Part shown: piece after piece, positions 1-64,000 of the stretch
How the letters are laid out: each line of letters starts with the position of its first letter
Numbering within the stretch: position 1 is the stretch's first letter
NCBI GenBank assembly: GCA_002269645.1
Contig: NIVC01002702.1
Span: forward strand, 62,001-126,000
Source of the DNA: Macrostomum lignano
Lineage: Eukaryota
DNA: 64,000 nucleotides
Direction: 5' to 3'
The notes under the pieces: model-generated
What the model was told of the DNA's origin: nothing
Database searches by the model: none
What the model saw: the letters and a program-made list of their open reading frames with translations, nothing else
Made by a program: the position numbers and the translations under genes

Positions 1-495
1 TAGGCACAACAACCCTATTCCGCCGCCACCCCAATCCGATAGGCACAACATTCAATTCTCCCGCCACCCCGATCCGATAGGAACGACCACCCTATTCCCC
101 CGCCAGCCCAAACTGAAAGGCACAACACCCCATTCCGTTGCCACCCCAAACAGATAGGGACCACACCCTATTCCGCCGCCAGCCCAATCCGATAGGCCCA
201 ACACCTCATTCCCCCGCCACCCCAATCCAATAGGCACAACACCCCATTCCGCCGCCACCCCAATCCAATAGGCCCAACACCTCATTCCCACGCCACCCCA
301 ATCGGATAGGCACAACACCACATTCCCCCGCCACCCCAATCCGATAGGCACAACACTCCATTCCGCCGCCACCCCAATCCGATAGGCACAACACCCCATT
401 CCGCCGCCACCCCAATCCGATAGGCACAACACCCCATTCCGCCGCCACCCCAATCCGATAGGCCCAACACCCCATTCCGCCGCCACCCCAAACCA
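1..495. repeat. ~38-bp minisatellite in GPCR intron 2
   Basis: Unit TTCCGCCGCCACCCCAATCCGATAGGCACAACACCCCA, starting about 20 bp from the exon 2 donor. Confidence 0.95.
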
Positions 496-510
496 GTTGA
501 CAAAACTCAC

Positions 511-3500
511 CAAGCATCCTGACTACTGAGTTCTTTGATCGCCTATCGTGAGAGCTTGCACCGCCGCCATTCTCGCCGTCGTTTCTCCTCCTGGCACTTG
601 ACAGAGAATTCGATCGGCCCAGAGCCACGGCGATGAGTACGTAGAGCACAGTGATGATGCACATCGGTGCTACGAAGAACAGTAAACCGGACACTTGAAA
701 ATGAGCGCTGCACAGGTGTGTGTCGGCGCAATGACAGACGACACTCTCGGGAATCGACTGTCCAGTGAGATTAGTCCAGCTGGGCTCGGGACAGCCAGGC
801 GGCAGATTAGACTCGGTCACATTCCAGCCGGGATAGACAGCGTAGGCGACCGGCTTCGAAGCAAATCCAACTGGCAAACAGGCGGTTGCGGCCAGCAGCC
901 AGATGGAAAGGATAATTAGCATGGTGCGCTTGAAACTCGACACCATCTGGACTCGCAGCGGATGAGCGATGGCGATGTAGCGCTCAACGGTGAAACAGGT
1001 GATAGTCAGGACGCTCACGGCGGGTGTCAGTTCGGCTAGGAAGTTGCGAAGTCGGCAGAGCTGCGGACCCAAGTACCAGGGGTACTGCTCCACCAGGGTG
1101 CTGTACAGCTCGTGCGGGATGCCTGTGTGAGTGAGGTGTTGAGTATGACAGTTGTGCTATGCTGGCTGCCTGTCAGGGTGTCGTTACTTGATGCATGTAC
1201 TGTTCAAATAGGGATGTCTACCGACACAATACACTGTTGAAATAGGGATGTCTACCGACACAATACACTGTTGAAATAGGGATGTCTACCGACACAATAC
1301 ACTGTTGAAATAGGGATGTCTACCGACACAATACACTGTTGAAATAGGGATGTCTACCGACACAATACACTGTTGAAATAGGGAATGTCTACCCACACAA
1401 TACACTGTTGAAATAGGGATGTCTACCGACACAATACACTGTGAAAGAGGGAATGTCTACCCACACAATACACCGTTCAAATAGGGAATGTCTACCCACA
1501 CAATACACTGTTCAAATAGGGAATGTCTACCCACACAATACACTGTTCAAATAGGGAATGTCTACCCACACAATACACTATGAAATAGGGAATGTCTACC
1601 AACACAATACAAGTGAGAGAGGAATAGCTACAAAAATTTAAATATTCCAGATCCTGCAGAAGCAACCGCAGATATCTCTGGATTTAAATCCCAATTCATT
1701 TTTGCAAGCAAAGATCAGTTTGAAAAAAAGTAAAAAATGGGCAATAATCTTGCTTTACAGATTGTCTTGTTTGAAAGACAGGAGAAAATTTAGCATTTTA
1801 TCCGTTCTCGCGATCGGGCCATAAATCTAATCGTTTGATTTGCCAAAGAGGAAAATATGGGAGAATACAGGATCTCTTCTCTTCCATCCAATTACTGCCA
1901 ATGCGCCACTAAAAGCAGACAATATCGATAACTTGTTCCCGCGGCGAAGGGCCGCGGCTCAGTGAAGAGAAGCAGACATAGATAGACTGCACACGCAGCT
2001 ATCGTGTAAATGCAGGCATCGATTAACTGTAAATTACCCATCCAGCACTTACAGTAATATTGCTCTATAGAGAGGAACAGTCAGCTACATATGAAGCCTC
2101 GCAGCAAATCTGTCTCTAGGGGGGGATTTTCCTCCCATAGTGAGTGCTTGCAGCGATTGCATATCGGGTAGAGTTGCGCAGCCACAATCAGTCTTGTAAA
2201 TCCTTGCACGAACAACTGCATGACTACAATATAGCTGCGCCAGAATGAATTGAATTGGATTAATAATAATGCCTAAGCCAGTGTGCTATCTGACAGTTTT
2301 ATTCAAATTGCCTGACTAACAGATTAGCCTTGGTGTATACTATAAACAGCCCGCGCGTGCCTACGGTAGAAGTAATTCTCTAAGCCTGATTAAACCGCTC
2401 TCATGTGAGCTTTTCCCGTAAAATACTACTAAAAACCTTTTTTTTAATTGAACACAGAAAAACTAGCCAACTTTGTTTAAGTAAGTGCTACACTGTACAT
2501 CAACACTCTAGACAAATTCTGTTCAGAAGTTTTTCGTAATCTTTCCCTTTCTAAGAAAAATACGTTTAACCCGTCGACTGCAGTACGTGCTGTGTCTGGA
2601 AACAACAGCCACTGGGGTGGCATAAGGACCGCGGCGCTGGCGCCTCTGGTGCTGGCGCCTCTGGTGCTGGCGCCTCTGGTGCTGGCGCCTCTGGTGCTGG
2701 CGCCTCTGGTGCTGGCGCCTCTGGTGCTGGCGCCTCTGGTGCTGGCGCCTCTGGTGCTGGCGCCTCTGGTGCTGGCGCCTCTAGTGCTGGCGCCTCTGGT
2801 GCTGGCGCCTCTGGTGCTGGCGCCTCTGGTGCTGGCGCCTCTGGTGCTGGCGCCTCTGGTGCTGGCGCCTCTGGTGCTGGCGCCTCTGGTGCTGGCGCCT
2901 CTGGTGCTGGCGCCTCTGGTGCTGGCGCCTCTGGTGCTGGCGCCTCTGGTGCTGGCGCCTCTGGTGCTGGCGCCTCTGGTGCTGGCGCCTCTGGTGCTGG
3001 CGCCTCTGGTGCTGGCGCCTCTGGTGCTGGCGCCTCTGGTGCTGGCGCCTCTGGTGCTGGCGCCTCTGGTGCTGGCGCCTCTGGTGCTGGCGCCTCTGGT
3101 GCTGGCGCCTCTGGTGCTGGCGCCTCTGGTGCTGGCGCCTCTGGTGCTGGCGCCTCTGGTGCTGGCGCCTCTGGTGCTGGCGCCTCTGGTGCTGGCGCCT
3201 CTGGTGCTGGCGCCTCTGGTGCTGGCGCCTCTGGTGCTGGCGCCTCTGGTGCTGGCGCCTCTGGTGCTGGCGCCTCTGGTGCTGGCGCCTCTGGTGCTGG
3301 CGCCTCTGGTGCTGGCGCCTCTGGTGCTGGCGCCTCTGGTGCTGGCGCCTCTGGTGCTGGCGCCTCTGGTGCTGGCGCCTCTGGTGCTGGCGCCTCTGGT
3401 GCTGGCGCCTCTGGTGCTGGCGCCTCTGGTGCTGGCGCCTCTGGTGCTGGCGCCTCTGGTGCTGGCGCCTCTGGTCCTAAAGCCCCTGGTGCTGGAGCCC

Positions 3501-6500
3501 CTGGTGCTAAAACCCCTGGAGCTAAAGCCCCTCGCTAAAGAAAATATTACCCAGTATGTATAAGTCCTTAACATCTGCACTTTATGGTATTTTTATGTAA
3601 ATATGTTTTCCTCAAACCGCATTAACGAGATTGGATTCCTTAGCATTCTCAGCTCAAAATAGACATTTTCTTAATGATTTGTTCTTGACCCAAAATTGTC
3701 CAATAGCAGCTAGAACCCCATCTTGCACAGAATGTTGTGCAAAAATCAATAACTTCGAAATACCCAAATGATTGCATGTAGGAAGAATGATATTTGTAAT
3801 AAAAATCAGACAGAAACGATGCATAACCTTCTATTTGCTTGCCAAGATGGAATAAAGCAGCTTACGAACAAGCTGTGACTTTCTGCCTATAATAATATAC
3901 ATAATACATAATGTGGGATTACGAAATTCTATGCATACAAATGAGTAAGAGATGTCCTGATGAACAGGCAATACGGCTGAGACACCATGCCTGGCAACTG
4001 GATTGCCATTCTGCGAGGGATATTGGTGATATTTTTGTCTAGAAAATATAATTCAAGGACCACTACAAGGCGTTGTGTAATTCCCCTCCTAGTAACTGTG
4101 TAATCCCCCTCCTAGTATCTGTGTAATCCCCCTCCTATTAACTGTGTAATCCCCCTCCTATTAACTGTGTAATCCCCCTCCTATTAACTGTGTAGTTCAC
4201 CTCCCTACCCCAGTGTAATTCTCCCCCCTACGCGCTGTGAAATTCTCCCCCTGCTCAGTGTGTGATTCTCCCCCTACCCGATGTGTAACTTCCCCAAATA
4301 CCCAGTGTGTCATTCTCCCCCTACCCGGTGTGTGATTCTCCCCATACCCAGTGTGTGATTCTCCCCCCCCCTACCAGGTGTGCAATTCTCCCCCTACCCG
4401 GTGTGTAATTCTCCCAATACCCAGTGTGTAATTCTCCCAATACCCAATTGTGTGATTCTCCTGATACCCAGTGTGTAATTCTCCCCATACCACAGTGTGT
4501 AATTCTCCCCCTACCCAGTGTGTAATTCTACCTAGCAACTGTGAGAACTGTCTAATTCAAAAGACTGAACACAGCATCCCTTTCCGAGAATTACAGCGCA
4601 TCCACTTAATTCTGGGGCAAAAGCAGCCAAACAGCCAAAAACTTGTGCCACGATCGAATTGGGAAGATTTGTGGCAATCCCTGTAGCTATCAAGTGGATT
4701 TCCCATTTCTCTCTCCTATTGGCTTGATAAACTGCTGGATTCAGCATAAAAAACATGAATTTCTCGCCCTTCAGCCGGTGGCAAAGAGCCGAATTTAGCT
4801 GGAAAACAACCGCCGCACAAAACTTTTTACAGATATGGGAAGAAAAAAATCTGCGAAAAAGAAACCATAAAGCCATTTTTACAGCCGCCAGATGCCTTAC
4901 CAGATCAACTTGATGAATTGCGAAATTTGGTTGAAGCTGGCCTAGATAAAAATAGGTTACACAAAATTGTATCAGGCGCTAAGAGAATCTATGGGAAAAT
5001 TGAAATGTCAATTAACACCTAAGGATTATGACCTACAAATATCTGTACTTCTCCTCATGCGTTTAAAATTTTAACGTTACTAAGACTTTAAGCCCCACCT
5101 GACAGACAGCAAGAGCCGATCTGGGTGTGGGGGGGGGCGCCGATTTTGGTGTAAGAGGCACCAATCTTAGTGTTGGGGGCGCCGATCTTGGAGTAGGGGG
5201 CGCCGATCCTGATTTAAGGGGCGCCGATCTTGGTGTAGGGAGGGGCGTTGATCCTGGTGTAGGGAGTGGCACCGATCCTGGTGTAGGGAGGGGATCCGAT
5301 CCTGGTGTAGGGAAGGGCGCCGATCCTGGTGTAGGGAGTGGCACCGATCCTGGTGTAGGGAAGGGCACCGATCCTGGTGTAGGGAAGGGCGCCGATCCTG
5401 GTGTAGGGAGGGGCGCCGATCCTGGTGTAGGGAGTGGCACCGATCCTGGTGTAGGGAGTGGCGCCGATCCTGGTGTAGGGAGGGGACCCGATCCTGGTGT
5501 AGGGAGGGGACCCGATCCTGGTGTAGGGAGGGGATCCGATCCTGGTGTAGGGAGGGCCCCGATCCTGGTGTAGGGAGGGCACCGGATCCTGGTGTAGGGA
5601 GGGCACCCGATCCTGGTGTAGGGAGGGGATCCGATCCTGGTGTAGGGAAGGGCGCCGATCCTGGTGTAGGGAGTGGCACCGATCCTGGTGTAGGGAAGGG
5701 CACCGATCCTGGTGTAGGGAAGGGCGCCGATCCTGGTGTAGGGAGTGGCGCCGATCCTGGTGTAGGGAGGGGACCCGATCCTGGTGTAGGGAGGGAATCC
5801 GATCCTGGTGTAGGGAGGGGACCCGATCCTGGTGTAGGGAGGGGATCCGATCCTGGTGTAGGGAGGGCCCCGATCCTGGTGTAGGGAGGGCACTGGATCC
5901 TGGTGTAGGGAGGGCACCCGATCCTGGTGTAGGGAGGGGATCCGATCATGGTGTAGGGAAGGGCGCCGATCCTGGTGTAGGGAGTGGCACCGATCCTGGT
6001 GTAGGGAAGGGCACCGATCCTGGTGTAGGGAAGGGCGCCGATCCTGGTGTAGGGAGTGGCGCCGATCCTGGTGTAGGGAGGGGACCCGATCCTGGTGTAG
6101 GGAGGGGATCCGATCCTGGTGTAGGGAGGGGATCCGATCCTGGTGTAGGGAGGGGACCCGATCCTGGTGTAGGGAGGGGATCCGATCCTGGTGTAGGGAG
6201 GGCCCCGATCCTGGTGTAGGGAGGGCACCGGATCCTGGTGTAGGGAGGGCACCCGATCCTGGTGTAGGGAGGGGATCCGATCCTGGTGTAGGGAAGGGCG
6301 CCGATCCTGGTGTAGGGAGTGGCACCGATCCTGGTGTAGGGAAGGGCACCGATCCTGGTGTAGGGAAGGGCGCCGATCCTGGTGTAGGGAGTGGCGCCGA
6401 TCCTGGTGTAGGGAGGGGACCCGATCCTGGTGTAGGGAAGGGCGCCGATCCTGGTGTAGGGAGGGCCCCGATCCTGGTGTAGGGAGGGCACCAGATCCTG

Positions 6501-9500
6501 GTGTAGGGAGGGCACCCGATCCTGCTGTAGGGAGGGGATCCGATCCTGGTGTAGGGAGGGGACCCGATCCTGGTGTAGGGAGGGGATCCGATCCTGGTGT
6601 AGGGAGGGCCCCGATCCTGGTGTAGGGAGGGCACCAGATCCTGGTGTAGGGAGGGCACCCGATCCTGGTGTAGGGAGGGGACCCGATCCTGGTGTAGGGA
6701 GGGGATCCGATCCTGGTGTAGGGAGGGGATCCGATCCTGGTGTAGGGAGGGGATCCGATCCTGGTGTAGGGAGGGCACCCGATCCTGGTGTAGGGAGGGG
6801 ATCCGATCCTGGTGTAGGGAGGGGATCCGATCCTGGTGTAGGGAGGGGATCCGATCCTGGTGTAGGGAGGGCCCCGATCCTAGTGTAGGGAGGGCCCCGA
6901 TCCTGGTGTAGAGTAGGAGATCCCAAATCTAATTTATTAAAAATAGTAATATTTAAAAATTGGATCAAGTCAATTTTTCAAGACTCCATTTTGTGAGTTG
7001 TAGTGATGGAGTGGGATGCCAGCCCACGCCTTTGCGAGGGTGTGCTCGCTAGAAGAGAAAGTGGCGCATTGCGTGAAGCGGTAGCTCGTCCAAATAAGAG
7101 AAACAAAGCAAAGCCACTCTGACTGTTAGACAACGAAAAATGAGCTGAATTGTACTTCTCCCCATCGGTCTGCAACAGATTTCTTAATTTAATCCCAGCC
7201 CTCAGTCTCTAGGAGCATAAGCGCTCTGCATATAAATGCATGCATGGCGCATTAGAATTCTACGCCACACAGATCGAACAAGCAGGCAGTTCTCATCCGG
7301 AGAGTTGAGGTCCGGGCTCAGCGAGAGACAGACGGGACACAATATATAGACTCAGAGACTCTAGTACCCCACCCTGCCCCAGATCCCCAAGAATGATTGA
7401 TGGCCTCGCCGACAGGGGATTTCTCCGACTGCTCTGTGCCGGCCAGTCAGTCAGGCAGTGCGGTGTGAAATTGGAAATTAAGCAAAAATTTTCCTACTTC
7501 AAAAGATTGACGTCCAGCTCCGTTTTGGAGGAGAGAGAGATGAGGAGGAGACATGGAGGCTGGAAAGTCGTCGATTTTTTGGAGCGGAGGCCTGGCTGCG
7601 AACATAAATCTAATGCTGATTCGTTAATTAGTGCGGATTCGAACTGAGTGAAAAAACATGCGGAATTGATGGCTGCTATTTTTAAAACAATATTCCCTGC
7701 TCTCTGACTGAGCAGCTGCGCCACGAGGCTGGGGGGGGGGCACGGCTGTCTCATCATTCCACTCTCCCTTGAGCACCTCTCTCTCCCTCACCTCTCTCTC
7801 CCTCACCTCTCACTCCCTCACCTCTCACTCCCTCACCTCTCACTCCCTCACCTCTCACTCCCTCACCTCTCTCTCCCTCACCTCTCTCTCCCTCACCTCT
7901 CACTCCCTCACCTCTCACTCCCTCACTTCTCTCTCCCTCACCTCTCTCTCCCTCACCTCTCACTCCCTCACCTCTCTCTCCCTCACCTCTCACTCCCTCA
8001 CTTCTCTCTCCCTCACCTCTCTCTCCCTCACCTCTCACTCCCTCACCTCTCTCTCCCTCACCTCTCACTCCCTCACTTCTCTCTCCCTCACCTTCTCTCC
8101 CTCACCTCTCACTCCCTCACCTCTCTCTCCCTCACCTCTCACTCCCTCACCTCTCTCCCTCACCTCTTTCTCTCACCTCTCTCCCTCACCTCTCTCCCTC
8201 AACTCTCTCCCTCACCTCTTTCTCTCTCACCTCTCTCCCTCACCTCTCTCTCCCTCACCTCTCACTCCCTCACCTCTCTCTCACCTCTCACTCGCTCACC
8301 TCTCTCTCTCCCTCACCCTTCTCTCTCTCTCCCTCTCTCTCTCCCTCTTCCTCACCTCTCATTGACATTGACCGAAAGTCAATTTCGCTAATGCTTGTTT
8401 TCCTGCATCAATGTAGCACTTGGCACCGTTCAGAGGATTCTACTTCACTAATTGAAATAGAAAAAAATTCATTTGAATAATTGTTGCCAAATCTTTAGAG
8501 TTCAGAGAAATAATTACCTACAGAAACATCAAACAGTCGATTTCCCCAGTGAAACAAATTGAATACCCCAGCAAAAAAATACCTTAGAAAAATACCCCAA
8601 ATATATTAAAATACCTCGCTGGCATAAAAACCCGTGGTAATAAATAATACCCACGGGACAAAAAAATACCCCAGTGACAAGAAAATACCCCAGTGACAAG
8701 AAAATACCCCAGCGACAAGAAAATTTCCCCAGAGACAAGAAAGAATATCCCAGTGACAAGAAAACAGATCAAAGTCAAGAAAAATACCCCGACAGTAGGA
8801 TCTCATTCACTCTTTTATTCATCACTCTCTCACTCATTCATTCCCTCCCTCATTCACTGTCTCTCATTCACTCTCTCATTCATTCTTTCCTTCATCTCTC
8901 TCTCCCTCATTCACTCTCTCTCTTATTCACTCTCTTCTTCATCACTGTCTCCCTCAGTCACTCTCTCCCTCTTTCACTCTCTCGATCCCTTATTCAGTCT
9001 CTCCTTCATCACACTCTCCCTCATTCACTCTCTCCCTTATTCACTCTCTCCTTCATCACTGTCTCCCTCATTCACTCTCTCCCTTATTCACTCTCTCCTT
9101 CATCACTGTCTCCCTCATTCACTCTCTCCCTCATTCACTCTCTCCTTCATCACTGTCTCCCTCATTCACTCTCTCCCTCATTCACTCTCTTCCTCATTCA
9201 CTGTCTCTCGAATCTCTCTCATTCATTCTTTCCTTCATCTCTCTCTCCCTCATTCACTCTCTCTCTTATTCACTCTCTCTCTTATTCAGTCTCTCCTTCA
9301 TCACTCTCTCCCTCAGCCACTCTCTCCCTTATTCACCTCCCCTCAGCACCCGGCAGTGACAAGAAAATACCCCAGTGAAAAAATACCTCAGCACCAGAAC
9401 TCACCAGTAAGCAGCAGTGACAGATCGCTGATTGCCAGGCTAAACAGGTACAAATTGGTGATGGTGTGCAGACACTTTGTCCTCGCAATCACCAAACAGG

Positions 9501-9672
9501 TGCAGAGGTTGCCAGTCACGCCTAAAAATAGCAATATGGAATAGATGACGCCAAATGGAATCTGGAACTGCAATGGCATTTTTCTTTGGCCAAGAGTTCG
9601 CTCCATCACGGTTGCCAAGTAATGATCTTCGGCCTCGAAGCAATCGACCAGATTATCCATCGAATCGTTCAT
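511..9672 (-). CDS. Rhodopsin-family neuropeptide GPCR, neuromedin U / pyrokinin-capa (PRXamide) receptor-like; 3'-incomplete. Exons 9672-9405 and 1122-511; TM6-7 lie beyond the left edge
   Basis: Exon 1 encodes TM1-2 ([31 protein letters not shown]). Exon 2 encodes YPWYLG..C, TM3 [21 protein letters not shown]4 and TM5. Phase-1 junction ACTG|GTGAG (9404) ... CACACAG|GCATC (1123) gives LLLT-G-IPHEL. Next donor CTTG|GTGAG at 510. The 8.3 kb intron is filled with repeats. Confidence 0.88.
1199..1612. repeat. 34-35-bp minisatellite (~12 copies)
   Basis: Unit CAATACACTGTTGAAATAGGGATGTCTACCGACA. Confidence 0.95.
2632..3540. repeat. Near-perfect 15-bp minisatellite (~56 copies plus degenerate tail)
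   Basis: (GCGCCTCTGGTGCTG)n with one visible variant near 2783; source of the RGAST/LAPLV pseudo-ORFs. Confidence 0.97.
4070..4530. repeat. ~21-22-bp degenerate minisatellite
   Basis: GTGTGTAATTCTCCCCCTACCCA-like units. Confidence 0.9.
5125..6915. repeat. 23-24-bp minisatellite (~75 copies) with higher-order structure
   Basis: CCGATCCTGGTGTAGGGAGGGGAT-like units with variants recurring in a fixed order. Confidence 0.96.
7770..8360. repeat. CT-rich 15-17-bp minisatellite
   Basis: (CTCCCTCACCTCTCA)n and variants. Confidence 0.93.
8545..9395. repeat. 19-bp AAAATACCCCAGTGACAAG array interrupted by a CT-rich array (8800-9345)
   Basis: The outer unit is seen at 8545-8790 and resumes at 9355-9395. 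Confidence 0.88.
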
Positions 9673-10009
9673 GTCGATATAAGATTCGAATTCGACCGGG
9701 ATTTGAAACTTGCGGCTAACGGATTTCTACGAGTAAGAAATTCCTAGCAGCCCCATATAGCAGATTGGAATTGTGGAAGGAAGCAATTTTGTGAAGTGGA
9801 TGGCAGAGCCCTTCCAGAGTGCTCTTGAATCACCCGACCAACCAATCAGAGGCTTCTGCTCCCGGCCACGCTTTCCTTCCTCCCAACGATCCAATAGGGA
9901 CTGCTTGGGATCTTAGCGACTCTGCACTGCCCGCTTGATTTCTTTTCAAGGACTTTTACTGGTGCTAAATACATTCGCTTTAACAGTATGGCTTTTTTAG
10001 AACTCTGAC

Positions 10010-10345
10010 ACCCCAGTGTCTCTCCTGACATTCTACTGTCTCTCCTGACATTCTACTGTCTCTCTTAACATTCCACTATCTCTTCTGACATTCTACTGCC
10101 TCTCCTGACATTCTACTGTCTCTCCTGACTTTCTACTGTCTCTCTTGACATTCCACTACCTCTTATGACATTCTACTGTCTCTCCTGACATTCTACTGTC
10201 TCTCCTGACTTTCTACTGTCTCTCTTGACATTCCACTCTTATGACATTCTACTGTCTCTCCTGACTTTCTACTGTCTATCCTGACATTCTACTGTTTCTC
10301 CTGACACTTTACTGTCTCTTCTGACACTTGAATATATCTCCTAAC
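10010..10345. repeat. 20-bp minisatellite
   Basis: (TCTCCTGACATTCTACTGTC)n. Confidence 0.93.
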
Positions 10346-10369
10346 ATTCCCACTGTACACACTCTAGAT

Positions 10370-10880
10370 TAAATGTAGACACCCTCATTTATCGATCTAA
10401 TCTACACCCCCCATGTATCGATTGAATCTACACACATCCTCATTTATCAATTTATTATTTATCGAAAATACACAAATAAACTTTTACGAGCGTATCATGA
10501 TAATATAGTCACCTGATAAAAAAATTGATACAATTCAACGTCTAATAAAAAAGTTATAGACCAGTTGCCAAAACTTTTTGCGCACCCTTCGTAAACACAC
10601 TTAATTTATCGACTGAATGTACACACACCCCATTTATTTATTGGATGTACACACACCCCATTTATCGATTGAATTTACTCACACCCCATTTATCGACTGA
10701 ATGTACGCAAACCCCATTTATCGACTAAATGTACACACAACCCATTTATCGATTGAATGTACACACACCCAATTTATCGATTGGATGTACACACACCCAA
10801 TTTATCGATTGGATGTACACACACCCAATTTATCGATTAAATGCACTGACACCCCATTTATCGATTGAATGCACACACTC
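10370..10880. repeat. ~26-bp minisatellite
   Basis: ACACACCCCATTTATCGATTGAATGT-like units. Confidence 0.9.
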
Positions 10881-11364
10881 TTATGTAATAACTAGCTAAA
10901 TTTCTGAGTTTTATTGATCAACCTAAATTTCCGGATAAAAAGTGTCCGTGCAGCAACGAACTGTCTCGACGTGCCAGCAGCTACCGCGTCAAATCATTCT
11001 AAAAGAAATTCCATGCTGAGACTCGATCGCGTGCAACTCTGAACGGAACTTTCCAAATAGGGAATCTACGGGAAACTACAGGAAGCAGAAGAAAGGGAGA
11101 GAGAGAAAGAGAGTGAATTTAATACGCTTCGTACCTCGCAAATGTATGGAACAATGTTGCCAAATACTGTGTATCCAAGAGTCTTGGTCTAAAAACGTGG
11201 CGTTCTCGCGAGTTAATTCTAGGCAGAAATGCCACTCTGTGAAATTGCTGGCTAAATATGGTTTGCAGTTCTATTAATCTCGATTTTATTAATGCAAAAT
11301 GATTGGCCACACATTTGATAGAGAATGGGTACAGGTATAATGGATGAGGCCATTGGCACTGTCT

Positions 11365-12170
11365 CCATGACACTGTCTCTCTCACACTGGCACTCTCTCA
11401 CACTGGCAATCTTTCACACTGGCACTCTCTCACACTGGCACTCTCTCACACTGGCACTCTCACACACTGGCACTCTTTCCGACTGTCACTCACTCACACT
11501 GTCACTCTATTCCATTGTCACTCTGTCACACGGTCACTCTCTCATACTGTCACGCTCTCACATTGTCACTCTCACACTGTCACTCTCTCACACTGGCACT
11601 CTCTCACGATGTCACTCTCTCCGACTGTCACTCAATCACACTGTCACTCTATCCCATTGTCACTCTGTCACACTGTCACTCTCCCACTGTCACTCTCTCA
11701 CACTGGCAATCTCTCATACTGTCACTCTCTCACATTGTCACTCTCCCACTGTCACTCTCTCACACTGGCAATCTCTCACACTGGCACTCTCTCACACTGT
11801 CACTCTCCCACTGTCACTCTCTCACATTGGCACTCTCTCATACCTTCACTCTATCCCATTGTCACTCTCCCACTGTCACTCTCTCCCACTGGCACTCTCT
11901 CATACCTTCACTCTATCCCATTGTCACTCTCCCACTGTCATTCTCTCACACTGGCAATCTCTCACATTGTCACTCTCTCACTGGCACTCTCTCACACTGG
12001 CACTCTCTCCGACTGTCACTCACTCACACTGTCACTCTATCCCATTGTCACTCTGTCACACGGTCACTCTCCTACTGTCTCTCTCTCACACTGGCACTCT
12101 CTCACGATGTCACTCTCCCCCATTTCACTCTCTCACAATGTCACTCTCTCACACTGTCACTCTCTCTGAC
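11365..12170. repeat. 16-18-bp CA/CT-rich minisatellite
   Basis: GGCACTCTCTCACACT / GTCACTCTCTCACACT units. Confidence 0.92.
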
Positions 12171-12326
12171 ATTTTTAACATATATTTTATTATTCAAATT
12201 ACTGTCTACTCTACTTTCAAGGTAAGTAGTACAGTAGACAAATGTTGATTTAGATTAACTTTACGCAAGTCACTGTCCAGATATCATACACCGCCCTGCG
12301 AGTAGCAATGTCAATCTGGACTCGAA

Positions 12327-15108
<2,782 letters not shown>

Positions 15109-15357
15109 TAGACGCTTAACTACAATCAACTGAGCTGAGGACCCCATGCATGCAGTGAGTGTTGCATGAGAAGACAGCTGGATAAGGCCGCATATATATA
15201 GCAACTGCAATCATTTTCAGGCCATGGACATCTAATTCTAACGCATAATTACGTCTCTGGAAAGGAAACTGACTAAACACCAAGTTTTTTCTAACCCATC
15301 AGGCGAGCTGCTGCGGCTATACTTTAAGACTCAATTATAGGGTACTGCTAGCAACAC

Positions 15358-15640
15358 AGGGGACGCCAGCTACAAAGGGCGCGCCAGCTACAGAGGGGGC
15401 GCCAGCTACAGAGGGGGCGCCAGCTACAGAGGGGGCGCCAGCTATAGACGGGGCGTCAACTACAGAGGGGGCGCCAGCTATAGAGGGGGCGTCAACTACA
15501 GGGGGCCGCCAACTACAGAGGGGGCGCCAGCTACAGAGGGGCGCCAGCTATAGAGGGGGCGCCAACTACAGAGGGGGCGCCAGCTAAAAAGGGGGCGCCA
15601 GCTACAGAGGGGGCGCCAGCTACAGAGGGGGCGCCAACTA
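15358..15640. repeat. 18-bp minisatellite
   Basis: (GAGGGGGCGCCAGCTACA)n. Confidence 0.94.
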
Positions 15641-16069
15641 CTGAACGAATGCAGTCATAACTAATTACCAAGCTAGACAGCTGACTCTAGAAGTCCATGA
15701 CAGTTCAAGCATATTTATCTTTGTCGATTAATTACGATTCTTGATGTCAATGGCACTCCTCTGCTACACTTCCGTGATCTGTGTTTGATCGGTGCTACTT
15801 CGTGCTTCAAGCTAAAAGCAGCAACGGATGGTTGTCTATCTAGCATGCATTAGCTTTAATTGTTCCGAAGAAGTTACCCTGCAGCTGCAGCCAACAGTGG
15901 GAGGAAGGCGGGTTCGCGCAAATACTCAAAAAATTACGATTGTTCACTGAAGACCAGCTGGCATTAGAAGACATCAAGAGATGGTTCGTAACGTGCAAAT
16001 TTGGTGTAGACTGTAGCATGTACTTCCAGTACTGCTCCACCTGTTAAGCTCAAAGAGCTGGATTCTTAG

Positions 16070-16447
16070 TCTTGCCCTGGTGCGTGTGTCTGTCTGTGTG
16101 TCTCTGTCTGTGTATCTGTCTGTCTGTCTGTCTTTCTGTCTGTCTGTCTGTGTGTGTCTGTCTGTCTGTGTGTCTGTCTGTATGTCTCTGTCTGTGTATC
16201 TGTCCGTCTGTCTTTCTGTGTGTCTGTCTGTGTGTCTGTCTGTCTGTCTGTGTGTCTGTCTGTCTGTGTGTCTGTTTGTGTGTCTGTCTGTGTGTCTGTC
16301 TGTCTGTGTGTCGTCTGTCTGCCTGCCTGTCTGTCTGTATCTATCTATCTATCTTTCTATCTATCCATCTATCTGTTTATCTGTCTGTTTATCTGTCTGT
16401 TTATCTGTCTGTTTGTCTGTCTGTCTATCTATCTATTTATCTGTTTA

Positions 16448-16486
<39 letters not shown>

Positions 16487-16639
16487 CTATCTATCTATCT
16501 ATCTTTCTATCTATCCATCTATCTGTTTATCTGTCTGTTTATCTGTCTGTTTGTCTGTCTGTCTATCTATCTATCTATTTATCTGTTTATCTGTTTGTCT
16601 GTCTGTCTGTCTTTCTATCTATCTGTTTATCTGTCTGCC

Positions 16640-16700
<61 letters not shown>

Positions 16701-16723
16701 ATCTATCTGTTTATCTGTCTGCC

Positions 16724-16784
<61 letters not shown>

Positions 16785-16797
16785 ATCTATCTGTTTA

Positions 16798-16832
<35 letters not shown>

Positions 16833-16860
16833 GTTTATCTGTCTGTGTGTCTATTTGCCC
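16070..16860. repeat. Compound (TCTG)n/(TATC)n microsatellite
   Basis: Direct reading. Confidence 0.97.
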
Positions 16861-17294
16861 GACCGATATTTTTTTCATCCTAAAGGATGACTCAGATAAT
16901 TGAGTAAATTGAGTAATTGGTTTGATTCTTTAATTGTAAAAGACAGTAATAAAATTAAAAAGTAAGAAAATCTCAAAAAAAGTTTTGATAGCTTAAAATA
17001 AAATAGAATTATTTTAAAAAATACTGAGTCAAAAACAACCAGGCGATCATTACATGCTTTTTATTTTCACAATTTCAATTAAAAAAGCACACAAATCAAG
17101 ATCTTCATACCGTAAAATCTGGCAAATAATAGTTAAACATCTATCCTATCGATACAAACTAAATTTATAAAGGAATGTGGCAATCAGGCGCATGTAATTA
17201 TTGTGTAATTATTTAGACTCAATTCAATTGAAAACAATTTATAGACTGATAATACAAACATTTTGGGTGAAAATCTGGGTGACACTACGATCGT

Positions 17295-17950
17295 AACAGG
17301 CGATTCTCAAGGCGGCTAATGGGCGATTCTCAAGGTGGCTAATGAGCAATTCTCAGGGTAGCTAATGAGCGATTCTCAAGGTAGCTAATGGGCGATTCTC
17401 AAGGTAGCTAATGAGCGATTCTCAAGGTGGCTAATAGGCAATTCTCAAGGTAGCTAATGGGCGATTCTCAAGGCGGCTAATGGGCGACTCTCAAGGTGGC
17501 TAATGAGCGATTCTCAAAGTAGATAATGGGCGACTCTCAAAGTAGCTAATGGGCGATTCTCAAGGCGGCTAATGGGCGATTCTCAAGGTAGCTAATGTGC
17601 GGTTCTCAAGGTAGCTAATGGGCGATTCTCAAGGTGGCTAATGAGCGATTCTCAAGGTAGCTAATGTGCGGTTCTCAAGGTAGCTAATGGGCGATTCTCA
17701 AGGTAGCTAATGAGCAATTCTTAGGGTAGCTAATGAGCAATTCTTAAGGTAGCTAATGGGCGATTCTCAAGGGGGAGCTAATGAGCAATTCTCAAGGTAG
17801 CCTTTGAGCAATTCTCAAGGTAGCTAATGGGCGATTCTCACGGTAGCTAATGAGCAATTCTCAAGGTAGCTAATGATAAATTCTCAGGGTAGCTAATGAG
17901 CAATTTTTAGGGTAGTTGTTAGGCGAATCTCAGGGTAGTTAATGGGCGAT
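17295..17950. repeat. 23-bp minisatellite
   Basis: (GCTAATGGGCGATTCTCAAGGTA)n. Confidence 0.95.
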
Positions 17951-18093
17951 TATCAATAAAGAGAATTGTGCGTCTTAAGTAATAGTTAAAAAAACGGTTC
18001 GAAATAGGTAAAAAATCAACTTAATAGCAATTTTTCATTTTTATTCTTGCCCAACTGTCAGAAGAAACTAGTTAAGCATATTATTTCAAGTTG

Positions 18094-19144
18094 CTAGCCG
18101 CGCGAATTGGCTCGCGGAATTTTAAATTCGACTCGTTCAACAGCCACGTCGCCATCAAGGAACCGATAGATGTAGCACACAACGCTGGATGCCTGCACGT
18201 CTAGCAGGGCGAACGAAGGCACTGGCGTCTCGCCAGCCTCAGCTGGACTGAAGGCACCCGTGGCCGAGCCGGGATTCAAGAAAAATCCGCCGTCCCGTTC
18301 AAACGCTTCGAATCGACGCGTGTGACCGCTGATTAACAGGTCGACGCCGAGGCGACGGCGAAGCTCGGATAAAGAGGCCGGATCGCCCCAGGGCAGCAGC
18401 TGGTGGCCGTGGGTCAAACCGATCCGTAACTGGCCTACAGTGACCACCTACAGGAGGAATACTTTATTAGGGCGCTTCAAGGCATCCCACCCCACTCCCT
18501 GTGCACCAACCTCACTCCCTGTGCACCAACCTCACTCCCTGTGCACCAACCTCTCTCCCTGTGCACCAGCTTCACTCCCTATGCACCCACATCACTTCTT
18601 ATACACACACCTCACTCCTTATGCACCCACCTCACTCCTTGTGCACCCACCTCACTCACTGTGCATCCACCGCACTCCCTGTGCACCCACCTCACTCGTT
18701 GTACACACACCTCACTACTTGTGCACCCACCTCACTCCCTGTGCACCCACCTCACTCCCTGTGCACCCACCTCACTCCTTGTGCACCCACCTCACTCCCT
18801 GTGCACCCAACTCACTCCTTGTGCACCCAACTCACTCCCTGTGCACCCACCTCACTTTGTTTGTCCAATCACACCATGCCTACAGTACAGATACCCACAG
18901 TGAATCTCACTTCTCTCAGTCAACGCACCTTAGTCTCAGGCCACGAAGCGTCGTCGAACTCGCCTCGAACAACGTGGACATCGGAGGTGAGACTTTTTAA
19001 ATAGTCTAAAGAATCCCGGCCAATCAAATTGCCGGTGCAAAGCACGTGCTGAATTTTGCCAGGCACTAGCAGGCGCCGGAATTTCGCGGGTATGCTGGAC
19101 GCTCGATAAGGCACATGGAAATCTCCAATTACGAGTACAAGCAT
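18094..19144 (-). CDS. VPS29: Vacuolar protein sorting 29 (retromer subunit), 189 aa. Exons 19144-18929 and 18447-18094
   Basis: [59 protein letters not shown]; phase-0 intron AAG|GTGCG..TAG|GTG. Confidence 0.96.
18485..18860. repeat. 20-bp minisatellite in the VPS29 intron
   Basis: (CACCTCACTCCCTGTGCACC)n. Confidence 0.94.
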
Positions 19145-19402
19145 GACGAGTATTTCGCACTACTGAAAGTAAAATTATACGGTAATTTTCAAATTTTAAC
19201 TTTTGATATTCTACTTAAAGTAGCTAAAGTGCGTTTGCACTATTTTCTATCGGAAAAAAATAAATACAATACACGACAATACAAACTTTTCTCCAAGTCT
19301 CCAAGCTCTAAAGCTTTTTTATTTCGCTTTTATGAAGAATTGACACAAAGCAAGTAGGGGGCCAATTGTTTTTAAGAGAGAAGCAGCTAACTCTTAATTG
19401 CT

Positions 19403-19741
19403 TTAAGCCTTAGCCGTTTCCCGAACAATGTCAGAGTCGCCAGCATCGAGCACTGCCATTGAACAGATCTTGAAGTGCCGGCCGCAAGCGGTGCCCAATT
19501 CAATATTGTTGCCGCCATAATGGTGAACGCCCGATTTAGACAGCATCGAATAATATTCAATTGTTGATTTGCGCAGCGCGGGCGTGTTGCTAGCCAATAT
19601 GACCAACTTGGCCTTGCCTTGGCGCAAACTTTTTAGAGTCTGACGCAGTCCCAGAACAACTTTGCCGGACTTCATAACAAGCGCCAGGCGAGAGTTGATA
19701 TTCTCCTGCTGCTTTTTGCTTGCTTTCTTTGCGGCGGTCAT
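19403..19741 (-). CDS. RPL30: 60S ribosomal protein L30 (eL30), intronless, 112 aa
   Basis: [61 protein letters not shown]; ATG 19741; minus-strand AATAAA at 19323-19318. Confidence 0.95.
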
Positions 19742-19899
19742 TGTTTGGCTTCAATGGCATGCAATGACAATTAACGTAAATTTTGGCTTAGCTTTAACTA
19801 TTTCGATACATATCAGGAAAATTTATTTATTACAAGGTGATGTGAATTTTGCTTAAAATTTTGCTGCCGAGCTGTCCTTGAGCCAGATCTCTACACTTC

Positions 19900-22500
19900 T
19901 ATCACAAAATGCACGGTGCTGGAAGAAGACAGTTCTAACTCGGCAGCAGCGTGCTCAGTGAGAAAATTTTCTGCGTCATTGGCTATTAAATCGGGAACAA
20001 AGCCCATCTTTTTTAAACCACGGCAAATTCCATATGGGATTCAGGACGATGTCAAAGCCGAGTTAAAGAGAATGGAAGAGGCTGGGCAGCTCCAGAAGGT
20101 GGAATCTAGCGAGTGGGCCACACCTATCGTCTGTGTTCGGAAACAGTCTGGAAAGGTTCGGATTTGTGGTAACTACAAGGTTGCCCTCAACCCACTGTTG
20201 AAAGACATGGTGTCTACAACGCCTACAAATTGACGAAGTGCTATCGAAACTGGGTTGTGCCCGTCGATTCTCTACATTGGACCTATCAAATGCCTACCTC
20301 CAAGTACCGGTGGACGAAGACAGTAGCGCGATGCTGACGTGGAGCACTCCGTTCGGCCTGTACAGGCCCACTGCATTGGCATACGGAGTCAAGCAAGCAC
20401 CGGCAATTTTCCTGTCATTCATGGACAAACTGCTACTAAATGCTGAAGGCGTAATTTCGTACTAGGACGACATTCTAGTGTGGGGCTTTGACCAACAGTC
20501 ATGACAAAAGGCTGTCCAAAGTTCTTCAAATCATAAAAGATAATGGACTGAGCATTAACAAGGATAAGTGCAACTTTGACAAGCCATCAATCATGTTCCT
20601 ATGATACGAGATCAGTGAAAGTGGCATTCGCCCACCACCGAAGAAAGCCAAGGAAATTGCAGGAATAGAGGAGCCAAAAAATCTTAAACAGTTGCAGTCT
20701 TTCATTGGAATGGTCGATTTTTATGGATGGTGCATCAAGAATCTCGCGAGTTTGAAGGAACCTCTAACGAGACTGACCAGGACAGGGACAAAATGGACCT
20801 GGGGCTCAGTAGAGCAGAGAGCGTTCAAGAGCATAAAGGATTAGCTGTACAACGCAGTCGCTCTTCAACCTTTGAATCCAGCCGACAAGATCATTCTCAC
20901 AACTGATGCATCACCCTCTGGACTTGGTGCAGTTCTAGAGCAATCAACTGGACCAGTAATTTTTATCTCGAAGACTCTGACACAAGCGGAGCGTAACTAT
21001 GCTCAAATCGAGCGCGAGGCTCTTGCTATCGTATGGGCTGTGAAGCGCTTACACAAGTATTTGCTAGGCCAGAAGTTCATCATCCGAACAGACCATCAGC
21101 CACTGAAGTTCATCTTCGATCCGGGGAGATCTCTGTCAACTGTAGCTGCAGCCCGGGTGCAACGCTGGGCAATCACTCTGATGAGTTACGAATATGTTGT
21201 TGGGTGCAAAAGATCCTCCGAGATTCCTGTAGCCGACGCGCTGTCAAGACTAAGCAACAACACATTTGAAGGTGAACAGTTTGATATTAGCTCAGTGCAG
21301 GACTGTTTACTAGACGTTCCTATAAACAAGGAGAGCTTGAGAAGGAAATCGAAAGAGGACTCAGAACTTCGGAAGCTGTTTGCTTAAGTCAAGTATGGTT
21401 GGAAGACAGAAGGATTTCAAGAACTACAGCAGTTTAGTCGATTCAGGGACGAGTTTGTCATTGAGAATGGATTACTGTACAGAGGTATTCGGCTGGTTAT
21501 TCCAAAGCTGGAGCGTTCCGCAACTCTGCGATTGCTGCACGAAGGGCATATCGGAACTAAAAGATGAAATCTATAGCTAGACAATGCGTCTGGTGGCCCG
21601 ATGTATATCGAGACATCGAAAAGTACTCAAAAGGATGCAGTTCATGTCAGATGAACAAGTATCACGGAATAACTCGACAATGGACTTCTTGGCCGGACGA
21701 GACCCAGTGATGGTCGAGAGTTTACATGGACTACGCAGGACCTATGAAGGGAGGAAACTACCTGTTAGTACTAATTGATGCGTTCAGCAAATGGGCTGAA
21801 GTTCACGTGACTAAAGGAACCTCTTCATCTGAGACCATCAAGCGATTGCGAAGAACGTTTGCTCAAGAAGGCGTGCCTGTGACTATTGTTTCGGACAACG
21901 GACCTCAATTCGTATCGAAAAAATGGAAGGTTGGCTAAGAGAAATCAACTGCAGACATTTTCTCACACCACCTTATCATCCAAGGTCAAACGGATTGGCC
22001 GAGCGCTTTGTGAGAGACCTAAAAAATCACATCAGAGCTGCAGGGGAAGGCGACCTTCAGAGCTGCGTAGACCGACTGCAATACAGGAATTCAAAACAGC
22101 CCTCTGAGCTGATGAGAAGATATCTGCTCCACACTCCAGCATTCTCTCTGGCACGTGAGCTAGTCTGGGTAAGAACATACAACAACGAGATGACTAAATG
22201 GAAGTCTGGTGAAGTAGTCGCTATGGAGGGAAATGTTGTGGTCGACGTTGAGCTGGAGGACGGAAGGTGCGGACGCTACTATCGTGAACAAACAAAACCA
22301 AAGATCTCCAGTTCCGATGACCTGGTGGAGACGGAGATGGAAGAACCTGCTGAACAAGGATCTGGTCTTCGCAGGAGTCAGCGCCATCGACGAGTACCAG
22401 TGCGACTGAATTATCACAAGCTGGGTGTGCCTACCTAACTGTTAAAGAAGGAGTGTTAGCATTGCGATGAACTTTTATTTAGTTAACAAATGCACTTTAT
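19900..22500 (+). mobile_element. Decayed, 5'-truncated Ty3/Gypsy LTR retrotransposon (RT-RNaseH-integrase pseudogene) with probable PPT and start of the 3' LTR
   Basis: SEWATPIVCVRKQSGKVRICG, LDLSNAYLQ, RT motif broken to Y*DD (TAG 20463), RNase H TDAS..YAQIEREALAIVWAVKRLHKYLLG..TDHQPL, integrase DYAGP..IDAFSKW..VSDNGPQF..PPYHPRSNGLAERFV, tail LRRSQRHRRVPVRL; purine tract 22444-22453 followed by TGTTAG; multiple stops and frameshifts. Confidence 0.93.
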
Positions 22501-22964
22501 TTACAAGCCGTTCATGGCTGCTGAGCTGCAAATGTCTATGGACATTCAGTTCGTGAGCATAGCTTGTACTGTAGGGAAAGAGCCACGAAATATAATGAGA
22601 GTAAAAATGTCTGTTGACATATGCTAAAAAAGCAGATACTCAAAATAATTAAAGGACTGGAAATCATTTCTAGGAAAACCAACATGTACATTTATGGTTC
22701 AATGCAATTGTTGTTTCTTTGGCTCAGCCGAAGAAATTACCATCCAGGCTAGATAAATCAATGGACCAACCAAACGATTAAGAAACGCCAAGGCCTGGAA
22801 CTGAGGTCAAAGCCGGGGGGTTTGACCAGAGAAGGTAATAAACAGAAAGAACTTATATTTATTCCCCTTTAGGTCCCAGTCTTGTAGCCGACACTTAGTT
22901 TATCTAGTTGGGCCAAATAAATGGCTCAACCAATTAAAAATGTTGCAGAATTTCCAGTGCAGAA

Positions 22965-23490
22965 CACTTTCCCCTTCTAGCACACTCCCCCTTACTACAT
23001 TCTAGCACTGTCTCTAGCACCGTCCTGGTGACTCCCCCCTTCTAGCACTCTCCGGTTCTAGAACTCTCTTTCTAGCACACTCCCCACTTCTATTGTAATA
23101 GCACTTTCTGTTTCTAGTACATTCCCCCATTCTAACACACCTCCACCTTCTAGCATAAGCACATCTCCACCTAGCACACTATCCATTCACTTTTAACACA
23201 CCTCCACCTTTTAGCATAAGCACATCTCCACCTAGCACACTATCTATTTCTAGCACAATATCCACATTTAGCAAACTAACTTTATCTAGCACATAGTACA
23301 CTATTCCCATTTAGAAAACTATTTTTATCTAGCACACTGTCCCCATCTAGCACACTGCTTAAATTTAGCATACCAATATCCCAATCTAGCATACTGTTCC
23401 TATCTAGCACACTATCCCTATCTAGCACATTCTTATTTAAGCACATTGTCCTTATACTATTGTCTAGCACATTGCCTTCATCTAGCACAT
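22965..23490. repeat. Degenerate TCTAGCACA-rich tandem repeat
   Basis: Recurrent TCTAGCACAC motif at short irregular spacing. Confidence 0.8.
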
Positions 23491-24769
23491 TGTCTTAATC
23501 TAAAAGTGAGCTTTTTAAAGCACTATTTTTAGCCCACTTCAAATTTCTCTATAATATAGTAGCCTAATCTTATCTAGTTGCAAATTTCTTAATTTCTTAG
23601 ACTTTTATTGTTGCCTTTTATTTATGCTTCTTTTCAATTACAAATTTTTCCTTTTGTCATTTTGAAATTATGTTTTGCAAGAGATTGATTTTGATTTTAC
23701 TTACCTTAGGCTTAGCTTATATACTCTAACTAGTCAAATTGGCAAGCTAGCATAGTAGGTTAGAATTTTTCATATAAAGTTTTAATAAATACCTATATAT
23801 AAGTTTTATAATTCTCTTTTAATGTTAATATAATGCTTAGTAGCTTTGCTTTTAAATGAAATAGCTTTGTTTTACTAGAAGTAAGGCAATATTCAATATT
23901 TTTAAATGAAATTACACAAGTTTGTTGAACAAATAAAAGCTGTATGCATATAAACCTTTTACAGTTATACAAGTTTGTTAGAAATATGTACACAAGTGCA
24001 TAAGTTTTTATTAGTACATATGGAATGCATCTAAGAGGGTTTCCATGCTTTTCAATGACAGTGCATTTTAGTGCCCAGCATTTCAATGCCCCAGTTTGCT
24101 TTTTGGTGCCTTAGTTAATGACCGCTAAATAATAAAAAAGTAATCTCAAAACAAATATAATAAATACTTTACAAAACATTTTATTTTCCTAATAAAAGCA
24201 ATATCCATTTTGTTCAACTAGCATATTTCTTAAATTTCAAATAATCCATTTAATTTAATTGTAAACATTTGCCATATTCTGTATAGGCTACAAGGCTGCA
24301 TTTAATAAGCATGTGTGCTAAGAAGACTTAGTTAGATAAAGATATAATCCATCAATTATGCTACATGTATAGTTTTGATTGAAATTATGAAATGTGACAA
24401 ATCAATTTTAGTATTGATTTCTTGAGTCTACATGGCATGATCATACTTTTTATCTTGAAAAATTGAGACATTTTAAATTTAAATGAAACAAGCTGTTGAA
24501 ACCCGCGGATTTTGAACCCTGGGAATTCCAATCCCTGGAACTATTCTGAAATCTGAGGCCATACTCAAAAACTTGTTGATAATTAGCAGAGAGGCAACCA
24601 TAAAAAGGAGTACATTTATGTAAAATTAGAATTTGAGGCAAACATTGATCTTGTTGGCTGGGGTGCTGCGCAGAATGTCAGGCAATGTCTGTCTGACTCT
24701 AAAACATGTATTGGCAAACTCTGGCCTCTGCCTCTGACTCTCCCTACGTCCCTTGGATTCTTTGAAACT

Positions 24770-25161
24770 TCTATCTTCTCTTCTGTTTCCTCTTCTCTCT
24801 CGTCCCTCGTCTCTCCTCTCTCTCCTCTCATCTCTTCTCTTTTTTCTCTTTCTTCTCCTCTCTGATCTCTATACTCTCTCTTCTCATTCCTCGCTCTCCT
24901 CTATCTCCTCTCTTCTCTCAACTCTATTCTCTACTCTCTCATCTCTCCTCTACTCTATCATCTCTCCTTTCTACTCTTTCCTCTCTCTTTCTCCTCTCTC
25001 ATCTCTTCTCTTTTTCCTCTCTCCTCTCTCCCCTCTTCTCTCGTCTCTTCCCTCACTTGTCTTCTCTCTCGTCTTTGCTCTCTTATCTCGATCCTGTCTC
25101 TTTTATCTCCTTTCTCTTATCTTTTCTCATTTATCTCTGCTCTCCCTCTCTCTCGCCTCTC

Positions 25162-25223
<62 letters not shown>

Positions 25224-26040
25224 CTCTCTCTCATCTCTCCTCTCCCCCCATCTCTCTTCTCCTCTCTACTCTCTCCCCTCTCTATTCTTCTCTTTCCTTT
25301 CCTCTCTCCTCACTCACTTCTCTCTTCCTTTGTCTCTCCTCTCTCCTCTCGTCTCTGTAATCTCTTCTCTCTTCTCTCTTATCTCTTCTCTGTTCTCTCT
25401 ACTCTCCCATCTCTCGTCTGTTCACTCTTGTCTCTGCTCTCTCACCCCCTCTTTCATCTGTCATCTTTACTGTATTATATGTTCTCTCACCTCTTTCCTC
25501 TGTACTCTTTTCTTTCCCCTCTTTTGACTCCTCACTTTCCTTTCTCCTTTCTTCTCTTCTCTTCTCTTCCCTCTTCTATACTCTCTCCCTCTCTTGTCTC
25601 CTCTCTTCTCTCTTCACTCTCCTCTCTCCTCCATTATCTCTCATCTCTCATTTCCCATCTCTCCTTACACCTCTCTCATCTTTACAATCTTAGAGATGTA
25701 GAGATGTATCTTTATCTCTTCTCTCTTCCCTTTACTCTCCCATCTCTCCTTTCACCTCTTTCCTCTCTCCTCTCTGCTCTCCTCTCTGCTGTCTCCTCTC
25801 TCCTCTCATCTGCAGCTTACTGCTCTCTCATCTCTACTCTCTTCTCTCTCCTCTCTACTCGCTCCTTTCTACTCTCCCCTCTCTCATCTCGCTTTTCCTC
25901 TCTCCCCTCTTCCCCCCCTCTCTCTCATCGTCCTCACCCCTCATCTCTTATATTATCTTCTATCTTTTCTCTTATTCCCTCTTTCGCCTCTCCTCACTTT
26001 TCGAATCGTCTATTCCTTCATTTTTCCACTCTCATCTGCC
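24770..26040. repeat. CT-rich low-complexity tract with a (TC)n core
   Basis: Direct reading; the 480-aa L/S-rich ORF is an artefact. Confidence 0.95.
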
Positions 26041-26649
26041 CCTCAGCCATGAGCTGGATTCTTTATCTGGCCTTTAAGGTAAAAGTCTGCCCATCCCTGC
26101 TTGGAAAGCCAGTTTGTGGGACGTACTACTCTCATCACTCATTGTTGTTCTCATACTTTGATCACGTCATCTTTATTGCCAATTTGCAGCCCTGAAAGGA
26201 TTTGTGTATCTTCAGTTCCACTTCAGTCTGCATCAGTCTAACAACCAAAGAAATACGCATTTCTTAGGAGGCCATTTAAAATTTAAAGTACTTTTAAGAG
26301 AAACTTAAAATTTCCATGGTGTGACAAATTTAGTAGGGTTGTATTGCATTGCGTCGCCTTTTCATAAATATTTCGCTTTTACAAACCATGCTGGAGCTGG
26401 ATTGCCTTGATTTGCCATCCACTGTTAAACTGCTGCAGAGTTTGCCTATACAGAGGACAATGGTTAGAATTTCTCACTAAACTGTTATGGATGCCTAAAC
26501 GTAGCCTCTCCACGGGGGTGCAGAGAAGGCCATAAACAAAGCTATTCCAAAACACTGTACATTCGCTATGTACATTGAGCCCTATCGCCTGACCCTTCGT
26601 CTGGGCTGGCGCTGAGGAAGTGAGCAGCCCAAACAACAGAAAAAGCAGA

Positions 26650-27253
26650 CAAACTTCACATGCTTACAGTTTCCGTTCTGATTGGGTTACAGAATTGAAA
26701 CTTTACATTTTGACAGAGAATGAGTCAATGAAGAATTGTGTCAAGTTTAAAGTCAATCGCTTTATGTGGAGCAAACTTATGGCAGCCGAAAGTTAGTCAT
26801 TTTAAAACCTATTTGCACCCTTTGCCCAGATAGGGAAAGAAAGGCAGGCGGGCGGAGGTTGGGGTGGTTGCTACGCTGAAAAAAAACAGCCTAACTTTAA
26901 AAGTGCACAGCGGCTTTCAGGATTAACTTTGAGATTTGAAATTTTACACGATTGTGTCAAAATAGTTGAAGATTGATTGTGTTAAATTTGAAGAGAATCG
27001 GTAGAAGTGGAGCGGCGCTATGGATGATTTAGTGAAAAAATCGCGCATTTTGAGCAGTTTTTTGCACTTTTAGGGGGGAAGACTCAAATTTAGGAAATTC
27101 AAAGGTAGCCTAAGACATTCTCCGTAGTGAGTTTAGGGTGGGTGTAAAGTTTGGTGTAATTTGGTTGAGTGGTTTGGGAGTCCATAGCGAACGAAATTGT
27201 CCACAGACAGACAGACACACAGACAGAGAGTTTTGGTTTTTATAGGTATAGAT
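26650..27253 (+). mobile_element. Possible non-autonomous Helitron2/Helentron-type (DINE/HINE-like) element; left boundary uncertain
   Basis: 3' end reads ..AAAGTTTGGTGTAATTTGGTTGAGTGGTTTGGGAG..(ACAG)n..TTTATAGGTATAGAT, an end architecture typical of such elements; pattern recognition only. Confidence 0.45.
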
Positions 27254-27871
27254 GAGATACTTTTTTAATTAAAATAGTAGGCTACCTTAACAAAATAAAT
27301 AATAATAATACAATATTTTTAAGTTTAGAAGTAGAAATACTATATTTACTTATTGATAAATTCCAATTGTCAAATTCTGCTTTAAAATCTAGGCACCAAA
27401 ATGCAAATTAGGGCACCAAAAAGCATAGGCACCAAAAAGCGTAGATAGGGGAGCCTACCTTTAGGAGCAGGATTATATTCAAAAATTCTATTCCGGCTTA
27501 AAGCTAGCTATATTATATATGTAGACTATTTTTATAGAGTTGTATAGTTAGATTAGATAGGCCTAGCCTAATCAAGTTAGGGCCTAATAATAAAAAAATT
27601 GTGTTAGGCCTACTCTTGGGATTTTTTGCATTTAATTTAAATAAAAAAAATTTAGAATCTTTGATTATATAAATAAATGACAATAGTCTAGTCTAGAATA
27701 GTCAATAGTTAACTCTAGTTTAGATAATAAATTTCCTAGTATCCTTCTTAAAAACTTTTATTCCAAATATTAGAAATGAAACTTTCCATATCTGGATATC
27801 TATCATTTTTGGCATTTGATTCATTTTTTAAATAAATAGGCCTATTAGGCCCTATACTTAGTAGGCTGTCC

Positions 27872-28152
27872 CATAGGTGTAGGAATGGGGGGGGCAATGG
27901 GGCCTTGCTGTCGCCGAGTCAACCTGTCGCCAAATTAACTGGTTCCCTTTTAAAGTGGGGGGGGGGCAGTAATGGGATGTGCCCCCCCCCACTTTTTTCA
28001 ACCAAAATGTTGTCTTTTTATAATTTTATAATTTCTTTTTTATAAAACTACTTTTTTGGAATTTGCTGCCTTGCATTGCATGAGTCAATCTTAGTCATAA
28101 GACCTATGGCTGGACCTGGCCCCCCACTTTTTAAATTGTTCCTACGCCTATG
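27872..28152. mobile_element. hAT-type MITE (281 bp)
   Basis: 14-bp TIR CATAGGTGTAGGAA / TTCCTACGCCTATG (1 mismatch); perfect 8-bp TSD GGCTGTCC at 27864-27871 and 28153-28160. Confidence 0.9.
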
Positions 28153-28450
28153 GGCTGTCCCCTACCCCCAATAAATATAGTTTCAATTGACTGTTTCATA
28201 CAACTTTATTGATGCCATGACAGCAGCATGGTGGTGCCCCCTATGGCCTATGTGGATTTTGTGAACTTTTTTAAGCTACAGACAGTGACAATGAGCAACT
28301 GAAGTTTTGAGTGATGCATAATGCTATTGGATTGTTGTAAAAACTCGTTAAATTAACAAACTTACAAACATAGCCTATTTTAACGCTTTATGAAGTCTAA
28401 ATTTAAAATCTCAATAATGTAGGCCTATCAGTAGCCTATCATGGCTCCGC

Positions 28451-29183
28451 CATGTTGATGGTTGGGCCTGGGCCTGCCCTACCTGCCGTACCCCATACTC
28501 TGTGCGGAAGGGTTCTTTCTTTGAACAGAGTCATCTGAAGCTGACGCAGTTGATTGACTTCATCTACGGCTGGTCGCAGAAGACACGGATAGAGGACGTT
28601 ATGCGCGAGTGCGAGATTGGCGACTGGCACACGGTGGTTGACTGGGCCAATTTCTGCCGCGACATCTGCACCCAGTTCTTCATTGACCATCCAATGCAAC
28701 TCGGTGGTCCAGGAACAGAAGTAGAAATCAACGAGAGCAAATTTTTTCACCGGAAATACCACGTAGGTCAGTACCGCGAAGGCCACTGGGTTCTGGGTAT
28801 GGTGCAGCGGCCAGCGAGGAACGAACTGCTGCATGATGGTCATTGTCCCAGACCGCCGTGCGGAGACCCTCATGCCCATTATTGCCCAGTACATACTGCC
28901 TGGCACCCGCATAATCACTGACAGCTGGTTGGCCTACCAGCAGCTGCCCAATCATGCTGTCGTCAATCATTGACTGAACTTTGTGAACCCGGTGGACCCA
29001 ACTGTCCACACTAACACCATTGAGGGCACATGGGCTCACGTGAAGGCCAAATTCCGCCAGATGCATGGTACATCCTATGGACTGTTTGAGTCACATCTAC
29101 AGGAGTACCTCTGGCGGCGCCTCTTCCCGAACAAGACCTTCGGGAACTTCCTCTACTGGGTGTCGCATTATTATCCATTGTAA
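28451..29183 (+). pseudogene. Merlin/IS1016 (IS1595-family) DDE transposase pseudogene
   Basis: WACPTC..SVRKGSFF..W..FCRDIC..LGGPGTEVEINESKF..RKYHVG..WVLGMVQR; frameshift near 28815-28825; then VPDRRAETLMPII..ILPGTRIITDSWLAY..H..VNH*LNFV.P..VHTNTIEGTW..HLQEYLWRR; TGA at 28971; first catalytic D appears as N (28730). Confidence 0.88.
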
Positions 29184-31654
29184 TCCGTTTCAATTGCAGA
29201 CTAGGCCCTAACAAAATTAGACAGTTGCTTCCATGTTTATCTTACTCCCTGTTACCCCTTATTATCTATTCTGTCACTTACTAAGCTTAAAGTGACTTAA
29301 AAGATATTATTTTAAAAAAAAAATAATTTAACGTGCGAAACTACAGGATAGCCATTTTTTGCATAGCCAGGTTCAGGCTTGAGTGATGTGATCCGTGCTA
29401 ATTTTTTTAGTAGTAGGCCTAGTAGTAGTAAATTTGGCTCAGGCTTAAGGAGCCTGTTATGCCAGTATGATCCGATTTATTTAGTATTTATTCAAAGGGT
29501 TAAAATTTACACGATCGCTGAAAACGAGTACTACACGATATTGTATTAAGTAAGGTATTTGAAAGGGCATCAAGAATTTTTAAGGGAAAAATAGAAAATC
29601 GATGTTGTATATATATGACCTTCATGCAAAACGATTCTTCTAAAATGCGATTCAGAAAAGGTAGTTAAATATTATTTTGTCAATATAACAAATATCTAGT
29701 ATAACTAAGGATTGTTCTCAATAATAGGCGATTTATGTAAAAGATATAGTATTTTTGAAAGCGCGTGATATTTCAAAGCGTGAAAAACGAGCATAAACAC
29801 ACTTCGAACGAACTTAACGTCTAACGATTAACGACGAATTAAATAGGAAATTAAAAAAGACAGTAAATGAATAAACAACTTGCTGATCAAGCGCGCTGTT
29901 TGAAATCGTGCAGGTTTCTGTGAAGTAGTTACAGGCAATTTTAACAAATTGCCGTTGATACTGGAGTTTTTTTCTGCTGAGTTATACAGGCTGGAGTGAA
30001 CTGGATTAACTGAGAGCTGAATGGTCTAAGATAGTGCCTAGTGCTTTATTCTTTTACACATGCCGCATGGGCTTCCATGCACTGTGGATGACTCAATTTT
30101 ATAGGTAGCAAAGACATGCATGATCGATAAGACAAGGCAGGGCCGCTAAAGAGGCAATGTCAAAGGGAAATTGCCTGAGAAAGAACGTCATACCCATGTC
30201 ATCATTTTATGGAGCATAATGCATGACCAATCTTCTACTGTACACGTCTAGAAATTTATATGGGAAGTCTGAAGTCAAGAAATTTTAAACGCGGTTTAAT
30301 ATATTGCATGAGTTGATATGAAATGTATACCAACTGTAGGATTTTATTCTTCAACATTTCTGCATGCAGTAATCTGCAGTGTTGAACGAAAAGATTTATT
30401 TAACCAAATGGTATGTCCTGCCATATGCACGTGTGCATGGAATCCCAGCTATTTTGATTAATTGGGTTGCTAGTAGTAGGATAAATGCACTAATGATCAA
30501 ACTAATATGGCGCATTAACAGTCCAAAAAACTGTTGCAATTAAGTGATCAAATTGTACATGTAGCTCTTTCGATGTCGAAAGGCCAACATTAGATGTCAC
30601 TGTAGCATGCGCAGGCAGGCAGTTCGGGCACCTAGTTTGCACTCCGTGACCCCCACCCGGCCTAATCCACTTCCCTCTGCTCGAGCACATCCCAACGCGC
30701 ACTCAATGAACCGGAAATCTGTGTTCTACCAGACAATAAATATACAGGCACAGCCACACTCTATTTCTCCACCTTTTTGAGTGGCTAACTAACACTCGCA
30801 ATAACCAGCCAGAATTGCTCGCTACAGTCACTTAGACTTAGCCAATAGATCTTGATCAGCCAAAAAGCTGAGATCCAGTCAGCAATCGCTGGCGGATTCT
30901 CACGACCTGACGTCAGGCAAAATTTCTGATACTCGAATCGTCGATAAGCTTCAACAATGGACTGGCAACGTCTGCAGCGAACTTCGTGACTTTGAGCAGA
31001 GTATCGTCTCTTTTTAATGAGCTCCGCATTGAGGTGGCTAAGCGACTTGGCTTGCTTCAATTTTACCCCTCTTTGCTGCTCGAACGGCCACCACCGCACA
31101 ACAGTGCTCTCTCAGGCTTACATGCTCGATGCGTTTCAACTGATGCTCGGCCACTTCCGCTGTCATCAGTTGGTAGAAATTTTCGCACCTGGTAATCTGC
31201 ATGCAGCATTTATGATGCAGACTTGGATTACAAATTGCTTCTACTAGTTTGCTAGCGTCTTCTAAGCGATCTGAAGGAGTGATTTGTATTACAAATTATC
31301 AATAATTTAATAAAACTGTTGCATTATATTAGCAAACGTGTTTGTTATCATCAAGGACAAAGAAGAAGTCCTTGAGAAGAAGAAGACTCGTTCAGATATT
31401 GTCTGTTTTTTAGTTCTTCTAATTAGCCTCGAAAGTATAGTAAACGGCGTGAAATGAGAATCGTTCAATCAGTATTCTGTCGATGAGTTGCATCAATAAA
31501 GGGTTATAGATTTTATTCGCAATGTTATACTATAATTTTTTATTGATATCTCATGTTTTCAACCACGCTTTTATATAAAGAACAAAAACATAAATCATGC
31601 AGTTCTAAGCCGGAGCGAATGAAATAATGTATTTTTTTGTTTTTTTAGTAATTA

Positions 31655-31760
31655 AGAGGCGTCGGTGAGTGGACAAGAGGCGTCGGTGAGTGGACAAATG
31701 GCGTCGGTGAGTGGACAAGAGGCGTCGGTGAGTGGACAAGATCAGGTTTAGTGGGCAGGA
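31655..31760. repeat. 21-bp tandem repeat, about 4 copies
   Basis: GAGGCGTCGGTGAGTGGACAA. Confidence 0.9.
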
Positions 31761-31849
31761 GGCCAATATCCACAGAAATGTCACACCGAAGCGATAAGAA
31801 GTGCTTCGATTTTATTAAATTATTCTGAAGTTTTCATTTATTTTCAAGT

Positions 31850-32158
31850 TTAGAAAAGGTGAGGTAAATCAAAAATCAAAGGTAAATAACCCAGACTCAA
31901 ATATTTACCTGTATAGAAAGCGGTTTTCGCAGCCACGTAGCAAAATGCTTCTCTAAGTTCGTTGTCGGTCAAAACTGTTAGTAGCTTGTCTACCGATATG
32001 TTTAGATAATTTCTTTTATTTGCAATTGTTGCGGACTCTCTGCAAGCAAAATTTTTTAACGATATGTTGCTCAAATAGCCAACTAGTTTATTGAGCACAG
32101 TTAGCTGACCTTGTCTAGCCGATGACCGCATAGCAATCATTGATTGAGTTGAACCCAT
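31850..32158 (-). CDS. Orphan ORF, 102 aa
   Basis: ATG start, non-repetitive protein-like composition; no family recognised. Confidence 0.35.
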   Translation of the reverse strand: MGSTQSMIAMRSSARQGQLTVLNKLVGYLSNISLKNFACRESATIANKRNYLNISVDKLLTVLTDNELREAFCYVAAKTAFYTGKYLSLGYLPLIFDLPHLF

Positions 32159-32931
32159 TGCTATATAGTACTAAAAGAAATAAATTTCAACACTGTCCAA
32201 TACTCATCTACTTTTAATATAGTACTTGGAATTCAGAGAGTTCTCAACGTACTGGATGAGCCAAATGCATGTCTAACTTCATACGTTTGCGTGTACACTC
32301 TGTATTGTTAAGGTATTGCTGTACATCCAGCTGCAGTGCACACGCATTGTTCTATACACGTACTTACCAGCTAACTTGGACAGCTTGCAACGTTTTATGC
32401 TCTTTGCTTCTCTTGCTTCTAATAGCATTCTTTTATTTAAAACATTATGAATGATCGAAGGTTACTTAAAATGCTAGTAGGTCAGTTATTCAAGAGCCAG
32501 GCAAAATATCAATTCGCTTTTTACTCTGAAATCTTTTCGTAGATATTTTCTAAGATCGTTTCTACTATAAATATTACACTAATTATCGAACTTTCGAGGA
32601 GTATAACTAGCCATTACAAGAAATCGTGGCACCAAATATGCTGCTTTAGATTTACCGTCATCTATAGCCATCCTGCCTAACAAAAAACATTTCTTCGAGA
32701 ATGTTGCAATCGAGTTATCTGCTTGAGTACCATAGACAATAGGGCACTGCTGGGGACACTCCTCGCTGTCTGCCGTGGGACTAATTGCTCGATAGAAAGA
32801 ATTTTGATACGAGCGTGAAGCTTACCTAATCGCTTGTTCGTTCAAGTTCTCGTTTCCATGCTAGCAGCAGCAGCAGATCTTCTTCATCAAACGAATCTTG
32901 GACATCACTCAGCGTATACACTGCTGTCAGA

Positions 32932-33522
32932 ATGGGCGAGGAAGACCGCGAGCAGTGCATGCACTATGTTCACAACTGGCACACTGGACAAGACGCAGTT
33001 GTGCCTTTGCACACCATGGAACGCTACATAATGACTACATTTGCCGCTAAGGTTAACTCTTTTCGCGATCCTGATAACCCCGATTTTCGACCGTTTTACC
33101 ACGACTTCATGGAGAACGAAGGCGAGGAGAGACAGTTTGCCGATGCGCACTCGTTTATGAATCGAACTCGACTATCTGTGAGACGAGTGCTCGGCTGCGG
33201 GCACTTCATCCTATGCGTTCTGTACTCAGAGTACTGCAAGCTAGAGAAGAAATTTGGCGAATCCTGGTCTTGCCTAGAGCTCTGGCAGCAATTCAAAGAG
33301 GACCTGCTATCCAAGGATCTGCTAAATCCCGACGCACCTTGCGACCCGGAGGCTGTGTACTCGTGGATGCTAAGCTTCTATTCGAATCTGTTCCAGATGA
33401 CTGTACCTACGGATCAGTGGTGGGAGTCAAGTCGAATACCGTTCACGCAGTTTTCCTTTACAGCACCGGTTGAAAAGGATGCCGACATGCGTTCCGAGGA
33501 GTTTCTAAAGAACTATCAGTGA
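32932..33522 (+). CDS. Orphan intronless ORF, 196 aa
   Basis: ATG start, complex globular-like composition, open frame in otherwise stop-rich DNA; no family recognised. Confidence 0.5.
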   Translation: MGEEDREQCMHYVHNWHTGQDAVVPLHTMERYIMTTFAAKVNSFRDPDNPDFRPFYHDFMENEGEERQFADAHSFMNRTRLSVRRVLGCGHFILCVLYSEYCKLEKKFGESWSCLELWQQFKEDLLSKDLLNPDAPCDPEAVYSWMLSFYSNLFQMTVPTDQWWESSRIPFTQFSFTAPVEKDADMRSEEFLKNYQ

Positions 33523-33653
33523 GTGATTCCTGACTTTACCAGCAATTAATGTCGCCAGTTGCAGAGACAGCAACAGAAGAAGAATAGCTTTATACAATTA
33601 GTGTTAGTCTATAGTGTATGAGACGTTGTAAACAGGAAAGCATCACCCCTGAT

Positions 33654-34402
33654 CAGGGGCGTCGCCAACGGGGGGGACAGGGGGGACATGTCCCCCCCCC
33701 AGTAAAAGATCTGGGGGGACATGCCAATGCTTTGTCCCCCCCACCCCATACCTTGTAATCCGTTATGGAAATCTATAATTTTGCTGCAGAGCGACAAAAC
33801 ATAGCGCCTGTGGCGCTAAAATGAGTGCCTGCGGCGCTAAAATGAGTGCCTGCGGCGCTAAAATGAGTGCCTGCGGCGCTAAAATGAGTGCCTGCGGCGC
33901 TAAAATGAGTGCCTGTGGCGCTAAAATGAGTGCCTGCGGCGCTAAAATGAGTGCCTGCGGCGCTAAAATGAGTGCCTGCGGCGCTAAAATGAGTGCCTGC
34001 GGCGCTAAAATGAGTGCCTGCGGCGCTAAAATGAGTGCCTGCGGCGCTAAAATGAGTGCCTGCGGCGCTAAAATGAGTGCCTGCGGCGCTAAAATGAGTG
34101 CCTGCGGCGCTAAAATGAGTGCCTGTGGCGCTAAAATGAGTGCCTGCGGCGCTAAAATGAGTGCCTGCGGCGCTAAAATGAGTGCCTGTGGCGCTAAAAT
34201 GAGTGCCTGCGGCGCCAAAATGAGTGCCTGTGGCGCTAAAATGAGTGCCTGTGGCGCTAAAATGAATGCTTGTGGCGCTAAAATGAGTGCTGACAACACC
34301 GATTCTGAAAATAATGTATATGTAGGAATTTAGTCATGTACATGTACATGCATAATTGTTGGCTTTGTCCCCCGCACCATAAAATCCATGGCGACGCGCC
34401 TG
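33654..34402. mobile_element. hAT-type MITE (749 bp) carrying an internal 21-bp minisatellite (33805-34290)
   Basis: TIR CAGGGGCGTCGCCA / TGGCGACGCGCCTG (1 mismatch); perfect 8-bp TSD CCCCTGAT at 33646-33653 and 34403-34410; internal (GCGGCGCTAAAATGAGTGCCT)n, ~23 copies. Confidence 0.92.
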
Positions 34403-34905
34403 CCCCTGATATCAATCTTAATAGCCGATAAATTAGTACCCTATTCGAGCTTTGTTATCCCAGCTGACTTAAAATGTTTCCTTGAGCTTTGCCCCCCTCC
34501 CTATTGTTCCTTACGCTTAGTATAACAGCATTCTACATTGATCTAGAGTATCTCAGCAACTCCCTATGAAGTCTTGGTACACATATAATGGTACATGGAT
34601 AAGTAAATACTGTTTATTTCGGTCGGTAGGTCGGTAGGTCGTCATAGTCTCTATATCAAAATCTGTTCGCTGCTGCTATAGGGGTCGTTCTATAAAGCTG
34701 TCGTAGCGTAAGTTCGATCGTGCGTTGGAATGAGCTACACTGCTGAGATATGAGCTAAGAACGATCTTATCTTATGATGGCTTAATAGAACGGGCCCATA
34801 ATCTAATTTACTGAGATCGGTTGGGTTTGGTACGCGCGCAGGTATGTAGGCAAGAAAAATATTGATCTGACGACTGATTTCTATCATTAAAAATACGTCT
34901 GCAGG

Positions 34906-35523
34906 GAGTTCCTCGGCTTTCACTTGCACAATATGAACGAATTCGCGCTACTGACTGGAGACCATCTTAAACAGTACTATCAGCTAATGCGCAAGGAGGG
35001 CGAACCGCCGGCTTCAAACATCACGCGCAGTCAGAGGAATTACATTCAAACAACTAGCACCACCGTTGTACAGAAGCAAACTCACGTGTCGTACAAAGAG
35101 ACGAAAGTAATCGCAGTTGCCGTTGGCGCTGGACAAACTGTGCAGTCGTTGAAGCAGATCAGCAGCGCACTGTCCGAGTGCACCAGCCGGCACAAGCACT
35201 TTGAGAAAAGGGAAGAATTTCGAAACAATGGGCGACCCCATGCTGGAAATCCAAACTCCTTCGAATGGCACCGGCTAATCATAGGCAGATCGAGCGGCAT
35301 GTGGCGTTCAGTGTCCAGCAATTTGTCAGTGAAAGTCGTCAACTCCGAATGGAAACGCGGCTGTAAAGGCTGTCCGGCATTTCAGCGTTGGGTCACCAAA
35401 AGCGGTCGCAAGCGCGAGTGCAAGTGGGTCACTATCCGGCGGACCATACTCGTTCGTCGAGTGTTTTGGCGTCGGTTGCCGCCGAGGCCCATGAGACGCA
35501 GGCTGCGAGCGAAAAAAAATTGA
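34906..35523 (+). CDS. Orphan ORF, ~200 aa, Arg-rich C-terminus; possible short upstream intron 34842-34904
   Basis: Open frame with ATG at 34933; CAG|GTATGT..TCTGCAG|G; no family recognised. Confidence 0.35.
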   Translation, partial: EFLGFHLHNMNEFALLTGDHLKQYYQLMRKEGEPPASNITRSQRNYIQTTSTTVVQKQTHVSYKETKVIAVAVGAGQTVQSLKQISSALSECTSRHKHFEKREEFRNNGRPHAGNPNSFEWHRLIIGRSSGMWRSVSSNLSVKVVNSEWKRGCKGCPAFQRWVTKSGRKRECKWVTIRRTILVRRVFWRRLPPRPMRRRLRAKKN

Positions 35524-36930
35524 AGTAGAAGTCCATGACGAATGTCGGATAAAACAGTCTCAGTGAACGAGCTTTCATGTTTAGTTTTTGATTTTGTGGA
35601 CCATTCCATTTTCCTTTTACTTTGATGCTATTAAAGAAACCTGTTTTTGGATTATAATAAATCGATTCCAATAAAAGAAAAAAGTTCTTTTCTTGTATCC
35701 ACTTGAATCGCGAGCTCATTTCGCTGATCATAAAACTCGTAGGTTCGATTTTTGAAGCTGGCTAATTTTCTCGAATTTCGTATACACGTCAAGTACGAGC
35801 TGCATGTGGGTGCATGTGGGTGGTGCATGTTATTTTTGTTATATACCCCAATTGACACCTGCATTACGCTAACATCAGCTGAGTTTTTTCAGGAATTTTC
35901 CAGCACCAACGGCGATCAATTAAAGCACACATTTGCAGGAAAATGCAAAACAAATTACGCTGTCACAATTTGTTAATAAAGGTCTGGCCACGTTAAAGCT
36001 CGAGCGCTAAAGCGGAAACACCCAACCTGTATTTGGCAGTCGAGATTATCCAACTGAGTGCATGTACAGTATGGTGTATACAATAACAATGATATATAGA
36101 AATAGTAGCACAATTACGGCTTAGTGTGTAGCACAATTCCCTTAAAAGAATATATATTGTACAGATATACACATGTCTATCTATATATACATGTACCTAT
36201 ATTAAAGTGGCTGGCAGGTTGGCGTACCTGCATGTTCCGCCATAGCTACTATACGCTGGTATTTTAAGAAATAGTGCTTGGCAAAGTACCCAAAATGTGC
36301 GACTTAAGTAGCTAGCTAAGCTACTAACTGCTAACTGCTAAATGGATAGAACTGCTAACTGCTAAATGGATAGAACTGCAAACTGCTAAATAGCTAAAAA
36401 GTGTTAAAATTGTGTGTTTGCGTGTAGCAAGGCTAGACAATGCCGTTGACACGATCATCAGCACGACGGCACAAAGAATAAAACCAGCATGTTGATAATA
36501 ATCAGTACATAGTAGCAGCATTTTAATCGGCTAGAAATGGAGCTGTAAAAACAACTAAACGACAGCATTACATAGCACGGCTAAATAATAATGAATAGCC
36601 GGCATGCAGGCACGTGAATTAAAGACAAAGCAAAACACTGCGCGACCATTTAGAGCTATGGAAATTATAACGATACACTTTCTCCATGCACAATTAACAT
36701 ATGTATCTCTAAGATATCTATATATCGATCAAGTCTATGCGTTTAGAAACAGCAGCAAAGACAAAAAGGACTAGTGAGAGTATAATAGAGTTTAATACAG
36801 TATAATAGAGTATAATAGATTATAATAGCCCCCAATTTCGAGCTACGTTGTTGGCAATAATATTATCGCTTTCTGCAATCCATTTTCCACTCGGGGTATT
36901 CAAAAGTGACATGGGCAGTCGTGTGGCTTC

Positions 36931-37243
36931 CATGGAGGAAAGAATAGAATGGAGTGCTAATCTGAGCCAGTTATTTTTATCTCGCTCGATTTTCGCTTTT
37001 AACATCCCTTTCCCCCGTTCCTTCCTATTGGCTGAAAGCATATTTTGATGCGAGCTCGTACTATTCTGGGACATACCTTTCAGAGAGGAAAGAAAACAAA
37101 AACGAGACAAAAATACTTTGTCTATGGCAGTCACGAGCCAATAGGAAAGAACGGGGGGGGGGAAAGGGATGTTAAAAGTGAAGATCGAGCGAGATAAAAA
37201 TAACTGGCTCAGATTAGCACTCCATTCTATTCTTTCCTCCATG
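36931..37243. mobile_element. Foldback MITE (313 bp) with ~100-bp TIRs and 8-bp TSD; P-element-like (hAT not excluded)
   Basis: CATGGAGGAAAGAATAGAATGGAGTGCTAATCTGAGCCAG.. is inverted at 37140-37243; TSD GTGGCTTC at 36923-36930 and 37244-37251. Confidence 0.9.
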
Positions 37244-37729
37244 GTGGCTTCGCACAAATCTCAATAGTCTATGACCTAAGAGAAGTGGCTGGAATGAGCA
37301 ATCGATTTTCCTCATGTAAAATTAAAAAAGTAAACTTAAAAAGTGTCATATCAAACATACGAGCAAAAGAAGCGTCATTTCAAAAATGAAAGAAGCGTCC
37401 ATGTCGAACATAAAAATTCAATTTTGTCAATGTTGACAAAGATGTCAATGTTGATCGGAAATTTCTGAGATGTCAAGACTGAGAGGTCAGAAGCTACGTG
37501 TAGTTCAATCAAACAAATTATTTCATTCTTTGTTGCCTACCCAACCGGGGCGCCGATTGATGGTATTACGTAATGCTACTGCGCGTTAATAAAGTAGACA
37601 TTAGCAATTAATAAAACTACTACTAGTAACTCTAAATACAAATTTGGTACAAGGTTCTCATCATCAAAGACGTGAGAGGCTACCACTTTTGAGGCAGCGC
37701 ACCGCGAATTCAGCCTCTGTCTGCAGACT

Positions 37730-38095
37730 GCATCTCATTGCGAGAGCATCTCATTGCGAGAGCATCTCATTGAGAGAGCATCTCATTGCGAGAGCATCTC
37801 ATTGAGAGAGCATCTCATTGAGAGAGCATCTCATTGCGAGAGCATCTCATTGAGAGAGCATCTCATTGCGAGAGCATCTCATTGAGAGAGCATCTCATTG
37901 CGAGAGCATCTCATTGCGAGAGCATCTCATTGCGAGAGCATCTCATTGCGAGAGCATCTCATTGCGAGAGCATCTCATTGCGAGAGAGCATCTCATTGCG
38001 AGAGCATCTCATTGCGAGAGAGCATTTCATAGCGAGAGAGCATTTCATAGCGAGAGAGCATCTCATTGTGAGAGCATCTCATTGCGAGAGAATAT
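37730..38095. repeat. 16/18-bp minisatellite
   Basis: (GCGAGAGCATCTCATT)n. Confidence 0.95.
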
Positions 38096-38723
38096 CTCAT
38101 TCACACTACTCTGTCTCTCTGCTGTTACGTGCGGCAGATCAAACGGATTTCTTTGCTGTTTAGACTCAAGCATCCTTGAGTCTTTAGTATAATAAACTCC
38201 ATTATAGTCAATCCAGCTGTGATTATTCGACCTCCCTAAGTATAAACTGCAGCAAATTATTTTAAACTGCAATAGCTGACCTGTTGCGTAAAGCGGAAAA
38301 TATAATTATCGGTTGACTAAGCGTGCAGGAATGGCTTTTATTGGCACGGTAATAGAGGTTAAAATGTTAAGAGTACATTAAGCCAGTAGCTAAACAGAAA
38401 TTTCTGAAAATATTTCAACTATCAAGGGTGATAATTTCAAACATTGACTAATTAAACTATTTTCTGCGCCATCCAACTTTTCTGCTTTAAGCTTTGAGCT
38501 CGAAAATTGGTTGAATTGGCAACTACAGTCAAAATAAAATGGCAAGCTATTGCTGCCTTTCTAAGCCCTATAATGAGATTTACGTCCACATGCCTTTAGA
38601 ATAAATAAATACTCTATAAATAATGTGTCAGCTTGTAGGCCAAATCTTCGCTCTTAAATTTCTTGCGAGATCAGTCAGAAAAGTACCAGCGATTTGATTT
38701 TTATCAACAAGAGGCAAACTAAA

Positions 38724-41084
38724 ATGGTGTCCGAAGGCTGGCTACTGCTGGCTGTGTGCCTTCTGCATGTGCTGTCTCAAGGTAAGTGGCTTCCAAGGTA
38801 AATGCCAACATAAGCATTGTATTTTTCCTCAATAAATCACACTAGTGTTCATGCAGTAACGGAACCCATCTTAACCGGAAATTTTTGGCACAAAAGACAC
38901 ATGACACCCTTTTTCGAACGAGAACAAGCCATTGAAAATCCACGATAAACGCCCGAGCTTTAGGGAAATTACAATCAACCTGTTGTTTACAATTAGGTAC
39001 AAAATCTCCAATGCAATCGAAACTGAATTTTTTGTCTATTTGAAAAAAGATAAGCCCATTATCCAAATGCCTGACTGCAATTCACCAACATTCCTACATT
39101 CCTATGCAGCGCATTCATATCGCTACATCGGTTGCTTCGTGGACAAAGAAAAACGGGATCTCCCAGTACTGGGCGGAAGCGGCCACATGTACGCGGGTAA
39201 GTGCGACCGGCTCTGCCGCAACCGGAACTACCGCTACTTCGGTCTGCAGCACTCCAAAGAGTGCTGGTGCGGCAACAGCTACGGCAAGTATGGCGCGCGT
39301 CAGTCGAGCGAGTGCCGGATGCGCTGCAGCGGCAACCGAGGCTCCTACTGCGGCTCGAGCTGGCGCAACAGCATCTATGCAACCACCAAGCCAAGGGCCT
39401 CAAGTAATTTGGCGCTGCATGATGAATTAGCCGTTCCGTTTAGTCAGCTGATAATAATATTTCCCCTAAAAATGCACACATGCTCATATGTACACAATTT
39501 CAGCGAGGCTGCCGCTGTCCAAATGTTCGCAGCACTCCGTCGATTTTAACGGTAAATGCAGTCGAGCCATCGATGGAGACACAAATCAAAACTATAGGAA
39601 GAAATCCTGCACCCACACCCGCACTGCTACCGGAGCCTGGTGGCAGGCGAGGACCAGCAGACGCGCCAGAATCACATCCGTCAGAATCTACAACAGGCAG
39701 GACTGTTGTGCGAACCGACTCAGGAACTTTGTGATCAAGGTCGACGGTCAAGTGTGCGCGTCCTACCACTCGTCGAGTGCGTTCTCTGTGAAGACGTTCA
39801 GGTGCAACGCAGTTGGTCGCACAGTCCGCATCGAGACGAGAAATCGAGTACCGCTGACTCTGTGCGAAGTGAAAGTGTACGGACGTTATGCAGAAGATAG
39901 CAGAGGTAACCTAAGAACCCTAGTTGCTCTTTATGTGAGTCAAGTAGATTGCTGTACGCATATCGTTGCCGAACTGAGTAGCAGATGTAATTCTTCGCTT
40001 GGTATCATTATTTGTCATACATTTAGACGCTAGGTAGTGAGAAAGATCTGACTAAAATTAACGTTACGTGCTTTTATTACCAATAGAAAGGCACTGTGCA
40101 CCGGCGTTAAAAGTCCAAATAATATTTCCCCCTAAAATGCACACATGCTCAAATGTACACAATTTCAGCGAGGCTGCCGTTGTCCAAATGTTCGCAGCAC
40201 TCCGTCGATTTTAACGGTAAATGCAGTCGAGCCATCGATGGAGACACAAATCAAAACTATAGGAAGAAATCCTGCACCCACACCCGCACTGCTACCGGAG
40301 CCTGGTGGCAGGCGAGGACCAGCAGACGCGCCAGAATCACATCCGTCAGAATCTACAACAGGCAGGACTGTTGTGCGAACCGACTCAGGAACTTTGTGAT
40401 CAAGGTCGACGGTCAAGTGTGCGCGTCCTACCACTCGTCGAGTGCGTTCTCTGTGAAGACGTTCAGGTGCAACGCAGTTGGTCGCACAGTCCGCATCGAG
40501 ACGAGAAATCGAGTACCGCTGACCCTGTGCGAAGTGAAAGTGTACGGACGTTATGCAGAAGTTAGCACAGGTAACCTAAGAAATCTTTGCTCTTTATATG
40601 CTTTTAAGTAGATTTTTGTAGGCATTTCGTCACTGAAATACGAGCTAAATAATTACCACCTTAAAATCCTTTTAGCAAGTTGAGTTTCTGTCGTTTTGAT
40701 ATTTTAGCCGAAGAACCGAATCTTTATAGCTTCAGTTTAGTGTATTTTTCTAGCTTATTATTACATTGTTGATAATCTAAAGCCTTTTGCATCTGATATC
40801 GCACTGTTACAGAATTTCTTGGCTGTTATCCGGACGACTCGGAGTTCCCAGACTTCATCGTCGCCAAGGTGTCTGCCCTCATGACCGTGTGGAAGTGCAA
40901 CAAAATCTGCAAGGCCAAGAAGTTTTCCTACTTCGGCGTTAAGAATGGCCAAATCTGCGGCTGCGGCAATGAGTACGGAAACAGCGGCGACACTGTCAAG
41001 GCCAACTGCAACGTGGCTTGCGGCGGCAACCCGGACGAGAAGTGCGGCGGGAGCACCAACAATAGCGTCTTTGAAGTGAAGTGA
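38724..41084 (+). CDS. Secreted lectin-like protein: signal peptide-WSC-FTP(F-type lectin)-FTP-WSC, ~475 aa. Exons 38724-38781, 39110-39403, 39504-39905, 40169-40570, 40813-41084
   Basis: Signal peptide MVSEGWLLLAVCLLHVLSQ; WSC YIGCFVD..C..C....YFGLQ...CWCGN..C...C.G...CG..W.NSIY; FTP AIDG.T..SCTHT..WWQ..V.IYNRQDCCANRL..LTLCEVKVYG (twice); second WSC in the last exon; all introns phase 1 GT-AG; total 1428 nt in frame. Confidence 0.9.
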
Positions 41085-42469
41085 ATTGACATTGTGAAAC
41101 TTGGATTCTAATAACTCACTAATGGTGTTATTGGCAAGATAAACTTTTACTAAGCTTCAATAATTTAAAGAATTTTCAGACAGTAAACTGTAATTTTTAA
41201 GTTAAACCTTAAACTAATGGCTTGTCAATTTTTGTGTTCGTTGCCGGCCTAAATTTCTATTGGGTGCTACTTGTAGTAGACACGCTAATATTTTCTATTT
41301 GAGATGAACTCAACTGACTTGCTTACAGCTGCCGGGGAGAGGACGCTGCGGATAGACTTGAGGCCTCTACCGCAGCTTCAAGCTAAAAGCAGAACAATTT
41401 CTTTGTTCATTTGTATTTAGGGCCATCATTGCATCTCTCCAGCAGCAGAATTCAGCTAGGGGGCCGATGTGACGATTTCGTGCACAGTTGAAGTGCGGGC
41501 AGAAGGTGACACAGTGTGTCGCTGTTTCCTACTCTTAAAAGTGACTCAAAAGTGACGGATGGGGGAGCAATCGCTTTGTATAATAATTGTACGACTAATA
41601 TGTCTCTGAAAGAAGCCATGGCCAGTGATGACCATGCACAAAAGTTCGCCGTTGTAGCCAAAAGTATAGTAATTGCAGGCCTCTCGAGTTTTTAGCTAGG
41701 AATTTCATACCCTCCGCCTGAAATCATCTGCAAGCCTTCCCTTTCATTGTATTTATCTAATAACTGTATCAATTACGGATCTTCTCTCATTTACATGTAG
41801 CTAACCGCATCAGTCACCTACAGGTAGCCTGAGGTAGGCCCTAGCGCACAGGATAGGGCGACTGCATGATGTGAGGAGACGCGAGTTGGTTCGTCTTTTT
41901 GACAGGTCAGTTTGTGATCTTGGGGGTTTGGAAACGGGAAAATCTTGAATTCGGGAAATTTTGAGGTGCGATCGCTGTCAGTCCGATTAAGCGACTATAC
42001 AACAACAAAATAGAGACTGGCCGCGCCGGCCAGCCAATCAAAACCCCGCCTAAGGAGGAGGGGGGCTGCACCCGCGCCAAAGCTGGCCCGGCCGCAGCCA
42101 ACCAGCCCTGAGCACGGGGGCAGGGGCACGACTGGGGAGGGGCACGCGCAAAGCCCGGCCGGCGGCCAGACCCTGCCACGCCCGCCACCCCCCCCCCCCC
42201 AACCAGCCCCAAAGTGCAACGCGCCCTGCCAACTGACAAGGGCGCATGCACTACACTCTCAGTGAACAATTCTCTGAGAGAATAAGACAGTTATTCGGTA
42301 CAGAGAGGGGAAACAGAAAGGAGCTGGTAGGGCAGCCGGAGACGGAAACGAAAGGGGAAAGTTGCCATCCGTCCCAGCGAAAAGCTCGGGACAAATGTCT
42401 AGTCCGTAAAAGGGAAGGGAGGCAGGGTCTCTCGATCAAGTATGATATGATAGCTAAAGAAAGACCGAG

Positions 42470-43323
42470 CTGAATCCAAGATGGGATTGAAGGTGGAGTT
42501 TTTGTTCAAAAAGTAGCTTTCTTTATAAGCATTTCATAGTCGTCGTCGCTTTCGTCGACTGCCTGCTGGCTGACGCCGGCGCGCCCCAGATTCGGCCTGC
42601 GGCGTGGAGTTCGTTCGCGACCTGGCCTTGAGACGTGCCCTGTGATGCTAACTGCGTATTTTGTTTTTGTTGGGGTAGCTTGTTTTGGTGGGCTTAGCCG
42701 GTGGGGCCATCGGCCCCAGGGTTTGATTATTATTTAATGCGGCTCTGGGCCTTGCTCACGCCCTTCGCGCTGTTTTTTTGCTGTTTTGTGTTTTGTATTG
42801 GTGTGCTCGGAGAGTACCAGTGCGAGACTAGACGGTTAAACAGCAATTCTAGCTATTGAATACGAGAAAAGAAGCATAAGAGCCTTAAGAAGAATCTTGG
42901 AAGTTAGAACCTGCACTGTACAACGAGCGAATCAATAAACGTAACGGCGATTTGGCCACTGGTAAGCCGCCTGCTGCTTGAGTTCTTTCTTTTCTGGGAG
43001 CTTGTTAGGCTGAGTTCTTGCCAGAGCGTCATAACGCCGGGAGATCATATAGCTTTTTGTAGTACTGTACCGTCTACTCTATATAGTGTGTACAACCTAC
43101 GTATCGAGACTAGAAGCACTCGAGAGTGGCACCACACCTCGAGCCGCAGCGTGAACCCTGAGTGTCACAACATTAGAGGGATCGAGCTATTATCGCAGAG
43201 CGTCGTTACGCCTGCTCGTATTCATATAAAAGTACAGTCAGAGCGTCACAACGCCTGTTATATCACATATAATATATAAATTGTACTCGGGACTGGGCAC
43301 CCAAACCGACCCGGGTTACGACA
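42470..43323 (+). mobile_element. Possible LTR remnant
   Basis: Ends in ..GGGTTACGACA (TG..CA-type terminus) with AATAAA near 42933; matching 5' terminus and TSD not found. Confidence 0.25.
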
Positions 43324-43439
43324 AGAGATTTCAACTCCCTCAGCTCGTTTAATTGTCTACCCCCTTTTAACACTGACGGCACGCCAGGCTTGCCAGGCCG
43401 GTCTCATATACTCGTATGTGTATACAATCCAATAGCTTA

Positions 43440-43605
43440 TTTAATGGTATATTTTACCATGGTTTTAGAGGTAGACATGGTTACATAGATTGTGTCGTCT
43501 ATGGTTTTAGAGGTAGACAATGGTAGATTGTGTCTATGGTTTAGACGTAGGACATGGTAGATTGTGTCTACGGTTTTAGGGGTAGACATGATAGATTGTG
43601 TCTAT
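43440..43605. repeat. ~34-bp tandem repeat that is the target of the RTE insertion (resumes at 45042-45072)
   Basis: ATGGTTTTAGAGGTAGACATGGTAGATTGTGTCT on both sides of the LINE. Confidence 0.85.
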
Positions 43606-45044
43606 TGGTGTCCTGGCGGGAGGCCCCGCGCCCCGCGAGTGGACCCAGGCCAACATCGTCGGCATCCCGAAGAAGCCGGGCACTACACGGAAGGAGGAGC
43701 ATCGTGGAATCTCGCTCATGTCCTGTACCGCGAAGCTGTTCAACCGGGTGCTATTAGCACGGTTACAGCCCGTGCTGGACTCGTTCCTGCGGTACGAGCA
43801 GAACGGGTTCCGCCCCCATCGCGGTACGGTGACGCAGATCCTGGCCCTCCGCCGCATCATCGAGGAGGCACGCATCCACCAGTCAAGCCTTATCGTCATC
43901 TTTGTTGACTTCCTCAAGGCCTTCGACTCGGTGGCGCGCGGCGCGCTGCCTCACGTGCTCCGTGCCTACAACGTACCGCAGCAGCTGATCTCCGCCATCA
44001 TGGCGCTGTATCAGGACACCACCGCCGCGGTAGCGACGCCAGACGGACCGTCGGACCTGTTTAGCACGACCTCCGGAGTGCTACAGGGTGACACTCTGGC
44101 GCCCTTTCTCTTCGTGCTGGTGATGGACTGGGTGCTCAGGACCGGCCTGCCGACATCAGAGGACGGCTTTCTGCTGCAAAGGCGCACCAGTAGACGGCAC
44201 CCGGAGAAGAAACTGTCTGTCCTTGGCTACGCGGCCCTGCTGTCTTCCACGGCCGAAGGCGCCCAACGGCTGCTGGACGGCCTGACTGCGGCGGCGGCGA
44301 GGGTCGGTCTCGTCATCAACGCCAGGAAGACCGAGGTGCTGACGGTGCCGCATGATCTACCCGCCGAGATTCGACTTCGAGACGGCGACGGCCCCGGGAC
44401 GGCGCTCCCGAAGTGCCTTCAGTTCGTCTACCTCGGCGGACTGGTGCCGGACGTCGGTGACGACCTAGCGAGACGGCGCGGCAAGGCCTGGGCTGCCTTC
44501 CGATCTGTGCGGGCGGTGCTGCTCTCCGAGGCCCTGTCCGACGGCGCCAGGTCCCAGCTGTTCCAGGCGGTTGTTGAGACCGCCCTGCTGTACAATGCTG
44601 AGACCTGGACGCTGACCGGGGCGCTTGAGGCGCAGCTCGACGCGGCGCATGCGGCCCTAGTCCGCGCCGCTTTCGGCGCCCGCCGCGGCCCTGGCAGCGA
44701 GACAACCGAGTCCCTGTACAAACGCACAGGCCTGACGCGGCCTTCTGCCCTGCTGAGTCAGCGGCGCCTGCGGCTTGCCGGACATGTCATCCGGGCCGAA
44801 GCCTACTGCCCAGAACCGCTGCAGGACGTCCTGCTGTGGACCCCGCAGGGACCGCGCAGGCGTGGTCAGGGACGATCAGCCCGCTACGTCGACCGCCTTT
44901 TTGAAGATGCGCGAGCACCCAGCCAGACGGCCGGTGTGAAGCACATTAGAGACCTGGCTCTGAAACGCGCGATTTGACGCTCCCCCCTCTTGGCCACTCC
45001 CGTGGCTGGCGTGGGGCGTAACTATTATTATTATTATTATTATT
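43606..45044 (+). mobile_element. 5'-truncated RTE-clade non-LTR retrotransposon (RT domain through 3' end)
   Basis: HRGISLMSCTAKLFNRVLL..RYEQNGFRPHRGT..FVDFLKAFDSV..GVLQGDTLAPFLF..GLVINARKTE..F.YLGG..LLYNAETW..RRLRLAGHV; stop 44977; short 3' UTR hairpin and (TAT)n tail; ATTGTGTCTAT at both junctions (43595-43605, 45042-45052). Confidence 0.93.
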
Positions 45045-46247
45045 GTGTCTATGGTTTTAGAGGTAGACATAGCTATAATGAAATGGACATCCAATGCACT
45101 GCTACTTTTGCGTATGCATACTACTCCACGGAATAATTTCATTTGACTCGAGACGTAGAGAGCTTTAGTGGAAATTTAAAAGTCGCATAATCTAAGAAAC
45201 AATCAAGCCGAGAAACTGCGATTTTACGTTTTTGTAACAATTCTTCTTAGGCCTATGTTAATCTATTCAGTAACGATTAACGAATCCAGTGGGAGGCGTC
45301 CTAGTCCTGTCCCAACTCTTTTGCCGTGGCTGTACTTGCATATAATAAGCTGACATCGTAATTTTGGGCTTATTTTGGGCCACTCAAAATGCTGAGCCAG
45401 TCCACCGAGCCGACTTACGACCGAGTACCGACCGCCCCTACTTTAAAAATCCTGGACCTGCCTGTAAATCCATATGTGTTAGCTTATCTTTTACTTTTTA
45501 AATTGTGCTGTCTAAGTAAATGACAGCACAATGACAGCACAATGAAAATGATAGCACAGCACTAAGTTTTAAGTGTAGAACTAATCTGCATTGCCATTAG
45601 TTTTATTTAGATGTATACTAATACTATATAATAGAGCCATGAGTATGGAAACTATGTATATAGCAGAAACAAATATTCTAATTTGTTAGAATATTTGTTT
45701 TTGTTAGACCTTTATCACTTAATGGCTGATTCACTGGACTTAGGCATCAAGTGGTAACCCTTAGGCCCCCTATTCTCTTATTATAATACAGAATTGCTAA
45801 TTGTAGCTTTTCAATATTTCTAGCTTGAATAATTAATTAATTAAATGTAATCTTTCTTTTCATTTTATAGGCTACCTTAGCTTAAGCATAGGCCTACCCT
45901 AAGCCTAAAAGCATTTCTTTACTAGGCAGTAAATGCATTCTAGATTCTAAATTATTTTTCCTTTCTAAAAGATAATGATATATATTATTTTTTGGCCTAT
46001 CCTTACACTAGATATCACATAGAATATCCTAGAGATTATTGTTTATAGAAAGAAATTTAGAGAGAAATTTTTTATATTAAGTTTGTTTTTTTTTAGCTAT
46101 TTTATAAATGATTAATTATTATCTTATTAATGAACTATATAGTATACCTTTAAATATAAGATTATTTATTTGAGGAAAATATTTAGCTTCTCTATTTACC
46201 AATCATGATATAATTTATAATATATTAAATTGTTTTCAGACTATAAA

Positions 46248-49200
46248 ATGATGGTTGTTCTAAATAGCTCAATATTGGATTTTTTCTTAGCTTTTTCCAC
46301 ATTGTTAGCTGCATGCATTTTTACTACTGGATTCTTTCCTGATGTTGGAAAATCATCTTACTCTGTTTGTGGCCAAAGTAGAATAAGAGGTAATATATTT
46401 TCAACCTTGTTAGCAAGCAGCTTTTCTACTGTAGGACCTTGGCAGAGGTTAGCACACAACCTTGGCAGAGGGTAGCACACAACCTTGGTAGAGGGTAGCA
46501 CACAACCTTGGCAGAGGGTATCACACAACCTTGGCAGAGGGTAGCACTCAACCTTGGCAGAGGGTAGCACACAATCTTGGCAGAGGTTAGCACACAACCT
46601 TGGCAGAGGGTAGCACACAACCTTGGCAGAGGGTAGCACTCAACCTTGGCAGAGGGTAGCACACAACCTTGGCAGAGGGTAGCACTCAACCTTGGCAGAG
46701 GGTAGGACTCAACCTTGGCAGAGGGTAGCACTCAACCTTGGCAGAGGGTAGCACACAACCTTGGCAGAGGGTAGCACACAACCTTGGCAGAGGGTAGCAC
46801 ACAACCTTGGCAGAGGGTAGCACACAACCTTGGCAGAGGGTAGCACACAACCTTGGCAGAGGGTAGGACTCAACCTTGGCAAAGGGTAGCACTGGACCTT
46901 GGGAGGGTAGCACTCGACCTTGGGAGGGTAGCACTCGACCTTGGGAGGGTAGCACTCGACCTTGGGAGGGTAGCACTCGACCTTGGGAGGGTGGCACTCG
47001 ACCTTGGGAGGGTAGCACTCGACCTTGGGAGGGTAGCACTCGACCTTGGGAGGGTAGCACTCGACCTTGGGAGAGTAGCACTCGACATTGGGAGGGTAGC
47101 ACTCGACCTTGGGAGGGTAGCACTCGACCTTGGGAGGGTAGCACTCGACCTTGGGAGGGTAGCACTCGACCTTGGGAGGGTAGCACTCGACCTTGGGAGG
47201 GTAGCACTCGACCTTGGGAGAGTAGCACTCGACATTGGGAGGGCAGCACTCGACTTACGGAGGGTGGCACTCGACCTTGGGAGGGTAGCACTCGACCTTG
47301 GGAGGGCAGCACTCGACTTACGGAGGGTGGCACTCGACCTTGGGAGGGTAGCACTCGACCTTGGGAGGGTAGCACTCGACCTTGGGAGGGTAGCACTCGA
47401 CCTTGGGAGGGTAGCACTCGACATTGGGAGGGTAGCACTCGACCTTGGGAGGGTAGCACTCGACCTTGGGAGGGTAGCACCCCCACTCTATAGTAGCAAT
47501 GTTGGAGATTCTGCATACACATGGTGAACTCAGTTCTACTAATTAACGGACGCAGATTTACAAATGAGCAATCAAAATAATCATTATTTGTCCTCTGACT
47601 GGCATTTAGACAGACGATGTTTCGGTCGTAAAACTGTCCTACTATTGATTGATGGCATGCGACAGGACATGGTTTTCTCATCTGATAGACAATCTGCTGC
47701 TAAAATGCGCTTTCTGGACAGTGCCAGGAGAGGCAAAAGCAGAATTGCTGGCATTCGCGGCAATTATAGCGCTGTGGTGAAAGTTCAGTCGCCTACTGTT
47801 ACTCTGCCTAGGATTAAGGTAGGCTGAGATCTCTTATCTCTGTCCTACACAATTCACCTTCCTCGCTTTCTCCTGTCTTTCTCTTCCCCATATTTCTCTT
47901 TCCCATCTTTCTCTTCCCTTTTTCTCTCCACTCTTTCTCTTCACTCTTTCTTTTCACACCTTTCTCTTCCCATCTTTCTCTTTCCTCTTTCTCTTTCCCA
48001 TCTTTCTCTTTACCATCTTTCTCTTTCCCATCTTCTCTTTCCCATCTTTCTCTTTCCCATCTTTCTCTTCCCCTCTTTCTCTTCCCTCTTTCTTTTTCCC
48101 ATCTTTCTCTTCTCCTCTTTCTCCTTCCCATCTTTCTCTTTACCATCTTTCTCTTTCCTCTTTCTCATTCCCATATTTCTCTTCCCTCTTTTTTTGTTTC
48201 TCTTGCTTATTTCTCTTCCCTCTTTATCTATCCCATCTTTCTCTTCTCTTTCTCTTCCCTCTTTCTCTTTTCCCTCTTTCTCTTTTCCATCTTTCTCTTC
48301 TCTTTCTCTTCCCTTTCTTCTTTACCCCTTGCCCTTTCCTTCTCCTTTTGCCTTCTCCCTCTCACCAATCCACCTTGCCTACTTCGCAGTGCCTCACAAC
48401 CGGTCGAGTTCCGGGATTCCTGGACGTTTTGTGGAATTTCTTCGCTTCCGAATTGGCCACGGATAGCATTGTGCGTCGTTGGCATTCGGCCAATTTCAGC
48501 GTTCAGTTCTATGGGGACGACACCTGGACCCGGATGTTCCTGGGTAGCTTTGCCATGGCGCAAGGGCTGCCATCCTTCTTTGCTACGGACTTCTACGAGG
48601 TGAGGAATTGGCTTTTGATGACTTTATCATTCTGTGCCAGTCTTCTATAAATCCTCTGAACATTTTCATTTTGAGCCACCCAGAGATCCCATATTGAGTC
48701 ACTCAGATCTCATATTGAGTCACTCAGATATCCCACATTGAGTCACCCTGAGATCCCATGTTCAGTCATTTAAAAATCCCATATTGAGTCACTCAGATCC
48801 CATATTCAGTCACCCAGAGATCCCATATTGAGTCACTCAGATCCCATATTCAGTCACCCATTGATCCCATATTGAGTCACTCAAAGATCCCATAATGAGT
48901 CATCCTGAGATCCCATATTGAGTCGCTTCTCATTGATCCCATATTGAGTCACTCAGATCCCATATTCAGTCACCCAGAGATCCCATATTGAGTCACTCAG
49001 AGATCCCATATTAATTCACTTCCCATTGATCCCATATTGAGTCACTCAGATACGCCCCAAAAAGTATTCATTTTTCCTAATTCTCACCCTGTCTCACCCA
49101 CAAACTCTTAACACTTTGCACCATTCTAAACTATTAATAATTATCCGATCGCACTACTAAATTTTGCAGGTAGACAAAAATGTGACAGAAAATTTGCGAG

Positions 49201-52200
49201 AAGCGCTGAACGCTACATCAAGCTGGGATGTGCTCATCTTGCACTACCTCGGACTGGATCACATCGGCCATATTGAAGGCCCAAATAGTAGATTGGTGCC
49301 GGATAAACTTGCGGAAATGGATGCGGTTGTTGAGTCTATTGTTACGGCTTTGAGTAGCCAGGTAGGTGCTTGTGTGTGATGGGAAATCTGTGGGGGTAGT
49401 GACTGATTATGGGATCTCTGAGTGACTCAATATGGGATCTCTGAGTGACTCAATATGGGATCTCTGAGTGACTCAATATGGGATCTCTGAGTGACTCAAT
49501 ATGGGATCTCTGAGTGACTCAATATGGGATCTCTGAGTGACTCAATATGGGATCTCTGAGTGACTCAATATAGGATCATTGGGAAGTGACTCAATATGGG
49601 ATCAATGGGCAGTGACTCACAATGGGATACTTAAATCAAGTGACTCACAAGAAGCCGCTCCCAACCAAACCATCTCTTCAGCCAGTCGACTGGCTCCTAG
49701 TGGTAACCAGCGATCACGGAATGAGCGACCTTGGCGGTCACGGAGGTGCCTCCCCCGCCGAGACGCGAACTCCTCTCGTGTTGCTAAGCAGTGTACAGCT
49801 TTCCAGCAGTCTAGATCCATCGATTGAGCTCCCAGAACTAGAGCAGACAGATATGGCTAATTTGCTAACTAGCTGGACAGGTGTTCAGCCTCCCAGGGCC
49901 AGTTTGGGACTGCTGCATCCGTCACTAGGCGGACTCGCCTGCGGCGGCTTCTCCAACTCGTTGCTTAGCAACAACTGGCTCGATTTGTTGGAATTAGAAG
50001 CCGAATTGAATTCTAAATCTGGTGAGAGTTTTTTGTTTGATTACTTTACTACTCTCTAACTGCTAAGTAACTGCACTACTGATAATAAAGAAATCACAAT
50101 TTTTCTTTATTTAAAAAAAACTATAAATTAGAGGCCTTCAATCGCTCCGAACGATCCAAGCGCTGCGCCGAAGATCTAAACTATTGCTACTCTGAGGCCA
50201 GACAAGCTCAACAGGCTTTGGTTTACGCATCGGCTGAGTACAGCTTGCCTAGAATGCTCATTGGTTTAGGGCTGGGCTGCCTCTGCTGTCTTTTTCGTTT
50301 GCCAACTTTGCTGCAAGCTGTTGGTATGATGACAGCAAAATCTAACGGCCCAAATGAATTCCAATCAGCCGACGACAGGGTTAGCTATTTTTATTGTTTG
50401 TTCTTAATGTACGCCCACCCCATCCTCCACAGCCACCCCATCCTCCACAGCCACCCCATCCTCCACAGCCACCCCATCCTCCACAGCCACCCCATCCTCC
50501 ACAGCCACCCCATCCTCCACAGCCACCCCATCCTCCACAGCCACCCCATCCTCCACAGCCACCCCATCCTCCACAGCCACCCCATCCTCCACAGCCACCC
50601 CATCCTCCACAGCCACCCATCCTCTACATCCACCCCATCCTTCGCAGCCACCCCATCCTCCGCAGCCACCCCATCCTCCGCACGCACCCAATCATCCTTC
50701 ACATACTATGCTTCGACTTCATACCGAGCACAAAGCGCCAAATTTCATATAAATTGCCCAAAATTGTTCCAGCTAAACAACCTGGCGATCTACCTGCTAA
50801 TTCTGGGCACCTGTCTAGCTCCGATATTAATTCACGCGTCTACTAGTTTAATAGAGGAGGAGCATCAGTTTTGGTACTTTGCTTGCACCAGCCTGTTTGC
50901 CTGTCGCGTCCTATCAGCCAGTCTAAGCACTGCTAATTTACCTTGGCTGGAATGTATTCGTCAACTGATTCAACCCCTGATTCCTCTTGTAGCATTTCGA
51001 TTAGCTAGAAATTTCAATCAAACCGGAGACAAATGGGCCCACCTACCAGATCTAGATCAGCACCTGCGCGGTTGGCCTGTCTGTTACGCAATAATTCTCC
51101 TCTGTAGCATCTGTTTAATTGGTGTTTTTCTGCAAAAATACCTTGATTATAACAATACATTTTCAAACGATACTACTTATACTATAGTTGCAAATAGTAG
51201 TAAAATTCGATGCCTAATTTTAATTGCATGCTGTTTTTGCGCTATTTGGCTTCGTTGTAGTTTGGCATTGACAAATTTTATTAATCCTATAATTAGCTGT
51301 TTGGGATTGCTATTGGCTATAGCATGGACTGTTATTGGGATTATTACTAATGCTAATTATGGCTGCCCAGTTGCCTCATCAGCTGGTGGCATTCTACTAT
51401 GCCAGACTTTGTTGGCAAGTTGTCCGGCCAACTGTGCAGTCCTTTGTCTGCACTGCCTAGCCATTGGACCAGCGTTTGCTAAACCAGGACTTTACAGTTC
51501 GAGGCGTGATAGACTCATTCTGATGCTCACCTTTGTTTGGCTGGGTCAGGCTCTCTACTTTCAGTTGGTAAGTCTGCACTTTTTTATCGTTGTTGAGTTT
51601 TATGCTTGAAAAATCAATATAGGGTTTTGGCCGCCCCCCCCCCTGGCACAGGTCCTTCAGTGACATCAACGGGGCGCTTGCAAAATCCCGAAATTTTGCA
51701 ATTCAGAAATTTCATAAACCCAAAATTTCATAAACCCGAAATTTCATAAAACCCGAAATTTCATAAACATCGAAACATAAAATATCGGCATAATTCATAG
51801 AACCGAAATTTCACGTCAAATTGTACGATATTGAAATGAACTGGATGAATAAAAATAAGACTAAACTGAGAATTAAAATAAATTAAGCACTTCATATTTC
51901 TAGAATCTTTTTATTCCTTTACTTTTACAAAGTCGTCTCGGATGTGCAACTTTTGGCTAGGAAAGAAACTGTCTTTCGACATTTTGAAAATTCGGGTTTT
52001 GTGAAACCCGAATCCGTCTCACAGCACCAGCGATGAGGCAATTCTGTCCATACTGTACGCAGACGCAATAATAATAAAAATAATTGATTACACCTGCCCC
52101 GATTGGGCCAGATGTGCAACCGACAGCTCAGCCGCAGCTATTGCGCGGCGCATCTGAAGGCTGCGTACGGCTGTTCAGTCCAAAGACTGGGGGGTCAACA

Positions 52201-52664
52201 CACAGCCTCAATTACCCCATCAATTACCCCATAATAAACAGAATTTTCCGCGTTACGATAAAATGAAAATATGTACCGTCCAATTTCAGGGCCAGTCAAA
52301 CAGTCTCGCAACGGCCGATATTGGCGCATCATTTGTTGGCCTGCCGTTTAATTCGATGATTTTAAGCGGCGCTTTGCTCGTCCTGTCAACTTGGACTGGC
52401 CAATTGTTTTATCTATTGCTTGCAATTCTGCTTCTAAAAGGGCATAAAAGCATCTGTACTGGTGGAGAGTTCAGACGAGCATCATCTGTGATTGGTCTGG
52501 CGCACCTATTGGCAGGTTACAGCTGGTGCAGCCTGGCGCTATTCTGCATTGTACAGCGGCATCATCTGTTTGTATGGACAGTGTACGCACCCAAGTACTG
52601 CTATGGCTCCGCTTACCTGGCTCTGCTAACTGTGCTGTATCTTGTTGCGCGGCTTTTCGATTGA
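46248..52664 (+). CDS. PIGG: GPI ethanolamine phosphate transferase 2 (PIG-G/GPI7), ~836 aa. Exons 46248-46389, 47610-47818, 48390-48599, 49170-49361, 49682-50021, 50132-50379, 50773-51567, 52290-52664
   Basis: N-terminal TM ending GFFP; LLIDGMR; SPTVTLPRIK|CLTTGRVPGFLDV; FYGDDTW; VDKNVT..LHYLGLDHIGH; SDHGMS..GGHGG; EEEHQFWY; GQSNSLATAD; QRHHLFVWTVYAPK. Splice phases are consistent (2511 nt). The exon 6/7 boundary is the least certain. Confidence 0.9.
46435..47480. repeat. Bipartite minisatellite in PIGG intron 1: 23-bp units, then 21-bp units
   Basis: (AACCTTGGCAGAGGGTAGCACAC)n to ~46880, then (GACCTTGGGAGGGTAGCACTC)n. Confidence 0.96.
47860..48365. repeat. CT-rich low-complexity repeat in PIGG intron 2
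   Basis: TTTCTCTTTCCCATC-like units. Confidence 0.92.
48670..49050 (+). repeat. 21-23-bp minisatellite in PIGG intron 3
   Basis: ATCCCATATTGAGTCACTCAG(AG) units. Confidence 0.93.
49385..49635 (-). repeat. 23-bp minisatellite in PIGG intron 4; reverse complement of the intron 3 array
   Basis: (TATGGGATCTCTGAGTGACTCAA)n is the reverse complement of TTGAGTCACTCAGAGATCCCATA. Confidence 0.95.
50415..50700. repeat. 18-bp minisatellite in predicted PIGG intron 6
   Basis: (CACCCCATCCTCCACAGC)n. Confidence 0.95.
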
Positions 52665-52894
52665 TTTGAAATCCAAGTTACATGTAGGCAGTTTCTGTTC
52701 TTTTTGAAAAAAACTTTGGTGCTCCTAGCAAACTGACAAAAAGATGACTATAGCTCAGCTAAATTTATTTGCATTTACTTTTTTCCCTTCTCCTTTTTTT
52801 CTTAATATAAATTACACCTATTAGTACTGTTCTAAGTAATAAACAGTTTTTTTTGCGATTTATACTTTCAATTATAAAAAATAACTAAAAACAA

Positions 52895-53355
52895 GGGTAG
52901 AGAGGATTGAACTGGCAGGCCAATTATTATCAGGGGAGTGACGGGGTTGAACTAGCGAGCCAATTATTATCAGGGGAGTGATGGGGTTGAACTAGCGAGC
53001 CAATTACTATCAGGGGAGTGAGGGGGTTGAACTAGCGAGCCAATTATTATTAGGGGAGTGACGGGGTTGAACTAGCGAGCCAATTATTATCAGGGGAGTG
53101 AGGGGGTTGAACTGGCAGGCCAATTATTATCAGGGGAGTGAGGGGGTTGAACTGGCAGGCCAATTATTATCAGGGGAGTGAGGGGGTTGAACTGGCAGGC
53201 CAATTATTATCAGGGGAGTGAGGGGGTTGAACTGGCAGGCCAATTATTATCAGGGGAGTGAGGGGGTTGAACTGGCAGGCCAATTATTATCAGGGGAGTG
53301 AGGGGGTTGAACTGGCAGGCCAATTATTATCCGGGGAGTGAGGGGGTTGAACTGG
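52895..53355. repeat. 40-bp minisatellite (~11 copies) between PIGG and AP5M1
   Basis: AGGGGGTTGAACTGGCAGGCCAATTATTATCAGGGGAGTG. Confidence 0.96.
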
Positions 53356-53396
53356 TTTCTATTTCTATCACTAACACATTTTCTTAATTTCTTCAG

Positions 53397-54125
53397 TCTG
53401 TGCTGTGCCTGGGTCTGTTCCGCCTGCGTGACACTGGCGGCAGTTTTTCCGGTCAGCCGGTGCTACTGCACCGGTTCTCGGCAACGTCGACCAGCCTGGC
53501 CGGTTTACCGGCCGCCATGGATCAGAAAGAGTTAACAGCCTGCATTGTCAGAGCGCTGGGCTTGGCCTATCCAACAGAATCGTTTGTGCCCGAGCGAGAC
53601 TCCTGCCGATTGTCTCCGACAAAGCCAGTGTTCTCAGTGCCCGTGCCGGGCGGGGTACTCCGGCCGTTGCTAGTCACCGAGCATAGTCCGCCAGGCGCGT
53701 TGCTATGGTGCCTTGGCAACGAGGATCATGAAGACGCCGTGATGGACGCGTTCGCTTTGCTTGAAGCTGTTGGCGAGTTTCTCGGCCCTCTGTCGAAGGA
53801 TTTCGGCCCGGAGGAGCCGCGGCTGGCCGAGCTGCAGTTGTTCCTGTCCTATGCCTGTCCTTTCGGCACCCCGCTGGCTCTGGAGCAGCCTCTCTATCGG
53901 CACCTGTTCGGCCAGGTGCCAAGCCTGCCGGCGGCGGGCAGCAGAGAGGCGGCAGAGTCGCCGCACACAGTCTGGACTGTGGGAGCGCCCGCCGAAAAGA
54001 AGTCGAAGAAGGTCAGGATAGGAGCGGGGATCAAAGTAGCTCAGCGGCTACTGCGTCTTAGTTTTGTGCCGCTGGAGTGCCTGGGCTCGATTCCATGCGC
54101 GACTACATGAGTAATGGGCCACTTA

Positions 54126-54170
<45 letters not shown>

Positions 54171-55789
54171 GGTATTATGGGAGCTGAGTTTAAAATCTGT
54201 TTATTTCTCAATCTCCAACGCAGGGTTCCTCCGTGGCCCTGCAGTTGACAGAGCGGGTCTATTATTCTTGCCAGGACGAGAATTCCTGTCATTCGCGGCA
54301 GGGCGATAATTACCTGTGCTTCGGGTGTCTCACCTGCGACGCGTCGTTGTTAAAGGTGAGAATTGAGAAAAGAGGATGAAGGTGAGGGTGAGAGGGTGAG
54401 GATAAGGGTGAGAGCGAGAGTAAGGGTGAGAGTGAGGGTGAGTGAGAGTGAGGGTGAGAGTGAGGGTGAGGGTGAGTGAGAGTGAGGGTGAGAGTGAGGG
54501 TGAGAGTGAGGGTGAGGGTTAGTGAGAGTGAGGGTGAGAGTTAGGGTGAGTGAGAGTGAGGGTAAGAGTGAGGGTGAGTGAGAGTGACGGTGAGGGTGAG
54601 AGTGAGAGTGAGGGTGAGGGTGAGTGAGGGTGAGAGTGAGGGTTAGAGTGAGTGAGAGTGAGGGTGAGAGTTAAGGTGACGATGAAGATGAGGGTGAGGG
54701 TGAGGATGAGGGTGAGAGTGAGGGTGAGGGTGAGTGACAGTGAGGATGAGGGTGAGGGTGAGAGGGAGGATGAGGGTTAGGGTGAGGGTGAGGGTGAGGG
54801 TGAGAGGGAGGATGAGGGTGAGGGTGAGGGTGAGGGTGAAGCGGTGAAAGTGAGGGGGTGAGGGACCGAGGGTGAGGGTGGGGTTCATTGTCAGCAGTGT
54901 ATCAGTCGCCATACTGCATGCATACTAACTAAAATCTTCTCAAACCCCGCAATCGCAGGAGAACTGCAGTTTAGAAATTCGCCTAGACAGTCCGCGTCAA
55001 CTGTTGCACGGAGTCCTGGTGACGCCCCGCTGCGCCTACTGGGACGCCACGCCTCAGTCGGCTCGGATCCGGCTGCAGCCGCCTCGCCAGGCTGGCAGTC
55101 GTTTGATCACCTACTGGCTGGCGCAGCCGTTGCATCCGCTTGTCACAGGTTTCTACCAGGTGAGACTGCAGCAGCAGCAACAACAGCAGCAACAGCAGCA
55201 GCAACCATCGCACATGCGCCAGTCTGCTGCTGTCAGGCTTCAGTTAATATTTTCCGACATTCTGTGTCGCGGCGCGGCCAAATGCGACTATTGCGAGGTG
55301 CACTTGCACCTGCCAGCTTGGGCTCCGCAGCCGCGGGATGCTAAATTGACTTGCAGCTTAGGCACAGCCTCGCTCACGCAGCAGCAGCAGCAGGCTTCTC
55401 CTTCTGGTCGGATTTTAGTCTGGAATTTGACCGCCGGAATGGCAAAACTGTCCCCGGGTACACCGGTGAACCTCGTTGGCACCGTCAGCTTCGTCAGGAC
55501 GGGCGCTGCCGCCGCTCCGGCAGGCGATTCCATGCGCGACGACATGACCTGCTGCGCTAGGCTGTACTTCCGGTTCTCTCGCGTTGCACTGTCCGACGCC
55601 AAAGTCGATGCTCAGTTTGTCGGTCTTAGCGCCGGCCCGGCGCCGAAATCCTCGCCCTCCGTGTCTCTAGCCGTCGAATCCGGCGATTGCGCCGTCTGGA
55701 ATTCCTTCGGCGACGCGCCGATTTCCTACCGACCGGAGGATCGACTGCTGAACACTGCCGCCGGATTTGAATTGCACAGCGCGTCGTGA
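53397..55789 (+). CDS. AP5M1: AP-5 complex subunit mu-1 (MUDENG), ~525 aa. Exons 53397-54011, 54224-54355, 54959-55789; no genomic ATG at the 5' end
   Basis: Motifs matching AP5M1 as recalled: FVPERDSC (human FVESRDSC), ACPFGTPL (ACPFGTLL), V.LQLTERV, GCLTCD, GFYQ, YCEVHL, LVWNL, VWNSFGDAP (IWNSKAPAP); phase-0 GT-AG introns. Confidence 0.85.
54126..54171. repeat. (GACA)n microsatellite in AP5M1 intron 1
   Basis: Direct reading. Confidence 0.95.
54375..54875. repeat. (GAGGGT/GAGAGT)n repeat in AP5M1 intron 2
   Basis: Direct reading. Confidence 0.95.
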
Positions 55790-55829
55790 TATTTTTGCAA
55801 CTCTTTGTTTTAACTAATGGTTTCTAACT

Positions 55830-56010
55830 GATGAATGAAACCAGTTTACAGATTGTTCAAACCAATGTATAGGTTGCTCAAACCAGTATATAGATCGATC
55901 AAACCAGTGTACAGATTGTTCAAATCAATGTTTAGGTTGGTCAAACCAGTATATAAATTACTCAAATCAGTGTATAGATTGTTTAAAACTAATGTATATA
56001 CTGGTTAAGT
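55830..56010. repeat. Degenerate ~21-bp repeat 3' of AP5M1
   Basis: AAACCAGTGTATAGATTGTTC-like units. Confidence 0.75.
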
Positions 56011-56954
56011 CCATTTATTTGTTCGTTTTTTAAGTAGAGTCAAGGGCTGTGTGCACCCTGGTTCACTTTAAGCGACATTGTCACACAACCGGCGAGAGGC
56101 ATTACTGCCCATTCCGCCGACTCCCCTGAGCAGGCATACAAGCGCGCGGATACGTACGCAGGCACACACACAGGAGTGTACAGCGGTCCTGACTGTATTT
56201 ATCGTTAGGCATGTACACTTCACTGTGCCTTGGGGGTTGGCCTTCAAGGCCGTTAATTGCGCGAGCAGAGCCAAGCCGAGATTCCAATTTAGCCCCAAAT
56301 TAATGCGACTACACTCGGAATCGGCTACGGCCACGGCCTATAGGCTACGGCCCACATCGAATCTGTTTATAGATTGGTCAAATAAATTTATTGCTTTACG
56401 TGCTGTTTTATTTGGTTAGTTTTGCCGATTGTTCAAGTTTGTAGTTAGCTTACAATCGTGCTTGTCCTTTCATTCAACAATCGTTGCTTCTCAAGCATAA
56501 TATGCATGCGTATTAAATAAATGTCAGCCATTTTTAATTCTCTTAGAGTTTGGTTGTGTGCCAATGATAGATTCTCACTAAAGTCCGCTTATTGAACTGC
56601 TTCAGTATGAAGCTGGAGTACTTGTACTGTAAGTGTAATACTGGGTCTGTTAAGAACGTTGGAACTTCGCCACTTGTGAAAATTAATCTGTCAATCAAAA
56701 AAACAATGGAAGGATATTCCTTTCACCGGAGTTTGTGCAAACATTTTCAAGTCGACTGACATTATATGAATTATTTACAGTGAGAAGTGCCATTTTTTCT
56801 GAGTTATTTACTGTCCAGGTCAGAGATATCACCTGATAGACTTGAGGACGAGTGATGGGAAACATTTCAAATAGAAAACACCTGTTGTGACAGCAGCCAG
56901 TTCGTATAAAGAAGCTGTTCTTGTCTGCAGTCACTTGCAGTGTGTGCTTCGGAA

Positions 56955-57683
56955 ATGTCTAAAGAGCTAATATCAGTTTGCATACTGCTTCTAGCAGCAA
57001 CACAAGCAGAATTAACAACAGGCGATTGCAGCATCAACCGGTTGGAGTTCAAGCGCTACTCCTTCCTGCCAAACTGTTCTCAAGCGCTGTCTTTTGTGTC
57101 TGAGCAGATTTTCACCTGCGGCATGGCTGCTGCCGTGTCTGCAGTCCCCATGGCAGTTGTCATGCAGTCGTCAAACTCCAGGCCCAATTGCCACGTGACG
57201 GCCGCTCTGTGCCCTCGCTACCGACTGTGCTCTGTGGACGACTGCGACTCAATCGTGCTCATGCCAGTCAGTCTCATCGCTCTTGAGCACCTAATCTTGG
57301 GCGTGAGAGCCGGCAGTGGATATACAGTGTGGGAACTGATGACCGGAAGTACTGGTGGCAACTCCGACTCTGTAGTGCAACCAGCAGCTCTGGACTCGGA
57401 CATTGCCAACCTGCCGGACGCTTTTCGTTCCAGCCTGTTAGAGAACGTACGTCGCCTGATTTCTGGTCTCGTCTACAAGCAGTTCATTGTGCAGATTTAC
57501 AACGGATCTGTAGTTCGACTAGAATTCGATGTAGGTTCCTCTGTTGACGCTCTAACCAATCTGAACTGGTTTAGGAAGCAGCGACTCGTCCGCAGCTGCC
57601 CAGTGAAAAATGATTCATGGATTCCACGTGGGTTCCACGTGGCCATGTGGAATTTAAATGTTTCCTTAATTTTTGCAAATTAA
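56955..57683 (+). CDS. Secreted protein, ~242 aa; Cys-rich N-half plus an uncharacterised invertebrate-type domain; may have further exons
   Basis: ATG 56955; signal peptide MSKELISVCILLLAATQA; C-half LILGVRAGSG..VW..IVQIYNG..RLEFD..S..LNWF...RLV.S. Confidence 0.7.
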   Translation: MSKELISVCILLLAATQAELTTGDCSINRLEFKRYSFLPNCSQALSFVSEQIFTCGMAAAVSAVPMAVVMQSSNSRPNCHVTAALCPRYRLCSVDDCDSIVLMPVSLIALEHLILGVRAGSGYTVWELMTGSTGGNSDSVVQPAALDSDIANLPDAFRSSLLENVRRLISGLVYKQFIVQIYNGSVVRLEFDVGSSVDALTNLNWFRKQRLVRSCPVKNDSWIPRGFHVAMWNLNVSLIFAN

Positions 57684-59860
57684 TGACTTAAAGATGACAT
57701 AATGGTATGCAAAGTATTTTTTATGCATTATTTTTTAATTTTTACTGTCCTAATGTTGATGTGGATTTTACAAGGAATTCATGAGAAATAAGCGTATATT
57801 GATTCAACATGGAATCCACTTCGATAAAAAACTGTGATACACCACATTCAGACGTTTTTATGAAATTACTATAATTAATTATTACATTTATATGCTTTTA
57901 AGTAAAAATTAATATCTTAAAGCTAAATTATAATCAGAAAATAAGATACTGTTTGTTAAAATAGACAAAATAGAAGTGAACAATAAAAAACGTTTCGTGC
58001 TTTTTAAGATTAAATTTATTTTATTTTATATTCGTCAATGTCTTGCATGGTTCAAGGCCTTGAAAGATAAATTGCCTTGTTTATGGCTATTTAAGCACCT
58101 TAAAAATTTTAGTAGACGTAGCCTATAGGCAATAACTTATAAGGCCATGGCCTCCATGGGATTAGAAATTAGATAAATCAGTATTTCATCATAGATAGGC
58201 CTAATACTTTTGCCAGTTTTGGTAAAATCCATCCATGATAAATTTATTTAGGCTTATCCAATTTCTAGGAATCCCATGGCCATGTCCATAGATTGGCTAC
58301 TCATTTTTTAAACTTAAATAGGCCTTTCGAAGTTCATAATTTCCTCTTAGTCCTACCTATTAGTCCTAGGCCTAGGGCCTATCTATTTATGTATGCTTAT
58401 TAATATTAGGCCTATTTTAAGCTAGGCCTATAACTATCAATTCAGGTCCTTCTATTTTAATTAAGGTTAAGACTAGGCCTAGCTTGACTTTGTGAATTGT
58501 GACTAGTCAATCTAGTTAATCTGTTAAAAATCTATTCATTTATGATTTTCTTCAAAAAAGCCTATTAGCATCTTTTGGACTTGTTGCATTTTTAAAAACA
58601 ATATTATTAATCATTATAAATAATTCTTTGCAATTACACTTGCAACCTGTTTTTGGCATAGCTAGCCTAGCAGATCCCTAAGGTTGCTATTATAAATAAA
58701 TAATGATTATTGTAAATTTGATCTGATTTAGGCCAAGTCCAGAATTTAATAGCCATAGGGCATAGCTTTTAAGATTAGGCCTAATGTTTAGGCCGGTGCA
58801 TGACCAAGACCGCCACATACCAAGACTGCCACAGCTCTTACTGACTATTGGAATTGAGGGGAAGCTACCAATCTTTCAGCATTGCTATTGGTTATGATGG
58901 GTTGTGGAGTTAGATAAGGAGGAAGTGTCCTAAGATTGGTCACTAATAAGATGAATAAGTGGCCCAAAATGATTGCAAGTCAACCAGGGCAATTTTAACA
59001 ATTCAAATTAAATGAAAAAACAAGGAGCCTGGCTCACTCACCTACCTAGCCAGGCTAGCCTGCTCACTAGTTCTTCTCTTGTGGCCTTGTCTTGCTGGCT
59101 CTCCCCATCTTACCCCTCCTCAGCCCCATCCAATAACATGGTGAGCCAAATTCCTCCCTCCTAGCTCCCCCAAGTGTGGCGGTCTTGTCCTATACCGTTT
59201 AGGCCTAATCATACTATTTTTTTATTAGAGGCAGGGGGTTGTATGCACCCTGGCACACTTTAAGCGACATAGGCATACAACTAGCGAGAGGCATTGCTGC
59301 CTATTCCACTAACTCCCCTGAGCAGCCAGGATGGAATTCTTGCTCAGAGGAAGGAAAACGCGCGCGCACGTTTTTGGAGCAGCGCGCAAGTGCGCACGCC
59401 AGGGTCGCCAGCTAAAAATAAGAGAACTTGAGCGCACATAACCATGTTGTATACAAATTTTATCAAATTTTAACAATCGAAGTATTTTGTGTACATTTGC
59501 TACTATTTTTGCTTTTCGATTATGCAATTACGAGTAAGGCAACAAAAAAGATAATGACACGTTTTACATTCATAAAAAATATTGCTTTGTATATTTTTGA
59601 GTACATGTATGCAACTGTGTATATTTTTGTTTTAATAATAACTTTTAATTAATTAGAAAAAGAGAAACACCTGCAAAAATGACAATTTTAGTACAGTTAT
59701 GTTTTTAGTATAATATTAGACGTTTAGTATAGTTGGATTTAGTATAGTTGGGTTGATGTATATTGTCGCAAAATTCAAATCGAAATGTTGCGTTTCATGT
59801 ACATGTTTAATTAAAATAATGATTTTTCTTTGCCCTTCCTGCAAGTTACATGTAGCTATA

Positions 59861-60107
59861 CAGTGGCAGATCAATTTTTTGGGGGCGGTCTAAGTTTGGG
59901 CGCCAACACGAGTATAAGGGTGCCAATTTAGGGGCTTAAAAATGCATGTAGGGGGCGATAAGATATTAGCTTAGGGCGCAAAAAATGGTGTTTCGGGGCG
60001 AAAAAATCAAGTTTAGGGGGGGGGGCGCAAACTTTGGCTTTTTCTGGGGGTGCACTATGTTCCGTCAAAAGTACTTATTTTAGGGACGCCCCCCAAATCC
60101 GCCCCTG
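59861..60107. mobile_element. hAT-type MITE (247 bp) inserted in the 3' region of the large element
   Basis: TIR CAGTGGCAGAT / ATCCGCCCCTG (2 mismatches); TSD TAGCTATA / TAGCTAGA. Confidence 0.8.
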
Positions 60108-60480
60108 TAGCTAGATGTACATTCAACCCTCTCTGTGCTGCGTCGTCCCATCTTCATTTCTGTCCTTTTCTCTGTGGCCTGCATGCCTAGGTACAAGTAC
60201 AAACCCCCCACTCTTGTTTTTCTATCTGCCCCGCACTTCATGTACGCTAGGCATATTATTAGCGTCCCCTCATTCTAAAATTCAAGACAAATATAAGTTT
60301 TGTTGCACTAAGCGTGCTGGTGTGCTTGTCCATTTGTGGTTATTGCCTGGAGAGTTCTGAATTGTTTACGCATTATATAGCGAATGATTTATTGAGTCAA
60401 ACATCTTAACAAGTCATTGTACATGCATTGTGGTTCATTTCAACTTGCGTATAAATGCTAGTCAGACGTTACAGTCGGCA

Positions 60481-63438
60481 TTACACGAGGTGGCCCAACC
60501 GTGGTTTAACACAATTTTTTCGGCGCTGAACTGCGCTTCTAAACCCACTATTTAAATATCCGCGGATGGTACGGGGATCGGATGCAAGTGGACATGCCGC
60601 AATCTTTAAATACTTAGACGCGATTTCGTTGACTGAACGTTCGATTAGAGAGCTGATGGGCGGGAGGCACCAATCGATCTTCGTTCGCAACTGCAAGGCT
60701 TTATTTTTTTGCCTTCCCATAATGCGTTGGCTACGCATTACGCCGTAGAAACTTTCAGCAATTGCCTCCCCACCACCTGTGTTCAGTGCAACGTCAAGAA
60801 GAATGCACACAGCTCGACCAGCTTCTTCAAAGACTGGTTGAACTGTGTATAATTGTTTTATAAGTGCTGCCTCATCCAGAATACAGTTGTCATAACAGCG
60901 TACATCAGTTTCAACTTTAAAAACCTGCTGGAGGCGCGAATTCTCTTCAATTTTTATGGAATTAATGATTTGGCCCTTAATTGGCTTTTTTGACTTGGAA
61001 CATACAAGGCACTGTATCCCATACGGAGCAAGGTGACCCCAAAAGAGGGATTCAATAACATTCTTGTACTTTACATGTACGTAGCTATGGTTTCCAAGTA
61101 TCAGTTCTGAAAATAATTCGTCTGATTCAGCCACCTCAGAAATATATGGGAGTGAAACCACATAATTAAAAAACGAACAAAACTCTGGCTCACCAGCCTC
61201 CATGAAGCCAGAAAAGTTTATGCACTGCCGAATAGGCTTGGCTGTACCATTGGAAGCAGTTTCACGGGAACCACATAAAAGGTATAGTAGCTGCTCAAAG
61301 TCCATAAACTTGGCTAAGATATTTGAGCATGCTGAGGTTCCCTTATTTAATCGATTAGCCACACTTTGACGGAGAGAGCTGGAAACGACTTCGACCTCTC
61401 TGACTGCATCATTAGTTGTTCTCTCCTCCCAAAGGTATACTTTCTTCTTATTACACCTCCGACGTCTTCCTCGACTACTTTCTGCTTCTTGCCCGACATA
61501 TTCTTCGCCAATTACATGCCAGCCCTCTAGAAGCCGCACCTTCTTAAAGCTCATACCTTCAATGTCAGCTCGGTGCTTGTCATATAATGGACGACACTTT
61601 CTATCCATCATTTGTAGAAGGCGATTCCCCCATGAAACAATTTTCCAGTGATTGAATTGCAATCCCTGGGCCAGCTCCATCATTTCAACTAGTGGTTGAA
61701 ACACATCTAGTAGCAGACACAGATCGGTAGCAAAGTCTGCTCCCAAAACCCTATATTGGAGGGGAAAGTCTTCATCTTCATCGTGAATGCGACGAAAAGT
61801 TGTTGCATACAGACTGTAAGCTCTTTCAATTTTGACCCACTGCTTAACAGATGAGCTTGTAAATCGCTGTGTTGCATATGGTATTGGTACAGACACTTTT
61901 TCCTTCATTTTGGACGCCACTTTTGACATTAAAGTATGGTTTTTGCCCCTTCCCATTAAATGGTTAAACTCGTTGGCCCTTTCAATAAACAATGTTAAGC
62001 AATCTGCCGCAGGTTTACCGTACTTTGACTCGCGAACATCTAACACCGCTAAATTAAGTAAGTGCGATACATCCCATATTACAGGTTGAAATGTAGAACT
62101 GTCCGCGATATTGCTACGCCCTGACAAGCGGGTTATTTCATTTGCAAACATTGCCGGTTGATACTGGCCATCAGCTGCTGTACCACAATACCGCAAGAGG
62201 TCCTTTTCCCCCAGTTTTAATTCATCTTGAATCGTGCGAAAGATAAGCTGCGCTAGCTCAGCCAGACTCCCCCAGTAACTACTACGCGATCTAAGTCCTG
62301 ACTCGTGCTTGTGTCAGAATCTGATTCATTCGATTCACCAGAATCAGAAACATCACTATTTACTGAAGCACTGGAGTTCTCCTCGCAGACGTCTTCATTT
62401 TGTACAAAATAAACACATGGGGCACCAACTGGGAATGCGACTCTTTCCCCTCGGCTTATAGTTGCAAGCAAGATAGCCTGGTTTGTCTCGCGGGTCTGTG
62501 TCGCTTTATCAACAATTCCCATGAAATGTGGAGGGAGACCTGTAGACTCCAATGGCGTCAAAAGAAGCTTCCGGTTTTCATCATTGATCCATTCGTTAGC
62601 TGCATTAATAATAATTGAAAGCTGTTTTCTTCCGTGCCCCCGATTTCCAATTTGACAGCCATTGAGTTCTAGAAAAGTTACTTGATTTTCATAGTGTACA
62701 GCACCAGCCTTGGATCTAATAGTTTGGATTGCTGAGCGGACTAAGCGTTTAGCAATTTCGTGAGATAGTTTGTCTTCTTCTGCTTGATCCTTTTGTTTTT
62801 TTACAGAGAGCGCATGCTGCCGTCCCTGTGAATTATTTGATGACCCTAAAAGATGCCCTCGCAGTTTGCTCTTGAAATTTCGCCAAAACTGTGTATCTTT
62901 CTTATTAGAAGTCCCTTTTATAATCAACTCAGTTTCGCTGGGATTCATGTAAACACCTGTGCCCAATGTGCAATTATCACTATAGTGACGAGACACTTGA
63001 AAAACAGACATTTTACTCAGCTTTCGAGTATCTAAAGCTTCCCAGCATGTTTTACACCTTACTACAGAGTGTCCATCTTCTTCATTCAAAAATAATTCTA
63101 TGTCTGGGACTTCCCGCGCTACGTCTACAATAGAGTTTAGCGTCATCCACTTCTCCAAGTCCAATACAAACTCGCTGTTAGTTACACTTGCGCTGTGACT
63201 TCGATTGGAATTCTCAGATGGCTTACCTAATGTCTCAAAGGCAAAGGCGAGTTTTCTTTCAACTATATCTCCTATCATACTAGGCAGTTTTTTAACAAGA
63301 TCGGAAAATGCATTGGCACAGTCACCAGCACAGGATGGGTTTATTACACCAGAGTTTGTTGGTGGTAGAGTAGTACTTTTTCGCGATCAGCCTCAGAACG
63401 AGTCTTCTTTGCCTGAGGTGCCTCAGTATCGCTAGAAG
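60481..63438 (-). pseudogene. hAT-like transposase, ~980 codons once two 1-nt frameshifts are repaired
   Basis: Adding one base in the C5 run (62269-62273) joins ..VVTGG to SLAELAQLIF..LLRYCGTAADG. Adding one base in the T5 run (63377-63381) joins SSDTEAPQAKKTRSEADREK to STTLPP..PSMIG. Acceptor at 63439. Confidence 0.75.
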
Positions 63439-64000
63439 CTAAAAATTCATTTTTTCTTTTATATTAATGTGTTGCTCATTCTAAAAGCATATTGTAAAAT
63501 GTGTAAAAAGCCATAAGAAACACTTTAAATTACATGAAATGGTCTCTCTTTCATCTGGTGCAGCAACAGGGTGAGATCTCTTTGAAGTCCTATGTGTTTT
63601 AGCAGCTTCATGTTCTGAAAGTGAAATAGTTATGAAGTAGTAAATAGAAATGATCAAAAAACAGATGAAGTTATACTTCTAAAAAAACTTAAGCCATACC
63701 TCTAACAAGCAAGATGGCCTCCTGGGAAGAATTCCTAACCAAATTGCAAGTTTTGGCAGTGTGGAATTTACTCGCAGTGTGCCGATCCTTGTCTCTCTTT
63801 TGAGAGACAGTGTACTTCAACTAAAATATTTCAACTATAATAATCAAACTATTGAAAACAATATATATAAATAATATTTAGAAATAGTGAACCAAATTTA
63901 CCTTTCCTTGTAGATAACATTCCTTACATATAAAAATGTTAGGACCTCTATCCTGAAAGGCAAGGCCTAGTGGCTGTGACTGGCCTGAAGACATACTAGA

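What the first reader, a model, noticed from the sequence alone, without database searches (positions are those of the whole stretch)
53385..53520. AP5M1 start codon may be donated by the trans-spliced leader
Seen: the AP5M1 frame is closed by TAA at 53385 and opens exactly in phase 0 after a strong acceptor (TTTTCTTAATTTCTTCAG|TCT GTG CTG TGC). The first in-frame ATG (53517) is 40 codons downstream. The three ATGs between the PIGG stop and this acceptor hit stops with no usable phase-0 donor. Those 40 codons (SVLCLGLFRL..PVLLHRFS) resemble the conserved AP5M1 N-terminus (human MAQRAVWLI..VRFSRRY). Established: flatworm spliced leaders end in AUG, which can act as the initiator. Inference: SL-AUG + TCT gives M-S-V-L-C, a gene that depends on trans-splicing for its start codon.
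Basis: partly seen in the sequence, partly recalled or inferred. Interest (0 to 1): 0.8.

Follow-up and report, generated by a model that had tools for sequence, protein, structure and literature searches.

The report
Flatworm AP5M1 start codon from spliced leader
In this Macrostomum lignano flatworm genome piece, the AP-5 adaptor mu gene has no start codon of its own ahead of its first 40 codons, so it probably gets its AUG from the trans-spliced leader RNA, a mechanism already known in flatworms and not confirmed here with RNA data.

Summary
The window is Macrostomum lignano DNA. The sequence observation is correct. An in-frame TAA (53385) lies inside a branch-point/polypyrimidine/CAG acceptor. 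The AP5M1 frame opens at 53397 in phase 0, and the first genomic in-frame ATG is 40 codons later (53517). The three upstream ATGs are dead ends. An open, in-phase frame alone is unremarkable (about 1 in 5 by chance). The protein is a divergent AP-5 mu subunit: 147 bits against a profile of 14 orthologues, and best sequence and fold match to human AP5M1 (8yab_E). Evidence that the 40 codons are coding is moderate. The length before the first alignable residue matches orthologues (42 vs 45). A Met-anchored alignment beats shuffles (p about 0.005-0.016). AlphaFold predicts the first two longin-domain strands there even with orthologue N-termini masked. No other N-terminal exon and no ATG|GTRAG donor exists in the 53 kb upstream. 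Against it: local profile search finds no homology in the 40 codons, the internal ATG sits in a perfect Kozak context, and I could reach no RNA evidence. The M. lignano leader ends in ATG. The gene lies operon-like about 80 non-repeat bases after PIGG. Leader-donated initiation is the best explanation (about 0.6). It would be a new example of a known mechanism (Cheng et al. 2006).

The parts
52263..52664 (+). Last coding exon of the upstream gene PIGG (GPI ethanolamine-phosphate transferase), with stop TGA at 52662-52664
   Evidence: Pfam PF19316 PIGO_PIGG, E 8.7e-16, profile positions 295-402 of 423. Stop read.
52838..52843 (+). AATAAA, the only canonical poly(A) signal between the PIGG stop and the AP5M1 acceptor; likely 3' end of the PIGG mRNA
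   Evidence: Pattern scan. Its function is inferred.
52900..53355 (+). Tandem repeat of 40 bp x 11.4 copies (95% matches) that fills most of the PIGG-AP5M1 spacer (the putative outron or intercistronic region)
   Evidence: Tandem Repeats Finder. After subtracting it, about 80 nt of non-repeat spacer remain. This is close to the ~100 bp mode of repeat-adjusted intergenic distances in M. lignano operons (PMC8629364).
53371..53375 (+). CTAAC branch-point-like motif, 21-25 nt upstream of the acceptor AG
   Evidence: Read directly. Its function is inferred.
53379..53396 (+). Polypyrimidine tract plus CAG acceptor (TTTTCTTAATTTCTTCAG). It contains the in-frame stop TAA at 53385-53387.
   Evidence: It is the only AG between 53300 and 53530 with a pyrimidine-rich upstream tract (0.82 against 0.59 or less). 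It matches [T/C]TNCAG, the motif enriched at M. lignano trans-splice acceptors.
53397..53516 (+). Forty codons (SVLCLGLFRLRDTGGSFSGQPVLLHRFSATSTSLAGLPAA) with no genomic start codon. Proposed to encode strands beta1-beta2 of the longin-like domain after a leader-donated Met.
   Evidence: Translation. Collinearity with orthologues. Anchored alignment p 0.005-0.016. AlphaFold strands E5-13 and E18-27 with pLDDT 75/75/68 when orthologue N-termini are masked. Codon usage favours frame 0 only weakly.
53517..53519 (+). First genomic in-frame ATG (residue 42 of the proposed protein), in a GCCGCCATGG context. It is the rival or additional initiation site.
   Evidence: Detectable local homology to orthologues begins at residue 43.
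53397..54011 (+). AP5M1 exon 1 (205 codons), ending at donor AAG|GTCAGG
   Evidence: tblastn of the UniRef M. lignano fragment P0001. Splice sites read.
54224..54355 (+). AP5M1 exon 2 (44 codons), acceptor CGCAG|, donor AAG|GTGAGA
54959..55789 (+). AP5M1 exon 3 (mu-homology domain, contains a run of 12 Gln), with stop TGA at 55787-55789
   Evidence: The orthologue HMM aligns through to residue 510. Fold match to the 8yab_E mu-homology domain.

Best explanation
The locus is the Macrostomum lignano AP5M1 gene. It encodes the mu subunit of the AP-5 adaptor complex and lies on the same strand just downstream of PIGG, in an operon-like arrangement. I propose that the pre-mRNA is processed by spliced-leader trans-splicing at the CAG acceptor ending at 53396. 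The 35-nt leader (CGGTCTCTTACTGCGAAGACTCAATTTATTGCATG) would then be joined directly to TCT at 53397, and its 3'-terminal AUG would become the initiator of a 526-residue protein beginning M-S-V-L-C-L-G-L-F. The 40 codons that have no genomic ATG would encode the first two beta strands of the N-terminal longin-like domain. A complete AP5M1 would therefore depend on trans-splicing. Shown here: the sequence anatomy, the gene identity, the collinearity with orthologues, the fold prediction, and the absence of an alternative start or exon in the window. Taken from the literature: the leader sequence, the frequency of trans-splicing in this species, and the ability of flatworm leader AUGs to initiate translation. 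Inferred and untested: that a leader is actually joined at 53397, and that ribosomes start at its AUG. That AUG has a weak context (U at -3, U at +4), while the next AUG (53517) has an optimal context. Some leaky scanning to a truncated isoform is therefore plausible.
For: Organism: exon 1 is 100% identical to a UniRef M. lignano protein fragment. Gene identity: the best PDB sequence hit is AP-5 mu-1, 8yab_E. An exhaustive phmmer search found 21 hits of about 475-570 aa, and the ones looked up are named AP-5 complex subunit mu-1; one of them is 2.6e-230 to human AP5M1. A profile built from orthologues only gives 147 bits, E 3e-47. The Foldseek best hit is 8yab_E at 1e-20. Start-codon problem: there is an in-frame TAA at 53385 and no in-frame ATG before 53517; the upstream ATGs are dead ends. 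Acceptor: only 53397 has a pyrimidine tract and a CTAAC branch motif, and it matches [T/C]TNCAG. Collinearity: the orthologue HMM aligns node 46 to residue 43, so 42 residues precede it against 45 in orthologues. Most of the aligned orthologues start M-S-[LIV], as does M+SVL. Starting at 53517 would delete about 41 of the roughly 70 residues before the conserved RDSC anchor. Anchored alignment to orthologue N-termini beats shuffles: 31/2000 for 41 aa and 9/2000 for the first 30 aa. Frame +1 and the reversed sequence score like shuffles. Structure: strands E3-10 and E23-28 are predicted with the full alignment. With orthologue N-termini removed, a hairpin E5-13/E18-27 is still predicted, pLDDT 75/75/68, domain pTM 0.76. 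That domain model best matches AP5 mu over 174 of 175 columns, E 5e-7, TMq 0.67. No alternative: a six-frame search of the whole window with the N-terminal profile finds nothing below E = 1. No ATG|GT[AG]AG exists on the + strand in the 53.4 kb upstream. Context: the leader ends in ATG, 30% of genes are trans-spliced, and operon spacers peak near 100 bp after repeat subtraction. Here about 80 nt remain once the 456-bp repeat is removed. Precedent: Cheng et al. 2006, as cited. Wiberg et al. 2023 call the terminal ATG of the Macrostomum leader a translation start codon.
Against: No transcript, 5'-end or leader-read evidence could be obtained (supplements). An open frame in phase 0 has about a 0.2 chance probability, and frame +1 is open as well. 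Local profile searches detect no homology in the 40 codons, although this segment is among the best conserved in other lineages (leave-one-out scores 48-79 against -1.9 here). Detectable homology starts exactly after the internal Met. The internal ATG has a textbook GCCGCCATGG context, whereas the leader AUG context is poor (with the leader sequence). Codon-usage support for frame 0 is marginal. AlphaFold predictions of a hydrophobic hairpin are suggestive rather than proof.
Confidence: 0.6

Rival explanations
1. Translation of the functional protein starts at the genomic ATG 53517. The 120 nt from 53397 to 53516 are a 5' UTR, trans-spliced or not, that happens to be open and in phase. M. lignano AP5M1 has then lost, or never needed, strands beta1-beta2. 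If the mRNA is trans-spliced, the weak-context leader AUG is mostly bypassed by leaky scanning.
For: The ATG has a perfect Kozak context, GCCGCCATGG. Local homology to orthologues begins at residue 43, immediately after this Met. The 40 codons have no significant local profile match. Open and in phase is about a 0.2 chance event, and frame +1 is also open. Codon bias is only marginally in favour of frame 0.
Against: It would remove about 41 of the roughly 70 residues that precede the RDSC anchor; the 14 orthologues aligned keep these residues, and 11 of them keep the anchor itself. That includes two of the five strands of the longin-like sheet, while the rest of the domain is well kept (147 bits). 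It does not explain the length match (42 vs 45), the M-S start, the anchored-alignment signal, or the confident hairpin predicted without alignment support. If a leader is joined at 53397, the first AUG met by a scanning ribosome is the leader's, and it is in frame.
Confidence: 0.22
2. A cis-spliced upstream exon, outside or far upstream in the window, carries the ATG and is spliced to the 53397 acceptor in phase 0. That exon would end exactly in ATG or encode extra residues.
For: 53397 is a good generic acceptor, and genome sequence alone cannot tell cis from trans use. Weak ATG|GTA and ATG|GTG sites exist 5.9 kb or more upstream.
Against: No phase-0 donor follows any ATG in the 730-nt spacer. 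No ATG|GT[AG]AG occurs on the + strand in the 53.4 kb upstream. No exon resembling an AP5M1 N-terminus exists anywhere in the window. With a single added Met the protein is already collinear with orthologues, which leaves no room for extra coding sequence. Any such exon would have to lie inside or beyond the same-strand PIGG gene.
Confidence: 0.1
3. Non-AUG initiation occurs on an un-trans-spliced transcript, at GTG 53400 or CTG 53403, the second and third codons after the acceptor.
For: Near-cognate codons are present at codons 2 and 3 of the open frame.
Against: Near-cognate initiation is usually inefficient (general knowledge). Such a transcript would carry the upstream ATGs at 52744 and 52981 as decoys. 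This rival offers no explanation for the strong acceptor placed exactly at the frame opening.
Confidence: 0.03

Closest known systems
Flatworm mRNAs whose initiator methionine is the 3'-terminal AUG of the spliced leader (Cheng, Cohen, Ndegwa and Davis 2006, J Biol Chem 281:733; called 'slORFs' in PMC9851317)
   Same: The organism's leader ends in AUG. The acceptor sits directly at the first codon after Met, in phase. There is no genomic in-frame AUG upstream of N-terminal residues that correspond in position to orthologues.
   Different: No RNA or translation evidence exists for this gene. The N-terminal residues are much less conserved than in the textbook cases. A strong-context internal AUG 41 codons downstream could give a second isoform. 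This example is in a free-living macrostomorph. Papers on this genus call the leader's ATG a start codon (PMC10468722), but I found no gene-level catalogue.
AP-5 adaptor complex mu subunit (human AP5M1, PDB 8yab chain E)
   Same: Same two-domain architecture: an N-terminal longin-like domain and a C-terminal mu-homology domain. It is the best sequence and fold match, and the two are collinear from residue 1 to about residue 510.
   Different: The flatworm protein is very divergent: 25% identity or less, no Pfam PF00928 hit even at E = 10, a run of 12 Gln and other insertions, and an N-terminal hairpin with almost no sequence similarity.
Downstream genes of M. lignano operons (Ustyantsev and Berezikov 2021, PMC8629364)
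   Same: It follows a same-strand neighbour (PIGG). The repeat-adjusted spacer of about 80 nt is near the ~100 bp mode. The acceptor matches the trans-splice motif.
   Different: Operon membership is defined there by mapped leader reads, which I could not check. The raw spacer (about 540 nt from the poly(A) signal) is mostly one 40-bp tandem repeat.

Membership tests
Leader-AUG-initiated ORF (Cheng et al. 2006 class / slORF) | The organism's spliced leader ends in AUG | tested here: met
   The window is M. lignano. The published leader is CGGTCTCTTACTGCGAAGACTCAATTTATTGCATG (PMC8629364). No leader RNA gene lies in the window itself.
Leader-AUG-initiated ORF (Cheng et al. 2006 class / slORF) | A leader is actually trans-spliced at the acceptor that opens the ORF (RNA evidence) | not testable with these tools
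   There is only sequence-level support: a branch motif, a pyrimidine tract, CAG, and a match to [T/C]TNCAG. No transcript was found. Supplements do not list the gene.
Leader-AUG-initiated ORF (Cheng et al. 2006 class / slORF) | The leader AUG is in frame with the main ORF, with no intervening stop | tested here: met
   ATG plus the sequence from 53397 reads through 238 codons of unspliced exon 1, and 526 codons after splicing. The chance expectation is about 0.2.
Leader-AUG-initiated ORF (Cheng et al. 2006 class / slORF) | No genomic in-frame AUG upstream of residues that belong to the protein | tested here: met
   An in-frame TAA lies at 53385 and the first ATG at 53517. There is no upstream exon or ATG-ending donor.
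Leader-AUG-initiated ORF (Cheng et al. 2006 class / slORF) | Residues between the leader AUG and the first genomic AUG are homologous to orthologue N-termini | tested here: inconclusive
   The length is collinear and the start is M-S. Anchored alignment gives p 0.005-0.016. The fold prediction agrees. The local HMM is not significant.
Leader-AUG-initiated ORF (Cheng et al. 2006 class / slORF) | Translation initiates at the leader AUG | not testable with these tools
   This needs ribosome profiling, N-terminal proteomics or reporter assays.
AP-5 complex mu subunit (AP5M1) | Best and specific sequence similarity to AP5M1 orthologues over the full length | tested here: met
   147 bits, E 3e-47, against a profile of 14 orthologues, covering residues 43-510. 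The hits looked up are named AP-5 mu-1. 8yab_E is the only relevant PDB hit.
AP-5 complex mu subunit (AP5M1) | N-terminal longin-like domain plus C-terminal mu-homology domain fold | tested here: met
   The AlphaFold model has pTM 0.60 and its best Foldseek hit is 8yab_E at 1e-20, followed by AP-1, AP-2, AP-3 and AP-4 mu chains. The N-terminal domain alone best matches 8yab_E.
AP-5 complex mu subunit (AP5M1) | Match to Pfam Adap_comp_sub (PF00928) | tested here: not met
   No Pfam hit even at E = 10. The closest homologue, P0002, does carry PF00928. I read this as divergence, not as evidence against membership.
M. lignano operon, downstream gene | Same-strand adjacent genes with a repeat-adjusted spacer under 1 kb | tested here: met
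   The PIGG stop is at 52664, AATAAA at 52838 and the acceptor at 53397. A repeat occupies 456 nt of the spacer. The criterion is from PMC8629364.
M. lignano operon, downstream gene | The downstream gene carries mapped leader reads | not testable with these tools
   No access to the M. lignano leader-read tracks or RNA-seq.

The most novel reading that the evidence does not exclude
M. lignano AP5M1 depends obligately on trans-splicing for its initiator, having lost its own ATG after becoming the downstream gene of a PIGG-AP5M1 operon. The weak-context leader AUG followed by an optimal-context internal AUG (GCCGCCATGG, 41 codons downstream) makes it a dual-initiation gene. One product would be a complete mu subunit. 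The other would be an N-terminally truncated form lacking longin strands 1-2. The ratio of the two would be set by trans-splicing and leaky scanning.
Probability: 0.15. Interest if true: 0.45.

Novelty: new member of a known kind. Interest (0 to 1): 0.3.

Why it matters
If confirmed, this is a clean gene-level example, in a transgenic model flatworm, of a conserved housekeeping protein that cannot be made complete without trans-splicing. The practical consequences concern annotation. Gene finders that require a genomic ATG will truncate or fragment such genes. The only public protein for this locus is a 203-aa fragment named as an inositol phosphatase. Pipelines that trim the leader, including its ATG, will miscall the start. 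The case also gives a simple, testable rule for finding more: an in-frame stop inside the acceptor tract, the ORF opening in phase 0, and collinearity with orthologues. It does not reveal a new mechanism.

Tried and rejected
Several searches and tests gave nothing or too little to use.

1. Transcript evidence. An exact look-up of the UniRef fragment P0001 found no record. A scan of metagenome contigs for the first 26 nt of the exon found nothing, as expected for that collection.

2. Literature supplements. The supplements of four M. lignano papers were searched for AP5M1 and PIGG, and neither gene is listed.

3. Closer relatives.
   - The word-indexed protein search with the orthologue alignment was swamped, probably by the poly-Gln run, and returned only P0001.
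   - The same search with the closest homologue P0002 returned only itself.
   - The contig of P0002 (L001) lacks the N-terminal exon and shares no synteny with the window.
   - The Logan transcript of P0007 (L002) has an ordinary genomic-type 5' UTR and its own ATG, and comes from an unidentified organism.

4. Pfam gave no hit on the protein.

5. Codon-usage scoring with about 1,000 training codons from the window favours frame 0, but the margins are too small to count. GC3 is uninformative because all three codon positions are G+C rich.

6. I prepared a shuffled N-terminus as an AlphaFold control and dropped it. The random shuffle happened to be strand-like. I used masking of the orthologue N-termini as the control instead.

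7. Pseudogene was rejected: three exons with canonical splice sites give an uninterrupted 526-codon frame that scores 147 bits.

Full report
**What is there**

The window is Macrostomum lignano genomic DNA. Exon 1 of the gene in question is 100% identical to a UniRef protein fragment from that species. Three exons with canonical splice sites form an uninterrupted reading frame of 525 codons that begins without an ATG:
- exon 1, 53397-54011
- exon 2, 54224-54355
- exon 3, 54959-55789, ending in TGA

- An in-frame TAA sits at 53385-53387, inside the tract TTTTCTTAATTTCTTCAG.
- The AG is at 53395-53396, and a CTAAC branch-type motif lies at 53371-53375.
- The frame opens with TCT GTG CTG TGC at 53397.
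- The first in-frame ATG is at 53517, 40 codons downstream.
- The three + strand ATGs between the PIGG stop (52662-52664) and the acceptor give ORFs of 1, 26 and 4 codons. None has a phase-0 GT donor.

Among the nine AG dinucleotides between 53300 and 53530, only the one ending at 53396 has a pyrimidine-rich upstream tract (0.82 against 0.59 or less).

**Is it more than chance?**

The open, in-phase frame by itself is not. The 120 nt are 66% G+C. Between 50% and 64% of shuffled or Markov-simulated versions have frame 0 open, and frame +1 is also open. "Phase 0 and open" therefore has a probability near 0.2. The case rests on other evidence.

**Gene identity**

- The best PDB sequence match is human AP-5 mu-1, 8yab_E, E 0.0016, with query residues 115-507 aligned to 128-486.
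- An exhaustive phmmer search of 1.84 billion representative proteins gave 21 hits. The full-length ones are about 450-570 aa. Those looked up are named AP-5 complex subunit mu-1 in sea urchins, amphioxus, a sea cucumber, Nematostella, a snail and a sponge. Unnamed relatives came from a choanoflagellate and a protist.
- One hit is 2.6e-230 to human AP5M1.
- A profile built only from 14 orthologues scores the flatworm protein at 147 bits, E 3e-47.
- An AlphaFold model (pTM 0.60) has 8yab_E as its best Foldseek hit (1e-20), followed by the mu chains of AP-1 to AP-4.
- Pfam finds nothing even at E = 10. This reflects strong divergence.

The upstream same-strand gene is PIGG (PF19316).

**Are the 40 codons coding? 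Evidence for**

1. Collinearity. The orthologue profile aligns node 46 to residue 43 of the Met-plus-model protein. So 42 residues precede the first alignable position, against 45 in orthologues. The conserved RDSC anchor falls at residues 68-71 against 72-75 in human. Most of the aligned orthologues begin M-S-[LIV]-R-G-[LIV]-W, and the flatworm protein with a donated Met begins M-S-V-L-C-L-G-L-F. A start at 53517 would delete about 41 of these roughly 70 residues.
2. Anchored alignment. A Met-anchored global alignment to the profile of orthologue N-termini beats composition-preserving shuffles: z = 2.6, 31 of 2000 as good. For the first 30 residues, 9 of 2000 are as good. The frame +1 peptide and the reversed sequence score like shuffles.
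3. Structure. With the full alignment, AlphaFold places strands at residues 3-10 and 23-28 and helix 1 at residues 44-54. As a control I removed residues 1 to about 45 from every orthologue, so that no alignment information covered the segment (A2). A hairpin (E5-13, E18-27) is still predicted, with pLDDT 75, 75 and 68 for the first three blocks of ten residues and a domain pTM of 0.76. That domain model best matches AP5 mu over 174 of 175 columns (E 5e-7, TMq 0.67) and then AP5 sigma and other longin-type adaptor subunits.
4. No alternative exon or donor. A six-frame search of the entire 64-kb window with the N-terminal profile finds nothing below E = 1. No ATG followed by the species' consensus donor GT[AG]AG exists on the + strand in the 53.4 kb upstream.

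**Are the 40 codons coding? Evidence against**

- Local profile searches see no homology in the 40 codons. The N-terminal profile gives -0.2 bits, and 421 of 5000 shuffles do as well. Against the full-length profile the segment gives no reported score.
- This segment is one of the best conserved in other lineages. Leave-one-out scores are 48-79, against -1.9 for the flatworm sequence.
- Four other 40-residue segments of the undisputed coding sequence clearly fail the same local test (48-85 of 300 shuffles as good), and a fifth is borderline (11 of 300). Failing it is therefore not decisive.
- Detectable homology begins exactly after the internal Met.
- The internal ATG lies in GCCGCCATGG, the optimal vertebrate-type context. 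The leader AUG would sit in UUGCAUGU, with U at -3 and U at +4.
- Codon usage favours frame 0 only marginally.

**Where would the start codon come from?**

M. lignano has a single 35-nt spliced leader ending in ATG. About 30% of its genes are trans-spliced. The motif enriched at trans-acceptors is [T/C]TNCAG, and CTTCAG at 53391-53396 matches it (PMC8629364).

Operon spacers in this species peak near 100 bp once repeats are subtracted, and under 1 kb is the published operon criterion. Here the PIGG poly(A) signal is at 52838 and the acceptor ends at 53396. A 40-bp x 11.4 tandem repeat (52900-53355) takes up 456 nt of the spacer, which leaves about 80 nt. This is the expected geometry for a trans-spliced downstream gene.

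Flatworm leader AUGs can act as initiator methionines, an established result of Cheng et al. 2006 (J Biol Chem 281:733). I could not read that paper itself, but it is cited for this point in PMC9851317, PMC12582326, PMC5832876 and PMC7653826. The Macrostomum genome paper calls the leader's final ATG a translation start codon (PMC10468722).

**Most likely mechanism**

The leader is joined at 53397, and its AUG starts a 526-residue AP5M1 whose first 41 residues form strands 1-2 of the longin-like domain. I put this at about 0.6. The main uncertainty is the complete lack of RNA evidence available to me (supplements).

The rivals are:
- initiation at 53517, with the 120 nt as a UTR or a dispensable extension (about 0.22)
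- a distant cis exon that donates the ATG (about 0.1)
- near-cognate initiation at GTG 53400 or CTG 53403 (about 0.03)

Because the leader AUG context is weak and the next AUG is optimal, both starts may be used. This is the most novel reading still open.

**Comparison with what is known, and novelty**

The locus works like the leader-AUG-initiated mRNAs of Cheng et al. 2006. On the sequence-level criteria it qualifies: the leader ends in AUG, the acceptor is in phase, there is no intervening stop, and there is no genomic AUG. The two criteria that need RNA or protein data are untested, and the N-terminal conservation criterion is inconclusive. It is at most a new member of a known kind.

Its practical value is for annotation. 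The only public protein for this locus (P0001) is a 203-residue internal fragment named "Type I inositol 3,4-bisphosphate 4-phosphatase", which is wrong for this sequence.

**Verdict**

Interest is modest (0.3).

Noticed in passing
window 53742-55165 (protein P0001): The only database protein for this locus is a 203-aa internal fragment (residues 116-318 of the model). UniRef names it 'Type I inositol 3,4-bisphosphate 4-phosphatase'. The sequence is AP5M1, so the name looks like a misannotation and the model is truncated at both ends.
   Followed up: partly
window 52900-53355: A 40-bp tandem repeat (GAGGGGGTTGAACTGGCAGGCCAATTATTATCAGGGGAGT, 11.4 copies, 95% matches) fills most of the PIGG-AP5M1 spacer and ends 41 nt before the acceptor. 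This fits the published remark that repeats inflate operon spacers in M. lignano. I do not know whether it has any role in processing.
   Followed up: no
window 54012-54223 and 54356-54958: Both AP5M1 introns are largely simple repeats. Intron 1 holds (AGAC)x11.5 at 54126-54171. Intron 2 is almost entirely an imperfect GAGGGT hexamer array, about 87 copies at 54372-54884.
   Followed up: no
window 55168-55205: A run of 12 glutamines (CAG/CAA) is encoded inside the mu-homology domain of AP5M1, with a second Q5 run further on. Both are insertions relative to orthologues and have low model confidence. The poly-Q probably swamped one word-indexed protein search.
   Followed up: partly
window 53508-53520: The first genomic in-frame ATG of AP5M1 lies in a perfect GCCGCCATGG context, in contrast to the weak context of the leader AUG. 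This raises the possibility of dual initiation.
   Followed up: partly
window 50415-50697: An 18-bp tandem repeat (15.8 copies, 95% matches) lies inside a long PIGG-region ORF and would encode (HPILHS)n if it is exonic. I did not determine whether it is coding or intronic.
   Followed up: no
window about 46400-47530: A long minisatellite, read as GRVLPSQ-type 7-residue repeats in several frames on both strands. It lies between an ORF carrying a PIGG-like N-terminal 'TTGFFP' segment (about 46230-46370) and an ORF carrying 'VLLLIDGMRQD' (about 47600). It is probably a repeat-filled first intron of PIGG. This rests on ORF translations and my recollection of PIGG motifs only.
   Followed up: no
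window 43598-44977 (+): An ORF with a reverse-transcriptase domain (PF00078, E 4.9e-26), that is, a retroelement a few kb upstream of PIGG.
   Followed up: no
window 60481-62196 and 62253-63278 (-): Two long intron-less ORFs of 571 and 341 aa lie on the minus strand with no Pfam match. They may be a transposon-derived or lineage-specific gene.
   Followed up: no
window 206-1093 (-) and 38932-40033 (+): Other genes in the window: a rhodopsin-family GPCR fragment (PF00001, E 3e-20), and a gene with WSC and F5/8 type C (discoidin-like) domains.
   Followed up: no
L001 1537-1680: L001 is the contig of the closest homologue P0002 (ENA ERZ25070786, organism unknown). There the next same-strand gene starts 139 nt after the AP5M1-like stop, with its ATG directly after a ...TTGTCAG acceptor-like site. 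This layout resembles an operon with trans-splicing. None of the other genes on that contig match the window.
   Followed up: partly
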